From the NCBI GenBank assembly GCA_963830365.1, contig CAWHMU010000021.1:16339-80338 (forward strand): DNA of 64,000 bases, in the 5' to 3' direction. The notes below the pieces were generated by a model that did no database searches, had not been told where the DNA came from, and worked only from the letters and a program-made list of their open reading frames with translations. Below, piece after piece: positions 1-64,000 of this stretch (within the stretch, counting starts at the first letter, position 1; every line of letters begins with the position of its first letter). The stretch comes from an uncultured Chlamydiae bacterium. GTDB taxonomy: Bacteria > Chlamydiota > Chlamydiia > Chlamydiales > Parachlamydiaceae. The position numbers and the translations under genes are program-made.

Positions 1-1796
1 AGCTCACTTGCTGCCGGCTGTGCCGATAGCGTCTCGATGAACATGTCATCCAGCATGATCTCGGCCGCTACATTCTCTTCAGGCTGCGCATCACTATCAG
101 AACTTTCAACCGGCATGCCTGGGAACTCATTTGCTGCCGGCTGTGCCGATAGCGTCTCGATGAACATGTCATCCAGCATGATCTCGGCCGCCACATCCTC
201 TTCAGGTTGCGCACCACTATCAGAACTTTCAACCGGCATGCCTGGGAGCTCATTTGCTGCCGGCTGTGCCGACAGCATCTCGATGAACGTGTCATCCAGC
301 ATGATCTCGGCCACCACATCCTCTTCAGGTTGCGCACCACTATCAGAACTTTCAACCGGCATGCCTGGGAGCTCACTTGCTGCCGGCGCGATTTTGACAT
401 CTGCATTATCGGTGGTGCCACAGACAAACCCTCCGCCACTGCCGGCAGCAAAACTTGACAAAAGATCGCTTGGCGCTACCGCGGGGTAAATATCTATCGA
501 CAGTGTCGCAGTGGCACTTGGCCCGCCATTATTGCTGACAGTCTGGCCGGTGAAAATTTGCCCGGTAGATGTCCCTGCCGAATTGGTTACTGTGAGAGTC
601 ACACTATAAGTCCCTTCCATCTCATAGGTATGGTCGGTTAAGGGCGATGCCGTGATTTCGATGGGACTGCCGTCGCCGAAATCCCAGACGTAATTGCTGA
701 TAGTGATATCTTCAGGGGAGTTCTCCGAGGCAAATGAGGCTGAGGCATCAAATAATGCCGGCGAATTCGCCGTAGAAGCTTCGACAGTAAAAACTGCCGT
801 GGGTGCCTGATCCGGTGTAATAGCAATCCCCCCCAGGTTATGTCCGGCTTTGATCAGGCCAATATAACTATCAGTCGACACATCGATAACGGCCACGCCC
901 TGCTGATGGCAGGCAGCATAGGCCAGCAGCCCATCAGGGCTAAAGAAAACACTTCTTGGTCCGCCAGGAAGTTCGATGGTGGAAGAAACAGCATGCGTAG
1001 ACAATGAAACAACACTGATGTCTTTTCCCCATTCATTGGCTACATAGGCTTTGGTGCCATCTGGAGCAATGGCAACGGCGGCAGGCATAAATCCCACCCT
1101 GAACTCGGCAATGATGGCATCGGTTGCCAAATTGATCACGCTTAAGCTGCCGCGCCCGACATTATGTTCGTCTCTATTGAGCACATAGGCTGATAAGCCA
1201 TCGGGCGAGATGGCAATATCGCAAGGCCAATCTTCCACCGTGATATTATTCAACACCGTATAGGTCGTCAGATCGATAACACTGACCTTTCTTTTCAATT
1301 TGTTCGTCACATAGGCACGCAAACCATTGGGTGAAATGCCCACACTTAGGGGACAAGTAAAAGGAAATGACGGATCTGAAGGAATGGTATAGATAACGGT
1401 ATCTGTATCTGTATCGATGATACTGATGTCATTGGAGTCCCTGTTGGCGACATAAACCTTGGTGCCATCAGGTGTAATGGCAATGCCCTGCGGACGGCTG
1501 CCGGCTGGAATACTTGCTACGACGCTATTGGTGGCAAGATCGATGGCGCTGACGCTATCAGAGTCGCGATTGGTGACGTAGGCTTTGCTGCGGTCCGGCA
1601 TAATGGCAATCCCTACCGGCCCATTTTCCACCTCTATTGGAAAATCGGCATTAAAGCCGGTATCAGCGTCGATAGCAATGACAGCATTTGATGCTGGATT
1701 TGTTGCATAGGCCACCCAATCCAACGCACACACGCCATTTCCGCAGAGCAAAAACATGCCCTGTACAGCAAAGATAAGTTTCCGCAGTTTCATCAT
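1..1796 (-). CDS. Secreted YVTN-type beta-propeller + PKD domain protein with C-terminal acidic 41-aa repeats; runs off the left edge
   Basis: Not in the ORF track (no stop in window). Manual translation from ATG 1796 gives MMKLRKLIFAVQGMFLLC..., repeated GIAI(M/T)PDxxKAYVxN motifs, PKD signature YVWDFGDG...HTY...YSVTLTVTN, then tandem repeats. Confidence 0.85.
   Translation of the reverse strand, partial: MMKLRKLIFAVQGMFLLCGNGVCALDWVAYATNPASNAVIAIDADTGFNADFPIEVENGPVGIAIMPDRSKAYVTNRDSDSVSAIDLATNSVVASIPAGSRPQGIAITPDGTKVYVANRDSNDISIIDTDTDTVIYTIPSDPSFPFTCPLSVGISPNGLRAYVTNKLKRKVSVIDLTTYTVLNNITVEDWPCDIAISPDGLSAYVLNRDEHNVGRGSLSVINLATDAIIAEFRVGFMPAAVAIAPDGTKAYVANEWGKDISVVSLSTHAVSSTIELPGGPRSVFFSPDGLLAYAACHQQGVAVIDVSTDSYIGLIKAGHNLGGIAITPDQAPTAVFTVEASTANSPALFDASASFASENSPEDITISNYVWDFGDGSPIEITASPLTDHTYEMEGTYSVTLTVTNSAGTSTGQIFTGQTVSNNGGPSATATLSIDIYPAVAPSDLLSSFAAGSGGGFVCGTTDNADVKIAPAASELPGMPVESSDSGAQPEEDVVAEIMLDDTFIEMLSAQPAANELPGMPVESSDSGAQPEEDVAAEIMLDDMFIETLSAQPAANEFPGMPVESSDSDAQPEENVAAEIMLDDMFIETLSAQPAASE
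3..388. repeat. 123-bp coding tandem repeat, at least 3 units
   Basis: ctca(c/t)ttgctgccggc recurs at 3, 126, 249, 372; minus-strand unit PAASELPGMPVESSDSGAQPEEDVVAEIMLDDTFIEMLSAQ. Confidence 0.95.
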
Positions 1797-1884
1797 ATCC
1801 TCTCAAAGTTAAAGATAAAAATGCGGTTGTAACTAAAAGAAAATATATAGACAAGCGATATGTATTAAATTTTAATTCACCCTG

Positions 1885-2511
1885 TCACACCTGTAACAGA
1901 ACTTCAAGCGCCGCTTTGGTGGCCTTGACGTCCTGATGGCAAATGCCATGCAGTCCAAGATCTGTAGCCACCTCGATAAACAGCTGCCGGTCGTCGATGT
2001 AGGCTATCTGCTCTGGCGGCACATGCGCCATATCAATGGCCATGCGGAAGATTTGGCGGTCCGGCTTGCGTACGCCGACAAAACAGGACACCACAAAGAA
2101 ATCGGCAATGCGCCCTAAATCAAAGCTGCGGATGCGATGCTCCGTCAGTTCCCGCCCTTCATTACTCAAAATCACTACTTTCAGCCCATACGCCTCTTTC
2201 AGGCCGCGCACCATCGCCAGCATCTCCGGATGGGGCTGCGATTGGGCATACATAAAGTCTTTAAAATCCTTCAGCGAAAAAGCCCGCGGCTTAAAAAAAA
2301 CGGTATAGCGCAAATAGTCATCCAAAGAGATTTTACCCACCTCATAATCGCCAAAAATCATCTGGTGGCGGATATCGAACTCTTTCTGGTCGAAACCGAA
2401 ATCTGCCGCCGCCTTGATCCGGCTAATATGCCCCCAGCCATTGGTAAGCAAAACGCCCCCCACATCGCAAAATAACGTCCGAATTTTGCTGTCTTCACTT
2501 GTGCTATTCAT
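1885..2511 (-). CDS. HAD-IA family phosphatase
   Basis: DVGGVL motif I, SN motif II, KP and IDD motifs III/IV; overlaps the ROK gene by 4 nt. Confidence 0.9.
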   Translation of the reverse strand: MNSTSEDSKIRTLFCDVGGVLLTNGWGHISRIKAAADFGFDQKEFDIRHQMIFGDYEVGKISLDDYLRYTVFFKPRAFSLKDFKDFMYAQSQPHPEMLAMVRGLKEAYGLKVVILSNEGRELTEHRIRSFDLGRIADFFVVSCFVGVRKPDRQIFRMAIDMAHVPPEQIAYIDDRQLFIEVATDLGLHGICHQDVKATKAALEVLLQV

Positions 2512-3491
2512 CTCTCCACCTGTGTCTCAGCTTGACGGACCGCAAAAGCGGCCGCACCGACAACACCGGCGTCAGCCTTTAACTGCGCCACCACAATCTG
2601 CAGATTCCGCGTCGCAGCTTTCAAGCTGTGCGCAAACACTCCCTTGGAAATAACTTCTATCAGCTCCAAATCGTTCAAAATGACCCCACCGCCCAAAATG
2701 ACACGGGCCGGATTAAACGCATTGACAAGACCCGAAATGCCCGCCACTAAGGCTTCTTTCAGTTCTTCAATAACCTTTCTGGCCATTGGCAATCCCTGGC
2801 GATAGGCTTCAAACACATGCTTGGTAGTGATATCTTCAAGCTTGCCGCCGGCAAGTTCCAACAGCTGCCGTCCGCCGCCGGCATCCACAGCCACAAGCTC
2901 CCTTGCGCGCCGCGCAATCGCCCATCCTCCAGCCAAGGCCTCAAAGCAGCCGCGATTGCCGCACGTGCAGGCAGGCCCACGCATATCGATCGTGACATGT
3001 CCCACTTCACCGGCCGCATTGTCATTGCCTATCAGCATCCTGCCGCCGCTCACCACCCCGCCGCCGATGCCTGTGCCGACAAACAGACACAGTAGATCGT
3101 CACAGCCACGGCCCGCTCCATATAGCCATTCGCCCCAAGTGGCGGCCCGCACGTCGTTGGTCACAAAGACCGGCATCTTCAACGCTTTACTGACCTCCGC
3201 CTGTAGAGGAAATTCCTGCCAGCCCAGATTCGGCGCGAAATGCACACTGCCTGTGACCTTGTCAATCTGACCCGCCATGCCGATGCCGACGCCAAAGACC
3301 TTGCCTGATGCATCCTGGCTGCGCAACCGCTTGATTGCCGCGACAATATCTTCAACCACCGCCTGCGGTCCGTCTTTAACGCGGGTTTTGATCAGCTCAC
3401 GCCGCTGCACCTTGCCCGCCATATCGACCATGCCGATATCCGTCTTGGTGCCGCCCAGATCTACGCCAAAAGTCCAGCCTGTCTTTGCCAT
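2508..3491 (-). CDS. ROK family sugar kinase (glucokinase-like)
   Basis: DLGGTK, NDVRAA, GTGIGGG, GEVGH and CTCGNRGCFE zinc motif. Confidence 0.92.
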   Translation of the reverse strand: MAKTGWTFGVDLGGTKTDIGMVDMAGKVQRRELIKTRVKDGPQAVVEDIVAAIKRLRSQDASGKVFGVGIGMAGQIDKVTGSVHFAPNLGWQEFPLQAEVSKALKMPVFVTNDVRAATWGEWLYGAGRGCDDLLCLFVGTGIGGGVVSGGRMLIGNDNAAGEVGHVTIDMRGPACTCGNRGCFEALAGGWAIARRARELVAVDAGGGRQLLELAGGKLEDITTKHVFEAYRQGLPMARKVIEELKEALVAGISGLVNAFNPARVILGGGVILNDLELIEVISKGVFAHSLKAATRNLQIVVAQLKADAGVVGAAAFAVRQAETQVER

Positions 3492-3809
3492 GATTTCACC
3501 TCTTTAATATTTGGCCATCGCTTTAACTTCTTCGTGTAAACGAAAGGGACCTAAATGACCTAAGGGACCTTAGGGACATTTAAGCGAAGTTAAACCAATA
3601 GCTTAAAAATTAATATATATGTAGCTTAGATAAAGAAATACAGGAAATTCTACACAAGGGGAGGATCAGTGTATTGATAGGCGTAGTCTAATAATTTAAC
3701 CACCGAGACAAGGAGGCGCAGAGATAAAAATGGCCGCAATTCAACCTTGACAGCGTGCTTTCCTCTGGTTCTTTATGCCTCTGTGGTTATTTTTGGTTAT
3801 TTTTACTTT

Positions 3810-5216
3810 TTACAAACCTTCGGCGTTGCGGGCCGACAGCCTTTCGCCGGCCAGGATTTTTAGAAAAATACGTGTCTCGGCAATCACGGCGCCGGAGAGC
3901 GCGCACAAACCTATAAGGTTGGGAATGGCCATCAGACCGTTGCAGATGTCAGAGATTTTCCATACCACATCCAATTCCAGTACCGCCCCCGGAATGACGA
4001 CCAGCGTAAAGACTATGCGATAGAATGGCACCAAGCGCGTGCCAAAAAGATATTCAATACATTTCTCCCCGTAATACGCCCAGCCAAGCAAAGTCGTAAA
4101 GGCAAACAGCACCAGGCCTACCGTGACCACATAGCCGCCCCAAGGAAATACCGATTGAAAGGCCGCGAGCGTCAAGGAAGCACCATTGATTATCTTACCA
4201 TTGATATCGACCGAACCAAAGACATTCGTAACCGCCAGCACAAGACCTGTAGCACTGCACATGATGATGGTGGCAAGAAAACAGCCGGTCATGGAAACCA
4301 GCGCCTGCCGGCCAGGGAAGTCAGTCTTGGCTGCCGCGGCCGCGATGGACGCCGTGCCAAGCCCGGCCTCGCTGGTCATCAGTCCTCGACTGATACCCAC
4401 TTGGATGGCGAGCACCACACTGGAGCCTAAAAATCCCCCTACGGCTGCCTGACCGCTAAAGGCCGCTTCGAAAATTGTCAGCAGGGCATGCGGAATGCGG
4501 TCATAGTGGGCGACCAAAATAGCCCCGGCCCCGCCGATATAGAGAATGGCCATCAGGGGCACAAGCAAACTTGCCACCTTGCCGATGCTCTTGATGCCGC
4601 CAAGCAGCGTAAGTCCTGTCAGCAAAGCCACGACAATACCCGTCCACCAGGAATCAATATTGAACATGCTGCGCATCACGTCGGCCACGGAATTGGCCTG
4701 CAGCATGTTGCCTCCGCCAAAGGCGCCGATGGCGCCGAAGAGGGCGAAGCTGGCAGCCAGCCACTTCCAACCCAATCCATTGGCGATGAAATACATAGGA
4801 CCGCCGCACATCTCGCCGCGGTCGTCCGTCGTGCGGTATTTTATCGCCAGAATGGCTTCGGCATATTTGATAGCCATGCCGATCAGCGCCGTCACCCACA
4901 TCCAGAATAAGGCGCCGAAGCCGCCCACGGTAATGGCGGTAGCGACGCCTGCGATATTGCCTATGCCTATGGTGGCGGCAAGGGCCGTCATCAGCGAGGC
5001 AAAATGGCTGATATCGCCTTCGCCGGCCTGATTCTGCTTGCCGAAGACCAGTTTAAGGGCATAGCCAAGATAGCGGAATTGCAGCCCTTTGAGCGCAATC
5101 GTCAAATAGATGCCAATGCCCATGAGAAGTATGAGCAAAGGGGGCCCCCATACCCAGCTGTAGACAATGTCTAGCCCCTTCAATAGGGAAATATAAAAAT
5201 CAGAAGATGACGCCAT
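3810..5216 (-). CDS. Sodium:alanine/glycine symporter (AGCS family)
   Basis: ALAATIGIGNIAGVATA, GGPMYFI, SEAGLG, GWAYYGEK motifs. Confidence 0.95.
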   Translation of the reverse strand: MASSSDFYISLLKGLDIVYSWVWGPPLLILLMGIGIYLTIALKGLQFRYLGYALKLVFGKQNQAGEGDISHFASLMTALAATIGIGNIAGVATAITVGGFGALFWMWVTALIGMAIKYAEAILAIKYRTTDDRGEMCGGPMYFIANGLGWKWLAASFALFGAIGAFGGGNMLQANSVADVMRSMFNIDSWWTGIVVALLTGLTLLGGIKSIGKVASLLVPLMAILYIGGAGAILVAHYDRIPHALLTIFEAAFSGQAAVGGFLGSSVVLAIQVGISRGLMTSEAGLGTASIAAAAAKTDFPGRQALVSMTGCFLATIIMCSATGLVLAVTNVFGSVDINGKIINGASLTLAAFQSVFPWGGYVVTVGLVLFAFTTLLGWAYYGEKCIEYLFGTRLVPFYRIVFTLVVIPGAVLELDVVWKISDICNGLMAIPNLIGLCALSGAVIAETRIFLKILAGERLSARNAEGL

Positions 5217-5219
5217 GCT

Positions 5220-6611
5220 TTATGTTTTTTTAAATACCTTAATTTTTTCAGAGGCTTGTTCCTGATGCACAACTTGTAAAAACAGGCGTGTTTCGGCTGC
5301 AATGACCCCCGAAAGGGCCAGCAGCGCTATCAAATTCGGAATCACCATCAGACCATTCATGATGTCCGCCAGATGCCAGGCCACTTCCATTTTCAACGCG
5401 GCGCCCGGAATGACGATCAGCGCAAAGATGCAACGATAGATGATGATGGCGCGTTCGCCAAATAAATATTCAAAGCACTTCTCACCATAGTAGGCCCAGG
5501 CAATGACGGTAGAAAAGGCAAACAGGATCAGCCCGATCGAAACGAGATACGCCCCTCCCGGCAAGGTGGAATTAAAGGCTTGAATAGCCATCTTGGCGCC
5601 ACTGACGGCTTTGCCGTTAGCCGCCGTCTGGCCAAGTACATTCGTGACGGCCAGCACAAGACCTGTAATCGAACATACAATGACTGTCGACATCAACGCC
5701 CCCGTCATGGTAATCATAGCCTGGCGTCCGGGACAATCCGTCTTGGCCGCCGCCGCCGCCATCGACGATATACCCATGCCGGCCTCATTGGAAAATATGC
5801 TCCGCGATACGCCCATCTGGATGGACATCATCACACTGGCTCCCAAAAAGCCGCCCACCGCCGCCTGTCCTTGAAAGGCACTTTTGATAATCAAGGCAAA
5901 CGCTTCCGGCAACTTATCGATATGCAGCGCGATGATGATCAGGCCGGCGCCGAGATAAAAAACCGCCATTACCGGCACCAAGACGCCGGCCACATGACCG
6001 ATGCTCTTGACGCCGCCCAAGATGACAAGACCTGTCAATGCCGCCAATACTACCCCGGTAATCCAGGGATCTATCGACCAGACGCTGTCCACGGCTTCGG
6101 CGATGGCGTTCACCTGTACCAGATTGCCCGTGCCGATGGCCGCCACGGCCCCGAAAATGGCAAAAAGCACGGCCATCCATTTCCAGCCCAGCCCCTTCTC
6201 AATATACTGCATCGGACCGCCCATCATCTCGCCGCGCGCATCCAACTGGCGATACTTCACCGCCAATAGCGATTCGGCATACTTGGTGGCCATGCCTAGA
6301 AAAGCCGTCACCCACATCCAGAACATCGATCCCAGGCCGCCGGCGGTGATGGCTGTGGCCACTCCGACAATGGTGCCGGTGCCGATGGCGCCGGCAAGCG
6401 ATGTCATCAAAGCTTCAAACTGGCTGATATCGCCTGCAGCATTGACTTTGGAAGGTGTAAAAGCCTGCTTCAAGGCGTAGCCTAGATAACGGAATTGCAT
6501 GCCGCGCAAAAGCACCGTCAAATACAGCCCCGTACCGGCCAATAACAGCAAAAGAGGTGGGCTCCAGATCCAATTCTTAATTTCACCCAGTATTTGATCG
6601 TATTGCTCCAT
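5220..6611 (-). CDS. Second AGCS symporter (tandem paralog)
   Basis: SLAGAIGTGTIVGVATA, GGPMQY, FSNEAG, AWAYYGEK; start placed at ATG 6611 (MEQYDQ) after an upstream GGAG. Confidence 0.93.
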   Translation of the reverse strand: MEQYDQILGEIKNWIWSPPLLLLLAGTGLYLTVLLRGMQFRYLGYALKQAFTPSKVNAAGDISQFEALMTSLAGAIGTGTIVGVATAITAGGLGSMFWMWVTAFLGMATKYAESLLAVKYRQLDARGEMMGGPMQYIEKGLGWKWMAVLFAIFGAVAAIGTGNLVQVNAIAEAVDSVWSIDPWITGVVLAALTGLVILGGVKSIGHVAGVLVPVMAVFYLGAGLIIIALHIDKLPEAFALIIKSAFQGQAAVGGFLGASVMMSIQMGVSRSIFSNEAGMGISSMAAAAAKTDCPGRQAMITMTGALMSTVIVCSITGLVLAVTNVLGQTAANGKAVSGAKMAIQAFNSTLPGGAYLVSIGLILFAFSTVIAWAYYGEKCFEYLFGERAIIIYRCIFALIVIPGAALKMEVAWHLADIMNGLMVIPNLIALLALSGVIAAETRLFLQVVHQEQASEKIKVFKKT

Positions 6612-6829
6612 GCCGCTCCATGCCTTGAATTTTCGGTGTATAACACGCCAAGTGTAGCTCAAAAGACAGGTTTCTGAGAAGTCCTTTTTATCAAGCCAAC
6701 CTTCCATATATGGCTTGACAGGGTAGAGTCTTTTCTCTCGGTATGCTTAGTTTATATTGAATTAAAGTTAGGCTTCGGCTAGATTGCTCTCTTTTTAACC
6801 GGATTAACATCAACAAATGAGGTTTTATT

Positions 6830-7408
6830 ATGACAAATCCTATTAGCAATTCTACAATACCCACCATCGAAGTGCCAGCAGCAGGCTGGTGGACTACCGG
6901 TACTGAAGCTGTGTCTTCAGCGATATCTTCTATCGGCGGAAAAATCAGCAATGCGGCTCATAGCACGCTTAACGCGATGAATGACGGCGCCAATTACGTC
7001 GGCGAAAGCTGCAGCGCTCTGAAAGGCCGTGTGGTTGACTTTGCAGCCTCTGTTAGATCACATGAATATCTCAAAGGCTCCTTTGACAATCTCGCCGTGG
7101 TGATGCCTTTTGTTGGCGGTGCTGCTGCCGGCGCGCTTTCTACCCACGCAGTAATCAACCTCGCTAAAGCCGTCCATAGCAAAAATGATGTGCAAAAAAA
7201 TGACCTGATCAAGCTTGCCGCAGCCGTGGCTTTTGCTAGTGTTAGCTATGCTGCAGCTGGCGATGATCAAGTTAAGACCTTGGCCATCAGCGCCACGGCC
7301 ACAGCCGTCCTGACCGGTCTTGCCGTCACATTTAAAGACTCGATCAGCTCCAATTTTCAAGCGCTGAAGGATAGATTCTCATCAGACAAATCTGCAAAGA
7401 TTGCCTAG
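6830..7408 (+). CDS. Hypothetical membrane protein, Inc-like; paralog of 7890..8612
   Basis: GAGG RBS; Ser/Ala-rich N-terminus; C-terminal hydrophobic segments; motifs shared with the next gene. Confidence 0.8.
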   Translation: MTNPISNSTIPTIEVPAAGWWTTGTEAVSSAISSIGGKISNAAHSTLNAMNDGANYVGESCSALKGRVVDFAASVRSHEYLKGSFDNLAVVMPFVGGAAAGALSTHAVINLAKAVHSKNDVQKNDLIKLAAAVAFASVSYAAAGDDQVKTLAISATATAVLTGLAVTFKDSISSNFQALKDRFSSDKSAKIA

Positions 7409-7436
7409 TACATAGCAGAATTAATTCGATTGATCC

Positions 7437-7475
7437 AAGGGTTGAAGGGGCTGATTGCCCCTTCAACCCTTTTTC
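7437..7475 (+). terminator. Intrinsic terminator
   Basis: aagggttgaaggggc-tgatt-gccccttcaaccctt followed by T-rich tail. Confidence 0.75.
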
Positions 7476-7889
7476 ATTTCATTCCGTCAAATGCAGGCCC
7501 GCACCCATTTCATGGGTGCGGGCCAACCTATTGCAAAAGTATTTTAGATCATCATTACGCAGTTTTTATAAAAAAAATTAAGCATAGCCTAGTTTACGAG
7601 GAAGCTCTACTCTGTCCATTTTTGAACAAGCTAGCGCATTTTAAAAAAAATCAATACTGATTTATAAAATCTTAATATTCGTATGCTATACTCATTTCAT
7701 AAAACGATAGCTTGGCGCGACAAATGCAACTTGCCTGAACTTGAGGCCATGCTATAGTCGCCAGTCTTTAGTGAATATATTTATTTTTATTGAATTAAAT
7801 ATGATACATGCGTTAAACTTTTTTAAACAAATTAAACTAATTTAAATATTAGCTAAATAAATTAACCAAAACATAAAAAAAGGTTTTAA

Positions 7890-8612
7890 ATGACTAACAT
7901 CACTAATTATACTAGTCTCTTAAATTTTAATCATACCGCAGGTTTTTGCTCAATCCACGAAGCCCCAAAAGCCAGCTTCTGGTCCATGGGTGCAGACTGG
8001 CTGTCTGCTATCGGCACAAAAGCCAACGGTGCTGCACAGTCAGCCTTTGCCTCAATCGGTGACGCTGCCCAAACCGTCCGCGAAAAAGCCGGTGAAGCTG
8101 CCACAGTCGTCAGTGAAAAATTCGGTAATGCTACCGAAGCTACACTAACATCGCTGAAAGGTGCTAAAGATTATATGGCATCGACATTCGAAGCCGGTGC
8201 AAATGCCACCAGCACACATTATACAAACCTGAAAGGGCGTGTTTCAGAATTTGCCGCCGATGTTAAATCGAACGAGAAAGTACAAGCATTCCTTAACAAC
8301 AGCTATGTAAAAGGCACCATCGAGACTGTCGCTCCTGTGCTGCCATTTGTTGGCGGCGGCATTGCCGGCGCACTTTCAGCCAATGCCGTGATTAACCTGG
8401 CCAAAACTGGCACAAACAAACTGAGAGCCATGGCAAAACTTGCTACCGGCGTTGCGATCGGTGCCGTGTGCTATGCAAATAGTACTGATGAACAGGTAAA
8501 GACCTTGGCCATCACTACCGCCGCCGGCGCTGCGCTGTCAGCACTCAAGTCCGTGTTGCTAGCATCAGCCAAGCCTAGTTTTCAATCATTGAAAGCAAAC
8601 AAGATTGCCTAA
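7890..8612 (+). CDS. Hypothetical membrane protein, Inc-like; paralog of 6830..7408
   Basis: Shares LKGRVxxFAAxV, PFVGG, AVINLAK, DxQVKTLAI and terminal KIA with the upstream paralog. Confidence 0.8.
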   Translation: MTNITNYTSLLNFNHTAGFCSIHEAPKASFWSMGADWLSAIGTKANGAAQSAFASIGDAAQTVREKAGEAATVVSEKFGNATEATLTSLKGAKDYMASTFEAGANATSTHYTNLKGRVSEFAADVKSNEKVQAFLNNSYVKGTIETVAPVLPFVGGGIAGALSANAVINLAKTGTNKLRAMAKLATGVAIGAVCYANSTDEQVKTLAITTAAGAALSALKSVLLASAKPSFQSLKANKIA

Positions 8613-8642
8613 ATTTCAAGGTAGTCCAATTAAGTCAATGCC

Positions 8643-8680
8643 AGGATTGAAGGAGCAGTATGCTCCTTCAATCCTTCTTC
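8643..8680 (+). terminator. Intrinsic terminator, homologous to 7437
   Basis: aggattgaaggagca-gta-tgctccttcaatcct. Confidence 0.7.
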
Positions 8681-8787
8681 ATTTACGCATCCCTTTACTT
8701 TTCTCTCAATATTTCAATAAATTCGTGACAGCCAAATAAGCGCCTGCTAAGTTCCCGAATTAGCTATAATTTTTTTGGAGATTTTCT

Positions 8788-9213
8788 ATGAGCTTTGGAA
8801 TTATGCCATCAAATATTATCCCCTCGGCAGCTGAAATACGAGAAACTCTCAACCACGTGCATGACAATTTCAATGCTTTGGCCATGCTAGCTTCTCCTTT
8901 AAGAGATGCTGCCAAAACGTTAACTTCCCAATTAGTCTCAAGCGTCACTTCGCATATCTTTGCTCCCCCAATAGCCGGTGCTTTGGGTGGTTACCTCGCC
9001 GCTCAGGGCCTGATATATAGTTCCTGGATTTCGCGCAGTGCCGGTTTGGGACTGGCTGCCGGCGCCTGCTTGATCACCTCCTCGGAAGACGAACAAGAAA
9101 AACCCTTCACTCAGGCCCTGGAGGGCATCGCTTTGGGCATCATCTACGGATTGGGTAAAGCCCTCATCGACAGAAGCAGGTGTCCGAGAAAAATCTGTCC
9201 TTTTAATAGGTAA
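8788..9213 (+). CDS. Hypothetical membrane protein (Inc-like)
   Basis: GGAG RBS; Gly/Ala-rich hydrophobic segments. Confidence 0.7.
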   Translation: MSFGIMPSNIIPSAAEIRETLNHVHDNFNALAMLASPLRDAAKTLTSQLVSSVTSHIFAPPIAGALGGYLAAQGLIYSSWISRSAGLGLAAGACLITSSEDEQEKPFTQALEGIALGIIYGLGKALIDRSRCPRKICPFNR

Positions 9214-9330
9214 AAACAGCCCCAGGCCATGCATTTTATTTGCGCGCAATCGCTGATCGGTTATTATAAAGCTGTGATAGGCTAATTTTTGCAGCGATTC
9301 TGAATTTATTTTCCCTACTGCGAGGTTTTT

Positions 9331-10479
9331 ATGCAGGAAAACAAGGCCCCACTTTTACTTGCGCACTATAAGGCCAGCCATTCTTTTGAAGAGACATTGA
9401 ATAGCATCGAAACCTTCGTCGCCAAGCAAGACGGCAGCAACTTAAATATCTGCCTGGCGACCCCCTTTTCATTCATTGAGCCGCTAATACAGCATTTTGC
9501 TGATAAAAAAGTGACTGTCGGCGCCGAACACCTGCTCAGCGTGGCAGAGGGAAGTTTCACGGCCTCTATTGCCGGCAGCATGCTTACAGAGGCCGGCGCG
9601 CAATTTGTGCTTATCGGTTCAAATGATGAACGCCGCGACAGCAGTTTCCAGATAGCAGCGCTTAAAAGCAAGCTGCAGAGAGCTTTATCTGCCGGCTTAC
9701 GCCCCATCCTCTGCATCGGCGAGACCGAAGAAGAATTCCATAACGACGCCTCGCACACCGTTTTAACAAAGCAGCTGACTGAATCCTTAGCCGACATGCC
9801 GCCCGAAGAGCTTGCTAAGCTATCTCTGCTTTATGATGCCGCCTGGATCAATCGCATCCCATGGGAAGCGTCCAATCCAGCGTTGCAAAAGGCCTATAAA
9901 ACTTTTAACGACATCCTAGCCGCCACATTTACTCCAGAAGTTTTGCCCCATATTAAAGTCATGTATGCTGTCCCAACCTACAGCAGCGAGCTGCCCCAAG
10001 TCATCGCCGCCCTGCCGGCGGCCGGTTACTCACTAGGGGAACTAAATGCCGCTGGCCAGCTGAACATCGCTTCCCTGCCGCCAGTAGTCTATCAACCTGT
10101 GCCTGCCGCGACAATCCCCTCACCAACCGTCAGCCGGACACCGCCCATTGAAAGACCTACCGCCAAAGAAGAGCCGCCGGCAATGACCCTAGAGGAGGGC
10201 CTGCCGCCTGAGTCTGCCATCAGTGAAGATCCCATGCTGCCGGCTGATGAGCTGCCCGCTCCACCAAAAAAAGTAAGAAGAAGCAGAAAAAAAACGGCTG
10301 CCCCAACCCCTGAAGATGCCCCTGTCGAAACTGAAACCGCCAAAGAAGTGCTGCCGGCTGATAAGCTGCCCGCTCCACCAAAAAAAGTAAGAAGAAGCAG
10401 AAAAAAAACGGATGCGCCAACCACTGAAGATGCCCCTGCCGAAACTGAAACCGGTCAAGAGCTAGATAAAAACCCGTAA
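9331..10479 (+). CDS. Triosephosphate isomerase-like protein, predicted inactive, with Pro/Glu/Lys-rich tail
   Basis: TIM motifs recognisable (EGSFTASI, PILCIGET), but GHSERR reads GSNDERR, YEPVWAIG reads YDAAWINR and YGGS is lost. Confidence 0.85.
   Translation: MQENKAPLLLAHYKASHSFEETLNSIETFVAKQDGSNLNICLATPFSFIEPLIQHFADKKVTVGAEHLLSVAEGSFTASIAGSMLTEAGAQFVLIGSNDERRDSSFQIAALKSKLQRALSAGLRPILCIGETEEEFHNDASHTVLTKQLTESLADMPPEELAKLSLLYDAAWINRIPWEASNPALQKAYKTFNDILAATFTPEVLPHIKVMYAVPTYSSELPQVIAALPAAGYSLGELNAAGQLNIASLPPVVYQPVPAATIPSPTVSRTPPIERPTAKEEPPAMTLEEGLPPESAISEDPMLPADELPAPPKKVRRSRKKTAAPTPEDAPVETETAKEVLPADKLPAPPKKVRRSRKKTDAPTTEDAPAETETGQELDKNP
10237..10455 (+). repeat. 114-bp coding duplication (LPADxLPAPPKKVRRSRKKT...)
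   Basis: ctgccggctgat..ctgcccgctccaccaaaaaaagtaagaagaagcag at 10237 and 10351. Confidence 0.95.
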
Positions 10480-10753
10480 TTTTGCTTTAATTTTTAGGCT
10501 TATTCCGTTGCGACTTTGCACTTTTCCAAACAACAAGGCGTACAACATTTATTATCGTTGCGTTATACCGTGTTAGGTTGCCGCTTTGCGTTGAATCGAA
10601 TGCACAATCTTATGATCCAAAGACCATAGTTTTCCTGTTCTAGAAAGGTTCCATAATGATTTAAATACACAAATTTGCTAATGTTCTACTCTTCCCCCCC
10701 TGTTATGCCACATGAGGGCCGGATTAAACTGAATTGAAGATGCACTAAAGCCT

Positions 10754-11806
10754 ATGCCTAAAGATTCCGCCTTCAACGCCATCGATATTGAAACCCTGCC
10801 TTCACCGGCAACTCTAAGACAGCAGCTGCCTGCCACGCACCAGCAACTGGCATTCATAAGGGATGCGCGCTCACAAATCGCCCGCATCCTAAGCGGCCAA
10901 GACCCACGCCTGCTATTGATTGTCGGACCTTGCTCCATTCACGATCTGCCCTCAGCAAAGGAATATGCTCTCAGATTGCAAAGCCTAAACCAGCGCTTTG
11001 CCGGCACGTTTCTCATCGTCATGCGCACCTATTTTGAAAAACCGCGCACGGTGCGTGGCTGGAAAGGCATGCTCTATGACCCTCATCTGGATGGCACAAA
11101 TGATATGGCCTACGGCTTACGCCAGGCGCGCCAATTATTGCTCAGCCTTACCGATATGCAGATAGCTGCCGCCACGGAATTCTTAGATCCCGTCACTCCC
11201 CGCTACTTTGGAGACCTCATCTCATGGGCCTGCATCGGGGCGCGCACCGTCGAATCGCAAGTCCATCGCCAGCTGGCCTCAGGCCTCGCCATGCCGGTAG
11301 CTTTTAAAAACAGCACTTCAGGCAATATCGAAGTGGCCCTCAACAGCATCCTATCTGCCACCCTCCCTCATGCCTTTTTTGGCACCGACAATAGTGGCCA
11401 TATCGCCATCATGCGCACACAGGGCAATCCGCATGCCCACCTGGTCTTGCGCGGAGGGGAAAGCAAGCCCAACTACGATCCCCAGTCCATTGCCACCATC
11501 TTGGCACAGCTGGAGGAGGCAGCATTACCCCAACAGATCGTCGTCGACTGCTCCCATGACAACTCATGCCGCAACTATGAAGCACAAACGACCGTTTTCA
11601 AATCTGTCATCGAACAGCACTTGCAAGGCAACACCGCCATCCGCGGACTTGCGCTGGAAAGCCACCTCTTTGCCGGCAGCCAGCACCTTTCAGCCGATAA
11701 TTCCAAACTGCAATATGCTGTCTCGTTAACCGACCCCTGCCTGGATTGGGCTGCCACCGAAGCCCTGATCGGCTGGGCCGCCAGCCGGCTGGAAAACAAG
11801 GGTTAG
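10754..11806 (+). CDS. aroG: DAHP synthase, class I-alpha (AroF/G/H type)
   Basis: GPCSIHD, YFEKPRT, IGART, VDCSHDNS, SLTDPC; the isozyme cannot be assigned. Confidence 0.92.
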   Translation: MPKDSAFNAIDIETLPSPATLRQQLPATHQQLAFIRDARSQIARILSGQDPRLLLIVGPCSIHDLPSAKEYALRLQSLNQRFAGTFLIVMRTYFEKPRTVRGWKGMLYDPHLDGTNDMAYGLRQARQLLLSLTDMQIAAATEFLDPVTPRYFGDLISWACIGARTVESQVHRQLASGLAMPVAFKNSTSGNIEVALNSILSATLPHAFFGTDNSGHIAIMRTQGNPHAHLVLRGGESKPNYDPQSIATILAQLEEAALPQQIVVDCSHDNSCRNYEAQTTVFKSVIEQHLQGNTAIRGLALESHLFAGSQHLSADNSKLQYAVSLTDPCLDWAATEALIGWAASRLENKG

Positions 11807-11807
11807 C

Positions 11808-12329
11808 ATGAAAGTTAAACATGGCCTTATGACCCCCTTTTCATCATGGCTGCTGGCCCTTTTTATGCTGTCGGGATGCAGCCAGCCATTCCTCACGGTC
11901 CATACCGACTACCTAAGCCATGAAAACCTTGCCAGCTACCATGTCAGAACCCCTGATCCGCTGCTAAATCATCCTCCCATCGGTCAACGCCTGATTGTCA
12001 CCTGGTCCATCCCCAAAAATTACCTCGCCTTTGATGACCTGCATCTGGAAATCTCCATCCGCTTCCGCAATCGGGAACAACTGGTCGAAAATCTCAGCCT
12101 TTTAAAACGCAGCGGTACATATGTGTATGCCCTCTTAAATGAGGACTACACGGCCAAACGCGGCATCCTGACTTACAAAGTGAATTTAATCGGCAATGGC
12201 CAGCCGCTGGAAGAATGGCGCCATCAGATCTGGGCAGAATTAATCGTGATGGACCAAAGTTGTGCAGCGCCGCCTGAAGAACGCGGCAGTAGGGATTCTA
12301 TTTTAGAGAATGTCGATGAATTCGAATGA
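11808..12329 (+). CDS. Putative lipoprotein
   Basis: Hydrophobic signal ending in lipobox LSGC; starts 1 nt after the DAHP synthase stop. Confidence 0.75.
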   Translation: MKVKHGLMTPFSSWLLALFMLSGCSQPFLTVHTDYLSHENLASYHVRTPDPLLNHPPIGQRLIVTWSIPKNYLAFDDLHLEISIRFRNREQLVENLSLLKRSGTYVYALLNEDYTAKRGILTYKVNLIGNGQPLEEWRHQIWAELIVMDQSCAAPPEERGSRDSILENVDEFE

Positions 12330-12555
12330 TTCTCTAGCGAATTAATACCACGCGTTGTTAGCAAGTCCGACTTCTTTCAAATAGCAAACCTGTGCCAGAC
12401 ATTTTGAATTTTTACTCCACCCCAATTATGCAACTAAACCGTGAATATAAGCTTTTCAAATATTTAATATATTGTGCTATACAGAAATTAGCATCCTGTG
12501 GCGCTTCTTTTACCTAGGTTTATGCTTCTATACCCCTTAAATGAGGATTTAGGTA

Positions 12556-13734
12556 ATGATCATACAAGCAAACAAACCACGACCTCATCAATTGTGCTGG
12601 CTGATGGCCCTGCTGTTGTTTTTTACTCTGCCAGCTCAGGGCGTGGAAAACGCCTCAAAAGCAGATGAACAAGCCTTCTATGCCCTATCTTCCATGCGTT
12701 TCCATGTGCACGATATGGACACCAACAAGGAAATTTCTGTCCCAAGCATCACATTTGACGACGCCGAAGTAAATCATCTATGGGCCACGATAGCTAATAC
12801 CGCCCCGGCTTCTTATCAGACAGCGCTTGAGCTGGCAAAAAGTTATTACTACGCTGCCTTGGAAAAAAACACCTACAGTATAAGCGCGGCTAAACTTCTT
12901 GCCAAAACCGCGCATATTTTAGACCAGACATGGCAAGATCTAAGCATCCCACCGGCTTGCAAACATTCAGCCGCTCACCTCGCCTCGCGGCGCCTGCTAA
13001 AAGACTTCGATCATCATAATAAGAAGAAAATCAATCCCTATCTCTTGCCTGAAAATCATCCGATGACTGCCCCCTTAAATGCAATTTTCATGGTTTACCA
13101 AGTCCTTGATGACCTCAATACCTTTATCCAAGCCGGCTTTATCCCCTTATATTACAATGAGCCTTCAGCCTTCGTCGTGGCAAGACATCCCCTCCTTCCT
13201 GGATATATCGTCAAGGCTTATTTAGATTCCCAACAGCAGCTAAAGGATGATTTGACAGGCTTTGAAAAGCTGGCCGCCCGCTGCAAGGGTGCCGCCAACG
13301 TGCGGCATTTAATCACTAAGAAGAATCTGCACCATTTCAGCGTACCGGATAAATGGATCTATCCGCTAGCCAATCGGCAGCCCCCCCCTGTAACCAGCGC
13401 CAAAGCCGAGGAAAACATCTCTCGGGCCGACAGACAGACGATCATCCTGCTGGAAACCGATATGCAGCTGGTAAGCCATGCCGAGAGCCAATATGTATGG
13501 AAAAACATTGTCACGACGGAAATTCTTGATGAACTCTACTGCATTCTAAGCCACGGCTTTGCGTCCTGCAACCTCCCGCTGAATATCCCCTATACCATCA
13601 GCGGGAAATTCGCCTGCATCGATACCGAATACCCACAGAGAATCATGAAATATAGCGATATCCAGCCCTATCTCTCCGACGAAATGTATCACTACTGGAC
13701 CAAGCTGGTTAAAAACGGCGGCCCTTCCTCATAA
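12556..13734 (+). CDS. Secreted hypothetical protein, possible atypical kinase-like fold
   Basis: Signal-like N-terminus; GYIVKAY and GKFACIDTE motifs. Confidence 0.7.
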   Translation: MIIQANKPRPHQLCWLMALLLFFTLPAQGVENASKADEQAFYALSSMRFHVHDMDTNKEISVPSITFDDAEVNHLWATIANTAPASYQTALELAKSYYYAALEKNTYSISAAKLLAKTAHILDQTWQDLSIPPACKHSAAHLASRRLLKDFDHHNKKKINPYLLPENHPMTAPLNAIFMVYQVLDDLNTFIQAGFIPLYYNEPSAFVVARHPLLPGYIVKAYLDSQQQLKDDLTGFEKLAARCKGAANVRHLITKKNLHHFSVPDKWIYPLANRQPPPVTSAKAEENISRADRQTIILLETDMQLVSHAESQYVWKNIVTTEILDELYCILSHGFASCNLPLNIPYTISGKFACIDTEYPQRIMKYSDIQPYLSDEMYHYWTKLVKNGGPSS

Positions 13735-13769
13735 ATTGATCAAGGGGAGCGGAATTAGGATACTGGTCC

Positions 13770-13982
13770 AATTTCGTCCAAAAAGAAAAAAGCGGAACCC
13801 ATCCGGAGTTAACCTCGTAGCGATTGCATTCAGCAGTTGTGGATGATCTATGCTGCTGCTCGCAAGCCCTGGCTGCGGACTACATAATGAGGCGGAGCGG
13901 AAGCTGAGCCGCAGGTATACAAATATGAACGCCTCATCATAAACCCCGCATGGGGTTCCCTTTTTTTATTTTGGTCGAAATT
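13770..13982. repeat. MITE-like element with ~40-bp imperfect terminal inverted repeats
   Basis: aatttcgtccaaaaagaaaaaagcggaacccatccggagtt versus aaccccgcatggggttccctttttttattttggtcgaaatt. Confidence 0.65.
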
Positions 13983-14027
13983 AAGCCCTCATCAGGAATT
14001 AAACCCTCAATAAGGACTCTATGGGCT

Positions 14028-14441
14028 TTATTTCGCCGTTGACGAATCCTTTGGAATTTCCTTCTTGGTAACGTCCATCACGATTTTAGTGATTCTGTCC
14101 TGCCCGCCTATATTTGTCACCGAGAGGATTGAACGGTCAGTGTAGCTGAATCGTTTGCCATCCATATTCTGTGTCACTGTTAACTCATATTGACCGGCTT
14201 TAATATTTAAGTGGTCAACATGGATGGTATTTACAAGATCAAAATATTTCCTTTTAAAGGACTCCATGACATCTTTTATGCCCTTGGCAGTCCAATCCGT
14301 TTTTCCGTTGGTGGCGTGAATGTATTCAACATCTCTTCCTAATAGTTTTTTGAATTCAGACGGTTTCTGGGCCCAAATGGCTGTAAGATAGCGCATCACC
14401 ATATGTGTGCCAGCAGTTTCTGTCGAAAAGGTCATCATCAA
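14028..14441 (-). CDS. Hypothetical protein (possibly NTF2/SnoaL-like)
   Basis: AAGGAG RBS, 137-aa ORF; the fold guess is weak. Confidence 0.65.
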   Translation of the reverse strand: MMMTFSTETAGTHMVMRYLTAIWAQKPSEFKKLLGRDVEYIHATNGKTDWTAKGIKDVMESFKRKYFDLVNTIHVDHLNIKAGQYELTVTQNMDGKRFSYTDRSILSVTNIGGQDRITKIVMDVTKKEIPKDSSTAK

Positions 14442-14570
14442 CTCCTTGGTATGTATTCGGTTTTAAGGGAATTACGTCGTAACATTTTATCATTGTAGAG
14501 TCAAGACTATCACATAATAATAATTTGTACTGGTCGATGATTCTTCCTGATCAGCCTTCTGTTTTCTCTT

Positions 14571-15347
14571 TCACATGCCGAGACCGCGCCTGGCCGGCAG
14601 CTTGTCTGCCAGCTGCTGGCTGGGGGATTCTTTAAGATGGATGCCAGAAAGTTTCAAACGCAGGCTTTCGGTGATGAGGAACAGCAGTTTCTCGGCCGCG
14701 ATCGCATAAGACAGCCCTTCGGGCGGATGCACATTGGAAATGCAGTTGCGCTCGGCATCGCTGTGGCCGGCTTTGGGGTGGTATGTAAGATAGATGCCTA
14801 GGCTGTTGACTGAGGTTAGGCCTGGCCGTTCACCAACCAGGATCACGCTGAGTTTAGCGCCGAGAGTTTCGCCGATATCATCGCTCAAAGCTACCCTTCC
14901 ATAAGGTGCCAGGACGATAGTATATTTAAAATCCGGCAATATGGCCTGCAGCATAGGTTTTAGAACCTTCCAAAACGGGATAGCGTGGGCGTTGATGGCC
15001 GGCACGGAAAGTCCGTCCGTGATGATGAATACAATGTCTGTCTGATGCCGCTGACTGTATTTGCTTACTTTAGCGCGGCTGTCGCTAGTTAGGATCCGGC
15101 CAAGGGTGGGGAATTTCAGATATTGCTCTCTGATGCTGACGGCGGTTTTTACATGGATCGGCTTTTCTCCCGCCGCTATCAATTTTTCTTCAAACTGCGC
15201 CACCTCCCAGACTTCTTGTACGGCATCGCGCGCCAAAGCGTGCGCGAGCTGAAAGTCCAACCAGTCGTTGGTGGATAGAGAATGTCCGCTACGCTGCAGT
15301 CCGATGCGCGCTTGTGTATGTTCTTTAAGCTGACCCCAAAGGTTCAT
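14571..15347 (-). CDS. eutC: Ethanolamine ammonia-lyase small subunit
   Basis: ARIGLQRSG, FQLAHALARDAV, GERPGL, DAERNCISN. Confidence 0.95.
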   Translation of the reverse strand: MNLWGQLKEHTQARIGLQRSGHSLSTNDWLDFQLAHALARDAVQEVWEVAQFEEKLIAAGEKPIHVKTAVSIREQYLKFPTLGRILTSDSRAKVSKYSQRHQTDIVFIITDGLSVPAINAHAIPFWKVLKPMLQAILPDFKYTIVLAPYGRVALSDDIGETLGAKLSVILVGERPGLTSVNSLGIYLTYHPKAGHSDAERNCISNVHPPEGLSYAIAAEKLLFLITESLRLKLSGIHLKESPSQQLADKLPARRGLGM

Positions 15348-15350
15348 CAG

Positions 15351-16754
15351 TCATTCCTCACCGGAAATATGTGTCAGCAGCTTCATGGTTGAATTCCCCT
15401 TGATGCGGCCAGTGGCATGCAATTGCAGCTTGTCTGCATTCCATAGCCCCGCCTGCTCAAGCCAAGCCTCAAATTCCGGCGCCGGCCTCAAACCTAAAAT
15501 TTTGCGTATATAGAGGGCATCGTGGAACGAGGTGCTTTGATAGCTCAGCATGATATCATCAGCGCCTGGCACACCCATGATATACGAACAGCCGGCCGCC
15601 GCCAGCAGGGTAAGCAGCGCGTCCATGTCATCCTGGTCGGCATCGGCATGATTCGTATAGCAGGCATCACAGCCCATGGGCAGACCCATGATCTTGGCGC
15701 AAAAATGGTCTTCCAGTCCGGCCCGCATAATCTGTTTTCCATTATACAGGTATTCAGGGCCGATAAATCCGACCACGCTATTGATAAGAAACGGATCAAA
15801 ATGCCGCGCGACAGCATAGCTGCGCGTTTCGGCAGTCTGCGCGTCCATGCCATGGTGGGCGTTGGCAGATAAGGCCGCCCCTTGTCCCGTCTCAAAATAC
15901 ATGACCTGATTTCCCACCGTGCCACGGCTTAATGCGCGCGCCTTTTGATTGGCTTCTGCCAGCAGGGAAAGCGATATGCCAAAGCTCTTGTTGGCTTGTT
16001 CAGTCCCTCCAATCGATTGGAAGACAAGGTCGATGGGGGCGCCTTTGTCGATGCACTGCAGCGTGGTGGTGAGATGGGCCAGCACGCAGGATTGAGTGGG
16101 GACAGCCAGTTGACTTCTGATCTCGTCCATCATTTTCAGCATCATGATGACGTGCTCAGGATTATCTGTGGATGGGTTAATGCCGATAACGGCATCGCCA
16201 CTGCCTAAAAGCAAGCCGTCCATGATGCTGGCGAAAATCCCCTTCGGATCATCAGTCGGGTGGTTTGGTTGCAGACGAGTGGAAAAATGCCCCTCCAATC
16301 CTATGGTAGTCCTAAAGCGGGTGATAATGCGGCATTTCTTGGCGACGGTGATCAGGTCTTGGATGCGCATTAATTTAGAGACGGCAGCCGCCATTTCGGG
16401 GGTGATGCCGAATTTCACTTTGGCGAGCACATTGGCTGTCGTTTTGTAGCTTAGCAGCCATTCTCTAAATTCACCGACGGTCTGGTGAGAAATCGACTCA
16501 AAAGCCTCTTTGTCATGCGTGTCGATGATAAGGCGGGTGACTTCGTCCTGTTCGTACGGCACAAAAGCTTCATTCAAAAAGGCTTTGAGCGGCACATCGG
16601 CCAGAGTTCTTTGAGCGGCAACCCTTTCGAGTTCATTTGCGGCGGCGATGCCGGCGAGATGGTCTGCCGAACGGTCGGGAGAGGCTTTTGCCAGCAGCGT
16701 CTTCAAATCCCGGAAGGAAAACTTTTTTTTCTGAAGGGTTATTTGGTACGGCAT
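15351..16754 (-). CDS. eutB: Ethanolamine ammonia-lyase large subunit
   Basis: RLQPNHPTDD, MYFETGQG, GFIGPEYL, LEDHFCAK, CYTNH. Confidence 0.97.
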   Translation of the reverse strand: MPYQITLQKKKFSFRDLKTLLAKASPDRSADHLAGIAAANELERVAAQRTLADVPLKAFLNEAFVPYEQDEVTRLIIDTHDKEAFESISHQTVGEFREWLLSYKTTANVLAKVKFGITPEMAAAVSKLMRIQDLITVAKKCRIITRFRTTIGLEGHFSTRLQPNHPTDDPKGIFASIMDGLLLGSGDAVIGINPSTDNPEHVIMMLKMMDEIRSQLAVPTQSCVLAHLTTTLQCIDKGAPIDLVFQSIGGTEQANKSFGISLSLLAEANQKARALSRGTVGNQVMYFETGQGAALSANAHHGMDAQTAETRSYAVARHFDPFLINSVVGFIGPEYLYNGKQIMRAGLEDHFCAKIMGLPMGCDACYTNHADADQDDMDALLTLLAAAGCSYIMGVPGADDIMLSYQSTSFHDALYIRKILGLRPAPEFEAWLEQAGLWNADKLQLHATGRIKGNSTMKLLTHISGEE

Positions 16755-17140
16755 AACTTATCGTCGCAATTACGGTAGATTAATATTTATTCTTACCAAT
16801 CTTTGCCATTATACCCCAGAAAAAACAAAAACGCTAATCCGGTGACGCCCAAAAACTAATCACATCCTGCGTCGTCGCGTTTCCTCCCCGTCTCTGCGTT
16901 GTATGTTCCAGAAAACAACACCGCCAGAAAACTTGCATCATTGTACCTTGTCAAAGTTCTGTGAATCCGATTCCAACTAAGAGGCGGGAAGGAAAAACGA
17001 TGCAGGGCACCAACAAGGTTTGAGCCCGAACCGAATAATCCTGATATATATTTCCATTTTGATGGACCACTTCTCAATTTTGTTTGATTTATTTTGAAAT
17101 ACAAAATAGCTTCATTGCGAAACAACCTCTGGAGGTCATC

Positions 17141-18646
17141 ATGACAGCACCATCTAATGCCATACGCGTTAGCGATACCCAATTTGCTCAAGCCGTTCAG
17201 CTTCTCGGCCAGTTTGTAGCCATTCCTTCCGTCAGCCACCCTAACAGTCCTTACTATAATCCAAAAACCCTTGCCCAGGCAGCAACCTTCGCTGGCGCGC
17301 AGCTAGAAAAACTTGGTTTTACCGTCTCTTATCCCTGTATAGATAAATCGGCACCCTTTGTGATTGCCGAACTCATCACCGATGCTACCAAGCCGACTTT
17401 ATTGCTCTATGCACATTATGACGTGCAACCGGTGGACCTTTCAAAATGGAATACCAAGCCGTTTGTGATGACGGAACGCGACGGGCGCCTGTATGGACGT
17501 GGCGCCAGCGACGACAAGGCAGGTGTCATCGGTATCATTACAGCCTTAGCTGCTTGCAAAGCAGCTGAAGTGGCACTGCCTAATATCAAAATTCTGTTCG
17601 AAGGCGAAGAGGAATATGGCTCTTCGCATATGGATGCTTTATTGAAGAAGGAAGCTAAACGTCTGGACGCCCAAGCCTTGATCGTGCTGGATGGTTTGAA
17701 TAAAGATGTAGCTACAGGCACATTAACCAGCTCCACGCGCGGTTTAATCAATCTCGAATTAGAGGTCAATGCACTCAAGAAACCTGTACATAGCGGTATC
17801 GGATGCCTGGTGTCTGATCCGGCGCAAGTGCTGACAGATCTGATCCACTCGCTGCGTCAGCCTCAGAACATCCCAGGCTTTATGGACGGATGCGACAAAT
17901 TAAGTAAAGAGGAGCGCAGGATTTTAAAGGATGGTTCTGTCAGCGCAGAGCAATACGCCAAAGATATGGGCATAGTGCCCGGCGGCAAATTGAGAGGCAA
18001 TGCCAATGCATCTGTCTATGAACGCATTCTGAGTGAACCCAGCCTTAGCGTCGTCAATATGACATGCGGACAACCCAATGGCGGCAACTCCATCCAGGAT
18101 ACCGCCCGATGCACCATCGGCGTGCGCATCCTGCCCGGGCAGGATCCTGACCAGATAGCGGAAGCCGTGATGTCATATCTAAAAAAGCAGAAGGTCGATA
18201 CCAATGTACAAGTACATGTAAATCAGTCCAGCAAAGGATCGTGGGCATGGAAAGCCGATTTGACGGCCAAGTTTTCAAGCCTCTACTTCGAAGCTTTAAA
18301 GGCCAACTTTCCCAAAACATGTGCCATGCCATGCGGTGGCACGCTGCCCCTATTGCGCGAGTTCCAAGAAGCATTTCCCAAAATGGAAATGCTCATACCC
18401 GCCGTAGAAGATCCCAAAACCGATGCCCATAGCCATAATGAATCACAGGATATCGCCGTCTTTAGGCGATCTATCAATAGTTTGATCCATTTCCTGGATC
18501 AAAGCGGCAAAATGAAGGTTTCTGCGGCAAAAGACGCAAAGGCGGATGCCGCTAGCCCTGATGCATTCCAAGGCGTTGGCATCTTTAGAAGAGCGATGAA
18601 CTGCCTAAGCTCTTGTTTGCGTTGTCCAGGCAGCAAGACGGCTTGA
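17141..18646 (+). CDS. M20 family metallopeptidase/dipeptidase
   Basis: YAHYDVQP, GRGASDDK, EGEEE, AHSHNE; start at ATG 17141 after GGAGG. Confidence 0.92.
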   Translation: MTAPSNAIRVSDTQFAQAVQLLGQFVAIPSVSHPNSPYYNPKTLAQAATFAGAQLEKLGFTVSYPCIDKSAPFVIAELITDATKPTLLLYAHYDVQPVDLSKWNTKPFVMTERDGRLYGRGASDDKAGVIGIITALAACKAAEVALPNIKILFEGEEEYGSSHMDALLKKEAKRLDAQALIVLDGLNKDVATGTLTSSTRGLINLELEVNALKKPVHSGIGCLVSDPAQVLTDLIHSLRQPQNIPGFMDGCDKLSKEERRILKDGSVSAEQYAKDMGIVPGGKLRGNANASVYERILSEPSLSVVNMTCGQPNGGNSIQDTARCTIGVRILPGQDPDQIAEAVMSYLKKQKVDTNVQVHVNQSSKGSWAWKADLTAKFSSLYFEALKANFPKTCAMPCGGTLPLLREFQEAFPKMEMLIPAVEDPKTDAHSHNESQDIAVFRRSINSLIHFLDQSGKMKVSAAKDAKADAASPDAFQGVGIFRRAMNCLSSCLRCPGSKTA

Positions 18647-18685
18647 AATAACAAGCCGTCGAAGCATACGGATATTTTATCCACT

Positions 18686-18711
18686 CCTCGGATTGTCTCA
18701 GCAATCCGAGG
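18686..18711 (+). terminator. Hairpin after the M20 gene, possible terminator
   Basis: cctcggattg-tctcag-caatccgagg; no U tract. Confidence 0.4.
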
Positions 18712-18932
18712 GGCTATCTCACCGCTACAGTGTCTTAATTATGTTCAATCTTCTCTGTGTCACCGCGTCTCTGTGTTGAATTTTCTAGAAAGCAGCACTG
18801 CCAGACAACTTGAATCATTATCCGTTGTAATAGTCTGTTAATTCATTTCAACGCAGAGACACGACCATACAGTGAGCTACAAAACCCATTGTGAAGGAAG
18901 TATGTAAAACCCTGTTAACCTGATGTGAATGG

Positions 18933-19598
18933 CTATTTCAGACGGATGACGGCCGTGCCGGTGCCTAATGAGGCGAAGTTGATGACAGGGTACCCCATTT
19001 GCTGGATCAGGACAGCCGTTTGCGCACATGGCCGGCCGGGGCCGGCATCGTGCAAAATGATGGTTCCCTCAGGCGACATATAGGGAAGATAATCCAGGAA
19101 ATCCTGCAAGGCCCCTTTGGTTGAACGGTCGGCATCGATATGCAAGTAGTCGATTTGCCACCCTTTGGCCTGTGCTTTAGCCACATTGGCGGTAGTATCC
19201 ATGATGATTTCGATTTCAGGATAATGTTCCCGGAAAAAGGCGCCTTTTTTCAACCACAGGGGCCTGCCCCATTGTCCTGTATTGCCATCGACCAATATCG
19301 TTTTGGCATTGGCCAGCTGCAGATCCCGCTGCGCCTGGCGCAAAACGCGCGGCACAAAACCATCGCCCGAGCCCAAACATACGCATAACTGTGCCTTGGC
19401 AGTATATACCAAGGCATAATACAGCATCCCCGCCCCCAGATCCTCTCCATGCGCGGCATGCAGCTTGCACCAATAAGCCTCGCAGGTGAGGTTATCCTTG
19501 ATAAAGGCGGGATTAATCAGCCTGTTTTCGTCGGCATACAATCCCATTATATGTATTCCAAGAGATACGCATGCCAGCCATATAAACACTATACGCAT
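18933..19598 (-). CDS. Class I SAM-dependent methyltransferase (Methyltransf_24-like)
   Basis: CLGSGDG, IDYLHIDAD, GTIILHD. Confidence 0.8.
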   Translation of the reverse strand: MRIVFIWLACVSLGIHIMGLYADENRLINPAFIKDNLTCEAYWCKLHAAHGEDLGAGMLYYALVYTAKAQLCVCLGSGDGFVPRVLRQAQRDLQLANAKTILVDGNTGQWGRPLWLKKGAFFREHYPEIEIIMDTTANVAKAQAKGWQIDYLHIDADRSTKGALQDFLDYLPYMSPEGTIILHDAGPGRPCAQTAVLIQQMGYPVINFASLGTGTAVIRLK

Positions 19599-19601
19599 GG
19601 A

Positions 19602-21209
19602 TTAGGGCAGGCTGATGGTGGCAGGAGTGCTCAGCGCGCCATTGCCATCCACCGCTATCACCTGATAAGTGTATAACTTTCCTTTTTGCAGGTTATGGTC
19701 CTGATAGGCCAAAGGGGCGTTTGCTTGAACGACGGCGATTTGCAAGCCATCGCGCCAGATGTTATAGGCCACTATCCCCGGTGAGGAGCTGGCAGACCAC
19801 TTCAATTCATCGATGATATCGGCTTGAGTCAGGAAGCTGTTATAGATCTGCCTGCCGGTCAAATTTTGCGGCGGATTCAGAATCGTATTGGCGGTGTATA
19901 CGACTTGGATCGTCTCCGTTGCCAGAGGATCAACCGCCCATACCACCGCCGCGCCGCCAAATTCATTCATGGACAGATGTGGGTACTTTGAGGACGAGCC
20001 TATGGTGGAAAGGAGCTGTGGCGTCCCTAGCCAGGAGTTGGTGGCTTGCGTGTATTGGCTGAAATATACTTGCCCATTTGAGGAATTATCGTCCTTTTCC
20101 CACACCGCATAAGCATTGCCTAGCTTGTCTACCCCGATATTTGGGTGGTTTAAACTATTGCCGGCATCTGTAGTAGCCAGCGGGACAGCAGCTCCCCAGC
20201 TGCCGCCGGTATAACGGCTCGCCAGCACTTTATAGGTATCGGAGACATCAAAAGTTATCCACAGCGCCAGCGCATTGCCGGCATTATCCAAAGCCGTCGC
20301 GACATCAACCAATGTTTCACCAACTGCCGGCACATACACAGATTGCTGACTGCCATATGTCCCGCCAAAAAAAAGCGAAGAGCTGATGCCGAAATCTGAA
20401 TTGTTTTGCCAAAGCAGCATGGCCTGATTTGAGGCGTTCATGGAGACCGCAATCAGAGGCACGCAAGTGTTAAAAAGATCTGTGGAGACGGGCTGCGTAT
20501 TCCACGTCACACCGTCATAATAACTTCCATTGAGTGTGTACACGCCGCCGCCATCCGACCATGCCAGCAGGGCTTGTCCCGAAGGGGAACCTGAAATTGC
20601 CACCCCGGATAAAATATCGGTAGCCGAACTTGCCAGGCTTTGGGGTGCCGACCAGCTGGGGGAAACATACTGACTAATCCTGATAAGTAAATCGCTAAGA
20701 ATTTGACCGCTCCAGGCACCGATGGCTTTGGTGTCGTCATCAAGCGTTATGCCGGTTTGAAAAAAGGACACCACGTTCTCAGTTACCGGATCCGAGAGAG
20801 TCGTCGCGCTGCCCCAACTGTTATTTGTAAGGACGGCCCCGCGCACGATGTCATTGAATGTGCCGTTGTCGAATTCCGTCCATAGCAGGGCGCCATTGCC
20901 GGCGGCATTTACGGCGATGGCATTGATGTTATTGTCTCCCGCTAACGTTATCAGCTGGTATCTGTGCGTATTTTGCACTACCCCCTGCACAAGCTGCGCC
21001 CCTTCTTCATAAAAGGTGGATAAATCGTCCGAGGTGATGGCCGCAATGACGGCGTTGCCGGCGGCATCCACGCCTACCACGGGCTTTTGCGCATATTGCG
21101 TCGAAAAGACATCCACAGGGCCCTGCCAAGCAACCCCAGATAGCATATTGGCACTGCCCACCCCTATAAGAATGGCCGAAATGGATAGCAAGCTAAGCAG
21201 ATTTTTCAT
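19602..21209 (-). CDS. Secreted beta-rich repeat protein with C-terminal fibronectin type III-like domain
   Basis: Signal peptide; repeated (D/N)xxGNAxAxW; C-terminal PPQNL...LKWSAS...YNIWRDG...YTYQVIAVD. Confidence 0.8.
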   Translation of the reverse strand: MKNLLSLLSISAILIGVGSANMLSGVAWQGPVDVFSTQYAQKPVVGVDAAGNAVIAAITSDDLSTFYEEGAQLVQGVVQNTHRYQLITLAGDNNINAIAVNAAGNGALLWTEFDNGTFNDIVRGAVLTNNSWGSATTLSDPVTENVVSFFQTGITLDDDTKAIGAWSGQILSDLLIRISQYVSPSWSAPQSLASSATDILSGVAISGSPSGQALLAWSDGGGVYTLNGSYYDGVTWNTQPVSTDLFNTCVPLIAVSMNASNQAMLLWQNNSDFGISSSLFFGGTYGSQQSVYVPAVGETLVDVATALDNAGNALALWITFDVSDTYKVLASRYTGGSWGAAVPLATTDAGNSLNHPNIGVDKLGNAYAVWEKDDNSSNGQVYFSQYTQATNSWLGTPQLLSTIGSSSKYPHLSMNEFGGAAVVWAVDPLATETIQVVYTANTILNPPQNLTGRQIYNSFLTQADIIDELKWSASSSPGIVAYNIWRDGLQIAVVQANAPLAYQDHNLQKGKLYTYQVIAVDGNGALSTPATISLP

Positions 21210-21527
21210 GGGGGAATCCTTAAACTGATAAAATTATCTTTTTATATAATTTCACTTAATCAAACAACGAGATTTCGTGCCGATACAGGGATTTCTGCAT
21301 AAATGACCACTCAGCCAGTGAGATTAATGAGTTTATATGAGAAAATTGAGAAGTCCCTGTGGCTAAGTGGTGAATGATACCACAAAGCTCCGATATGGAT
21401 CGCTGGCGTGATGAACCTTATATGGCTAGGAATTAAAATTCAATTTCGATTACAATACCACAGATATAATTCATTTTTCACAGCATATAACAATAAAACC
21501 GCAGTTTTACAAACAAAGGACATTAAC

Positions 21528-22898
21528 ATGCATCATTCCCCTTTATTGCCGATTAAAGCCATTATTTTCGACTGTGACGGTACGTTGATCGACAATGAAG
21601 GTTCATATTTCTTTGCTTGGCAAAAAGTGGTGCTCGACCGCAATCACTTTTTCTCCATCGATGATTATATCCAATGCATGGGCAGCGCCAATCCGCTGAC
21701 GGCCCAACGGCTGGCTGCCAAGATGAACGCCCCTTCAGCCGAAGCGCTGCTCGCCGAATGCCGGGCCAATTACCGCGCACATGCCAAAAATGGCCTGAAG
21801 CCTATTCAACATACGGTGGATTTCGTGTTGAAATTAGCGGCAGCAAAAGACCGGCTGGGGATCAAGCTTGCCGTAGCCTCGGCCGGCAACAAAGAGGAAA
21901 TCCTGCGCAGCCTAAGACAGATCGGTATCGACGGCCTTTTCGATGCCATCATCTCCGGACAAGATGATCTGCACGACTATAACGACCCGCAAGGCGTAAA
22001 CAAACCTAGCCCCTATATCTATTGGCATACCGCTAAAGTACTAGGCGTCGAACCTGCCGCCTGTGTGGTCGTCGAAGACAGCCTGCCCGGCTTGACAGCC
22101 GGCGTAAGGGCAGGCTGCTTCACCGTGGCTATCCCCACCCCTTCAACCAAAATCCAGGACATGTCGGCCACCGATCTGAAATTCAAATCCCTTGAAAATC
22201 TATCTGTCGAGCAGTTTTTCCAGCTAGTGCAGGAAAAGCTCCTGCAAAAATCCGCCAAACAAACGCCTACAGTCATTTTCCTAAACGGCACCAGCAGCGC
22301 CGGCAAAACAAGTATCGTCCAGCACCTGCAAGCGCAATTAGACCAGCCGTTTATGCATGTGGGCATCGACCACTTCCTCTTCATGCTCCCCTCGCGCTAC
22401 CGGATGGATGGCGCAGAGTCACACTTGGGCTATTGCTTTGCAAGGCAAGACGACCATGAAGGCGCCAAAATCTCTATTTCGAAGGGATCTTACGGCCATA
22501 AAGTAAATGCCGCCATGCGCAGCTCAATGCAGCATCTGCTGACGCAGGGTTTCAATTTGATCATCGATGAAGTCCTGTTTGCCGAAGACGACTTCCATGC
22601 CTACCTGGAGCTTTTGCAAGACTATAAAGTCTTTTTCGTCGCCGTCAAACCGCCTGTTGATGTGGCTGCGGAACGAGAAAAAGCCCGCGGCAGCCGCATG
22701 CTCGGTCTGGCCAGAGGGGTATATGATGACGTTTATCGCAACAAAACTTTCGACATCGAAATTGACACCTCTCACTTGCAGCCTGAAGAGGCTGCATACC
22801 AAATTGTCCAGCATATGCAGGCACACCCACTGCCTCAGGCCTTCCAACATAACATCGCGGCTCACCTGCAGAGGGTAAACGCCGGAGGAGCGGTATAG
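21528..22898 (+). CDS. Fusion of a HAD phosphatase and a chloramphenicol phosphotransferase-like P-loop kinase
   Basis: N-terminal FDCDGTLID...KPSP...VEDS; C-terminal LNGTSSAGKTS...IIDEV...REKARG...DIEIDTS; start after AAGGA. Confidence 0.85.
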   Translation: MHHSPLLPIKAIIFDCDGTLIDNEGSYFFAWQKVVLDRNHFFSIDDYIQCMGSANPLTAQRLAAKMNAPSAEALLAECRANYRAHAKNGLKPIQHTVDFVLKLAAAKDRLGIKLAVASAGNKEEILRSLRQIGIDGLFDAIISGQDDLHDYNDPQGVNKPSPYIYWHTAKVLGVEPAACVVVEDSLPGLTAGVRAGCFTVAIPTPSTKIQDMSATDLKFKSLENLSVEQFFQLVQEKLLQKSAKQTPTVIFLNGTSSAGKTSIVQHLQAQLDQPFMHVGIDHFLFMLPSRYRMDGAESHLGYCFARQDDHEGAKISISKGSYGHKVNAAMRSSMQHLLTQGFNLIIDEVLFAEDDFHAYLELLQDYKVFFVAVKPPVDVAAEREKARGSRMLGLARGVYDDVYRNKTFDIEIDTSHLQPEEAAYQIVQHMQAHPLPQAFQHNIAAHLQRVNAGGAV

Positions 22899-23180
22899 GT
22901 GCGGTGTTTATCCTGATCACTCTAATATCTTGCTATTTTTTGGCCTTATTCACCTTCATTGGGAAAATGTTCGGTCACGATAAACTCACTTCTCCTCTCT
23001 CTGCGGGCTCTGTGGTTTTAAAAATTCACCATCACAGAGATCACAGAGAGGGGCTTGCCGGAATCAGGCTACCACAGCACAGAAAACAATTATTTCATCG
23101 TTGGAACGCCATAAAACGCATTGCCTAATTATTGATTACTGTGACACTCTTTGCAAAAAATCCAACTTGGCTAAAAAAAA

Positions 23181-24113
23181 ATGCAATTTTACCACGAACT
23201 TATGCAGCGTTATCATTTCACTCTAAAATTGATCATCTGTCTTTTCGCTATTTGCCAACTATTTATTTTCCCTAGTATGGTATCTGCCAAGACACGCTAT
23301 GCTTATGACATCGCTATCTGTGCAATTTTCCGCGATGAAGCGCCCTATCTCAAAGAGTGGATTGAGTTTCATAAGCTGGTCGGTGTGCAACATTTTTATT
23401 TGTATAATAATTTAAGCACCGATGATTATCTAAGCATTTTAACTCCCTATATTGAGAGTAATGAGGTTGAGCTTACAGAGTGGCCTTTTGCCGCTGATTG
23501 CCCAATACGCTGGTATGAGATTCAGACCAGCGCTTACAATAACGCCCTAAAAAAAGCTTTATATAAAAGCAAATGGATTGCCGCACTTGACACCGATGAA
23601 TTTTTATTCCCAATGAATACAGACAGTCTGGTGACATTTTTAAAACGTTACGAAAAATATGGCGGATTATGTGTTAATTGGCAGATGTTCGGTTCTTCAG
23701 GAATTTGGCAAATCCCATCAGATAAGCTACTAATAGAAATGCTAACGCTAGGCGCAGAAAAGCACGACAGTGATAATCTTAATGTGAAAACAATTGCCCG
23801 GCCAGAATGTGTGGCGTACTGTCCGTTATGCCCGCATTATTTTATTTATCACCATGGCTTTTTCCAGGTCACCGAGAACAAACAAGCTTTTGAAGGCGCA
23901 TTTCCTCCATGCATTAGCGTAGATAAAATTAGAATCAACCACTACTGGAGTCGAAATGAAGAGTTCTTCTATCGAACCAAAGTAAATCGACGCAATCAAT
24001 TAGGAGAGCAAAACCAAGAAGCCATCATTCGTCACAATCGTATGAATAAAAAAGAATCGACCGAAATTCTGCGCTTTGTACCGGCCCTGCGCAAGAAAAT
24101 GCATTTATCTTAA
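23181..24113 (+). CDS. Glycosyltransferase, GT92/DUF23-like
   Basis: ICAIFRDEAPYLKEWIEFH, YNNLSTD, LDTDEF, RINHYW. Confidence 0.88.
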   Translation: MQFYHELMQRYHFTLKLIICLFAICQLFIFPSMVSAKTRYAYDIAICAIFRDEAPYLKEWIEFHKLVGVQHFYLYNNLSTDDYLSILTPYIESNEVELTEWPFAADCPIRWYEIQTSAYNNALKKALYKSKWIAALDTDEFLFPMNTDSLVTFLKRYEKYGGLCVNWQMFGSSGIWQIPSDKLLIEMLTLGAEKHDSDNLNVKTIARPECVAYCPLCPHYFIYHHGFFQVTENKQAFEGAFPPCISVDKIRINHYWSRNEEFFYRTKVNRRNQLGEQNQEAIIRHNRMNKKESTEILRFVPALRKKMHLS

Positions 24114-24302
24114 TGCTTGGGGAAGGCTCCCCCGATCACCCCTAGGAAGTTGGTTTTGGAATATCATTTCTGAGTATGGATGAATCGGGGAATTTCAAAG
24201 GCTCGCGCGCATAAAAGTTGTTGCCCACTAGCCCGAGTTTCCTTGTTATTTTCTGAGTCTGATGTAAGATTCTGGTCTGCAGCCGGTTATGTTTTTCGCT
24301 AG

Positions 24303-24386
24303 ATTACCCTCTTCGGTATAGAATTTGATGGCAAAGCCGCGTACATCGCGTTCAACATCGGCCACGCCCACTTCTCCTGCGACAGT
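24303..24386 (-). pseudogene. Isolated heme catalase gene fragment
   Basis: [28 protein letters not shown] matches the conserved monofunctional catalase segment; flanks are not catalase-like. Confidence 0.8.
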
Positions 24387-24676
24387 CAACACTAAAATCC
24401 TATCGCTGCGGCTAACGATAAATTGAAGGCAGTGATGCCTGGATGGCAAACCAGACAAAATGTTGTGCTTCCCAGCCAGATACGCCCTTATCTGCAAAAG
24501 CATCTTTCTGAAGATTATAACAAACGTCTCTTTGGCGCTGTGCCGATCAGTTACCTGCTTTTGAACCATGCCGAAAAATGGGCAAAAATGAGTGTGTTCG
24601 GTGGCTTAATTACCTTGTCAGTCAAATATTTTTTTGCTATGCAAAATAATTACATCATCCTAGCCCAAGGTTTTTT

Positions 24677-26329
24677 ATGCCCATTCTTTCACGCAAAGCC
24701 AGGTTGGCAGCATGCTATAGCTCTATCGGCTTTCTGTTTTCAATGCTGCTGATACAGCCCGCCTCAGCAGAAGAAGCAAATACACAAAAAGCCAAAAAAC
24801 CCAATATCATCATGATCATGACCGATGACGTCGGTTATGGCGATCTCGGCAGCTACGGCGGTGGCGAAAACCGCGGCTGCCTGACACCCCACCTGGACCG
24901 CATGGCGGCGGAAGGCTTGCGCTTCACAAACTACTATGGACAAGCCAGCTGCACGGCAGGCAGAGCCTCTTTCATCACCGGCCGCATCCCGCTGCGCACC
25001 GGCCTATCGACAGTGCTGGCGCCTGGCGACCTCAACGGCTTGAAGAAAGACGATCCAACCGTCGCCGAAGCTTTGCAAAAGCTTGGCTACCGCACAGCGC
25101 AATGGGGAAAATGGCATTTGGGCGACCGCCCCGAAAACTTCCCCACAGCCCATGGCTTTGACGAGATGAAATATATGCTGCCGTACTATGCCGGCGTGTA
25201 TGCTTACGACTATCTGCCGCTGCAGCCAGATTTTCCGGTGCACAACAAGGCCTTCATGGAAGTTTGGAATCAGCTGGACTTAAGCCAGTGGGAAGGCAAA
25301 GCCGGCCAAGACCCAAAGGTCATGAAGAAAAAATTCAGCTATGAAGATCTGGCGACAGTCGACGACATCATCCGCGAAGATGCCGTTAAATACATCAAAG
25401 CGCACGCCAATGATGAAGACCCCTTCTTCATGTATGTATGCTTCATGAAAGTCCACAATCCAAACAACCCCTCTCCCCGCTTCAAAGGCAAATCGATGGG
25501 CGGCGGCAACTATCTGGATGCCCTGATGGAGCTGGATGACAATTCAGGACAGCTCCTGCAGGCAGTGCGCGAAGCTAAAATTGATAAAAACACGCTTGTC
25601 GTCTGGACCACCGACAATGGCGCCTGGATCGATGCCTGGCCGGACGCCGGCTACACCCCTTTCCGCGGCATGAAAGGCACAAGCTTCGAAGGGGGCTTCC
25701 GCTGCCCGGCAATTGTTTGGTGGCCCGGACATATCAAAGCCGGCAGCGTTGCCAACCAGATGATGAGCCACATGGACTGGTGGCCGACATTTGTCAAATT
25801 GGCCGGCGGCACACCACCGACGCGCATCTGGAAGGACAATTTCGGCAAGGATATCGTCTTTGACGGCATTGAAAACAGCGACTTCATCCTTGGCAAAGGC
25901 CCGTCAAAGCGCAACTCTTTCATCTATACCAACGACCTGTCATTTGGCGGCATCCGCGTGGATAATTTCAAGATCCTCTATACTGCCAAAGACACCTGGC
26001 TGGGCCCTGAGTTGAACCTGGCCTTTCCGGCGGTATACAACCTGTGGTGGGATCCCGGCGAATGCTACGACTGCTGTTTTAACGGCGCCGCTCCCACGCG
26101 CGGTGATCTGAAAACCTCACCCGGCAGATTCTCGGGCAGCGACCACGGCTGGATCGGCATCTTGACCCAACCTTATTTAGCACCGTTCTTTGAAGAACTC
26201 GTCAAATACCCGAACCGTCCCACTATCCCCTCGGCGGGATCGACAAACCAGCTGGTGGAACAGGTGAACAACCCGGCCCAACTAAAACGCCTGCTACTGC
26301 TTTTAGAGCCCTCATACCAAAACAAGTAG
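24677..26329 (+). CDS. Arylsulfatase (Cys-type)
   Basis: KPNII..TDDVG, SCTAGR, GKWHLG, TTDNG, SHMDWWPT; signal peptide. Confidence 0.93.
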   Translation: MPILSRKARLAACYSSIGFLFSMLLIQPASAEEANTQKAKKPNIIMIMTDDVGYGDLGSYGGGENRGCLTPHLDRMAAEGLRFTNYYGQASCTAGRASFITGRIPLRTGLSTVLAPGDLNGLKKDDPTVAEALQKLGYRTAQWGKWHLGDRPENFPTAHGFDEMKYMLPYYAGVYAYDYLPLQPDFPVHNKAFMEVWNQLDLSQWEGKAGQDPKVMKKKFSYEDLATVDDIIREDAVKYIKAHANDEDPFFMYVCFMKVHNPNNPSPRFKGKSMGGGNYLDALMELDDNSGQLLQAVREAKIDKNTLVVWTTDNGAWIDAWPDAGYTPFRGMKGTSFEGGFRCPAIVWWPGHIKAGSVANQMMSHMDWWPTFVKLAGGTPPTRIWKDNFGKDIVFDGIENSDFILGKGPSKRNSFIYTNDLSFGGIRVDNFKILYTAKDTWLGPELNLAFPAVYNLWWDPGECYDCCFNGAAPTRGDLKTSPGRFSGSDHGWIGILTQPYLAPFFEELVKYPNRPTIPSAGSTNQLVEQVNNPAQLKRLLLLLEPSYQNK

Positions 26330-26342
26330 CTAAGGAAAATAT

Positions 26343-27350
26343 ATGTCATATCATAGAAACTCTCTAAAGCATCTCCTTGCCAGCATCCTACTATGTCTTG
26401 CGTTGTTTTCCCATCCGCTAGCTATGGCTGCTGATGACCCCCTCCCCTCCTGGCATGATGGCGTCGCCAAGCAGGCCATCTTGACTTTCGTCAACGAAAC
26501 GACAGCCAAGGGCAGTCCGTCATTTATCCCTGCAGAAGACAGAATCGCCACCTTCGACCAGGATGGCACGCTATGGGTGGAACAGCCGATCTATACCCAG
26601 ATGGCCTACGCCTTTGAAGACATCAAAACACTGGCGCCAGCACATCCGGAATGGAGAGACAAAGAGCCCTTTAAAGCTATCCTGGCTGGCGATAAAAAAG
26701 CCATCGCCGACCTTAACGAGCATAGCATCGAAGAGATCATCGCCGTCACACATGCCGGCATGAGCATCGACAGCTTCCATCAAAGTGTCGCCCAATGGCT
26801 AAAAACAGCCCTCCACCCACGCTTTAAAAAGCTCTATACCGATCTCATCTACCAGCCCATGCTGGAAGTCATGCAGCTGCTGCGCACACACGGCTTCAAG
26901 GTCTATATCGTGTCTGGCGGCGGACAGGAATTCATCCGCGCCTACGGCGATAAAGTTTATGGCACGCCGCCCGAGCAGGTTATCGGCACGGCCGGCAAAA
27001 TCAAATACGCATATCAAGATGGAAAGCCGGCATTGTTGAAACTGCCGGAAATACTGCTGATCGACAACTTTGCCGGCAAACCGGAAACCATCAACCTGAT
27101 CATCGGCAAGCGCCCGGTTGCCGCCTTCGGCAATTCCGACGGCGACCGCCAAATGCTCGAATGGACCCAAGGCGGCTCAGGTAAAAGACTTGAACTGCTA
27201 GTCAGCCATGACGATGCCGCGCGCGAATACGCCTACGGCGCAGACTCCAAAGTCGGCACCTTCTCCGACTCCCTAAAGGCCGAAGCCAAAAAGAAAGGCT
27301 GGATTGTCGTCAGTATGAAAAACGACTGGAAAGTTATCTTCCCAAAATAA
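26343..27350 (+). CDS. Secreted HAD-like hydrolase / nonspecific acid phosphatase
   Basis: DPLPSW, FDQDGTLWVEQP, VSGGG, FGNSDGD. Confidence 0.9.
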   Translation: MSYHRNSLKHLLASILLCLALFSHPLAMAADDPLPSWHDGVAKQAILTFVNETTAKGSPSFIPAEDRIATFDQDGTLWVEQPIYTQMAYAFEDIKTLAPAHPEWRDKEPFKAILAGDKKAIADLNEHSIEEIIAVTHAGMSIDSFHQSVAQWLKTALHPRFKKLYTDLIYQPMLEVMQLLRTHGFKVYIVSGGGQEFIRAYGDKVYGTPPEQVIGTAGKIKYAYQDGKPALLKLPEILLIDNFAGKPETINLIIGKRPVAAFGNSDGDRQMLEWTQGGSGKRLELLVSHDDAAREYAYGADSKVGTFSDSLKAEAKKKGWIVVSMKNDWKVIFPK

Positions 27351-27383
27351 AAAAACTCACCGCCCCTTGCGGGGCGGTGAGTT
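27349..27383. terminator. Terminator between convergent genes
   Basis: aactcaccgcccc-ttgc-ggggcggtgagtt with an A run on the left (U tract on the minus strand). Confidence 0.8.
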
Positions 27384-27425
27384 AGACTTGGTATGGTCGC
27401 TTAACTTAGACTTCAATCTCAACTT

Positions 27426-28361
27426 TTAAGCGGCTCTGAGCGCGGCCGGGACTGAGCGGACTTGGGCTGGAGACGGATACGACATGTAGAAGACACCGCC
27501 TGCCAAGGCCAGTTTTTTTGCCGCCAGCCAGCATTTTCCGGCTTTATGACTCAGCCAGTTTTCCGACTTTATATTTACGACATTTTTTTCAGTCGTAACT
27601 ATTTTTTTAGGCACACTCAGTACATCATGGCAAGCACTGATAGTCAGACCGATACTGGCCGCAATACCAACGACGGCGGTATTGTTTTTTACCGTTTCAA
27701 TTGTCCAGCTTACCATTCCGGGGAGTGTGCTTGCAGCCACTTTACCTACCTTATAGGCGACACCCGCAGCGGTCGATGCCGCCGAATGGGCCGCATCGCA
27801 CGTCAATTCAGAAATACTTCTTAAAGTCACCCCTTCGGCTGCAGCCATATAACCGCTAACCGTGCTTACTTTGCTCATGGCTCCAGCTGCTACCGTTACA
27901 GGCAGTAATAATTTACCGGTGGCTGTCCAGAGCTCTTTTACTGCGTCGCCAATCCTTTCGCCTAATGCTTTATCTTCATGAACCACCACGGTAGCACCAT
28001 TGATCACGATTTCTTTAGTCTTCGTGCCTGCCGATAGATTATGACAGGCGCTTTCCAAATTGTTGATCCCCAGCACAAATTTGGCCGCACTAGCCGTATT
28101 GGATACAGCCCCAGAAGCTAAATCACATGCGCCACCAACCACACCTCTTACAGCACCCTTTGCCATATTTAAGGGCAAGCTGGCCACGGCCCCTAAAACG
28201 CCAACTGAAGCTGCAGCGGTTTTCTTTGTTATGAAATAGCCGGCAGCCGCTGTATTTCTTACCATAGCCCCGGTCGCTCTTACCGCTAAAGAGGTGGCAT
28301 TCACTGTTTGTCTGGCCAAGAAGCTCGACGGAGTAGTAACTATAGATCTTAGAGAAACCAC
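27426..28361 (-). CDS. Ala/Val/Thr-rich hypothetical membrane protein
   Basis: Long ORF; GTG start placed after GGAG; several hydrophobic segments. Confidence 0.7.
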   Translation of the reverse strand: MVSLRSIVTTPSSFLARQTVNATSLAVRATGAMVRNTAAAGYFITKKTAAASVGVLGAVASLPLNMAKGAVRGVVGGACDLASGAVSNTASAAKFVLGINNLESACHNLSAGTKTKEIVINGATVVVHEDKALGERIGDAVKELWTATGKLLLPVTVAAGAMSKVSTVSGYMAAAEGVTLRSISELTCDAAHSAASTAAGVAYKVGKVAASTLPGMVSWTIETVKNNTAVVGIAASIGLTISACHDVLSVPKKIVTTEKNVVNIKSENWLSHKAGKCWLAAKKLALAGGVFYMSYPSPAQVRSVPAALRAA

Positions 28362-28478
28362 ATAAACTCCTTTTATTAATTTTATATTTATATTTATATT
28401 ATCAGTTCGTAAAATCAATTATAGCAAACAAATATAAAGAATTGATAAATATACATATTTTTTTAAATTATTTTAATG

Positions 28479-28978
28479 TGGGTCATCACACAAATGATTG
28501 GTTGACAGAGATGACTACTCAAGAACTTATGACGTGAAAGGACTTTGAGGGTTGGGGTCAGGCTTGTGATTTGTGATTTTAAAATCCTAAATACATTAGA
28601 AAGCCCGACTCATTTCAAATCGCAAATCGCAAGCCTGACCTCAATCCGTTCAGCCAAAGCCTACATTATGAGTTTTTGAGGTTCATCCGGTTTTATAGGA
28701 CCCACCTAGAAAAGGATGCATAGAAATGGGGAAATGTAGGTAACACATCGGAGCAAAAATAACAGGATATTAGGATGGACAGGATGAAAGATTTAAACTT
28801 TAGTTTGTCAACTTTGCGATTTACGTAGGTCTTGGGTGATCATCCTATTTTTCATATCCTGACCATCGTAATATCCTGTTATTTTTGCTTGCGCTTTTCT
28901 CTTTACAAGTTCTGCAAAACCGGAAGAACCGTTTTTGAGATGTTAGCTCTGTCAACCAATCGTTTGTGTGATGACCCA
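28479..28978. repeat. Nested palindromic element cluster A
   Basis: 32-bp outer inverted repeat 28479-28510/28947-28978 enclosing IR pairs 28518/28680, 28552/28644 and 28752/28889. Confidence 0.85.
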
Positions 28979-29631
28979 TGCTTCAAACTTCGACTATACA
29001 ATTTACACAAACTCAACCACTCATTTGTGTGATGAACCAAAAATTTGAATAGTTTTTCAAAGATTATATCAAATTTTTCTAATAAAAATGGCTGGGTGGA
29101 CTGGCCGCGATGAATGAAAGAATGCAATATGCTGACTTTGCAGCGTAAACTGCAGATATGCAAGCTTCGACGCAGACCAGACGTCAAATTCTCACAAAAT
29201 CACGCAATAAACTGCACACGGTCTAATTCTGCATAAAAAAATATGCATTACCTAACCTGATTGAGCCTAGAAACGGCAGTTGCGCTGGGAAAATCTGCCG
29301 TTTCTAGGTTGAATGAAGCCTTGGTAGCTAAAAAGGCATCTGGGAGAAATACGAAAAATCGTTTGGATTTTGAAGCCGGCGTATTGGGGGCTGTGGCCTT
29401 CTACTAGGTATTTGCACTTGCATGCCGCCTATAGTTAGCGTAACAGCCTAAAGTGGTCCCCTTTGTCTAGACAAAAAATGGGAAAAGTTAAGCTAATAAC
29501 CTCAAGTTTTTGTTGTTCTTGCAGCTAAAGGGGGAGTTTGAGGGGGCTTGCCCCCTCAAGTTCCTTTAAAAATCAAGGTAATCCAAGTCCAACGAAGGCG
29601 GAAGGGGGGTAAGGGGGCTTGCCCCCTTTTC

Positions 29632-30474
29632 CTAAAGGCTCTGCCTAGAAAAATACACCTCCGCAGGCGTTTTATAACCCAGTCCTTGGTGTGGCCTGCT
29701 CTCGTTGTAAAACTTAAAATAACTCTTAAGTCCATTACGGACATCTTTTAAGCTTTCATACCCTTTTGGATAAATCTCTTCATACTTCACGCTTCTCCAG
29801 AGCCTTTCAATAAACACATTATCAAGGGCTCTGCCTTTTCCATCCATACTGATTCTGACTCCGCCTGCTTCTAATCTCTCTACAAACCGACAGCAGGTGA
29901 ATTGAACTCCTTGGTCTGTGTTGAATATCTCAGGACTAGCTCGAGAAAGCCCTCTTTCTAATGCATTAATGCAAAATTCCGCATCCAGCAGATTCGAAAG
30001 TTCCCATTCGATCACATACCTGCTAAACCAATCGATGATCGCAAAAAGGTATCCAAATCCTTTCAACAAAGGAACGTAGGTGATATCTGCAGCCCATGCC
30101 AAATCGGGTTTATCTACTACAATCCCTCTTAGTAGGTAAGGAAACTTTTTATGCTCCTTATTTGCCGCACTCAGATTGGGCTTGGGATAGATTGCTTCTA
30201 AACCCATTGTCTGCATCGCCGTTCGAATCCTTTTTCCTCCTACAAAAAAACCTTGAGCTCTCATTGCTATCGTCATCCGTCTTCTTCCATAGAAGGGAGT
30301 TTGAAGATATTGTTCATCAATAGCCCGCATGAGTGCCAAATCTTCCTCGTTGGGCTGTTTGGCCTTATAATACAACCCAGATCGTGACATTCCAAGCAAA
30401 TGACACTGACTTGATAGCGACAACTTCTTATGATCTGGCTCTATTAGAAGTCGTCGAGAATTTAAGTCAAACAT
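29632..30474 (-). CDS. IS3 transposase OrfB (DDE integrase core)
   Basis: WAADITY, NTDQGVQF, DNVFIERLWRSVKYE; A8G slippery site at about 30480-30488. Confidence 0.95.
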   Translation of the reverse strand: MFDLNSRRLLIEPDHKKLSLSSQCHLLGMSRSGLYYKAKQPNEEDLALMRAIDEQYLQTPFYGRRRMTIAMRAQGFFVGGKRIRTAMQTMGLEAIYPKPNLSAANKEHKKFPYLLRGIVVDKPDLAWAADITYVPLLKGFGYLFAIIDWFSRYVIEWELSNLLDAEFCINALERGLSRASPEIFNTDQGVQFTCCRFVERLEAGGVRISMDGKGRALDNVFIERLWRSVKYEEIYPKGYESLKDVRNGLKSYFKFYNESRPHQGLGYKTPAEVYFSRQSL

Positions 30475-30761
30475 CCTAACTTTTTTTTAAGCCACTCCAC
30501 CTCCATTTTAAGACGTCCGATTTGCTCGAAAAGTTCTGCCTTTTCTTTAACTTCCTGTGCTGTCCCAGTCATCTTGCTCGGTTTTTCAAATACAGTTGTG
30601 GCAGTTGATAAAAAGTGTTTTTTCCACTCCGACAACACGATAGGATGCACTCCCAGTTCACCGGATAATTGACTTGCAGTCTTTTCTCCCTTCAAAATCT
30701 CAAGCACGGCTTTGACTTTAAATTCTGGGGGATATTTTTTTCTTGTTCGGCTCATTTTCAC
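30462..30761 (-). CDS. IS3 transposase OrfA (HTH)
   Basis: RKKYPPEFKVKAVLE...WKK...IGRLKMEVEWLKKK. Confidence 0.93.
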   Translation of the reverse strand: MKMSRTRKKYPPEFKVKAVLEILKGEKTASQLSGELGVHPIVLSEWKKHFLSTATTVFEKPSKMTGTAQEVKEKAELFEQIGRLKMEVEWLKKKLGCLT

Positions 30762-31002
30762 CTCTTTTCTTAAAGAGGGTATTAGCTTAGACCATTGTCC
30801 AAATTTCCGGGACCATTATAGCCGGCAATTGCGCAATCATACCTCCCAAGCTGAATGTACGACCCCTCATCTGCAAAGACGCACATTTCTGTTCAGCTTG
30901 CCAGGATATTTCTGTCCCTGATAAATACTTACCGCCGCAGCTTTGATTGACATAAGGAATCTGATTGTTGGCATAGTTAGCTTGACATGAAGACATAAAA
31001 AA

Positions 31003-31541
31003 GGTTCATCGCACAATCGCGTACCTCCCCATATGTAAACTAATGGAGGATGTTAAATAAATCATACATAATGGCAAATTGCGCATTCGATCCTGTGAAG
31101 GAAGGATTTGAGTTGGCACTGTCATACAAGAGATAGGGCACAAGCCATGAGAACATTTTTACAGCCTCGATAGAGGCGAAAGCATGTAGCCACATGCGTC
31201 AGCGTGTGGTAATCGCATGTTTAGAAACAAAGCCGTGAATACGGCGGCAGCAATGACTAAAGGATAGTATATACTATAATAATTGCATCTAATTCAGCTT
31301 CCATCGAAATTGCTGTCGCCGTATTCACGGCTCTCTTTATACTACATCTTATTCCATAGGTTGACACCTATGGCTACATGCTTCCGCCTCTATCGAGGCT
31401 AACTAGACCTTCTGTGCTAGAATGCCGATTTGTTTCAAAGAGAACATTACAAATAGATCATCACTTCTCATATTTCAACCATCAATTACTAGGGCTTTTT
31501 GACGAATCATCATGGGCAGGTACTCATTTGTGCGATGAACC
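31003..31541. repeat. Nested palindromic element cluster B (REP-like doublet inside an IR pair)
   Basis: Outer ggttcatcgcacaa../..tttgtgcgatgaacc; inner ~92-bp unit 31163-31254 inverted at 31309-31400. Confidence 0.85.
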
Positions 31542-32215
31542 ATAAAAAACTCTTTTAATTGTGTTTTAAAAATGGTAGTTTTATATAAACGCCAATAAAA
31601 TAACAATCAGTACTTTTCACGATGCTGTGGCAACTTAAAATGGCAGGTTGACGAAATGCGAAAAACCCGGCTCAGAAAAATCCGTTGCCTTGTTTTCGAT
31701 TTCGGCATGGTTTCTCGATTCTTGAAATAAGACATATACCGTGATCTAGTGAGAATTTGACATATTGGACTGCGCGAAAGCTCGATTTCCCTTCTATTAG
31801 CCTCTGTGTCTCTGTGCCGGTGCGATCGGCGTCTCGGTGAAGTTTTTCTTAACACATTGATTAATAACATTATACCACCAGCACAAGCAGCTTTCACCAC
31901 AGAGTACAGAAAATGTCTGAAAAACCTCATGAGTACTCATCTGAGGGAGTTGCATGTGTGAAAAAGTGCGCATATACACGCCTACGAATTGGGTGGATTT
32001 TAGAAAAAGAGAAAGTGCTGACGGAGTATGGACCCCATGCCCCATGTCAATCATAGGTATGGTTAAAATGGGGCATCCCAAGGATTTTTAAAAGCTTTTC
32101 CGGCCTAGCCAAGCGTCCACCTCTCCACTAACTGTGCGTTAGAGAGGGTGGAATTGCTACGATGCAAAAAAGCTGCTAACTGCTAACGCTGGCTATATCG
32201 TCTAAGGCTTTTAGC

Positions 32216-32437
32216 TTATTTCAAGCGCAAAGCATATGGCAACAGCAACAGCCAGGCATGCGCTGGCGTTTCGGCTGGTGTGTGGTTAACTTTTTCGGCA
32301 GCCGTGCTTATGAGGCTCTTAAAAAAGGCCACGACTTGATCTGCCCATGAGACAAGCGTTTTAAATGAATCGGGAAAGAACATCCAGATCAAATAAAAAA
32401 GGATTCCGAAAAAGAAAAAATTCAAAATAAATCTCAT
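32216..32437 (-). CDS. Small membrane protein
   Basis: GAGGAG RBS; hydrophobic N-terminus. Confidence 0.7.
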   Translation of the reverse strand: MRFILNFFFFGILFYLIWMFFPDSFKTLVSWADQVVAFFKSLISTAAEKVNHTPAETPAHAWLLLLPYALRLK

Positions 32438-32559
32438 AATCCACTCCTCTTATCATCTATGATCAATATATGGCGGACCCAGTAGAGCCGGCAGCATACA
32501 CCCATCTTTGCAACATAGCAGACCATTCAAATTAAATAAATAGCTATAGGCATTAATTT

Positions 32560-33213
32560 TTACTTTTCGCTTTTGCTTTTTTCAAACGAGGGGCTTAACT
32601 GCTTCTGCAAACGGCTTAAGACGACCAGCAGCAAGATGGAAGGCAGGAACAAAAGCACGAGAATTGCCAGTATAACAATCATGAAAATACTGCGATTCCC
32701 CTGCAAGTTATTGAGTTTGCTTACCAGCGCCGTTGAGTCTGCGATGGCTTTGGCATTTTGATTGATGGCGGAAGTAGTCTCTTCTATCGCCCGCTTATTG
32801 GCTTCAATCGCCGTCTGGTTATCCATGATGGCTTTCGTCGTTCTTTCCACAGCCAAGCGGTTTAAACGAATTGCTTTTGAACTCTGTTCAACCACCTGTT
32901 GGTTGCCGCGAATGGAATCGGTACTGGCAGATACCACGGCGCTGTTGTTTTGAATGGCTTGTGAAGCTTTTTGCACCACCTGACCATTATTGCTGATCAA
33001 TTGAGAGCTTGTCTGCACAGCCTGCATATTTGATTGGATAGCCTGCGTGGTAGATTGAATGGCGTGCGCATTTTCCGTAATCCCTGCAGTGCTCAATTCC
33101 ACGGCTTGCAGGTTATTCTCGATGGCATCGGTGCTCTTCTGCATCTTTTCAACCAAGCCGCATCCTGTCAGCAACGGCAGCGCCAACAGCATCATCCAAT
33201 ATTTTGATCTCAT
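32560..33213 (-). CDS. Lipoprotein with long coiled coil and C-terminal transmembrane helix
   Basis: MRSKYWMMLLALPLLTGC lipobox; about ten 14-aa units; IFMIVILAILVLLFLPSILLLVVL. Confidence 0.85.
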   Translation of the reverse strand: MRSKYWMMLLALPLLTGCGLVEKMQKSTDAIENNLQAVELSTAGITENAHAIQSTTQAIQSNMQAVQTSSQLISNNGQVVQKASQAIQNNSAVVSASTDSIRGNQQVVEQSSKAIRLNRLAVERTTKAIMDNQTAIEANKRAIEETTSAINQNAKAIADSTALVSKLNNLQGNRSIFMIVILAILVLLFLPSILLLVVLSRLQKQLSPSFEKSKSEK

Positions 33214-33568
33214 TTTCAAATATCTAACGTCGTTCATCTTTGCCTGCATTGTTTAATCATAAAAAAAGCACTATAAACTTATAAGGAAAAGAGATCTCTA
33301 AAAAAATGCAATTTCCCCAATCTGGAAGTAAAAACTGCGCGCCTTGCATCACGATATGATGCGATAGTTAAGTCCCTTTACACTCCAAGCCTGCATCCTA
33401 AACCCCATCAAAATGTTAAACATTTACTGCTAAGCCTCTTGGAATTGGTCATATTTGCAACCCATGGTCTAGCGTCAATGATGCAGAACATGGATCACAA
33501 TGAAAAACAATTCAGCCTCAGCGGGTCGCTATGATTCCTTCGCTTGTATAAGCAAAAATCTGAGAATG

Positions 33569-33738
33569 TATACCACACGCGGCTAGGTTTGGCGATTTTC
33601 GGCAACGCCAAACCTAGCCGCGCGTAGTATAGTTATAACGCCCCCTTGGGGCTTGTTTTCTTAATATAATGACACCCATGGTTTGCGCCGTTGGCGTTAC
33701 ACCATGGGCGATACATATGGCCGCTCGCTAAGGAGCTT
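33569..33738. repeat. Long hairpin plus REP-like unit
   Basis: tataccacacgcggctaggtttggcg...cgccaaacctagccgcgcgtagtata; then gcccc-cttggggc and cccatggt...accatggg. Confidence 0.75.
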
Positions 33739-33853
33739 AGTACCATTGCCGGCATCAACATTCGATTTTGGAAAATTGAGGCCGGCTGCAGTATAACCTT
33801 AGGGGAATAGGATGCTGGCCCGAGACCATACCCTTGCCAGAATTCTAAAATGC

Positions 33854-34117
33854 CTAAGATTTAGTTTCATTCTCTGATGAAGATACATCGGAAGATTCTG
33901 TCGGTGCATGAAATGTTTTACCAGTAGAGGAGATGACATTGCCGAAAGTACGCTCGATGAGGTTTGGACCTGCCGGGGCATTCAGCCATTTGGCTGTGAT
34001 TTTGTGCTTCCCTGTTGAACGCTTTCCTTCCGGGGTTTCTTTCAGCAAGCAGCAGCTTTTGTATTTCTTTCCCGAGCCACAGGGGCAAGGATCATTTCGT
34101 CCAGGTTTCTTATGCAT
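33854..34117 (-). CDS. Small SEC-C motif protein
   Basis: [19 protein letters not shown] at the N-terminus. Confidence 0.85.
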
Positions 34118-34313
34118 AAATCGCCCTCTCAAAAAAGTAGTCTTTCTACACCACGCGAGGTATAGATTTCATATATCATTAGATAATTAATTATTTATCA
34201 CGCATACATTTTAAATGCAAACTCGAGATAAAGTAAAGCATAAGCCATACCCCATTACCCAGATTCAGTAATTTTTCTTTGACAAAGTGCCTATTTCCAT
34301 CTACGTTGGGGTT

Positions 34314-35813
34314 ATGAGTACGCCAAAAGCGCCCCATATCATCTTGCTTGATGGCAAGAGTTTAACTCTTGCACGCGCCGAAGCCATCGCCAACGGCGCC
34401 CCGCTACGCCTCGCCTCCACCGTTAAACAACGCATCGATAATTCTCATAAACTTGTCAAGCATTTGGCCAAGCAAGACACCCCTATCTATGGCCTAAATA
34501 CAGGTTTTGGCTCGTTTGCCGACAAACACATCAGCCATCACCAACTGCAGAAATTGCAAATCAATATCCTACGCAGCCATGCCGCCGGCTATGGGCCGCC
34601 GCTCTCTATTGGCGAGACACGCCTGATGATGGCGCTACGCCTCAACGTCTTTTTGCAAGGATATGCCGGCGTGAGTTATCATCTATGCCAGGCCTTATGG
34701 GAGCTCATCGAAGCCGAGATCTATCCCATTATCCCCGAATATGGCTCCGTCGGCGCAAGCGGCGACCTCATCCCGCTGGCCCATTTAGCCCTACCCCTCA
34801 TCGGCGAGGGAATGGTACGCTATAAAAACCAGACGATGGCGGCTGAAAAGGCTTTAAAAGCTGCAGGCCTACAGCCCATCAGCCTTGAAGAAAAAGAAGG
34901 CTTAAGCCTTATCAACGGCACCCAAGCCATGCTGGCCATGGGCAGTTTGGCACTTGCCAACGCCCGCCGACTTTACCTATACGCCGATAAGATCGCGGCT
35001 TTAAGCTATGAAGCCTTAAGCGCCTCCGCCGACAGTCTAAACCCGCAGATCCATGCACTTAGGCGGCAGACTGGCCAAATAGATTCCGCCACGCAGATAT
35101 TACAGGAACTCCAGGGCTCTCCCTTGCTAAGGGCCACACATCATCCGCGTGTGCAAGACCCCTATTCCCTGCGCTGCGCCCCGCAAATTCATGGCGCCAG
35201 CCGCGATGCCATCGAGTATGCCGTCGCCATCATCGATAAGGAACTCAATGCCGTCACCGATAATCCCTTGGTATTCTATGAAATGGAAAAAGTCCTTAGC
35301 GGCGGCAACTTCCATGGACAGCCCCTGGCCATGGCCTTTGATATCGCCTCGATCGCCATATCTGAGCTGGGAAATGTCTCTGACAGGCGCCTGGAGGTTT
35401 TGCTGAATCCCCAGATGAGCGGACTGCCCGGCTTCCTGGCCGCCCATGCTGGCATTGATTCCGGCTATATGGCCTTTCAATATCTCACCGCAGGCCTCGT
35501 CAATGAGACAAAAATCCTGGCCAACCCCGCCGTGACGGATTCCATTCCCGGCAATGGCGGCATCGAGGATTTCGTCTCCATGGGCATGACCTCGGCGCGC
35601 AAATTAAAAACCATCGTCGCGCATGCAAAAACGATACTTGCCATCGAATTGATGGCAGCAGCCCAGGCTATTGACATGCAGCATATCAAACATTTAGGCA
35701 AAGGCACCGCCAAGACTTTTGCAACCATCCGCGCCCACGTGCCGCCACTCAAGCACGACCGCATCTTGGCCGATGATATCCCAAAAGCCTTGGCTGCACT
35801 TGACACACTATAA
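34314..35813 (+). CDS. hutH: Histidine ammonia-lyase
   Basis: YGLNTGFG, GSVGASGDL (MIO), VQDPYSLRCAPQ, GGNFHGQP. Confidence 0.95.
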   Translation: MSTPKAPHIILLDGKSLTLARAEAIANGAPLRLASTVKQRIDNSHKLVKHLAKQDTPIYGLNTGFGSFADKHISHHQLQKLQINILRSHAAGYGPPLSIGETRLMMALRLNVFLQGYAGVSYHLCQALWELIEAEIYPIIPEYGSVGASGDLIPLAHLALPLIGEGMVRYKNQTMAAEKALKAAGLQPISLEEKEGLSLINGTQAMLAMGSLALANARRLYLYADKIAALSYEALSASADSLNPQIHALRRQTGQIDSATQILQELQGSPLLRATHHPRVQDPYSLRCAPQIHGASRDAIEYAVAIIDKELNAVTDNPLVFYEMEKVLSGGNFHGQPLAMAFDIASIAISELGNVSDRRLEVLLNPQMSGLPGFLAAHAGIDSGYMAFQYLTAGLVNETKILANPAVTDSIPGNGGIEDFVSMGMTSARKLKTIVAHAKTILAIELMAAAQAIDMQHIKHLGKGTAKTFATIRAHVPPLKHDRILADDIPKALAALDTL

Positions 35814-35826
35814 GGGAGCGTGATCC

Positions 35827-37515
35827 ATGCCTCTAAAGCCAAACTCGCAGCTTAAAGATTTCCTGGCCGCCTATGCCACCCACCCCCACTATAAAGCTCC
35901 TAGGGGCACCACGCTGCACGCCCTGTCCTGGCAAAGCGAAGCCCCCTTGCGCATGCTGCTCAACAATCTAGACAGCGAAGTGGCCGAAGACCCCGCCAAC
36001 CTCATCGTCTATGGCGGCACCGGCCAGGCCGCCCGCAATGTCGATGCCTTGCAAAAAATCATCAACGCCCTGCTAAATTTGCAGGACGACCAGAGCCTAC
36101 TCATCCAATCCGGCAAAGCCGTCGCCATCCTACCCACGCACACTGAAGCGCCGCGGGTGCTCATCGCCAACAGCAACCTTGTCCCTCACTGGGCTACCTG
36201 GGAACATTTTAATACCTTAAAAGAGAAGGGGCTGATCATGTTCGGCCAGATGACGGCCGGCAGCTGGATCTATATCGGCACTCAAGGGATATTGCAAGGC
36301 ACCTATGAGACGTTTGCCGCTCTGGCGCGCAAGCATTTTGGCGGCACACTGAAAGGTAAATTGATCGTTTCAGGCGGCTTGGGAGGCATGGGCGGCGCCC
36401 AGCCACTGGCCGTGACGCTCAACGGAGGCATCTTTTTGGGCGTCGATATCGACCCCTGGCGCATCGATAAAAGGCTAAAGACAAAATACCTTGATAAAAT
36501 GACCCATAGCTATGAAAAAGCCCTAAAATGGATCCGGGAAGCTCAAGCAAAAAACAAACCTCTATCCATCGGCCTGGTCGGCGATATAGGCACCATCTTG
36601 CAGCGGCTATTAGATGACAAGATCACGCCTGATGCCGCTACCGACCAAACTTCCGCCCACGATCCCTTGAACGGCTACGTACCTGCCAACATGACGCTTG
36701 CCGGCGCCAAAGAGTTGCGCGCCGCCGATCCTGTGCTATACCGTCAAAAAAGCCTCACGAGCATGGCAGTGCAGGTGCACGCTTTACTGGAGATGAAAAA
36801 AAGAGGCAGCGTCGTCTTTGAATATGGCAACAACCTGCGCGAGTTTGCCAGGATTGGCGGCGAAAGCCGCGCCTTTGAAATCCCCGGCTTTGTCGCCGAA
36901 TACATCCGACCGTTGTTTTGCCAAGGCAAAGGGCCCTTCCGCTGGGTGGCCCTATCCGGCGATCCCGAAGACATCTACCGCACCGACGAAGCGCTCATCA
37001 CAGCCTTTCCAGAAAATGTCCACCTCCACCAGTGGCTGCGCAAAGCTAAAGAGAATGTCTCTTTCCAAGGACTGCCGGCACGCATCTGCTGGCTTGGTAT
37101 CAATGAGCGCGCTACCGCCGGCCTGCTTTTCAACGATCTAGTCAGACAAGGCATCGTCAAAGCGCCAATCGTCATCGGGCGCGACCACCTTGACGCAGGC
37201 TCTGTGGCCTCGCCATATCGGGAGACCGAAGGCATGCTCGACGGCTCCGATGCCGTCTCCGACTGGCCGCTACTCAACCTGCTAAGCAACTGTGCCGGCG
37301 GCGCCACCTGGGTATCGTTCCACCATGGCGGCGGCGTCGGCATCGGCTACTCCCAGCATGCCGGCATGGTCATCGTTGCCGACGGCACAGAGCGCGCCGC
37401 GCGCTGCCTGAAGCGCGTGCTCTTCAACGACCCAGCCACCGGCATCGTGCGGCATGCCGATGCCGGCTACGAACTGGCCGTGAAGATGGCTATGGAAAAC
37501 GACTTGCTATTATGA
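35827..37515 (+). CDS. hutU: Urocanate hydratase
   Basis: [45 protein letters not shown]. Confidence 0.97.
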
Positions 37516-37553
37516 TGTAAGTGCTATACCTGAAGCTGATAAAAACACTTATT

Positions 37554-37643
37554 CTTTCTCTGTGTCTCTGCGCCTCTGTGGTAAATTTGTTTTATTAATT
37601 CTATAATCAAGCTCACCACAGAGGCACAGAGACACAGAGAAAG
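37554..37643. repeat. cacagag-type palindromic element inside the hut operon
   Basis: ctttctctgtgtctctgcgcctctgtggt / accacagaggcacagagacacagagaaag; relatives near 3697, 18752, 22992, 31801 and 49216. Confidence 0.85.
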
Positions 37644-37702
37644 TAAAAATTTGTCTTTTATGTTGCTCATTTTTGACAAACCATGGTTTATACGGGTTGC
37701 CA

Positions 37703-38941
37703 ATGGGATTTAACACCGACTCTCACGAATATGTCATCGGTCCATTTGCACAGGTTGTGACCATGCACGGGCTGCCCGCAAGCGGTCCCATTGATGACAG
37801 CCTGCTGACCATCAAAGCCGATGCCGCCATCCATGTGCGGGGCGATCTCATCGTCGATATCCTCCCCTTCAATGCGCCTGAAATCCGCCATCTCAAACAT
37901 CTGGAGATGGCAACGCCATGCGTGGCTATGCCGGGCTTTATCGATACGCATACCCACCTGTGCTTTGCCGGCTCGCGTGCCGCAGACTATACCCGGCGGC
38001 TAAGCGGCATCAGCTACCGACAAATAGCCATGCAGGGCGGAGGCATTCTATCCACCGTTATCCAGACCCAAGCCGCCAGCCAGCCAGCCCTCGTCGATGG
38101 ACTGATAAAGCGTTTAAAAATAGCCTGCCAGCAAGGCGTCACTACCTGTGAGGTCAAAAGTGGCTACGGCTTAAATACCGGTGATGAAATCAAAATGCTG
38201 CAGGCCATCAACCAAGCCAGCCAACAGCAAGCCGTTTCCCTCATTCCCACTTGCCTCGCCGCCCATGCCCTGCCAAAGGAATTTCCTTCCGCCACATCCT
38301 ATCTCGACCATCTCGGCCATGAGTTGCTGCCGAAACTCATCCAGCAAAAGCTTTGCCGGCGCATCGACATCTTCGTCGACAGCTGCGCCTTCACGATAGC
38401 TGAAGCACGCCCTTTCCTGGCACGCGCCAAGCAAATGGACTTTGCCATTATCGTCCATGCCGACCAGTTCGCGCGCGGCGGCGCCAAGCTGGCAGCCGAC
38501 ATCGGCGCCCTTTCCGCCGACCACCTGGAAGTTTCCACGCCTGCCGATGCCGCCCTCATGAAAGCTTCAGGCGTCATCCCCATCGTGCTACCAGCCTCAA
38601 GCCTCGGCCTCGGCCTGCCCTTTGCACCGGCACGCATGCTGCTTGATGCCGGACTGCCGTTAGTCATCGCCTCGGATTGGAATCCGGGCTCAGCCCCTTC
38701 AGGCCGGCTGCTCATGGCTGCGGCCTTTTTGGGAGCTGCCCAGCACCTCACCATGGCAGAGACTTTTGCCGCCTTGACAGTGAGGGCAGCCAAAGCCCTT
38801 GAACTTAACGATCGCGGTATGCTACAACCCGGCAAGCGCGCCGACATCATCGTTTTCCCTGTCAGCGACATGCGTGAAATCTTATACCAGCAAGGTGCAC
38901 TGTTGCCATGCACTACCCTTATCGGAGGAAAACCTCAATGA
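37703..38941 (+). CDS. hutI: Imidazolonepropionase
   Basis: PGFIDTHTH, EVKSGYGL, HADQF, SADHLE, SDWNPGS; start uncertain. Confidence 0.95.
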   Translation: MGFNTDSHEYVIGPFAQVVTMHGLPASGPIDDSLLTIKADAAIHVRGDLIVDILPFNAPEIRHLKHLEMATPCVAMPGFIDTHTHLCFAGSRAADYTRRLSGISYRQIAMQGGGILSTVIQTQAASQPALVDGLIKRLKIACQQGVTTCEVKSGYGLNTGDEIKMLQAINQASQQQAVSLIPTCLAAHALPKEFPSATSYLDHLGHELLPKLIQQKLCRRIDIFVDSCAFTIAEARPFLARAKQMDFAIIVHADQFARGGAKLAADIGALSADHLEVSTPADAALMKASGVIPIVLPASSLGLGLPFAPARMLLDAGLPLVIASDWNPGSAPSGRLLMAAAFLGAAQHLTMAETFAALTVRAAKALELNDRGMLQPGKRADIIVFPVSDMREILYQQGALLPCTTLIGGKPQ

Positions 38942-39930
38942 CTATGCACTTAGCACAGGCTACACTCAAAAACTATCAGGCCACACCAACCAGTCTCTGG
39001 CAAGGACGCAGCGATGGACAGGGCGCCGAACGCTACCACGAATGCATCAAATGTCTTGATCTAAGCCAGGAAGCTCCACCCCTTGCTATCAAAACGACTT
39101 TCGCCTTGCTGGGCTTTGCCTGCGATGAAGGTGTGAGGCGCAATCAGGGCCGCGTCGGCGCAGCCTATGGTCCGGCAGCATTGCGCGCATCTTTGGCACC
39201 TTTTCCAATGGCCGGCGATATCGTGCTATATGATGCCGGCGATATCGTCTGTCATAATGGAGATCTTGAAGGCGCTCAAAAAGCTTTGGGTGAAGTGGTG
39301 GCTGGCCTGCTACATAAAAAAATCTGCCCGATCGTATTGGGCGGCGGACATGAATTGGCTTGGGGTACCTATCTGGGACAGGCAGCGGCCTGCGAGCCTG
39401 TCGATTGTGCTTTTGTCAACTGCGACGCCCATCTGGACCTGCGCCCCCAGCTGGCGGGAGATAGGGGCAGTTCCGGCACATCCTTTGCGCAAATAGCCTC
39501 CCACCGTCTGGCCAACAATATGAAATTCGATTACACCTGTCTGGGCTTGCAAGCCTGCGGCAATACGCCAAGCCTTATAGCCAAAGCCAAAGACAACCAT
39601 GCCCACCTGCTCTTTGCCGACGAATTCCATTTGGGAGGCACCGAAGCCAGCGTAGAAGTCATTGATGAGATCATCATCCGCAGCGATATCATTTCGCTGT
39701 CGCTATGCCTGGATGTTTTTGCCGCCCCCTTCGCCCCAGGCGTCAGCGCTCCACAGCCCCTAGGACTGCTCCCCTGGCATCTGATTCCGGCCTTGCGCCG
39801 CCTGGCCATTTCCAAAAAGGTGGTGACTTTCGGTATCGCCGAGCTTTGTCCGCCGCATGACGACAGGCATGTCACGGCCAGGCTTGCCGCCAGCCTCATC
39901 GCGGACTTTCTCGCCCATGTCAACAGCTAG
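38938..39930 (+). CDS. hutG: Formimidoylglutamase (arginase family)
   Basis: DEGVRRNQGRVGA, GGGHE, DAHLDLR, APGVSAP; ATGA overlap with hutI. Confidence 0.93.
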   Translation: MTMHLAQATLKNYQATPTSLWQGRSDGQGAERYHECIKCLDLSQEAPPLAIKTTFALLGFACDEGVRRNQGRVGAAYGPAALRASLAPFPMAGDIVLYDAGDIVCHNGDLEGAQKALGEVVAGLLHKKICPIVLGGGHELAWGTYLGQAAACEPVDCAFVNCDAHLDLRPQLAGDRGSSGTSFAQIASHRLANNMKFDYTCLGLQACGNTPSLIAKAKDNHAHLLFADEFHLGGTEASVEVIDEIIIRSDIISLSLCLDVFAAPFAPGVSAPQPLGLLPWHLIPALRRLAISKKVVTFGIAELCPPHDDRHVTARLAASLIADFLAHVNS

Positions 39931-40005
39931 TTCTTGATTACTGTTATGTTGATAATGTCCGGCCGCTTAGCTTGATGTACATCTGTCCATCCGGCCGCTT
40001 GCGAT

Positions 40006-40193
40006 CTTTGTCGTTACCTACAACTATCAATCGAATATTTTAAGTCATTTTTTTTCCCATTACCATCTTCGTAGGGAAAATATTCGATCAACAAAGTAAA
40101 AAGAGAGGAACTCCTACGGAGTTAAACAAGAATATGCGTTTTCCCGTAGAAATGACTTAAAATATTCGCTTGATAGCTGTGGGTAACGACAAG
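40006..40193. mobile_element. MITE-like element with ~43-bp TIRs and an apparent 8-bp TSD
   Basis: ttgtcgttacctacaactatcaatcgaatattttaagtcattt / aaatgacttaaaatattcgcttgatagctgtgggtaacgacaa; cttgcgat on both flanks. Confidence 0.75.
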
Positions 40194-40238
40194 CTTGCGA
40201 TGCTGCCTATCCTGTAATGTTTCATCTCTTGCAGCCTG

Positions 40239-41675
40239 TTATGGCGTGGGCGTGATTGTCACTTTGAAGATATAGGATGAGGCTGTCGAATCCGTGATCA
40301 CATTGGTATTCGGCAGCGTGCTTTGGATGCCCCCTACAATATAGCCGATGACGGTAGGATTTGCCCCCAAAGCATCCAGGTCGACCACGCCATTGCTAAA
40401 GACAGGCATGTCCTCGGCCATGAAGAAATGCGAACCGGCGCCGAACAAGAGCTGGTTGCCGGGGTTGGACTGGGTCGAAAGGATCACCGGGTAGCTGCTA
40501 TTCATCAAATATTGCGTGTAGTTTCCATGATTATCCCGTTTGATAGTCGTCACTTCGTTAATAAAGGGTATTTCCTCATCCACCTGAAAGGCGCCGTTCT
40601 GGATGAATCCGTAGCTGATGCCGCCAAAAAGCACGCTGTACATATCCTTACTTTTTTTGGAGAACAATTCCAGATTGGACGCTTGATAATGGTTCATGGC
40701 CTGCTTAAAGGCCTTATGAGGCTTTTCCATATGCGGCTTGCCATGGCGGTCGATCTCCACCGGCACCGTCCACACCCCTGTATCCAGGGTAAACACGCCT
40801 GCAAAAGCAATCAAGCCGGGCTGATAGCTGCCGCCTTGATGAAAGATAGCAGGCACGATATTCAAATCGCGCCGGCGATAATAGTTTTTTTTCTCATCGG
40901 GCTTGGCGGGAAGGAATTTGACATCCAGATTGACGCCGTCATCCTTCAGGCGGAAACGGCGCACCTGTTCGCTGTACATCCCATTGGATTCGTCGAAATA
41001 AAAGCCCGTAAAATTCTGACCGAACACCAGCAATATAATGTCGTCGTCGATTTGAAACATATCGCCGCCGGTGATTTGGAAAACGGGATCGGAAATCTGA
41101 CGGATATATTGCGCGGCCGTCTGTCCGGGCGAGGGGTTGATCACCCAGCTCATCAGACCGGGGATGTTGATGGCTGTCAGGGTGTCTTTGGTGGAAAACT
41201 GACCGGTAGCGGTGATGACGCCATAGCCGCCGGTGATGTATAATGTGTCGCCGTTCCATTCGGATTGTGGGGAAGTGACCGACAGCGTATCGATCTGTTC
41301 CTGAGTTAAACCTGAAGAAGGATCGTATAAGGAACGTGAATAGGTCGTGCCGGTAGCAGGATTCACCACGTAGATGTCAGTATTTTGCGCCGTGGGGGGG
41401 AAGTTATCGTCCGTATTGCTGAAGTCGTGCAAACCGTTTGTGCGCCCCGCTAAAAAGAGCCATTGCCCATTATATGACGCCCAGGCATATGATTGGAGGC
41501 CATTCGGCAGGCTAAAATCCGCCTGTACGATCTGCAGTTGGAAAGTATCGAATGCATTTTGCAGAACAGGGCTCAACTCCTGGGTTTGATTCGGCGATGG
41601 GCTTGCAGCAGAAACTAAAGTTACGGAGCTTACCAGGTAGGCCAAGCACAAACGTTTAAAGGCTGTCATCAACAT
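40239..41675 (-). CDS. Secreted hypothetical protein (kelch-like GG motifs)
   Basis: Signal peptide; LAGRTNGLH, ITGGYG, ITGG, FGGIS, IVGGI. Confidence 0.8.
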   Translation of the reverse strand: MLMTAFKRLCLAYLVSSVTLVSAASPSPNQTQELSPVLQNAFDTFQLQIVQADFSLPNGLQSYAWASYNGQWLFLAGRTNGLHDFSNTDDNFPPTAQNTDIYVVNPATGTTYSRSLYDPSSGLTQEQIDTLSVTSPQSEWNGDTLYITGGYGVITATGQFSTKDTLTAINIPGLMSWVINPSPGQTAAQYIRQISDPVFQITGGDMFQIDDDIILLVFGQNFTGFYFDESNGMYSEQVRRFRLKDDGVNLDVKFLPAKPDEKKNYYRRRDLNIVPAIFHQGGSYQPGLIAFAGVFTLDTGVWTVPVEIDRHGKPHMEKPHKAFKQAMNHYQASNLELFSKKSKDMYSVLFGGISYGFIQNGAFQVDEEIPFINEVTTIKRDNHGNYTQYLMNSSYPVILSTQSNPGNQLLFGAGSHFFMAEDMPVFSNGVVDLDALGANPTVIGYIVGGIQSTLPNTNVITDSTASSYIFKVTITPTP

Positions 41676-41678
41676 ATA

Positions 41679-42737
41679 CTAATTTCCATCTGTTAAATTT
41701 TTGGGCATTAAAAAATCTGCGATAAAGACTTGGCTGGTCTTATCGGAACCCCGCTTGGAAGTCCATAATAGCTTATGGCCATCATTGCTAAACACGGGCA
41801 GGCCGTCAAAAGTCGGACTATGCGTCAAACGATATGATGCCCCTGTCTGCACATTGAGCAGATAGATTTCATAATGGGCATGTCCATGCAATGAAGTGGT
41901 ATAGGCGATGACTTTGCCTTCAGGATGCCAGTATGGTGCCCAGTTGACGGCAGCATTATGTGTCAATTGCCTTAAGTTTGTGCCGTCGGCATTGATAACA
42001 TAGATCTGCAGATAATCGGGTTTGTCGTAATCGGCCCTGAAGACAATCTGGCTGTTGTCGGGGGAAAAGAACGACCCTCCATTATAGCCTTGTGTTGTAT
42101 CTGTGACAGGCTGGACAGCAGAGCCGTCAGCTTGCATGGTATAGATGTTCATGCTGCCACTTTTGTTGCTGGCAAACACAATGCGGGAGCCGTCGGAGGC
42201 ATAGGCGCATTCGGCATGGTAAGCAGGACCTGTCGTCAAGGGCTGCAGATGGGAGCCATCCGGATCGGCTTCATAAATATTCATATAAGGAGTGAATTGC
42301 CAGGCGTAGCGCCCTCCCTGGCGTTGATATCCCGGCACATCTATGTGGGTATCGCCAAGCTGTGGATCGTCATGGCTGGAGGCGAAGATGATCTTTTTGC
42401 CATCGGGTCTGAAGAAGGCACACGTACAGGCCCCGCGTCCTGTGCTTACCATCCTTGGCACTCCCTCATCGAGATTTAACGTATAAATCTGATAGTGTTC
42501 TTGTCCGGCGGCAACCGCCTGGAAGATAATGGTCTTGCCATCCGGCGAAAAATAAGCTTCTCCGGCTTTCTCAAAACCCATCGCAGGGAAAGTCACCTGC
42601 CGTATGTTTTTTAAGGATATGGCTTCAAGCATAGTGTCGAAGATTTCTTCAGCATAAACTTCTCCTGCATAGCAGAAAGACTGAAACCCGGATACGCAGA
42701 GGCAGAAAAATAGGACATGAAATCTAATTCTCATCAT
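41679..42737 (-). CDS. TolB-like (PD40 repeat) beta-propeller protein
   Basis: Repeated FSPDGxxIxF...YQIY motifs. Confidence 0.88.
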   Translation of the reverse strand: MMRIRFHVLFFCLCVSGFQSFCYAGEVYAEEIFDTMLEAISLKNIRQVTFPAMGFEKAGEAYFSPDGKTIIFQAVAAGQEHYQIYTLNLDEGVPRMVSTGRGACTCAFFRPDGKKIIFASSHDDPQLGDTHIDVPGYQRQGGRYAWQFTPYMNIYEADPDGSHLQPLTTGPAYHAECAYASDGSRIVFASNKSGSMNIYTMQADGSAVQPVTDTTQGYNGGSFFSPDNSQIVFRADYDKPDYLQIYVINADGTNLRQLTHNAAVNWAPYWHPEGKVIAYTTSLHGHAHYEIYLLNVQTGASYRLTHSPTFDGLPVFSNDGHKLLWTSKRGSDKTSQVFIADFLMPKNLTDGN

Positions 42738-42740
42738 ATT

Positions 42741-43127
42741 TTAGCCTTCAACAGATTGTTCATTAGAAGCAAGTGGAGGTAGGAATAAGCCGAGTGTACC
42801 CAAGGCCAAGATTTCAATCATGGCAATGCGCACCAAGTTATACTGTTGATGGAATGTCACAGGCATCCCAGCTCCTTGTGTCAGCCAGGCGGCTGTTTGC
42901 ATACCTGCAGCAAGGGAAATGAGCTGCACAGGGATTTGCAATATCGATTCCTGGGTTTCTGTCGCCTTGGTTAAAATCTGGGCAATCACACTGCCTGCCA
43001 CCGATTGTGTCAGTGATGCCAAGGCGATGGCTTTCACATCTAAATTATAGTTTGCGAAGAACCTGGCATTGGCCGCATTAATCAGAAATTTCGAGAACTC
43101 TAACGTCGTATTAAACGCAATACTCAT
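42741..43127 (-). CDS. Hypothetical membrane protein
   Basis: 128-aa ORF in an operon-like run, AAGGT RBS. Confidence 0.65.
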   Translation of the reverse strand: MSIAFNTTLEFSKFLINAANARFFANYNLDVKAIALASLTQSVAGSVIAQILTKATETQESILQIPVQLISLAAGMQTAAWLTQGAGMPVTFHQQYNLVRIAMIEILALGTLGLFLPPLASNEQSVEG

Positions 43128-43195
43128 GGCTACCTTCTATGGCTACCTTCTTACTAGAAACATGACATGCAGCACCTTCTTCCGAGGCAGGGGCG

Positions 43196-43954
43196 CTATT
43201 TTTCTCCTCCCTCTTTCACTACCTGCACATAGACGTCAGCCTCCCCCCAAGTGAAGGTGGCGGTGAAATACTTCATCACCTCAAAGCATGGCTTGTCCGT
43301 GTAGTCTGTCAGAGGATAACTGACAGTAATAATCTTAGTCCCCACCGGCAGGCGCGAAAACTTTGCAGCCAGCGCCTTGATGGCCTTGTCTTCCAGGCAT
43401 GTCCCATACAGATAACACACCGTAGCTCCTGTGAAGTTGCTATCGCAAATATCTGCCAAACGGAATTCGATGCCTTTGACGCCAAGTTTGTTTTTTATGC
43501 GGTTGGCGCGTTCGACAAATTCGGGCACATATTCGATGCCTACGACCTTGCAGCCGATGATGCTATGCAGCCAAAAACACCCCCGTCCCCGACCTGCGCC
43601 AAGCTCATAGACGCAATCTTTAGGGCCGATGCCGCTTGCGCGCGCAATCAGCTCCAGCGTCGTCAGGGGCGTTTCACCATAGGCGTAGATATCCTTATCA
43701 CCCTTATGCATCAAAAAGCGCTTGCTGATGGAATAGGGGTTGTGAAAGAGATACATCAGCCGCAAGGCAATATCTGCCTTGAGAAACGACAGGTTGCCAT
43801 AGTACCGGCAGGCTACTTTAATAAATTCTATGATATTGCGCAAACACACCACAAAATTTATCCAGAGAAGGACTAAAAACTCTCTGATACTCATGTGTTC
43901 GCTTTTCTCGATGGAATGGTGCATTGAGTCTCTCCAAATAGATTGTCGTTTCAA
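43196..43954 (-). CDS. Class I SAM-dependent methyltransferase
   Basis: YGETP, YELGAGRG, VVGIE; overlaps the mgtE stop; start uncertain. Confidence 0.85.
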   Translation of the reverse strand: MKRQSIWRDSMHHSIEKSEHMSIREFLVLLWINFVVCLRNIIEFIKVACRYYGNLSFLKADIALRLMYLFHNPYSISKRFLMHKGDKDIYAYGETPLTTLELIARASGIGPKDCVYELGAGRGRGCFWLHSIIGCKVVGIEYVPEFVERANRIKNKLGVKGIEFRLADICDSNFTGATVCYLYGTCLEDKAIKALAAKFSRLPVGTKIITVSYPLTDYTDKPCFEVMKYFTATFTWGEADVYVQVVKEGGEK

Positions 43955-45441
43955 GCAAAAATAGGATAGATAACGCGGGCGATAAGAAAAAACATCAACG
44001 TCGATAGCACGTCATTGAAAGCCGTTACAATCGGTCCCGAGGCCACTGCCGGATCTATGCCGAAACGGGCAAAAAAGAACGGCGAAAATGTCCCCAGCCC
44101 CGTGGCCATCAAACAAGCTCCCAGCAAACCGACACTGACTGTCGTACCTACGGCCAGCGGATCGCCGCCGGAATTGTGGATTTGAAAATGATTGAGGAGA
44201 TAGACGACAAGGCCGCAAAAAACGCCAAAGACACACCCAATAAGCAGGCCGATGCCAAGCTCCTGACTCACCGCATTCATGCGCGAGCCGCTGGAAAGTC
44301 CGCCGGTTGACATCCCGCGCACGAGGATAGTACTGCACTGCAGGCCCACATTTCCGGACATGCCGGCGATCAACGGCACAAAGAACGGCACATAGACAAA
44401 CCATAAGCGGTCTTTGAAATGCGCCATGGCAGTGGCTGTCACCAATCCGGCACAAAGGGTCACTAGCAGCCATGGGGCGCGCAAAATAAAACGCTCTAGG
44501 ATGGGGGCCTGTTCGCTCACATCCTCGGCGGTACCGGCGATATTGGCGATCGTTTCATCGGCGATATCTTCCATGGCCTCTACGACATCTTCATAGGTGA
44601 TGACGCCGATTAGATGGTCTTCCTCATCAACCACCGGCAAGGCGGGGATTTTATATCTTTCCACTAGATCGACGACCTCATCACGCGAATCATCGGCGGT
44701 CACCTTGTGCAAAACAGGGCGCATAACCTGTCGCAGGGGTAGATATGCAGGATTTACCATCAGGTTGCGTCCAGGCACAAAACCGGCCAAGGCGCCATCG
44801 TCGGTGAGTACAAAAATGCAGCGGGTCAATTCAATACCCGGATTATCGCGGATGCAGGCCGTCACTTCACCGATGGTGGCATGCATATGGAAAGCAAAAA
44901 ATTCGTTGGTCATCAGGCGGCCGGCGCTATGCCTGTCATGTTGCTGCAAATCGCGGATGCGGGCAGCTTTTTTCGGATCGAGCTGCTCTAAAACGCGCTT
45001 CAAGCGCCGATCGGACATATCGTCCAGGATCCAGACGGCTTCATCCGGCGGCATCTTTTCAATCAGGCGGTTGATCTCTTTATCATCGATTTGACGGAAG
45101 ATGGCACTGCGGGTATTGCTACCGGTATTGATCATGAAAATTATCTTAGCATTCAAATCGGGCAGGTTGTCATAGACGACAACGCGGGCGCTGGGCGGCA
45201 GCCGTGTAACAGCATGGGCAAGGTCGATGGGATCGTGTTCGCTTGCGATTTTGGCAACATCATGCAGCAGAACTTGCGATGTCTGCTTATGGAAAGCGCT
45301 TTCAAGTTTTTCATTAAGTACATCATCGAGGTGGCTAATCTTTGAATCCATAAGATTGCCCGTCGACGTGCTGTAATCATCCAACTCTTGATGTCTGCCC
45401 TCAAAATCAGCTGTGTGCTCACCATGGGATTTACTTTCCAT
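43951..45441 (-). CDS. mgtE: Magnesium transporter MgtE
   Basis: N-domain, CBS pair (SAGRLMT, LPVVD), RAPWL, GNVGLQ, DPAVASGP...ND; ATG 45441 after GGAGGG. Confidence 0.96.
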   Translation of the reverse strand: MESKSHGEHTADFEGRHQELDDYSTSTGNLMDSKISHLDDVLNEKLESAFHKQTSQVLLHDVAKIASEHDPIDLAHAVTRLPPSARVVVYDNLPDLNAKIIFMINTGSNTRSAIFRQIDDKEINRLIEKMPPDEAVWILDDMSDRRLKRVLEQLDPKKAARIRDLQQHDRHSAGRLMTNEFFAFHMHATIGEVTACIRDNPGIELTRCIFVLTDDGALAGFVPGRNLMVNPAYLPLRQVMRPVLHKVTADDSRDEVVDLVERYKIPALPVVDEEDHLIGVITYEDVVEAMEDIADETIANIAGTAEDVSEQAPILERFILRAPWLLVTLCAGLVTATAMAHFKDRLWFVYVPFFVPLIAGMSGNVGLQCSTILVRGMSTGGLSSGSRMNAVSQELGIGLLIGCVFGVFCGLVVYLLNHFQIHNSGGDPLAVGTTVSVGLLGACLMATGLGTFSPFFFARFGIDPAVASGPIVTAFNDVLSTLMFFLIARVIYPIFA

Positions 45442-45457
45442 CTTCCCTCCTGATACA

Positions 45458-46339
45458 GGCACTCAATATACTGGCACTCAATATACTGGCACTCAATATA
45501 CTGGCACTCAATATACTGGCACTCAATATACTGGCACTCAATATACTGGCACTCAATATACTGGCACTCAATATACTGGCACTCAATATACTGGCACTCA
45601 ATATACTGGCACTCAATATACTGGCACTCAATATACTGGCACTCAATATACTGGCACTCAATATACTGGCACTCAATATACTGGCACTCAATATACTGGC
45701 ACTCAATATACTGGCACTCAATATACTGGCACTCAATATACTGGCACTCAATATACTGGCACTCAATATACTGGCACTCAATATACTGGCACTCAATATA
45801 CTGGCACTCAATATACTGGCACTCAATATACTGGCACTCAATATACTGGCACTTAATATACTGGTATTCAATATACTGGTATTCAATATACTGGCATTCA
45901 ATATACTGGCACTCAATATACTGGCACTCAATATACTGGCACTCAATATACTGGCACTCAATATACTGGCACTCAATATACTGGCACTCAATATACTGGC
46001 ACTCAATATACTGGCACTCAATATACTGGCACTCAATATACTGGCACTCAATATACTGGCACTCAATATACTGGCACTCAATATACTGGCACTCAATATA
46101 CTGGCACTCAATATACTGGCACTCAATATACTGGCACTCAATATACTGGCACTCAATATACTGGCACTCAATATACTGGCACTCAATATACTGGCACTCA
46201 ATATACTGGCACTCAATATACTGGCACTCAATATACTGGCACTCAATATACTGGCACTCAATATACTGGCACTCAATATACTGGCACTCAATATACTGGC
46301 ACTCAATATACTGGCACTCAATATACTGGCACTCAATAT
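45458..46339. repeat. 15-bp tandem array (ctggcactcaatata), about 59 copies
   Basis: Directly visible; four variant units at about 45851-45900. Confidence 0.97.
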
Positions 46340-46666
46340 TGTTTGCCATGACGGCATTGTTCACAGATAAGTTGGTTTTGACAAACTATGATGCAACCTA
46401 TATTGCGACAAGATATTCTTTTTTACGAGTTTCTCTGGGGAGAGTGTACTTCTAAAAAAACAATTCCCACAAGCAAAAAGCGCCATGGTGATTTGGCATG
46501 GTGATTTGGATTGCAGTCAGGCTGCCCCTTTAATCCAAGCCCTATCTGGCTTGCCCCCCTTGCCATATACAGCGGCTACCGTCATTATTTTAACTTTAAT
46601 ATTGTAATTTTACAAAGTTACTGCTATGATTACTTCTTTTTAAACCTAAAAAATAACAAAAATCCT

Positions 46667-48499
46667 ATGTATTCACCAAAAAAAATTCGTAATATCGCCA
46701 TTATTGCCCACATTGACCACGGCAAAACAACTATGCTTGACAGCATGCTCAAGCAATCCCATGTCTTTAGAGACAACGAAGCTGTCCCCGAACGTGCTAT
46801 GGATTCCTACGATCAAGAAAAAGAACGCGGCATCACCATCTTCGCCAAACACACCTCGGTACGTTTCATTGATGACGCTGGTGACGATTACAAAATCAAT
46901 ATCATCGATACACCGGGTCACGCAGACTTCTCAGGCGAAGTGGAGCGCATCCTCGGCATGGTCAACTCAGTATTGCTGCTGGTCGATGCCCAGGAAGGCC
47001 CTATGCCGCAAACGCGCTTTGTGCTGTCCAAATCCCTGAAAATGGGCCTGCGCCCTATCGTCGTGCTGAACAAAATCGACCGCCCACATGCTTCTCCGGA
47101 TGCCGTGCTGGATGCCACCTTCGATCTATTTAACGAACTCGGCGCAACCGATGCCCAGCTCGATTTCAGCTATTGCTATGCCTCCGGGCTTTCCGGCTTT
47201 GCCACGCACCAAGTCGACGATAAGCGCGTTGACATGCGTCCGCTTTTCGAACTCATCGTCTCGGCTGTAGATGCACCGCAGGGCAGCCTGGAAGAACCGT
47301 TCCTCATGCAAGCTGCCACGATCTCTTATGATGATTATGTGGGCAGACAAGCCTGCGGCAGGATTCTTGAAGGCTCCGTCAAAAAAGGCCAAATCGTCAT
47401 CCATTGTGATGCCGAAGGCAAGCAAACCAGATGCCCCATCACGCGCGTCGAAGGCTATTTGGGTTTGCATAAAATCGAAATGGATGAAGCTGGTGTAGGC
47501 GATATCGTCTCCCTTTCCGGCATTCCTGAAGTCATGATCGGCGATACGCTATGCGATCCAAAGAAAATCGTACGCCTGCCTCCTATCAAGCTGGATGAGC
47601 CCACCGTTTCTGTCGATATCACCGTCAACACCAGCCCCTTTGTCGGACAAAGCGGCAAACATGTCACCATGAACAAAATCCGCGATCGCCTAGAAAAGGA
47701 AAAGCGTGCCAATATCTCGTTGCGTATCTCGGAAAGCTCCGGCGATCAAGATAAAATCACCGTGGCCGGCCGCGGCGAATTGCACCTGTCGGTGTTGATT
47801 GAAGCCATGCGTCGCGAAGGTTATGAATTTAGCGTGTCTAAACCGCGTGTCATCATCAAAGAAGTCGACGGCGTCAAACTCGAACCAATAGAACGCGTGC
47901 ATATTGAAGTGCCTGAAGAATTTACCGGCAATATCATTGAAGAGCTATCACGTCGCCGTGGCGAAATGCAGCATTTGGATACCAACGAGCATAAAATAAC
48001 CAGCATGGAATTCGTCATGCCAACGCGCGGCCTGATGGGCTATCGCAATGACTTCTTGACGATCACGCGTGGCTTGGGCATTCTTACTTCGATCTTCGAA
48101 GAATTTGCCCCATGGAGAGGCTCTATCCCCGGACGTACCCGCGGTGTGCTTATTTCGGCCGGACCCGGCAAGACCAATGGCTACGCCTGCTTCAACCTGC
48201 AGGATCGTGGCGTGCTCTTCACCGGTCCTGGCGATGACGTCTATGAAGGCATGATCGTCGGCGCCAATAGCCGCGAAAACGATTTGATCGTCAATGTCAC
48301 CAAAGGCAAGCAGCTCACCAACGTCCGCGCTTCAGGCAGTGATGAAAACATCATCCTCATTCCTGCGCGCAGATTTACACTTGAGCAAGCCATCGATTAC
48401 ATTCAAGATGACGAACTCATTGAAGTGACACCGGATGCCATCCGCATGCGCAAACGTCACCTCACCGAACAAGATCGCAAACGCAAAGATAGTAAATAG
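46667..48499 (+). CDS. typA: Translational GTPase TypA/BipA
   Basis: [41 protein letters not shown]. Confidence 0.97.
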
Positions 48500-48541
48500 T
48501 AAGCTTGAAGAAAACCTGACAGCTGAAAGCTAAATGCAAGC

Positions 48542-48604
48542 AAAGATGAAGGTTGAGGGATGATGGCTGAAAGGCCAAAGTCCTTTAGCCTTCATCTTTT
48601 TTTT
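48542..48604 (+). terminator. typA terminator
   Basis: aaagatgaaggttgaggga...tcctttagccttcatcttt plus T run. Confidence 0.8.
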
Positions 48605-48631
48605 GGCGACATATTAAATATATTTATTTGC

Positions 48632-48850
48632 AACACAGCTCCGAAGGTGCTTCCCGGGAAAACGATGCTAGCCGTATGTTTTAGGAATATGTAATGGTGT
48701 GCGAATACCGATAAAATTCCTAAGCATCGGAGATGCGACTCTAAACGAGCCTAAGCAGCCGGGAGCCCGGCAGGGGTGACCGGAACTGGGTTTATTCGAT
48801 ATTTAATTGTGAGCCCTGAAAGGAAGACTCTTATATCCCGGGCGGTGTGA
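48632..48850 (+). ncRNA. Candidate structured RNA, family not recognised
   Basis: No ORF; closing stem cccggga/tcccggg, long internal stem capped by GCGA, further GC-rich hairpins. Confidence 0.4.
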
Positions 48851-48909
48851 TAAGAAAGAATTAATAATCTCAAGTAGCCGCTAGCAAGGGGCTTTTCGAC
48901 TATTGATTT

Positions 48910-49076
48910 AACCTAGAAACGGCAGTTGAGCATGTAAAAAGGTGTTCAAGATTTTTGGCTGCAACGGTTTGCGAAAGACAAGGACATCACCAAATCGGTG
49001 AGGCCCTATTTTTCGCAAACCGCTGCAGCCAAATAGATTGGGCAGATTTTCCAGGGGCAACTGCCGTTTCTAGGTT
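48910..49076. repeat. Palindromic element with aacctagaaacggcagttg termini
   Basis: Ends aacctagaaacggcagttg / caactgccgtttctaggtt; short copy at 29266-29310 and half copy at 62674-62757. Confidence 0.85.
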
Positions 49077-49557
49077 TAATTTCTTCCATCTAAACATCCA
49101 TCTTAAGTTAGCCATGAATACAGCGGAAGCATGTAACCACAGGTGTCAACCTGTGGTAAACTCATCATTAATATGGCTCATCGCGCAAATGAGTACCCAT
49201 GAGGTTTTCCCGACCTTCTCTGTGACTCTGTGCCTCTGTGGTGAAATCTGCTTGCTGGATGTATAATATTATCAATCAGAGTGTTACGGAAAGCTTCACC
49301 ACCGAGACACAGAGGCACAGAGAAGAAAAATGGAGATTGCTCTTAGGGTTTTGTTAATTAGGTACTCATTTGCGTGATGAACCATTAATATCAAGTCGTG
49401 GCTAAGGCGGCAGAGCGCTCGAAGACCCTGCCGCCTTAGCCATGGCTTAATCTCTTTGGCTGTGATTACCACAGATTGACACCTGTGGTTACATGCTTCC
49501 GCCGTATTCACGGCTAATTCAATATTTTGGCCTGGATGTTAAGATGAATGAAATTAA
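49076..49557. repeat. Nested palindromic element cluster C (four levels)
   Basis: IR pairs 49076/49557, 49108/49517, 49173/49385, 49216/49324, plus hairpin 49393-49448. Confidence 0.88.
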
Positions 49558-49705
49558 GGTGATAGCTGGGTTGTCCACCAGCAGGACTGTACATGTCAAA
49601 ACGCAATATTGCTTGATTCGCTGATAATCAAGATTGAATAACAGTCAAATATTTCTCATCAAAACGCTCTTATAATAATTGATTCGTTAAGATGGCCTCT
49701 GCAGC

Positions 49706-49990
49706 TTAGGCAGAGCCAAAGAACTTCGCCACGCATTCGCAAATGCCTATGCCAACACTATCATAAGTGCATACTTCAAAACAGGGCTCTTGGGATGATG
49801 GCTGACTTTCTGATGAACCGAAAAGAATGCACAAACCGATGGCAGTGACAGCAATAGTCAATACGCCAACCGCGCCGCAATTCTCATAACATACTCCCAA
49901 ACACTGCCCAGCATCATCGGCATTATTAAATGCGCTATAATTTATATCCGTGGTGCCGGCTTTATCCGGATTATATCTAATAACTGGCAT
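49706..49990 (-). CDS. Small Cys-rich membrane protein
   Basis: 94 aa, one hydrophobic segment, several Cys. Confidence 0.6.
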   Translation of the reverse strand: MPVIRYNPDKAGTTDINYSAFNNADDAGQCLGVCYENCGAVGVLTIAVTAIGLCILFGSSESQPSSQEPCFEVCTYDSVGIGICECVAKFFGSA

Positions 49991-50027
49991 GTTTATCTCT
50001 CGCTGTTAAGCTATCTTCTCTTTGCAG

Positions 50028-52118
50028 TCAGCTATCGCTTTCGTCTGCCTCTTGCTCATCTTCCTCTTTGCTGAGCAGGCGGGAGATCAGCATGCGGAAG
50101 GAGGTCTGATGGCACAGGCTTTCCAACCATTCGTCATGCATCACATCTTCCACAGGCGGTAGCGCATCGGACTGCTCCGCCCTTTCCATATAATGCATGG
50201 CGGCGGCTGGATTTTCGGTGAGGGCATAAAGGCAGGCGAGGTTATAAAAGGCGTGAACATTACCCAAAGACACCGCTTGCTGAAGCTTGCGTTCGGCTTT
50301 TTCAAATAGCAGATGGGCTTGGGCCCTATGGGCTGGATCATTGGTCAGCACACCAAGGTTCAGCAACGTAAGGCCATAATCATTCCATGCCATTTCATCT
50401 TCTGGGTCTTTTTGGACGAGCTCATGAAAATGCTCGATGGCTTTATGAAAGCTGTCGATATCTGAGTTCAGCTCCCCTAAATGGAACAGGGCCAGCGCCA
50501 GGTTATAACGGGCATGGTGGTATTCGGGATCAAGCTGCAGGATATGGGCAAGCACCTGCACAGCTTTTTCATAATAGACGGGCTCCTCGTGGAAATCGCC
50601 AAGGAAATCCATGGCGCATCCATAGTTGTAAAGCCATTCAATTTCGACATCCTCGCCATGCGCATCAAGGCGCCGGCTGATGGCCAGTTCAAATTTTTCA
50701 GCGGCGGCTTCGACATGTATCTGCTCGTTAGTCATTTCGCCAAGCTTCATCAAAGCCACACCCCAGTCACTCAAGAACTGCGGCACAAGCGTGCAGCCGG
50801 TGGCTGCCACGCGATTGAAAAAATCAACCGATTTCTCGATCGTGGCAGGACAGCCTGTCATCTCACCGATGGAATAGTACGCCAGGGCCATGCCATGCAG
50901 CAATAAGGGATGGGAACTCTTCAGCGTCAAACCGAATTGGAAGTTCTCTATGGCCTTATAATAATATTCTTCGGCCGCAAAATAGCGTCCGAACTCACTC
51001 AAGCATACACCATAGATATACCAGGCGTCGGCCTCAGCAGGCAAGAGGTCTAGCGCCAGCTTGATCTTGGTTTTGGCTTCATGTAAAAGCTCTAAATTCT
51101 CCGTATATGCTCCCATCAGCATCTGGGCTTCGCCCCACCGCAAAAACACCTGTGGGTGCTCCGGCTCGAGGGAATTGGCCTTGGCAAATTTATCCATAGC
51201 CGCTTGAATGCGGTCTAAATCGCGCGCCGCCTTGCCGGCATTAAGCAGCAGTTCGGCCCAGCGCAGCCAAACAATTCCATCCTGTGCATTTATTTCGTGA
51301 GCCTGTTCAAAAGCCTCATCAGCTTCATGGAAATATTCTGAAATGCCTGTAAGGTCGTATAAGCGCTGATAGGTGCAGGCTATATTAAGCCAGCCTTCAA
51401 ACTGGCCTGGCACAAGCGATGTGAACTTTTTGTAATGCTCAAGGGCTTCGATTAACAACTCTTTGCGCCCTGCTACAAGACAAGCCAGATCTATCAAAAT
51501 ATTGCCAAAATCATTATGGAATTCGCCGCTGTCACATCCGGCTTTTTCAGCCAGGCGGAATTTCTCAAGCGAGCGGAAGAAGTCTACAGCCTCGCCGGAA
51601 TGCTTGCCGATGTGATACCAGCTCACACCCCAATGCCAATACAGACTTTCGGTATTGCGCTCTCCATCATGCTGCGCCAGATGCGCAGCTTCATGAAACT
51701 TCTCATCGGCCTGGTACAGATAGGCCGCATCGTCGTAAAACATGCCCATCCTGACCAGGATATTGCCCCAGGAATGCCAGGCAGGCACAAAAGAAGGATC
51801 CAGATGTGTAGCCTTTTCTAAAGCCTTGCTGGCAGCCAATAGACAGCGGATATTCTGCCCTTGCGCAGCATAGACCAAGGCCTGCCTGAAGAAGACAAGA
51901 GGGCTATGCGAAGCCACTTTGGAGGCGATATCGAAGCTTTCCAGCACTTTGCTGTCGCCATTTTTCAGTTGATGCTCCCCTTGCTTGACAAAGAGAATCC
52001 CCAGCAGTTCGCGTTCGTTATGCGTCATACCGTCCCACAACACAGGCTCGGCGTAGGGAACGAGTTGTTCGAAAGCATTGTTGGCTAATATTGTTTTAAA
52101 TTTCTGTTGGATAGACAT
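50028..52118 (-). CDS. Tetratricopeptide repeat protein
   Basis: Many W/Y-x-x-x-G helical repeats; C-terminal YNLACLYAL. Confidence 0.9.
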   Translation of the reverse strand: MSIQQKFKTILANNAFEQLVPYAEPVLWDGMTHNERELLGILFVKQGEHQLKNGDSKVLESFDIASKVASHSPLVFFRQALVYAAQGQNIRCLLAASKALEKATHLDPSFVPAWHSWGNILVRMGMFYDDAAYLYQADEKFHEAAHLAQHDGERNTESLYWHWGVSWYHIGKHSGEAVDFFRSLEKFRLAEKAGCDSGEFHNDFGNILIDLACLVAGRKELLIEALEHYKKFTSLVPGQFEGWLNIACTYQRLYDLTGISEYFHEADEAFEQAHEINAQDGIVWLRWAELLLNAGKAARDLDRIQAAMDKFAKANSLEPEHPQVFLRWGEAQMLMGAYTENLELLHEAKTKIKLALDLLPAEADAWYIYGVCLSEFGRYFAAEEYYYKAIENFQFGLTLKSSHPLLLHGMALAYYSIGEMTGCPATIEKSVDFFNRVAATGCTLVPQFLSDWGVALMKLGEMTNEQIHVEAAAEKFELAISRRLDAHGEDVEIEWLYNYGCAMDFLGDFHEEPVYYEKAVQVLAHILQLDPEYHHARYNLALALFHLGELNSDIDSFHKAIEHFHELVQKDPEDEMAWNDYGLTLLNLGVLTNDPAHRAQAHLLFEKAERKLQQAVSLGNVHAFYNLACLYALTENPAAAMHYMERAEQSDALPPVEDVMHDEWLESLCHQTSFRMLISRLLSKEEDEQEADESDS

Positions 52119-53953
52119 AAACCATCTTTGCGGCTAGATAAGAAAAAATTAATCATACATTATTTTTGGTTTAAATACAACCTTCAATTAAAGAAAGAAT
52201 GTAAACAAAGTTTTTATAACCAACAAGTTATACTTTATCGATGGTTTAAACCACATATCCCATCGAGGTAAGCATGACCAAGGCCGCCGCATCGGTGATG
52301 CCAAGCGGATTATAATCTTTATCGCAGATAAAAAAATCCTTGATCGGCACTAAAGGAGCCTTATCCTCAAAATATTGATTCAACACGCCATAAGGCATGC
52401 GATGTGTTTCCATGGCCTCTTGAATGGCTTTTTTCACGCAGTCGATCATCTTCGGCAAGCTGAGGAATGAAAGGACCGTTGCCAATATTTCTTGCGGATC
52501 TGCGTCAATGATCTGCTTGGTAAGCTCTTGGGAATTCAGATCAAACGTAAGCTCATGAAAGAGCCCAAGCTCCTTATGCAGTAGATTTTTAAGATACAGC
52601 GTCTGATGCGCCTGCTGACTGCTCCCTTTCCCAGCCACTTTCTCTATCAGTTTAAAATCAGCCAAAACTGTATTGAGCAAATCCTGCATGGCTATCGAAA
52701 TATAACCTTCCACCTTCTCGACAGGTCCGGTGGCAGCTTCCAGATTAACACCGCGCCGGAATTTGGCAGGAATTGAATTGTAAAAAATGGCTATGCCGTC
52801 TCTTTGACCGGAATTGCACTCGAAGATCATGCTGGCAAACTGCATCAGTTTGCTCTCCCTATCAGAAAGCATTGCACCAGCGGCAACTTGATCGCTTTCT
52901 GCCTGAAGGGCCTGTAATATGGCATAAAGATAAAATGCCGAATTTTTAATTGGAGCATCTTTAGCCCCCGTAGCCGTTAGCAGGCGATAGACTTCCTTAT
53001 CTTCAGACAATATTTTACTCTTCAATTCGGCAAGCAGATTCTTATTGGCCACACGCTTCAAACTGGTGATCATTTCAATTTCTTCTTCAACCTTGCTGCG
53101 TCGCTCAGGAGAAAGAAGTTTTAAACGCTTGTCCAACGATTCAAAAAGTTTATTAAAACTATCCAAGCCCACGCCTTGTGACAAATCACCGAACGTGAAA
53201 CCTTTTTGAACCGCCTGCTTGCGAAAGCCTTCCAAATTCAAAGTATAATCCATGCCCTTAAACTTGGTAACGACTGGCGATGCCAGAGCTATCAAGCTCT
53301 GCTTATTTTTCAGGCGCTGGTGGAGTATATATGGATTTGTTTTGCCGCTTTCGCCCGGCATGGCCAGAATGGCAACAACTTCGGCTTTTTGGGCCAGCGA
53401 ATGCTCAGGCATGTATAAATCCGCATAGATATCTTTTATCTCATTTGCCAGTTTATACGCATTTTCACGATCCGACAGGTTATCCAGATGCTCGTGTAAA
53501 TATTTCTCGGCGCGCTTGTGAATTTCGGGATGGTTATCAAAAAAATCAGCCATGATATTGAGTTCACACCATTTCTCCTGATCTTTTAAATCACCGGTTT
53601 TTTCTATTAAGGCCATGCGATCCTGCGGCGCTACAAGTTTAAGCATAAGCAAAATGTGGTCAACTTCATAAATTCCATCATGGGTAATGCCTTCATCAGG
53701 GTTTTTGAATTTCGAAACAAAGCGGCCAATTTCTTCTAGATCAAGCGCACAGGGTTTAGGTATCAGCCTTAAGATGGAGAATAGCAGCATGCGTTGCCAA
53801 CCATGTCTCAGCCTTGAAAGGTTTTTTAGGAATGTCCAGATCTTTAAATTAGGATCAGTGGCAGAAACCGTCTTCAATATCTTTAAAAGATCAAAACAAA
53901 GGTTATTATTATCCAAGCGCTTTGCTAAGGCGGCGATATCTTCCACCCGATCC

Positions 53954-55759
53954 CAGGGCTTTTTCATTAAAGAAATTTAACACCAAAAATTCCACTCACA
54001 GCCAGCTCTAAGGCGATTTCGCCATTTTTATTCTCATATATCTAGCCTAATATATAAAAAAACAATTGACTTTATTTATCACGTATATTACAAGGTGTTT
54101 TAAATAAATATCTGGTCTAATATGTCGATGAATCTGGTAGATCTACATCTAAACTGGGGTGCATTTACCTCTAAGGGCAAGAAGTATGTCTCCTATAGCC
54201 TTGCTAGATCCATTTGGACAAACGGCTCATGCCGGAAAGAAATCGTACTTAAATTGGGTAAACTCACTAATGAGGAAGTCGTATTCTGGCGTCAGACGCT
54301 GAAAGACGCAAAAAAACGGCGCAAGGCAATTTCTCAGACAGCCCCTAATCCTTCAGGTGACTCCAGTCCTTCACTTGTCGAAGCTAATAAGTTGACAGCG
54401 AATTCTCAGGATCCCGATACTGGAGATCTTCAAATTGCTACGGGGGATTTTGAGGGCGAAAACATGTCAGTAAGAAAGAAATTCATCTACGACGAACACG
54501 ATCAAAATGTCGATATTCACTCTTACGAGGATGCTGTAAAACATGCTTTTGCGGACGTTCAGGATCCGCGCGTCGCAGATAATCTGCAATATCCATTCTA
54601 TGGACTTCTGCTAACGATTCTGGCGGGTATTCTTGCAGGCGCAAAGTCCATCAGTGGTATTTACGAGTATGGAAAGGAAAAAGCTGCCATGTTATGCCCT
54701 TTACTTAATCTCGAACGACACCCTTCCTATACCGCCTTTTGGTGGATCCTGACGCGAACAAACCCTGAAATCTTGAACCAGGCATTCATTAAATGGATTA
54801 AGTTGGTGGCTGACACCTTGGGCGGCACTGAGAAAAAAATCTCTATCGACGGGAAAACTCTGAGAGGTGCCAAAAAGGATCTTGTTCATTACGTGAGCGG
54901 ATACGAGTCTGGAAGTGGGCTTCTGCTTGGTCAAGTGAAAACAGAGGAAAAATCCAATGAGATCACGGCAATTCCAGAGTTGCTAAAGGTAATCGATGTC
55001 AAGGATGCGACGGTCACAATTGATGCGATGGGGTGCCAAAAAGGCATTGTAAATGACATCAGGGAGCGCGGAGGGCATTATGTGATTGCCTTAAAAGGAA
55101 ACCAAGACACTCTACATGCTGAGGCCCAGAATTTTTTTGATCAAGCCAGAGCAGCTGATTATAAGGGGGCTAAGTGTAAAAAGTATGAAGCGACCAATGA
55201 AGGACACGGCAGGCTAGAGAAGCGAGAGGTGACAATCACCAAAAATCTCAATTGGCTGGATTGTCGAAGTGATTGGCGGGATCTTAAGATGCTGATAGAA
55301 GTGAAATCCACTAGGACGATCAAGGGTAAATCTACAGAAGAACTTCGCTACTACATTTCCAGCAAGGATATGACTGCGAAGATGGCGAACAGCACTGTTC
55401 GCTCACACTGGGGGATTGAGAATAATCTTCATTGGGTTTTAGATGTGTTATTCGGTGATGATATCTCCCGGGCCAATACTGGCCATGCAGCGGAGAATCT
55501 AGGTCTCTTTAGACGGATGGCCTATTGCATTTTAAAACAGGAAACAGTGCAAGGACGCGGTTTGGCATCAAAACAACGCAAGGCAATGTGGAATGATCAC
55601 TATGTGCTTGAACTGTTAAACAAGTTTATCAAGGAAGTGAGCAGCGGGAGCGAGGTTTACCAGCTCGAGTAGACGACTGCCGGCCTAGAGCATCAAGCGC
55701 AGCTTGTACCCGCAGGGGCGGCATGAAGAGTGTAAAGTATTTTTAATGAAAAAGCCCTG
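53954..55759 (+). mobile_element. ISAs1 family insertion sequence, 1806 bp, 10-bp TSD
   Basis: TIR cagggctttttcattaaa at both ends; cacccgatcc at 53944-53953 and 55760-55769. Confidence 0.96.
54122..55672 (+). CDS. ISAs1 family transposase with N-terminal extension
   Basis: DPR, IDGKTLRG, KSNEITAIPELL, IDAMGCQK, LKGNQ, GHGRLE, HWGIENNLHWVLD. Confidence 0.95.
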   Translation: MSMNLVDLHLNWGAFTSKGKKYVSYSLARSIWTNGSCRKEIVLKLGKLTNEEVVFWRQTLKDAKKRRKAISQTAPNPSGDSSPSLVEANKLTANSQDPDTGDLQIATGDFEGENMSVRKKFIYDEHDQNVDIHSYEDAVKHAFADVQDPRVADNLQYPFYGLLLTILAGILAGAKSISGIYEYGKEKAAMLCPLLNLERHPSYTAFWWILTRTNPEILNQAFIKWIKLVADTLGGTEKKISIDGKTLRGAKKDLVHYVSGYESGSGLLLGQVKTEEKSNEITAIPELLKVIDVKDATVTIDAMGCQKGIVNDIRERGGHYVIALKGNQDTLHAEAQNFFDQARAADYKGAKCKKYEATNEGHGRLEKREVTITKNLNWLDCRSDWRDLKMLIEVKSTRTIKGKSTEELRYYISSKDMTAKMANSTVRSHWGIENNLHWVLDVLFGDDISRANTGHAAENLGLFRRMAYCILKQETVQGRGLASKQRKAMWNDHYVLELLNKFIKEVSSGSEVYQLE

Positions 55760-57101
55760 CACCCGATCCACTCTAGATTTTATTGGAGTCAATTCCAGCG
55801 CTTGCACAATAACTTTAAATGATAAATTCTCTCGATAGCAGCCTGCCAGCTGCTCAAATAATTTAACAGCCGGCAAGACCTGGTTGCTGGCTGTCGACGG
55901 AAAAGGCATCAAAGGCAGCACGCTATGCAGGAAACTTGATCTGCTAGCTTCAGGAAGGCTACCAATGGCAGAAATAATGATATCCCCTTCCGCCTCATTT
56001 TCAATATACTGCAAGAGCTCTGCCAAAGGTTTGCTCGATTCCCGCCTTTGCTTGAATGGCAGCAAGGATATCGATGCCAGCAACGCAGCCCTTTGATGCT
56101 CTCTGAAAAGGCCTTCGGCATAATCCGAAGCAATCGCGATGACAAAAGATCTTTGATCCTTAGGAATCAATTTCACTGTCTTTAGTATCTGCGGACAAGA
56201 GCAAAGACTTTGTTCATTAAGGTCGCTTAAAAGCTGTGCTAATGGCCTGGCTACACGATCTAAAAGCGAGGGTGAAATATATTCCGGACTCAAAGCTTTA
56301 AGATAGGCTATGCGCTGCCCGGCCGTCGGCAGGCGGCCGATAAACGGGGCGGCATATTCGATATGGTCTTTGGCATAACTACATTCCTTCTGCAGTTTCT
56401 TAAAACTATCCAACAAGATGTTTAAATGAAATTTAGAAGCTATATTTTCAAAAATGGCTGTAAGATGTTGTTTTAAATAATTCCGACTGATTGACGGCAC
56501 ATAAGCTAAAGCCTCCTGGACGGCATCCTCCGCAGTTTCGACTTCTTTTGCTTGCAGAGCTGAAGCTGGACGAGCCTTCTTTTCAATGGGTTTATCGCCA
56601 GCTTCATCCTTTGATTCCGTACTTTTTGCATCCGGGCTCGCAGGTTCTTTGCGCTTGCGGATAGTTTCGATACACCGCGCCTGACCTTCCTGAGACATGT
56701 TGACCTCTTCAGCGGCTCTTTTGGCAGCTGCGGTAGTGGCTGAAAAGGTGAAGGTTCGGCTTGATGGCTGCGGCTGATAGGGCTGGAGGCCCGCCACTGC
56801 GGCCTGCTGGACAGTAGTGCCGGCAGATTGCCTTACTAGCGGCGGCGGAAAGGGTGGTTGCGCTTGAAAAACAAATCCGGATGAACGCTGTGTAGGCTGC
56901 ATAGTTTTAGCTCATTAATGATTGTTCAGTATTTGACAAATTAACAAATCTAATAAAAAGAATTCAATGCGAGAGTCGTGCTTGAAGCAGCCTTTCTCCT
57001 GCCCAAACCTAAAATAAGCTGGATATTCACAAAAGACAGAATATAAGTGAACTGAATTGGCGTGAAAAATAATGCGCCTAACGGAAGCCTTACCCCAGTT
57101 G

Positions 57102-57818
57102 TTAAAACTCCTGCAAGTCCTGCTGTGTTTCTTCGATGATGGGAGATAGCGGCCTGTCATGCACTGAAACAAGACTGCTTGCATCTTCATCGAAACCGGA
57201 CAAATAGTCGTCGTTTGAACTTGACGGAACCTCTGCTGCATAAATTTGACCGGGCATCATGCAAAATGGTACCGCTGCCATATTAACTCTTGCATGGATC
57301 AGATCAGATATTTCATGATGTTGTCTTTTCACCCACCTAACGGTCTCATGCTCTACTTGATCTGAAAAGGCCGCATTTTGCCAAACCATGGCGCGCGCTT
57401 TTTCGATTGATACTGGAATAACCAGTTCTGAAAATATACTGCGCACATCATTGGAATGTGCATGCAAAGTCCTCATAAATTGTCGATCTGCATCTGTATG
57501 CTTTTCTTCCATATTCTCAGGTAATGATAAAATGGTCCGATTGGCCAGACTGGCCAATTTTCGGCTGGCGGCAAAAAGCCTATCGGCAGCGTCCCTCTCC
57601 TCCGCGATAGCAAAGGGGACAACCGACCTGCGGTTAAAAAAGACGGGCATAGAGGAAGCCTGAACAAACTGCTGTCTGGCATTTAGCGAATCTAAAGCAC
57701 GACCAAATGGTGCAAAACTCGCCTCCGGATTGTTAGGTACTGCCCCCATCACAGCCCCCCTGGCTAAGCGCGGCGTGTCTTCTTCCCTAGAACTGGAAAT
57801 GCAGCAGCAACAAAACAT
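57102..57818 (-). CDS. Hypothetical protein with N-terminal Cys cluster
   Basis: Start taken at the first ATG (MFCCCCISSSRE). Confidence 0.65.
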   Translation of the reverse strand: MFCCCCISSSREEDTPRLARGAVMGAVPNNPEASFAPFGRALDSLNARQQFVQASSMPVFFNRRSVVPFAIAEERDAADRLFAASRKLASLANRTILSLPENMEEKHTDADRQFMRTLHAHSNDVRSIFSELVIPVSIEKARAMVWQNAAFSDQVEHETVRWVKRQHHEISDLIHARVNMAAVPFCMMPGQIYAAEVPSSSNDDYLSGFDEDASSLVSVHDRPLSPIIEETQQDLQEF

Positions 57819-57989
57819 TTGGACCAACTTATAAGTTTTAATTTTAAACAAGATATATTACAAATTCTTTTACATGTAAACAATTACGTTATATTATGGC
57901 GGGCAGGGGTTGATAGAGTCAAAATGGATCATGTTTCACCCTATACCATGATCTAGTGAGAATTTGACATATAATTAAGGGAAAATGCT

Positions 57990-58786
57990 ATGCAAACTCA
58001 TTTGCTGCTCGATTCTATACCTATCTGGGGCGTCTTTCTTTTGACCGTGGCAATTGTTTCCGTGGCCTTTGAGGTGGGCTTCCGCCTCGGCGGATACAGA
58101 AAAACAAGCCCGGACATGCATTGGAAGCCCCTGTCGGAGCTGCCGTGGCAGCGACAATCAGCCTGCTGGCCTTCATCCTGGCTTTCACCTTCAGCCTGGC
58201 AGCCACGCGTTTTGAAGAGCGGCGGCGGCTTGTTTTAGAGGAATCCAATGCCATCGGAACGACATATCTGCGCGCTGAATATCTTGCTGAGCCTAACCGC
58301 AGCAAAATTAAAAGTCTGCTTCGCGACTATACCAGCTACCGCCTAGCAGCTGTACAACCGGGAAAGCTGCAAGAGGCTCTGACTAAATCAGAACAGCTGC
58401 AAGATCTATTGTGGAGCCAGACAGTGCAGGTGGCAGAAAAGGCGCCAACATCCGTTATGGCCGGTCTTTTCGTCCAATCCTTGAACGACGTCATCGACAT
58501 CCATGCCAAGCGCGTTTTGATAGGCTTGCGCAGCCGCCTCCCTGAAACTATCTGGCTGACCTTATTTTCGATAACATTTCTAGCCATCGCCGCCCTGGGC
58601 TATCATAACGGACTGACAGGTGCGCGCTGTTTGATTGTCAATACTGCCCTTGTCCTTACATTTTCAGGAGTCATTTTGCTAATTGCAGATCTCGACCGTT
58701 CGCAGGAAGGGGCGCTTAAAGTCAGCCAGCAATCCATGAAAGATCTTTATGATAAGTTGAATAGCCAAAAGCCCTCTGAGTCTTAG
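57990..58786 (+). pseudogene. DUF4239-like membrane protein, frameshifted near 58100-58120
   Basis: N-terminal TM in ORF 57990; LLAFILAFTFS..RFEERR..EESNAIGTTYLRA..IADLDR in ORF 58121. Confidence 0.75.
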
Positions 58787-58837
58787 CAGACCATGGGCAA
58801 AGCAAAGACCATAATTAACCAGTTATAATGGTATTGC

Positions 58838-59637
58838 ATGCACAGTATACTGTTAACCACCTTCGCGATCTTCTTTGCCATACTCTCTAAAGAAAATGCC
58901 TTCTCGAATGAGAAACAAACATTTTCATTCAAATGCAGTATCGATCTGAAGGTTAAAAAAGAAAAAAAATGGCAAAACCGCGTCTACCTGGCGACATACC
59001 CTCGCTCAGGAAATCACTGGATGCGCTATTTAATCGAAGAGGCCACGCATATTGCGACCAGCTCCTGCTATCAAGATCCCGACCCGCAGCATATGGCAAC
59101 GGTTTTTCCATGGGGCGGTTACTGCTGCGAACACGGCTATGAAGGACAATCCAGCTATGCGACAGAACAGGAAACGGTGGTCATTAAAACCCATTTTCCA
59201 GCCATCGGAATTTCCCCCTTTGATGAGTTACCTATATCAAAACCATTCGCATCGTCCGCCATCCCGTTGATTCTTTTTATTCTTTCTAGTCTGGGTGAAA
59301 CTTATTCCAACCAGCCCTGTGAATATGCCATGCCAAAAGACGTCCTGTTAAAATCCATCGCGTCATGGCGGGCCTTTGGAACACTCTTGGGACCAGGCAG
59401 AAAATGTGCTGACGGTGCGTTATGAAGACCTCTATAACCACCCAGAGCACTACCTGCGCCAAATCCTGAATGCCATCGGTTACCAAGTGACCGAAGCGGA
59501 CGTCCGCGCGCCGTTGCAAAGTTTCCTCCAAGAGGAGGACTCTATAAGCATTTCGACCATTTTTGGCCGAAGACTTAGCCCTCATTCAAGCAGAACTTGG
59601 CCCCCTCATGCAGAAAAGTGGCTACAGTTGTCAGTGA
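58838..59637 (+). pseudogene. Sulfotransferase-domain protein with several frameshifts
   Basis: TYPRSGNHW (5'-PSB), KTH, then IVRHPVD and VRYEDL in other frames. Confidence 0.8.
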
Positions 59638-59915
59638 GTGGGGTCTTGATGATCGGGGTGATCGGGGTCATGATCGGGGTTAGGCCTGCAAGGCTGTTCA
59701 AGTTGCTTTGTGTTTTCTTTTAACTTTTCGATTTTTTTCTCAAATCGTGCAGTCGCAATGTGATTTTAGAAAATGGCACTTTAAACTACTTAAGCTACTC
59801 CCGTCTCTGTTGAAAACTGTTGCCATCTCTTCTAAGCCGATCCCATTCCCCTGTGCATGCATGACAACTGCCCCTCTAGCTAAAGATAAAGGTGGCGGAG
59901 TTTTAGCATCTTAGG

Positions 59916-60408
59916 CTAGGCGAAAAAAATTCTTTGGTTGTGCTGACTCATCAAATGCAGCACGTCGGACTGCCCAACAGACTGACCCGGCGCACTTGAA
60001 GTGCCCGGCGGGTGAGAGCTGGCTAATTTCTCTTTCCAATGGGCCAGGGAATTGATGAACAACTGAAAATCGTGCTGATAACTTTCAAATGACGTGTTGG
60101 CAGCCTCGAAAATCTTCATTAAAATAATCGTATTTGTTTCCTTATGCACTGAAAACATGGCTTTGCCTGTCTCGTCACCAAAAAGATTGGCTTCCAACAG
60201 CATCTCACAAAGTGATCCTCTCGCAGATGTCTGCGGAAGCTGGCCCGGCTTTGGAATACATGTAAAAATACTTATCGTCGGCAGAACTGCGCAGGTGGAC
60301 AAGGTATTTCTCATTAATCAGCAGGCGCGTCACGCCCATCGCATCGGTTTCTGCGCGGGGGGCTCCGGATTGCTGCGCCACTTGTGCTAATATTTCGCTT
60401 AATATCAT
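59916..60408 (-). pseudogene. CesT-family type III secretion chaperone, frameshifted
   Basis: LLEANLFGDETG...F...W motif; one extra base near 60245 separates ORFs 60205..60408 and 59916..60314. Confidence 0.75.
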
Positions 60409-60435
60409 CAGACTTCATCCTTCAAGCATTGCTAG

Positions 60436-61005
60436 TCACTTCATATGCTTAAATTCCGCGGTTTCAAGCATCTTCTTGGCCTCTTGCAGCAACTGTTTAC
60501 AGGTCTTTTTGCCAAGCGACACCTCTACTAAAAGTGGAAAAAAAGTCTCCACCATAAATTGAATCGTGTTCACCATTGCAATCACTATCTCGCCATTCAT
60601 ACTCGGCAGCGGTGTCAGATAGACATAACGATAAAACATCACCCGCTCATTTTCCATCAACCCAAAACAGGCCATGTCAAGGTTGGAATTGACTGTTAAA
60701 ATATACCGTGCCAGCTCATCCATCGCCTTAGGTTCTACCACTTGCGGTAACGCCACCGTAAACTGCAAAGATTTGAACGCGGGCGGTTTTACCTCTGCGG
60801 CCAGCTCAGCCTCGAAGATGGCATCTGCCTGACCTACCCCTGCGATGCGCAAAAGAAAATCCTTGCCTGCGCCTCCATTGCCCAAATACACGACCACTTG
60901 CTCAAGAGTTGCCGGAGGGTCGATAGGCTGAAAATAAGTCTGATAGCCATTTTTAGCTAAAAAGGCATTAATGGACGGCAGATCCGTCTGTATCTCATCA
61001 CTCAT
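60436..61005 (-). CDS. T3SS class I chaperone-like / YbjN-like protein
   Basis: Acidic 189 aa; LARYILTVNSNLDMACFGL...FYRY pattern. Confidence 0.7.
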   Translation of the reverse strand: MSDEIQTDLPSINAFLAKNGYQTYFQPIDPPATLEQVVVYLGNGGAGKDFLLRIAGVGQADAIFEAELAAEVKPPAFKSLQFTVALPQVVEPKAMDELARYILTVNSNLDMACFGLMENERVMFYRYVYLTPLPSMNGEIVIAMVNTIQFMVETFFPLLVEVSLGKKTCKQLLQEAKKMLETAEFKHMK

Positions 61006-62520
61006 TTAATGATCTCTTTCAAATTGAACTCATTTGGTAGCCATAAAACTTTTCATGACACCCGGTTTTTCAAGAAGTTTCCCAATATCATCAGCAAAGT
61101 CTTTGGCGGGAGTATTCACTAAATATTCATTTACCACAGCTATTTTTTCACTCATCATGATTGCATTCAATACCACATGCTTGACCATCGCTTTCCCCGA
61201 TATCGGCGTCGTCCGCTCTCATTTCAAGCTGTTTCTCAAGTTTTAATCTAGTTTCCGGTTTAAGATTATCTATCGTTTTTTGAGCTTCTAGTTCAAATTT
61301 CTCCCTCTTTTCGGATCTAGTTTTTCAAGCGTTTTTTTGGGCTTTTTCTTTAATGGCTTCAGTATTTTCTAATTTTGCTTTCATCTCGGGCGGCAGCTGT
61401 GCCGCCAGTCCTTTGAAATCAATGGCCAGATTTCTCTTGAAGCTTGGCTTCCTGATGTTTTTTAACGGCGACCATGACGATGGTAACCACTAAGCCCACG
61501 ATTAACAGCCCTGCCGCAATCCAGCCTGCCGGAGTCATCGCCACGCCTACAAGGATGCCTACCGCTACCACTGCTGCCAAACCGCAGCCGATCGCGATTA
61601 CGAAAGAGCGCAGGCAGTTTAAAATGCTATTTTTCTTCTCAGTCTTTACATTCTCACATACTTTTTCCATTAATTTAAGAGCCGGCTGGTTCTTCTCAAG
61701 CTCTACCTTGTTACCCTGTCCACATTCAGCCTTGGCAGTTTCTGCCTTTTCCAATTTTGCACCAAGCATATGGGCTTCACGCGCGAATTTCACTGCACTG
61801 GCCGTCGCGGCGATACAACCCAGCCCTGCGGCAATCGGCGCCATAACCGCCGCTGCTGCTGCCGCTCCCGCCACGACCCCTGCATTTGCGGCCACATTCA
61901 TTAAACCAGGCACTTTTGCCACTGCCGCGGCGACAGCTTTTGCCGCCGTGGCGGCAGAACCTAAAGTGGACAATCCCTGATTAGCGACTTCAGCCGCGGA
62001 TCCATCCTTAATCGCCGAGGCAAAATCAACGGCGCTTTTGAGAAGTAAGGGCACGGAAAAAACAGCGCCCAGCATATCGATGGCCCCTGAATTACTGCTG
62101 GACGCGAATTCCCCTGCCATCTGTTGGATCAGCAATACCTGCTGTGGTGGAGCCTGCATCAATTGCATCATTAAGGTTACTGGCCGCCTCGCTTTTAACC
62201 CCCTCACCTTCCATAGATGCGGCTCGAGCTCGCAAGAGTCCTAGTGATAGGGCCTCTGCATTTTTTCCAATCGCCAATTGTTGAGTCAACAACGGACGCG
62301 GCGATGGGTTAATTTGTGGTAATTTAATAGAAGATGCATTGCCCTGCTGATCTTTTTGAGCGGGTGCAATGGCAGCCGAATCGATAATCTCTGCGGGTAG
62401 GACAGCAGTTAGCGAAGCCTCCTCAGCCGGGGCGGCTGGGACTGCCTGACCTACTGTCACTTGAGGATAGATCGATGGGGACAAGCCGCCAAACTGACCA
62501 CTATCGCTAACGGATCCCAT
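61002..62520 (-). pseudogene. T3SS substrate-like protein with long bilobed hydrophobic domain, frameshifted
   Basis: ATG 62520 after GGAG; continues into ORF 61419..62207 and a Lys/Glu-rich tail ending in an ATGA overlap with the chaperone gene. Confidence 0.65.
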
Positions 62521-62912
62521 AAGCACTCCATTTAGTTTAATTATACAGCATATTTTTAATTTTAACAATAGCGGCTTCTGCAAAACTGAATAAAAAGTGG
62601 ATTGGTTTAGTTTATTACACAGAGAAATTATCGAAGAATGATTTATACCAGGACCTAGTGAGAATCTGACATATTGGTGAGGTGCTATTTCCGCAAACGG
62701 TGGCAGCAAAAAAGATTGGGCAGATCTTCCAAGGGAAACTGCCATTTCTAGGCTTAATCGGGAATACCATTTTTTCCTTTTCAAAAAAAGAAAACATTTA
62801 TCCTGGAAATATGAATTTTTTTTATATATTATTTTATTTTCCAAGTAACAACCGTTACTTTTCAGATATCCGCGGTAAACCGCTTGGGCGCTACAAAATA
62901 AGGAGTATCCCG

Positions 62913-63957
62913 ATGACAAGATTATCTATGTTTGGGCTTTTGGCAGGGGTTGCTTTGACTGCCACAGCTACGTTTTACGCCTTGTATTCGAATGGCAAAT
63001 ACTTCTCGAGCAAGCCTCATCAGCCTGGGAAAACGCAGTTTGTGAGGCGGACTCTTTGAGATTAAATTCTTAGGGTGTAAGGAATGCCTCTGGATCATTC
63101 TCTGCCATATATTATCATGGGCAAAGGCGATGATGTTCCTGTCATGCAAATCGGAGTGCTCAGTCAATCAGCAGCACTGTCCTCAGCTCCTTAAGGAGAT
63201 AGTAAAGGCTTGCAAAAAACAAGTCAAATATGACTTTGCCCCATATTTTGGGCTGTCTGCCAAATTTACGATTGTAGATGGGGCCGGCCCGATTGATTGG
63301 AGCAAATATGCCGCGCTGGTATTAACCGATGAAACACCCATCCCCTCAGCTTTTGGATTTCACGACATTCAAGACTCAACGGGGCTAAATGGCAGCGATA
63401 TCGCCTCAGATATCACATCAGCACCTAATCTTCCAGATGGCACGCCCTTTATGATCATTGAAGTGCAAGTGTGCAAAGACTTTTCAATTCCAGTCGATCC
63501 AACATCAACTCTTACCTTTGAGAACGAGGTTTCTTTGACCGTAAGCCATGAAATTCTGGAAACATTGGGCGACTCTGCTATGAACAAATGGTTCGAATTC
63601 ACCACCCCCTTCACAACCAATTTATATGTCTGCGAAGTCTGCGATCCGGTGGAAAATGTCGGTTATTTTATCTCAGACACCATGGTCTCAGACTTTGTAC
63701 TACCGAGCTATTTTGTAGGCCCCGGTCAACTCGGTCCATATGACTTCCTAAACACACTGACAGGTCCATTTACCACCTTTAATGGCACCATTTCAACCTT
63801 TTTCAGGGAGGTGCGTGATAATTCACTCAAAACCAGAAACGCTCCAAATAAGGCTGATGATCGTACTACACCGATAAACAAAGACAAAAAGACCCCATCG
63901 ATTTTGGATTTTATAAATAACAAAGCCGCTAAAACTGAAATTCGAATTACTAATTAA
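62913..63957 (+). CDS. Putative zinc metallopeptidase-like protein, probably frameshifted near its N-terminus
   Basis: AAGGAG plus signal-like MTRLSMFGLL at 62913; GFHD, SHEILE, EVCDPVE, VSDFVLPSYF in ORF 63130..63957. Confidence 0.6.
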
Positions 63958-64000
63958 TAATCCGTTAGATATAGGATAAATTATGAATTTAATGAAACAT

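Follow-up and report, generated by a model that had tools for sequence, protein, structure and literature searches.

A 15-bp minisatellite of some 59 units in the predicted 5′ leader of mgtE in an uncultured Parachlamydiaceae bacterium

The spacer between the divergent genes mgtE and typA of an uncultured Parachlamydiaceae bacterium holds a long array of 15-bp units that runs up to the mgtE Shine-Dalgarno (SD) sequence. The array is probably a minisatellite private to its lineage, lodged in an mgtE leader that tolerates inserts, with open frames that are incidental and with no role in sensing or coding. Coordinates refer to the window, the whole stretch of 64,000 nucleotides that was analysed.

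The array occupies positions 45453-46339, where it is called as 59.1 copies with 99% matches and no indels; the unit reads ATTGAGTGCCAGTAT on the mgtE strand (−). On one side lies mgtE (43951..45441, − strand), an intact magnesium transporter gene of 496 aa that scores over the TIGR00400 cut-off and aligns in a single frame with relatives at 79-87% identity. On the other lies typA/bipA (46667..48499, + strand), an intact, divergent GTPase gene of 610 aa that scores over the TIGR01394 cut-off. An earlier sequence-only reading, made without database searches, had described about 59 units of 15 bp between these divergent genes, and the array is as described; its placing of the array end about 17 nt before the mgtE ATG stands if the terminal variant unit is left out, but with that unit the array ends 11 nt from the ATG at 45441. 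It is flush with the intact mgtE SD, AGGAGG (45446..45451, − strand; SD score 6/6), which adjoins the last unit. On the mgtE strand, four variant units (45902-45843) separate a first block of 29 canonical units from a second block of 25, and a terminal variant unit closes the array. The central variants (45843..45902, − strand) carry six substitutions, all G>A, which derive from three events, two of them nested and duplicated. An interrupted 22-bp palindrome seen in the sequence (46327..46348) overlaps the first unit and is possibly the seed of the repeat, although its folding is not significant (z −0.9). A CRISPR array is ruled out, since the units abut and have no spacers between them.

At 59 × 15 bp and 99%, the array falls within the satellite definition given in PMC6749651, at least four regular tandem units of 10-200 nt, and in this it resembles the bacterial intergenic minisatellites treated there. 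It differs from them in two respects: its 59 near-perfect copies stand far above the other short-unit repeats of the genome, and it fills the leader as far as the SD. Exact tandem runs with units of 9-20 bp number 183 in the genome and 10 in base-shuffled sequence, a lenient null. The two longest, of 29.5 and 26.4 copies, belong to the array, the next in the genome reaches 4.6, and the next array found by TRF has a 14-bp unit in 6.4 copies; the array exceeds every other short-unit repeat of the genome in length about tenfold. Expansion driven by DNA hairpins was considered and rejected, 399 of 500 shuffles folding as well or better; the mgtE strand is G-rich and likely the leading strand, which adds nothing to that case.

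Repeats of other kinds are also present. One dispersed hairpin motif has 203 matches in the genome, and CACAGAG-type hairpin repeats form tandem clusters at G000:C20:4599-6713 (164 bp × 12.9) and C42:125388-127036 (165 bp × 9.8). Further clusters lie at G000:C16:73690-79023 (384 bp × 14) and G000:C18:146-1364 (67 bp × 18.2 at 91% identity, with a CRISPR-like period). The window itself contains a 123-bp tandem repeat at 1-387 (6.9 copies on the contig), a 114 bp × 1.9 repeat at 10235-10453, and perfect 13-bp duplications at 43126-43151 and, within the mgtE-typA spacer, at 46484-46509.

It is likely that the array is transcribed as part of the mgtE 5′ leader, as indicated by a predicted promoter lying upstream of it. 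A two-box promoter model, trained on the spacers of 64 relatives with the genome itself held out, converged on a T-tract, TTG, a gap of 17-18 nt and TANNNT. It predicts a sigma66-type mgtE promoter at 46443..46472 (− strand; −35 TTGTGG, 18 nt, −10 TACACT) with 17.8 bits, compared with a training median of 14.6 and a 95th percentile of 10.1 for shuffled regions; such scores are not independent, because the training relatives are kin, and errors among the weaker calls are possible. The predicted −10 ends at 46443, beyond the array and 1001 nt before the ATG. Inside the array the best site reaches 0.8 bits by the same model, and the 55-odd GTGCCA-16-TATATT sites picked up there by a generic scan score from below zero to 0.8 bits and are rejected as promoters. 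In the closest relative (L002), a nearly identical promoter sequence lies 19 nt from the mgtE start, which suggests that promoter and SD have been driven apart by a gain of the array and of about 105 nt of unique sequence. This unique segment (46338..46442, − strand) contains both upstream ATGs; its folding is not beyond that of shuffles (z −0.8 and −1.2), and it finds only weak matches of at most 46 nt, in 16 of 399 other genomes of the phylum. A promoter-like site facing typA lies outside the array (46602..46630, + strand; consensus scan), with similar sequence in the closest relatives. The proposal that the array forms the mgtE leader thus keeps its positional half, given a predicted promoter 1.0 kb upstream and beyond the array, but no regulatory function is supported.

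The search covered 73 genomes of the family, in which this one alone represents its genus; its nearest relative by MgtE (87% identity) belongs to a different genus. Comparison covered 96 distinct mgtE loci, and in 65 relatives a divergent typA lies within the retrieved DNA. Measured to a conserved anchor, the mgtE-typA spacer has a median of 251 nt in these 65 loci, against 1315 nt here; the spacers of relatives, to which the earlier reading had looked for comparison, are short, and the 15-bp array is not conserved in them. Two relatives also have long spacers (910 and 1934 nt), through other inserts. The distance from the −10 to the mgtE start has a median of 59 nt in relatives and is longest, at 267 nt, in L064. 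The short spacers and leaders imply that a long leader is dispensable for mgtE in this family. Inserts in the spacer include hexamer repeats (L002, L094), hairpin elements (L007, L064, L069) and an inserted open frame (L069). The predicted L064 leader has a hairpin element and an unrelated 13-bp × 8.2 array (L064:2729-2933) with stops in all frames; the hairpin element is of the CACAGAG type, and the array extends from one of its arms. A 15 bp × 3.9 repeat in another relative (L123:1530-1588) apparently lies in the acidic N-terminal coding part of MgtE. The unit of the array described here is absent elsewhere in its own genome at 0-1 mismatch and is found in 0 of 72 family genomes when 27 nt are matched with up to 3 mismatches, and it has no exact match in viral, metagenome and genome collections, which may omit its own and very near genomes.

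The minisatellite would have started as a local duplication of 15 bases between the mgtE promoter and the SD, and would then have expanded by slippage or unequal recombination, a route suggested by the nested variant units and by the many short tandem duplications in the genome. Once transcribed, it could form a long G-U-rich duplex, with SD accessibility predicted to equal that of a two-copy array. The leader would tolerate such inserts, and the array may be near-neutral, perhaps helped by CorA, another magnesium transporter, which is present in the genome and possibly gives redundancy in magnesium transport. Two points weigh against the minisatellite reading. The array is an extreme length outlier, and DNA hairpins fail as the reason. 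It also lies flush with the SD, a position like that of the phase-variable promoter repeats described for Mycobacterium tuberculosis in PMC12817950. Furthermore, because the nearest relative is of a different genus, a young, selected species trait would look the same.

Near-perfect tandem units are expected to be unstable, and the array could be a contingency locus in which copy number varies in the population and tunes mgtE, for instance by way of the length of the leader, the folding of a duplex and decay of the RNA, or translational coupling through one of its open frames, (ILSAS)n, whose stop overlaps the mgtE start. This is unlikely, although several observations are in its favour: transcription of the array is predicted, and a single long G-U-rich duplex of about −467 kcal/mol is the predicted fold of the leader RNA. 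This holds for the mgtE strand only, where the energy per unit is −6.8 kcal/mol, compared with −1.4 on the other strand. In addition, the same leader in L064 has a separate array, but its unit is unrelated, 13 bp long and frame-breaking. The self-pairing is ordinary, 162 of 1000 shuffled units folding as well as the real one; the predicted pairing of the mgtE SD does not change between 2 and 30 copies; and the ILSAS ATG is without an SD. No terminator-like site is found in the array, and RNase III is not found in this 82%-complete genome, which leaves cleavage of the duplex unsupported. The functional part of the idea that a length-variable leader tunes mgtE is accordingly not supported: predicted SD access is constant over the copy numbers modelled, the array is not conserved and it matches no Rfam family.

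The closest precedent for such tuning considered here comes from M. tuberculosis, where promoter tandem repeats are described in PMC12817950 as phase-variable within a population, with a proposed effect on promoter strength. VNTR3690, before lpdA, is an example, and one of the repeats lies 12 bp upstream of that gene. The likeness lies in a tandem repeat immediately ahead of a gene, in the space between divergent or adjacent genes. The present array differs in that its unit, at 0.8 bits, scores as no promoter by the family model, unlike the promoter-carrying repeats, and in that its variation in copy number is putative.

A different kind of leader control had also been suggested by analogy. 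Mg2+-responsive leaders of transporter genes include the M-box riboswitch and MgtL-type peptides, the latter encoded by a short conserved open reading frame with its own SD. The likeness of the array to these systems consists in its place upstream of a magnesium transporter only. Rfam finds no M-box or other family in the window, and nothing at the mgtE loci of 10 relatives, apart from chance miRNA matches; the array also lacks a family-conserved leader and a short Pro-rich frame with an SD. As candidates for an MgtL-type peptide, the two frames of the array are rejected, at 308 and 398 aa, with SD matches of 2-3/6 and without conservation. Control of the M-box or MgtL kind is not supported, there being no Rfam match, no conservation and no SD at the upstream ATGs.

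It is quite unlikely that the cell carries a genuine but short repeat that the assembly lengthened or to which it added the central variants. The unit is present in the organism's DNA. In run X1, the stretch 41000-45500 gives four records, of which three flank records of 151-171 nt show zero differences and the fourth, from the array, is 45 nt long at depth 7.7, with no junction record. A record of 45 nt is what a closed loop of 31-mers gives for a 15-nt unit, so that reads with at least three tandem copies exist. At 15 × 7.7, it amounts to about 115 31-mers, close to the 121 that a single 151-nt read from within the array would contain. On the typA side, a single identical 176-nt record leaves the sequence adjoining the array uncovered and proves nothing. 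The run may share a sample with the assembly, though it looks unrelated, and its record lengths suggest short reads.

The figure of 59 copies and the central variants come from the assembly; the unit itself is also seen in short reads. Inflation would account for the array being a lone outlier in the genome and for variant units that sit exactly mid-array and are all G>A. Errors of the low-depth type do occur in this assembly: where contig ends overlap, they disagree by about 0.5%, in A/G changes and indels that cluster, much as in a low-depth long-read consensus, so that the assembly holds duplicated, error-bearing ends. Two such overlaps, at 99.5% identity, join G000:C15:32949-45605 with C31:1-12667 (12.7 kb) and C6:1-5172 with C33:1-5175 (5.2 kb). 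Against inflation stand insertion-sequence copies of 1.4 and 1.8 kb that are resolved mid-contig at 29448-30820 and 53952-55759, on both sides of the array. Both have many near-identical copies in the genome, at 99.4-100% identity to those on other contigs, and placing them requires reads longer than the array; the assembly thus appears to behave as one of long-read type. No frameshift interrupts the three genes that surround the array, each of which aligns with relatives in a single frame. The objection that the array is an assembly expansion, foreseen in the sequence-only reading as what would overturn it, is weakened by these placements, by the intact flanking genes and by the unit record in run X1.

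The array might alternatively be a row of operator sites that repress mgtE or titrate a factor such as HrcA or NrdR, a reading that is most improbable. Both hrcA and nrdR are present in the genome, and the unit has GCACTC in common with the arms of the genome's own CIRCE elements, before hrcA and a groES-like gene. CIRCE, however, consists of inverted 9-bp arms 9 bp apart, and the array offers only direct half-sites at 7/9; no CIRCE is found in it at up to 3 mismatches, in a search that recovered the sites before hrcA and groES. For NrdR, the unit matches 16 of 22 positions of the consensus published in PMC4009431, a level reached by 0.8% of shuffles, and alternate units lie 30 bp apart, within the spacing that PMC12051234 gives as tolerated. 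A family NrdR matrix was built from 30 Parachlamydiaceae boxes in 15 of 20 nrdB upstream regions (leave-one-out 8.7-21 bits); boxes were sought upstream of nrdB since nrdB precedes nrdA. This matrix recovers a true pair upstream of the genome's ribonucleotide reductase (37 bits) but gives the unit 0.4 bits, a score that 15,239 positions in the genome and 9% of shuffles match.

The same survey yields observations on NrdR sites elsewhere. A strong NrdR box pair, 32 bp apart, lies before a B12-dependent ribonucleoside-triphosphate reductase (L254, G000:C43:10709-10756), whose open frame of 558 aa covers positions 1-605 of a 724-position model and is possibly split or truncated. Upstream of nrdB in 20 family genomes (L234-L253), paired NrdR-like boxes occur in 15, with starts 20-22 bp apart. 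Their spacer of 4-6 bp, which sets them two helical turns apart, compares with 15-16 bp in most bacteria as reported in PMC12051234. All five loci scanned (L235, L237, L243, L244, L253) have cobalamin riboswitches upstream of the nrdB-nrdA operon, and at least three of them also have an NrdR box pair upstream of the riboswitch.

Two frames on the mgtE strand are open through the array, as originally noted: MANN(IECQY)n, of 398 aa (45153..46349), which runs 289 nt into mgtE, and MPSWQT(ILSAS)n, of 308 aa (45431..46357), whose stop lies just past the mgtE start, overlapping codons 3-4. The mgtE frame, also as noted, has a stop in every unit. Both open frames are judged incidental. Their persistence whatever the copy number and the absence of stops from the variant units, once read as signs of coding, are expected by chance: 5 of 6 frames of the array are open, and on a given strand two or all three frames stay open in 79% of shuffled units (n = 20,000). 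Single changes that create a stop in either frame number 6 of 45 overall and 0 of 4 among the possible G>A changes; in either frame, two of the three variant events are non-silent and one is silent. Both upstream ATGs match an SD at 2-3/6, compared with 6/6 for mgtE.

A Cys-rich repeat peptide had been proposed from the first of these frames, and either frame could in principle be a newborn gene for a pentapeptide-repeat beta-helix, metal-binding or disulfide-forming. Both pass Pfam cut-offs for pentapeptide families by marginal scores, the IECQY frame of 398 aa with PF13599 (40.3 bits, cut-off 38) and the ILSAS frame with PF00805 (22.3, cut-off 20.2), and the three opposite-strand frames give no Pfam match. 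AlphaFold2 returns an all-beta model for IECQY with pLDDT 93-98 across most of the repeat; an opposite-strand control, (YWHSI)n, nevertheless reaches pLDDT 94 in its best model (56-79 in the other four). Confident beta-solenoids for random repeats, and chance matches to pentapeptide families, are a described artefact (PMC11795689). The frames share a five-residue period with the proteins of PF00805 and PF13599, but they are perfect homopolymers with no capping parts. For the IECQY model, Foldseek finds no solved structure at E ≤ 0.001, none of 32 candidates is a homologue, and recognition in the Atlas is low (573, best score 0.88). The frame overruns mgtE, and the variant units turn its Cys into Tyr. 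The genome has a pentapeptide-repeat gene of its own, on contig C11, with no close match there to the 15-bp unit. The pentapeptide likeness is explained by the chance resemblance that perfect repeats show, and a newborn gene is highly improbable: the peptide proposal is left without an SD, a homologue or a solved-fold match, and a control frame folds as confidently in its best model.

If the array is an ordinary minisatellite, it is likely to serve as a strain-typing marker and to mean little beyond that. It also carries a warning for the annotation of repeats, as perfect 15-bp units give open frames, pentapeptide-family matches and confident AlphaFold2 solenoids by chance. A very unlikely but more consequential reading is that of a young, species-specific dial on magnesium uptake, in which the array would be transcribed as a G-U-rich RNA rod of about 430 bp in the mgtE leader, variable in length between cells, and its length, or the Mg2+-dependent folding of its tandem G-U pairs, would set mRNA stability or translation. 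Were this so, the 13-bp array of L064 would be a parallel invention. If copy number did tune MgtE, the array would represent repeat-based control of magnesium uptake in a family where no riboswitch shows in the mgtE leaders, a regulatory element caught at its birth.

Follow-up and report, generated by a model that had tools for sequence, protein, structure and literature searches.

The repeats described here lie in a window of 64,000 nucleotides, the whole stretch of DNA that was analysed (contig C21, positions 16339-80338). The assembly is of the metagenome type and rich in repeats (2.73 Mb, 48.6% GC, 48 contigs, 82% complete). By the list of open reading frames, the nested locus is intergenic and lies between two convergent genes. 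The features of the locus, in window coordinates, are:

46511-48499, plus strand: typA/bipA GTPase gene (TIGR01394 above cut-off), left neighbour, convergent with the TPR gene
48898-48911, plus strand: left A arm, outer tip, with the first 5-bp duplication copy of F at its end (48907-48911)
48912-49074, no strand: F, a MITE, likely IS1634-type, with inner pair G (48953-48976/49011-49034); second 5-bp duplication copy at 49075-49079
49076-49100, plus strand: A left arm, the outer extension of A-B-E, complementary to 49533-49557
49108-49159, plus strand: B left arm, composed of a small hairpin, a spacer, a GTAG-type tetranucleotide (GTAA here) and a second hairpin
49167-49174, plus strand: left copy of the 8-bp target duplication, ATTAATAT
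49175-49383, no strand: C[D], a 209-bp ISL3-family MITE with ends 49175-49197 and 49361-49383
49215-49325, no strand: D doublet, outward-facing, fixed cargo of C, of the repeat type found around GxxExxY genes
49384-49391, plus strand: right copy of the 8-bp target duplication
49393-49448, no strand: E doublet, the inner short arms of A-B-E, of the same family as K (31231-31332)
49466-49517, minus strand: B right arm
49533-49567, minus strand: A right arm with a decayed outer tip
50028-52118, minus strand: TPR-repeat protein gene, right neighbour of the nested locus

The four concentric inverted pairs reported in the initial annotation are present, in the order A, B, C and D from the outside in. 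The arms are complementary at 22/25 positions for A, 49/52 for B, 21/23 for C and, read from the sequence, 28/31 for D (49215-49245/49295-49325). A fifth pair, E (49393-49413/49428-49448, 19/21 by the same reading), lies beside C and within B, and the nested structure reaches further left than previously annotated, to about 48898. Each arm has between 11 and 197 matches genome-wide, as compared to none in the reversed genome. The four pairs had been taken as four independent families. They belong instead to C, with D as its cargo, and to one element made up of A, B and E; F is a further unit.

The single-stranded DNA fold of the stretch is strong (-138 kcal/mol, z = -17), and none of 100 shuffled sequences folded as well. 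The earlier suggestion was of large hairpins or cruciforms. Cruciform extrusion needs a short central loop, and with 49 nt in the innermost spacer, duplex DNA is unlikely to form a single large cruciform here. Nesting of symmetric elements gives rise to the large hairpin as a side effect, and such a hairpin can form in single-stranded DNA or RNA.

The ISL3-family MITE C and element F

The left end of C is identical (23/23) to the end of an intact ISL3 element in the same genome, and the right end matches at 23/25 positions. This ISL3 element is present in five copies of 1327 bp that are at least 99.9% identical, have the end of C in common and encode a transposase of 401 aa (NF033550 above cut-off), the frame being shorter in one of the five. 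A second ISL3 element, in three copies, has a related end. Across the genome, 8-bp duplications flank 99 elements that have ISL3-type ends (82 of the duplications are perfect; 0 in a shifted control), at 94 distinct junctions. The duplications are AT-rich, with a mean of 6.3 A/T in 8 positions, as are those of the intact ISL3 copies. C[D] occurs in 37 near-full-length copies, including the 49-kb one, in different flanks, the nearest being 97-99% identical. In its ends, its duplication and its short, transposase-free form at many unrelated sites, C has the properties of an ISL3 MITE, as MITEs are defined in PMC3119063 and PMC4133298. The MITE interiors match the intact ISL3s at the ends only. 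Derivation of C[D] from the resident ISL3 by internal deletion was rejected, the match being limited to the ends, and IS1595, considered as another parent, had no match in the genome.

When C and one copy of its duplication were removed by script, the remaining shell aligned gap-free to contigs C23 (247 nt, 86%) and C27 (207 nt, 87%). C was therefore inserted into B at 49 kb. The earlier view of the pairs as non-autonomous mobile elements is right, and they differ in origin. The A-B-E paralogues are 75-87% identical to the 49-kb shell, compared with 97-99% for the nearest copies of C, and the C insertion is therefore the young layer. C is likely mobilised in trans by the intact ISL3 transposase, judging from the ends they have in common and the length of the duplication. 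The initial annotation had looked to a RAYT as the mobiliser; the main mover appears instead to be a DDE transposase of the ISL3 family. It was right that no cognate mobiliser lies in the window, where the transposases are of the IS3 and ISAs1 types. The 40 relatives searched are all of other genera, and none is close enough to offer an orthologous empty site. Among the sequencing runs listed for the genome there was none of RNA; in one DNA run, where its share is small, the C[D] unit was present in a different flank context, in reads that do not cross the 49-kb locus.

F splits the outer end of the left A arm, as seen by comparison with other A-arm copies, and the rejoined site was spanned by only one paralogue in a BLAST test. 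Direct repeats of at least 5 nt flank 7/10 F pairs (control 1). The IS1634 family has target duplications of 5-6 bp. In genome G240 an F-type end adjoins an IS1634 transposase fragment, a single fragment in one other genome, and the ends of this genome's own IS1634 differ from those of F. F is likely an IS1634-type MITE. IS1380 was also considered as its parent and rejected; it gave weak matches only, which were to IS1634 with other ends.

The REP-like element A-B-E and an IS200-like TnpA

The B arm is likely the REP-like end of an IS200-like TnpA element. The genome has 56 B doublets, which are extragenic, dispersed and inverted, as REPINs are; the 49-kb copy lies between two genes. GTAG precedes the second hairpin in the family consensus, again as in REPINs, with GTAA at 49 kb. 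B has no target duplication: direct repeats were found for 4/58 pairs, compared with 1 in the control, and of these four, three consist of self-complementary 6-mers. A search of the genome_contigs set for an exact 28-nt B pattern gave no match. Contig C18 begins within a B array, of which about 20 units are present.

Two candidate families were dropped. E and K are a short form of the B arm, and A is not an independent MITE because it is fused to B/E arms: an A arm is followed by a B/E-type arm in 23/29 copies. Repeats at the A ends, apart from array junctions, are at control level (3/7, control 2).

In genome G046, the order around the sole Y1 TnpA match is B>K>gene<K<B, and the same B/K arms surround two more, broken, TnpA copies in G071 and G014. 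Of 80 homologous loci, 76 had sufficient flanking sequence for a survey. B arms were present on either side in 10/11 loci at 70% or more identity to this TnpA (a class that includes the query's own locus), 16/29 at 60-69%, 4/21 at 50-59% and 0/15 below 50%, with 0 in the control. The closest homologues of a TnpA from one same-family genome are mostly Chlamydiales and Parachlamydiaceae records; the assembly here, which has a sub-threshold match to the chlamydial OmcB family, probably comes from an environmental chlamydia. The B-linked TnpA scores with NF033573 (IS200/IS605) and not with NF047646, so that it lacks the class 2 RAYT character of a REPIN partner; the DHIH, WQ and Y---Q--HH motifs of the L061 protein are those of subclass 1.2. 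A close homologue is absent from this assembly, which is 82% complete (best match 46%). The genome's own Y1 genes were rejected as partners of B, as 0/9 matches are flanked by B arms.

A-B-E is one older REP-like element that works like a REPIN, with a partner that is not a RAYT. A-B-E also resembles a PATE, a core-deletion derivative of IS200/IS605 with near-terminal palindromes, in that the arms occur with a gene in G046 and without one here. However, PATEs have no terminal inverted repeats, and the arms of A-B-E are extensively complementary. The regularly spaced, alternating REPs and conserved linkers of BIMEs were not seen: the 49-kb locus is nested, and the arrays on C20, C46 and C18 are tandem.

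Other Y1 genes were noted in passing. One, which encodes about 290 aa and is a fusion of two Y1 domains, is bracketed by tandem REP arms (L004/L005, G000 C45:169640-170425). Three long Y1 genes (L006, L007, L008) lie between H-type ends, and L006 scores as a RAYT with a DnaA-like tail. The H ends match the GGGGWSAS-type ends of TIRYT genes (TIRtrons) as given in PMC6006769 and PMC3733652.

ISL3-end composites and their cargo

Related composites lie elsewhere in the window:

31003-31541, no strand: 539-bp ISL3-end MITE, flanked by an 8-bp duplication, with a B'[K] doublet inside (31163-31400)
28479-28978, no strand: MITE with ISL3 ends; its cargo is an H doublet (28549-28647) together with a second ISL3-type MITE
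28680-28930, no strand: the second ISL3-type MITE, with an 8-bp duplication, carrying an I doublet (28752-28889)

At 31 kb the C ends enclose a B-type doublet, and the nesting order is reversed, as had been noted. The claim that the same families recur at both sites needs correcting for 28479-28978, where the C-type ends alone recur and the inner pairs are H, I and second ISL3-type ends rather than B or D. The 31-kb composite exists in at least 23 copies, of which 12 are bounded by duplications at 537-547 bp. It has a flank in common with 44 of the 56 B doublets and not with the other 12, and the ISL3 shells that contain B doublets are of at least three different kinds. A clean pre-insertion site was sought for all 56 and found for none. 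A single short 31-kb shell on C42 was considered as such a site and rejected; it reads as a deletion because one B hairpin is kept. With one 23-copy composite, shared flanks and no clean empty site, B within C is best read as a few old events multiplied by ISL3. H doublets are the cargo of a 235-bp ISL3 MITE, and no empty shell was found for the H-carrying or the I-carrying MITE.

D is fixed cargo of C. None of 40 left C shells is without D (36 have a gap of at least 100 nt and 4 have no partner), and the D spacer sits in a C shell in 33/35 cases, the remaining two being decayed versions. The initial annotation had reckoned with families that occur only as one fixed composite or have no further copies. 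Each composite is indeed fixed and has multiplied as a unit, but composites of many kinds are present, as are solo doublets. In C, the D doublet faces outward, as at the junctions of a tandem D array (C20:4613-6700), whereas the 57 solo D doublets face inward. None of these lies inside a duplication-bounded ISL3 element; they fall into about 32 flank contexts, and since flank clustering was loose, flank-context counts for D and B doublets are lower bounds. The array-junction orientation of D in C therefore favours capture over insertion, without proving it.

Both GxxExxY genes of the genome are bracketed by D-type and I-type repeats. Among 31 GxxExxY loci (the best match from each of 29 relatives and the two own genes), 20 are bracketed by inverted repeats, compared with 1 in the control; by pattern, six are of the D type and two of the I type. 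No published description of inverted repeats around GxxExxY genes was found among the titles and abstract openings of mostly open-access papers. Four same-family genomes (G047, G072, G019, G006) have 15-38 GxxExxY matches each; several of these have almost the same score, a sign that the gene itself may have spread recently. Units of B, D, A-B-E and I form long tandem arrays at C18:1-1370, C20:4613-6700, C46:60144-61270, L010 and L011, those of the I and D types next to GxxExxY genes.

Targeting, the order of nesting and known systems

The reversed order had been taken as a sign that the families target each other. It is no proof of such targeting; the 31-kb locus is one copied composite, and a clean B pre-insertion site is missing. 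Non-coding bases with at least three matches elsewhere make up 34%, and only 2 of the 94 ISL3-end junctions fall in long ORFs (coding masks were drawn from long ORFs, not from a gene caller). Junctions in repeats number 35/94, as compared to a null of 28.9% (p = 0.049), or 40/94 against 35.1% under an alternative (p = 0.08). Any excess is overstated, since promoter DNA, from which insertions are removed, counts towards the null. Six of the 94 fall directly in B doublets where 1.8 would be expected (p = 0.0099, or about 0.06 when corrected for six tests), at six different, scattered AT-rich sites, and no enrichment was seen in D, H, I or F doublets or in other ISL3 MITEs. Targeting by C is weak at best, and ISL3 may possibly have a mild preference for B doublets. 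Nesting would be common mainly because about one third of the non-coding DNA is already repeat and insertions in genes are removed; tolerance may thus be its main cause.

Strict targeting does occur in this genome, one-way and away from the 49-kb locus, for two other families. Family T is an IS with a 387-aa DDE_Tnp_1/DUF772 transposase, weakly IS1182-like (L110, G000 C1:1-1463). Together with its MITE derivatives of 179-592 bp (for example C34:4325-4916 and C42:24678-25269), it inserts into short-hairpin loops with 4-bp duplications. Its ends lie at short CCC/GCCTC stems in 38/44 cases, 11 of them at the B' hairpin; 105/113 intact B'-type hairpins are in non-coding repeats. The other is an IS110-like family, assigned from sequence rather than by a library scan (C42:68101-69914, C29:9206-11018 and about ten more in G000). 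It lies in one arm of another REP-like doublet (12/13 right ends, 7/10 left ends) that is itself the cargo of a 410-bp ISL3 MITE. The bridge-RNA target of IS110 is predictable.

Most probably, three non-autonomous units have piled up at the locus, an ISL3 MITE with palindrome cargo having come to lie inside an older REP-like element, likely placed there by ISL3 in trans. A B>K>tnpA<K<B element would first have lost the gene between its ends, leaving A-B-E, which spread. ISL3 ends may then have picked up two D units joined tail to tail, the probable source being a tandem array of GxxExxY-type repeats, and the C[D] composite would have been amplified as a unit. A young copy of C entered the AT-rich 8-mer between B and E, as the duplication and the empty paralogues show, and F, as its own duplication shows, entered the outer end of A. 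The reversed order at 31 kb is most likely the work of the same ISL3 enzyme, a B doublet having been captured and the composite then amplified. Capture and insertion by this one transposase would likely give both nesting orders. We infer capture because the empty shells are missing; old empties may have been lost, and the assembly is 82% complete.

The missing shells bear directly on whether B and D were instead put into small ISL3 MITEs by their own enzymes, TnpA and the GxxExxY protein, in both directions and without targeting, with amplification afterwards. Such insertion would also account for B doublets in several ISL3 shells, for MITE interiors that resemble the intact ISL3s at their ends alone, and for the solo D doublets and the B doublets outside the 31-kb flank. 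However, no empty shell was found for the C[D], H-carrying or I-carrying MITE, the short shell on C42 reads as a deletion, and D in C is oriented as an array junction and not as a solo unit. We regard this reading as rather unlikely. Active insertion by families that recognise each other's hairpins is improbable. In its favour, ISL3-end insertions are 3.3 times as frequent in B doublets as expected, and family T and IS110 show one-way targeting, but neither of these two families is at the 49-kb locus, the six C-into-B insertions do not share a site, the excess does not extend to D, H, I, F or other C elements, the purged promoter DNA in the null inflates it, and no reciprocal B-into-C event with a clean empty site was found.

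It is very improbable that the whole hairpin was selected by the host as a terminator, structured RNA or cruciform, despite its very stable predicted fold and its position between convergent genes. No Rfam match was found anywhere in the window, and promoter and terminator scans were at chance level, with no terminator-like site and no promoter excess. None of the nested arms was found around typA in 11 stretches from nine same-family genomes (the typA-TPR neighbourhood is kept in two of the nine), and the C insert is very recent. A metagenome-type assembly of 48 contigs with many repeats could also collapse or mis-join them, but mis-joins make neither a precise 8-bp duplication nor gap-free empty paralogues nor locus-specific substitutions in both B arms, and an artefact is extremely unlikely. 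A further idea, tentative and rather doubtful, is that doublets seed the birth of MITEs, fold-back joining two ISL3 ends and the doublet then hitch-hiking, and that D and I are spread by the GxxExxY PD-(D/E)XK nuclease, a kind of mobiliser so far undescribed. A strong internal inverted repeat is present in 20/24 MITE founder groups (about 8 expected), although these groups are not independent of one another and have cores in common; the inverted repeats around 20 of the 31 GxxExxY loci also speak for the idea.

Nested mobile elements are known from the literature; what is new is that the MITEs carry cargo and that repeats are linked to GxxExxY genes. In the sections of PMC3119063 that describe them, the mobile-element conglomerates of Haloquadratum walsbyi comprise 192 nesting events, including MITEs and SMR-A in PATEs. 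They are alike in having nested non-autonomous elements, MITEs in palindromic remnants derived from IS200/IS605 and some one-way targeting of palindromes. The PATEs there are without terminal inverted repeats and are mostly recipients, whereas the B arms are inverted and B is also MITE cargo. As with prokaryotic MITEs of IS families in general, the elements here are short and non-coding, with the terminal inverted repeats of an intact IS, a family-typical target duplication and an interior unrelated to the IS. They are unlike them in that nearly every amplified subfamily has a foreign REP-like doublet as fixed cargo. No published description of ISL3 MITEs carrying REP doublets was found among the titles and abstract openings of mostly open-access papers.

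The REPIN-RAYT system (PMC3116915) shares the inverted REP doublets, tandem arrays, GTAG-type foot and lack of target duplication, and REPIN clusters form by insertion of REPINs into or beside REPINs. It differs in that B is paired with an IS200-like TnpA that has the subclass 1.2 motif and is not a class 2 RAYT, and in that the nesting agent is a DDE transposase. Subclass 1.2 TnpA-Y1 proteins, which share the L061 motifs, have no REPs and generally no IS200 terminal structures in the part of PMC6006769 that treats them, whereas the clade here lies between inverted double-hairpin arms, which are conserved and make up a dispersed family. TIME-COMPs of the Tn3 family, as outlined in PMC4133298, are alike in that miniature elements mobilise neighbouring DNA and form new non-autonomous units. 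They have Tn3 ends and two whole TIMEs around the cargo, whereas single ISL3 ends surround a short palindromic cargo here. REPs as IS targets are published (PMC3733652 and PMC11208160); IS621 and other REP-targeting IS110 elements (PMC11208160) match the IS110 copies elsewhere in the genome but are no part of the 49-kb locus.

The locus is ordinary selfish DNA, largely explained by known parts. The genome may serve as a test bed, with repeats in about one third of its non-coding DNA, duplications that order the layers and the main mobiliser intact. REP-like repeats reach high copy number as cargo of DDE MITEs, and REP counts therefore need not reflect their own transposase. Subclass 1.2 TnpA and GxxExxY nucleases, both under-described, are tied to specific dispersed repeats, which provide defined substrates for cleavage assays.

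Several other features of the window were noted. An IS3 transposase OrfB (29632-30474) and an ISAs1 element with 30-bp ends (53954-55759) have no ends in common with the nested families. Further repeat families or inverted pairs lie at 31718-31768, 33569-33631, 40008-40192, 57925-57975 and 62627-62677. A tandem array of about 1 kb with a 15-bp unit and several open frames lies directly upstream of typA (45288-46360). Ethanolamine ammonia-lyase genes eutBC (14571-16754) and histidine utilisation genes (34287-39930) are notable for a likely intracellular bacterium, and two hut genes are separated by a D doublet (37549-37648).
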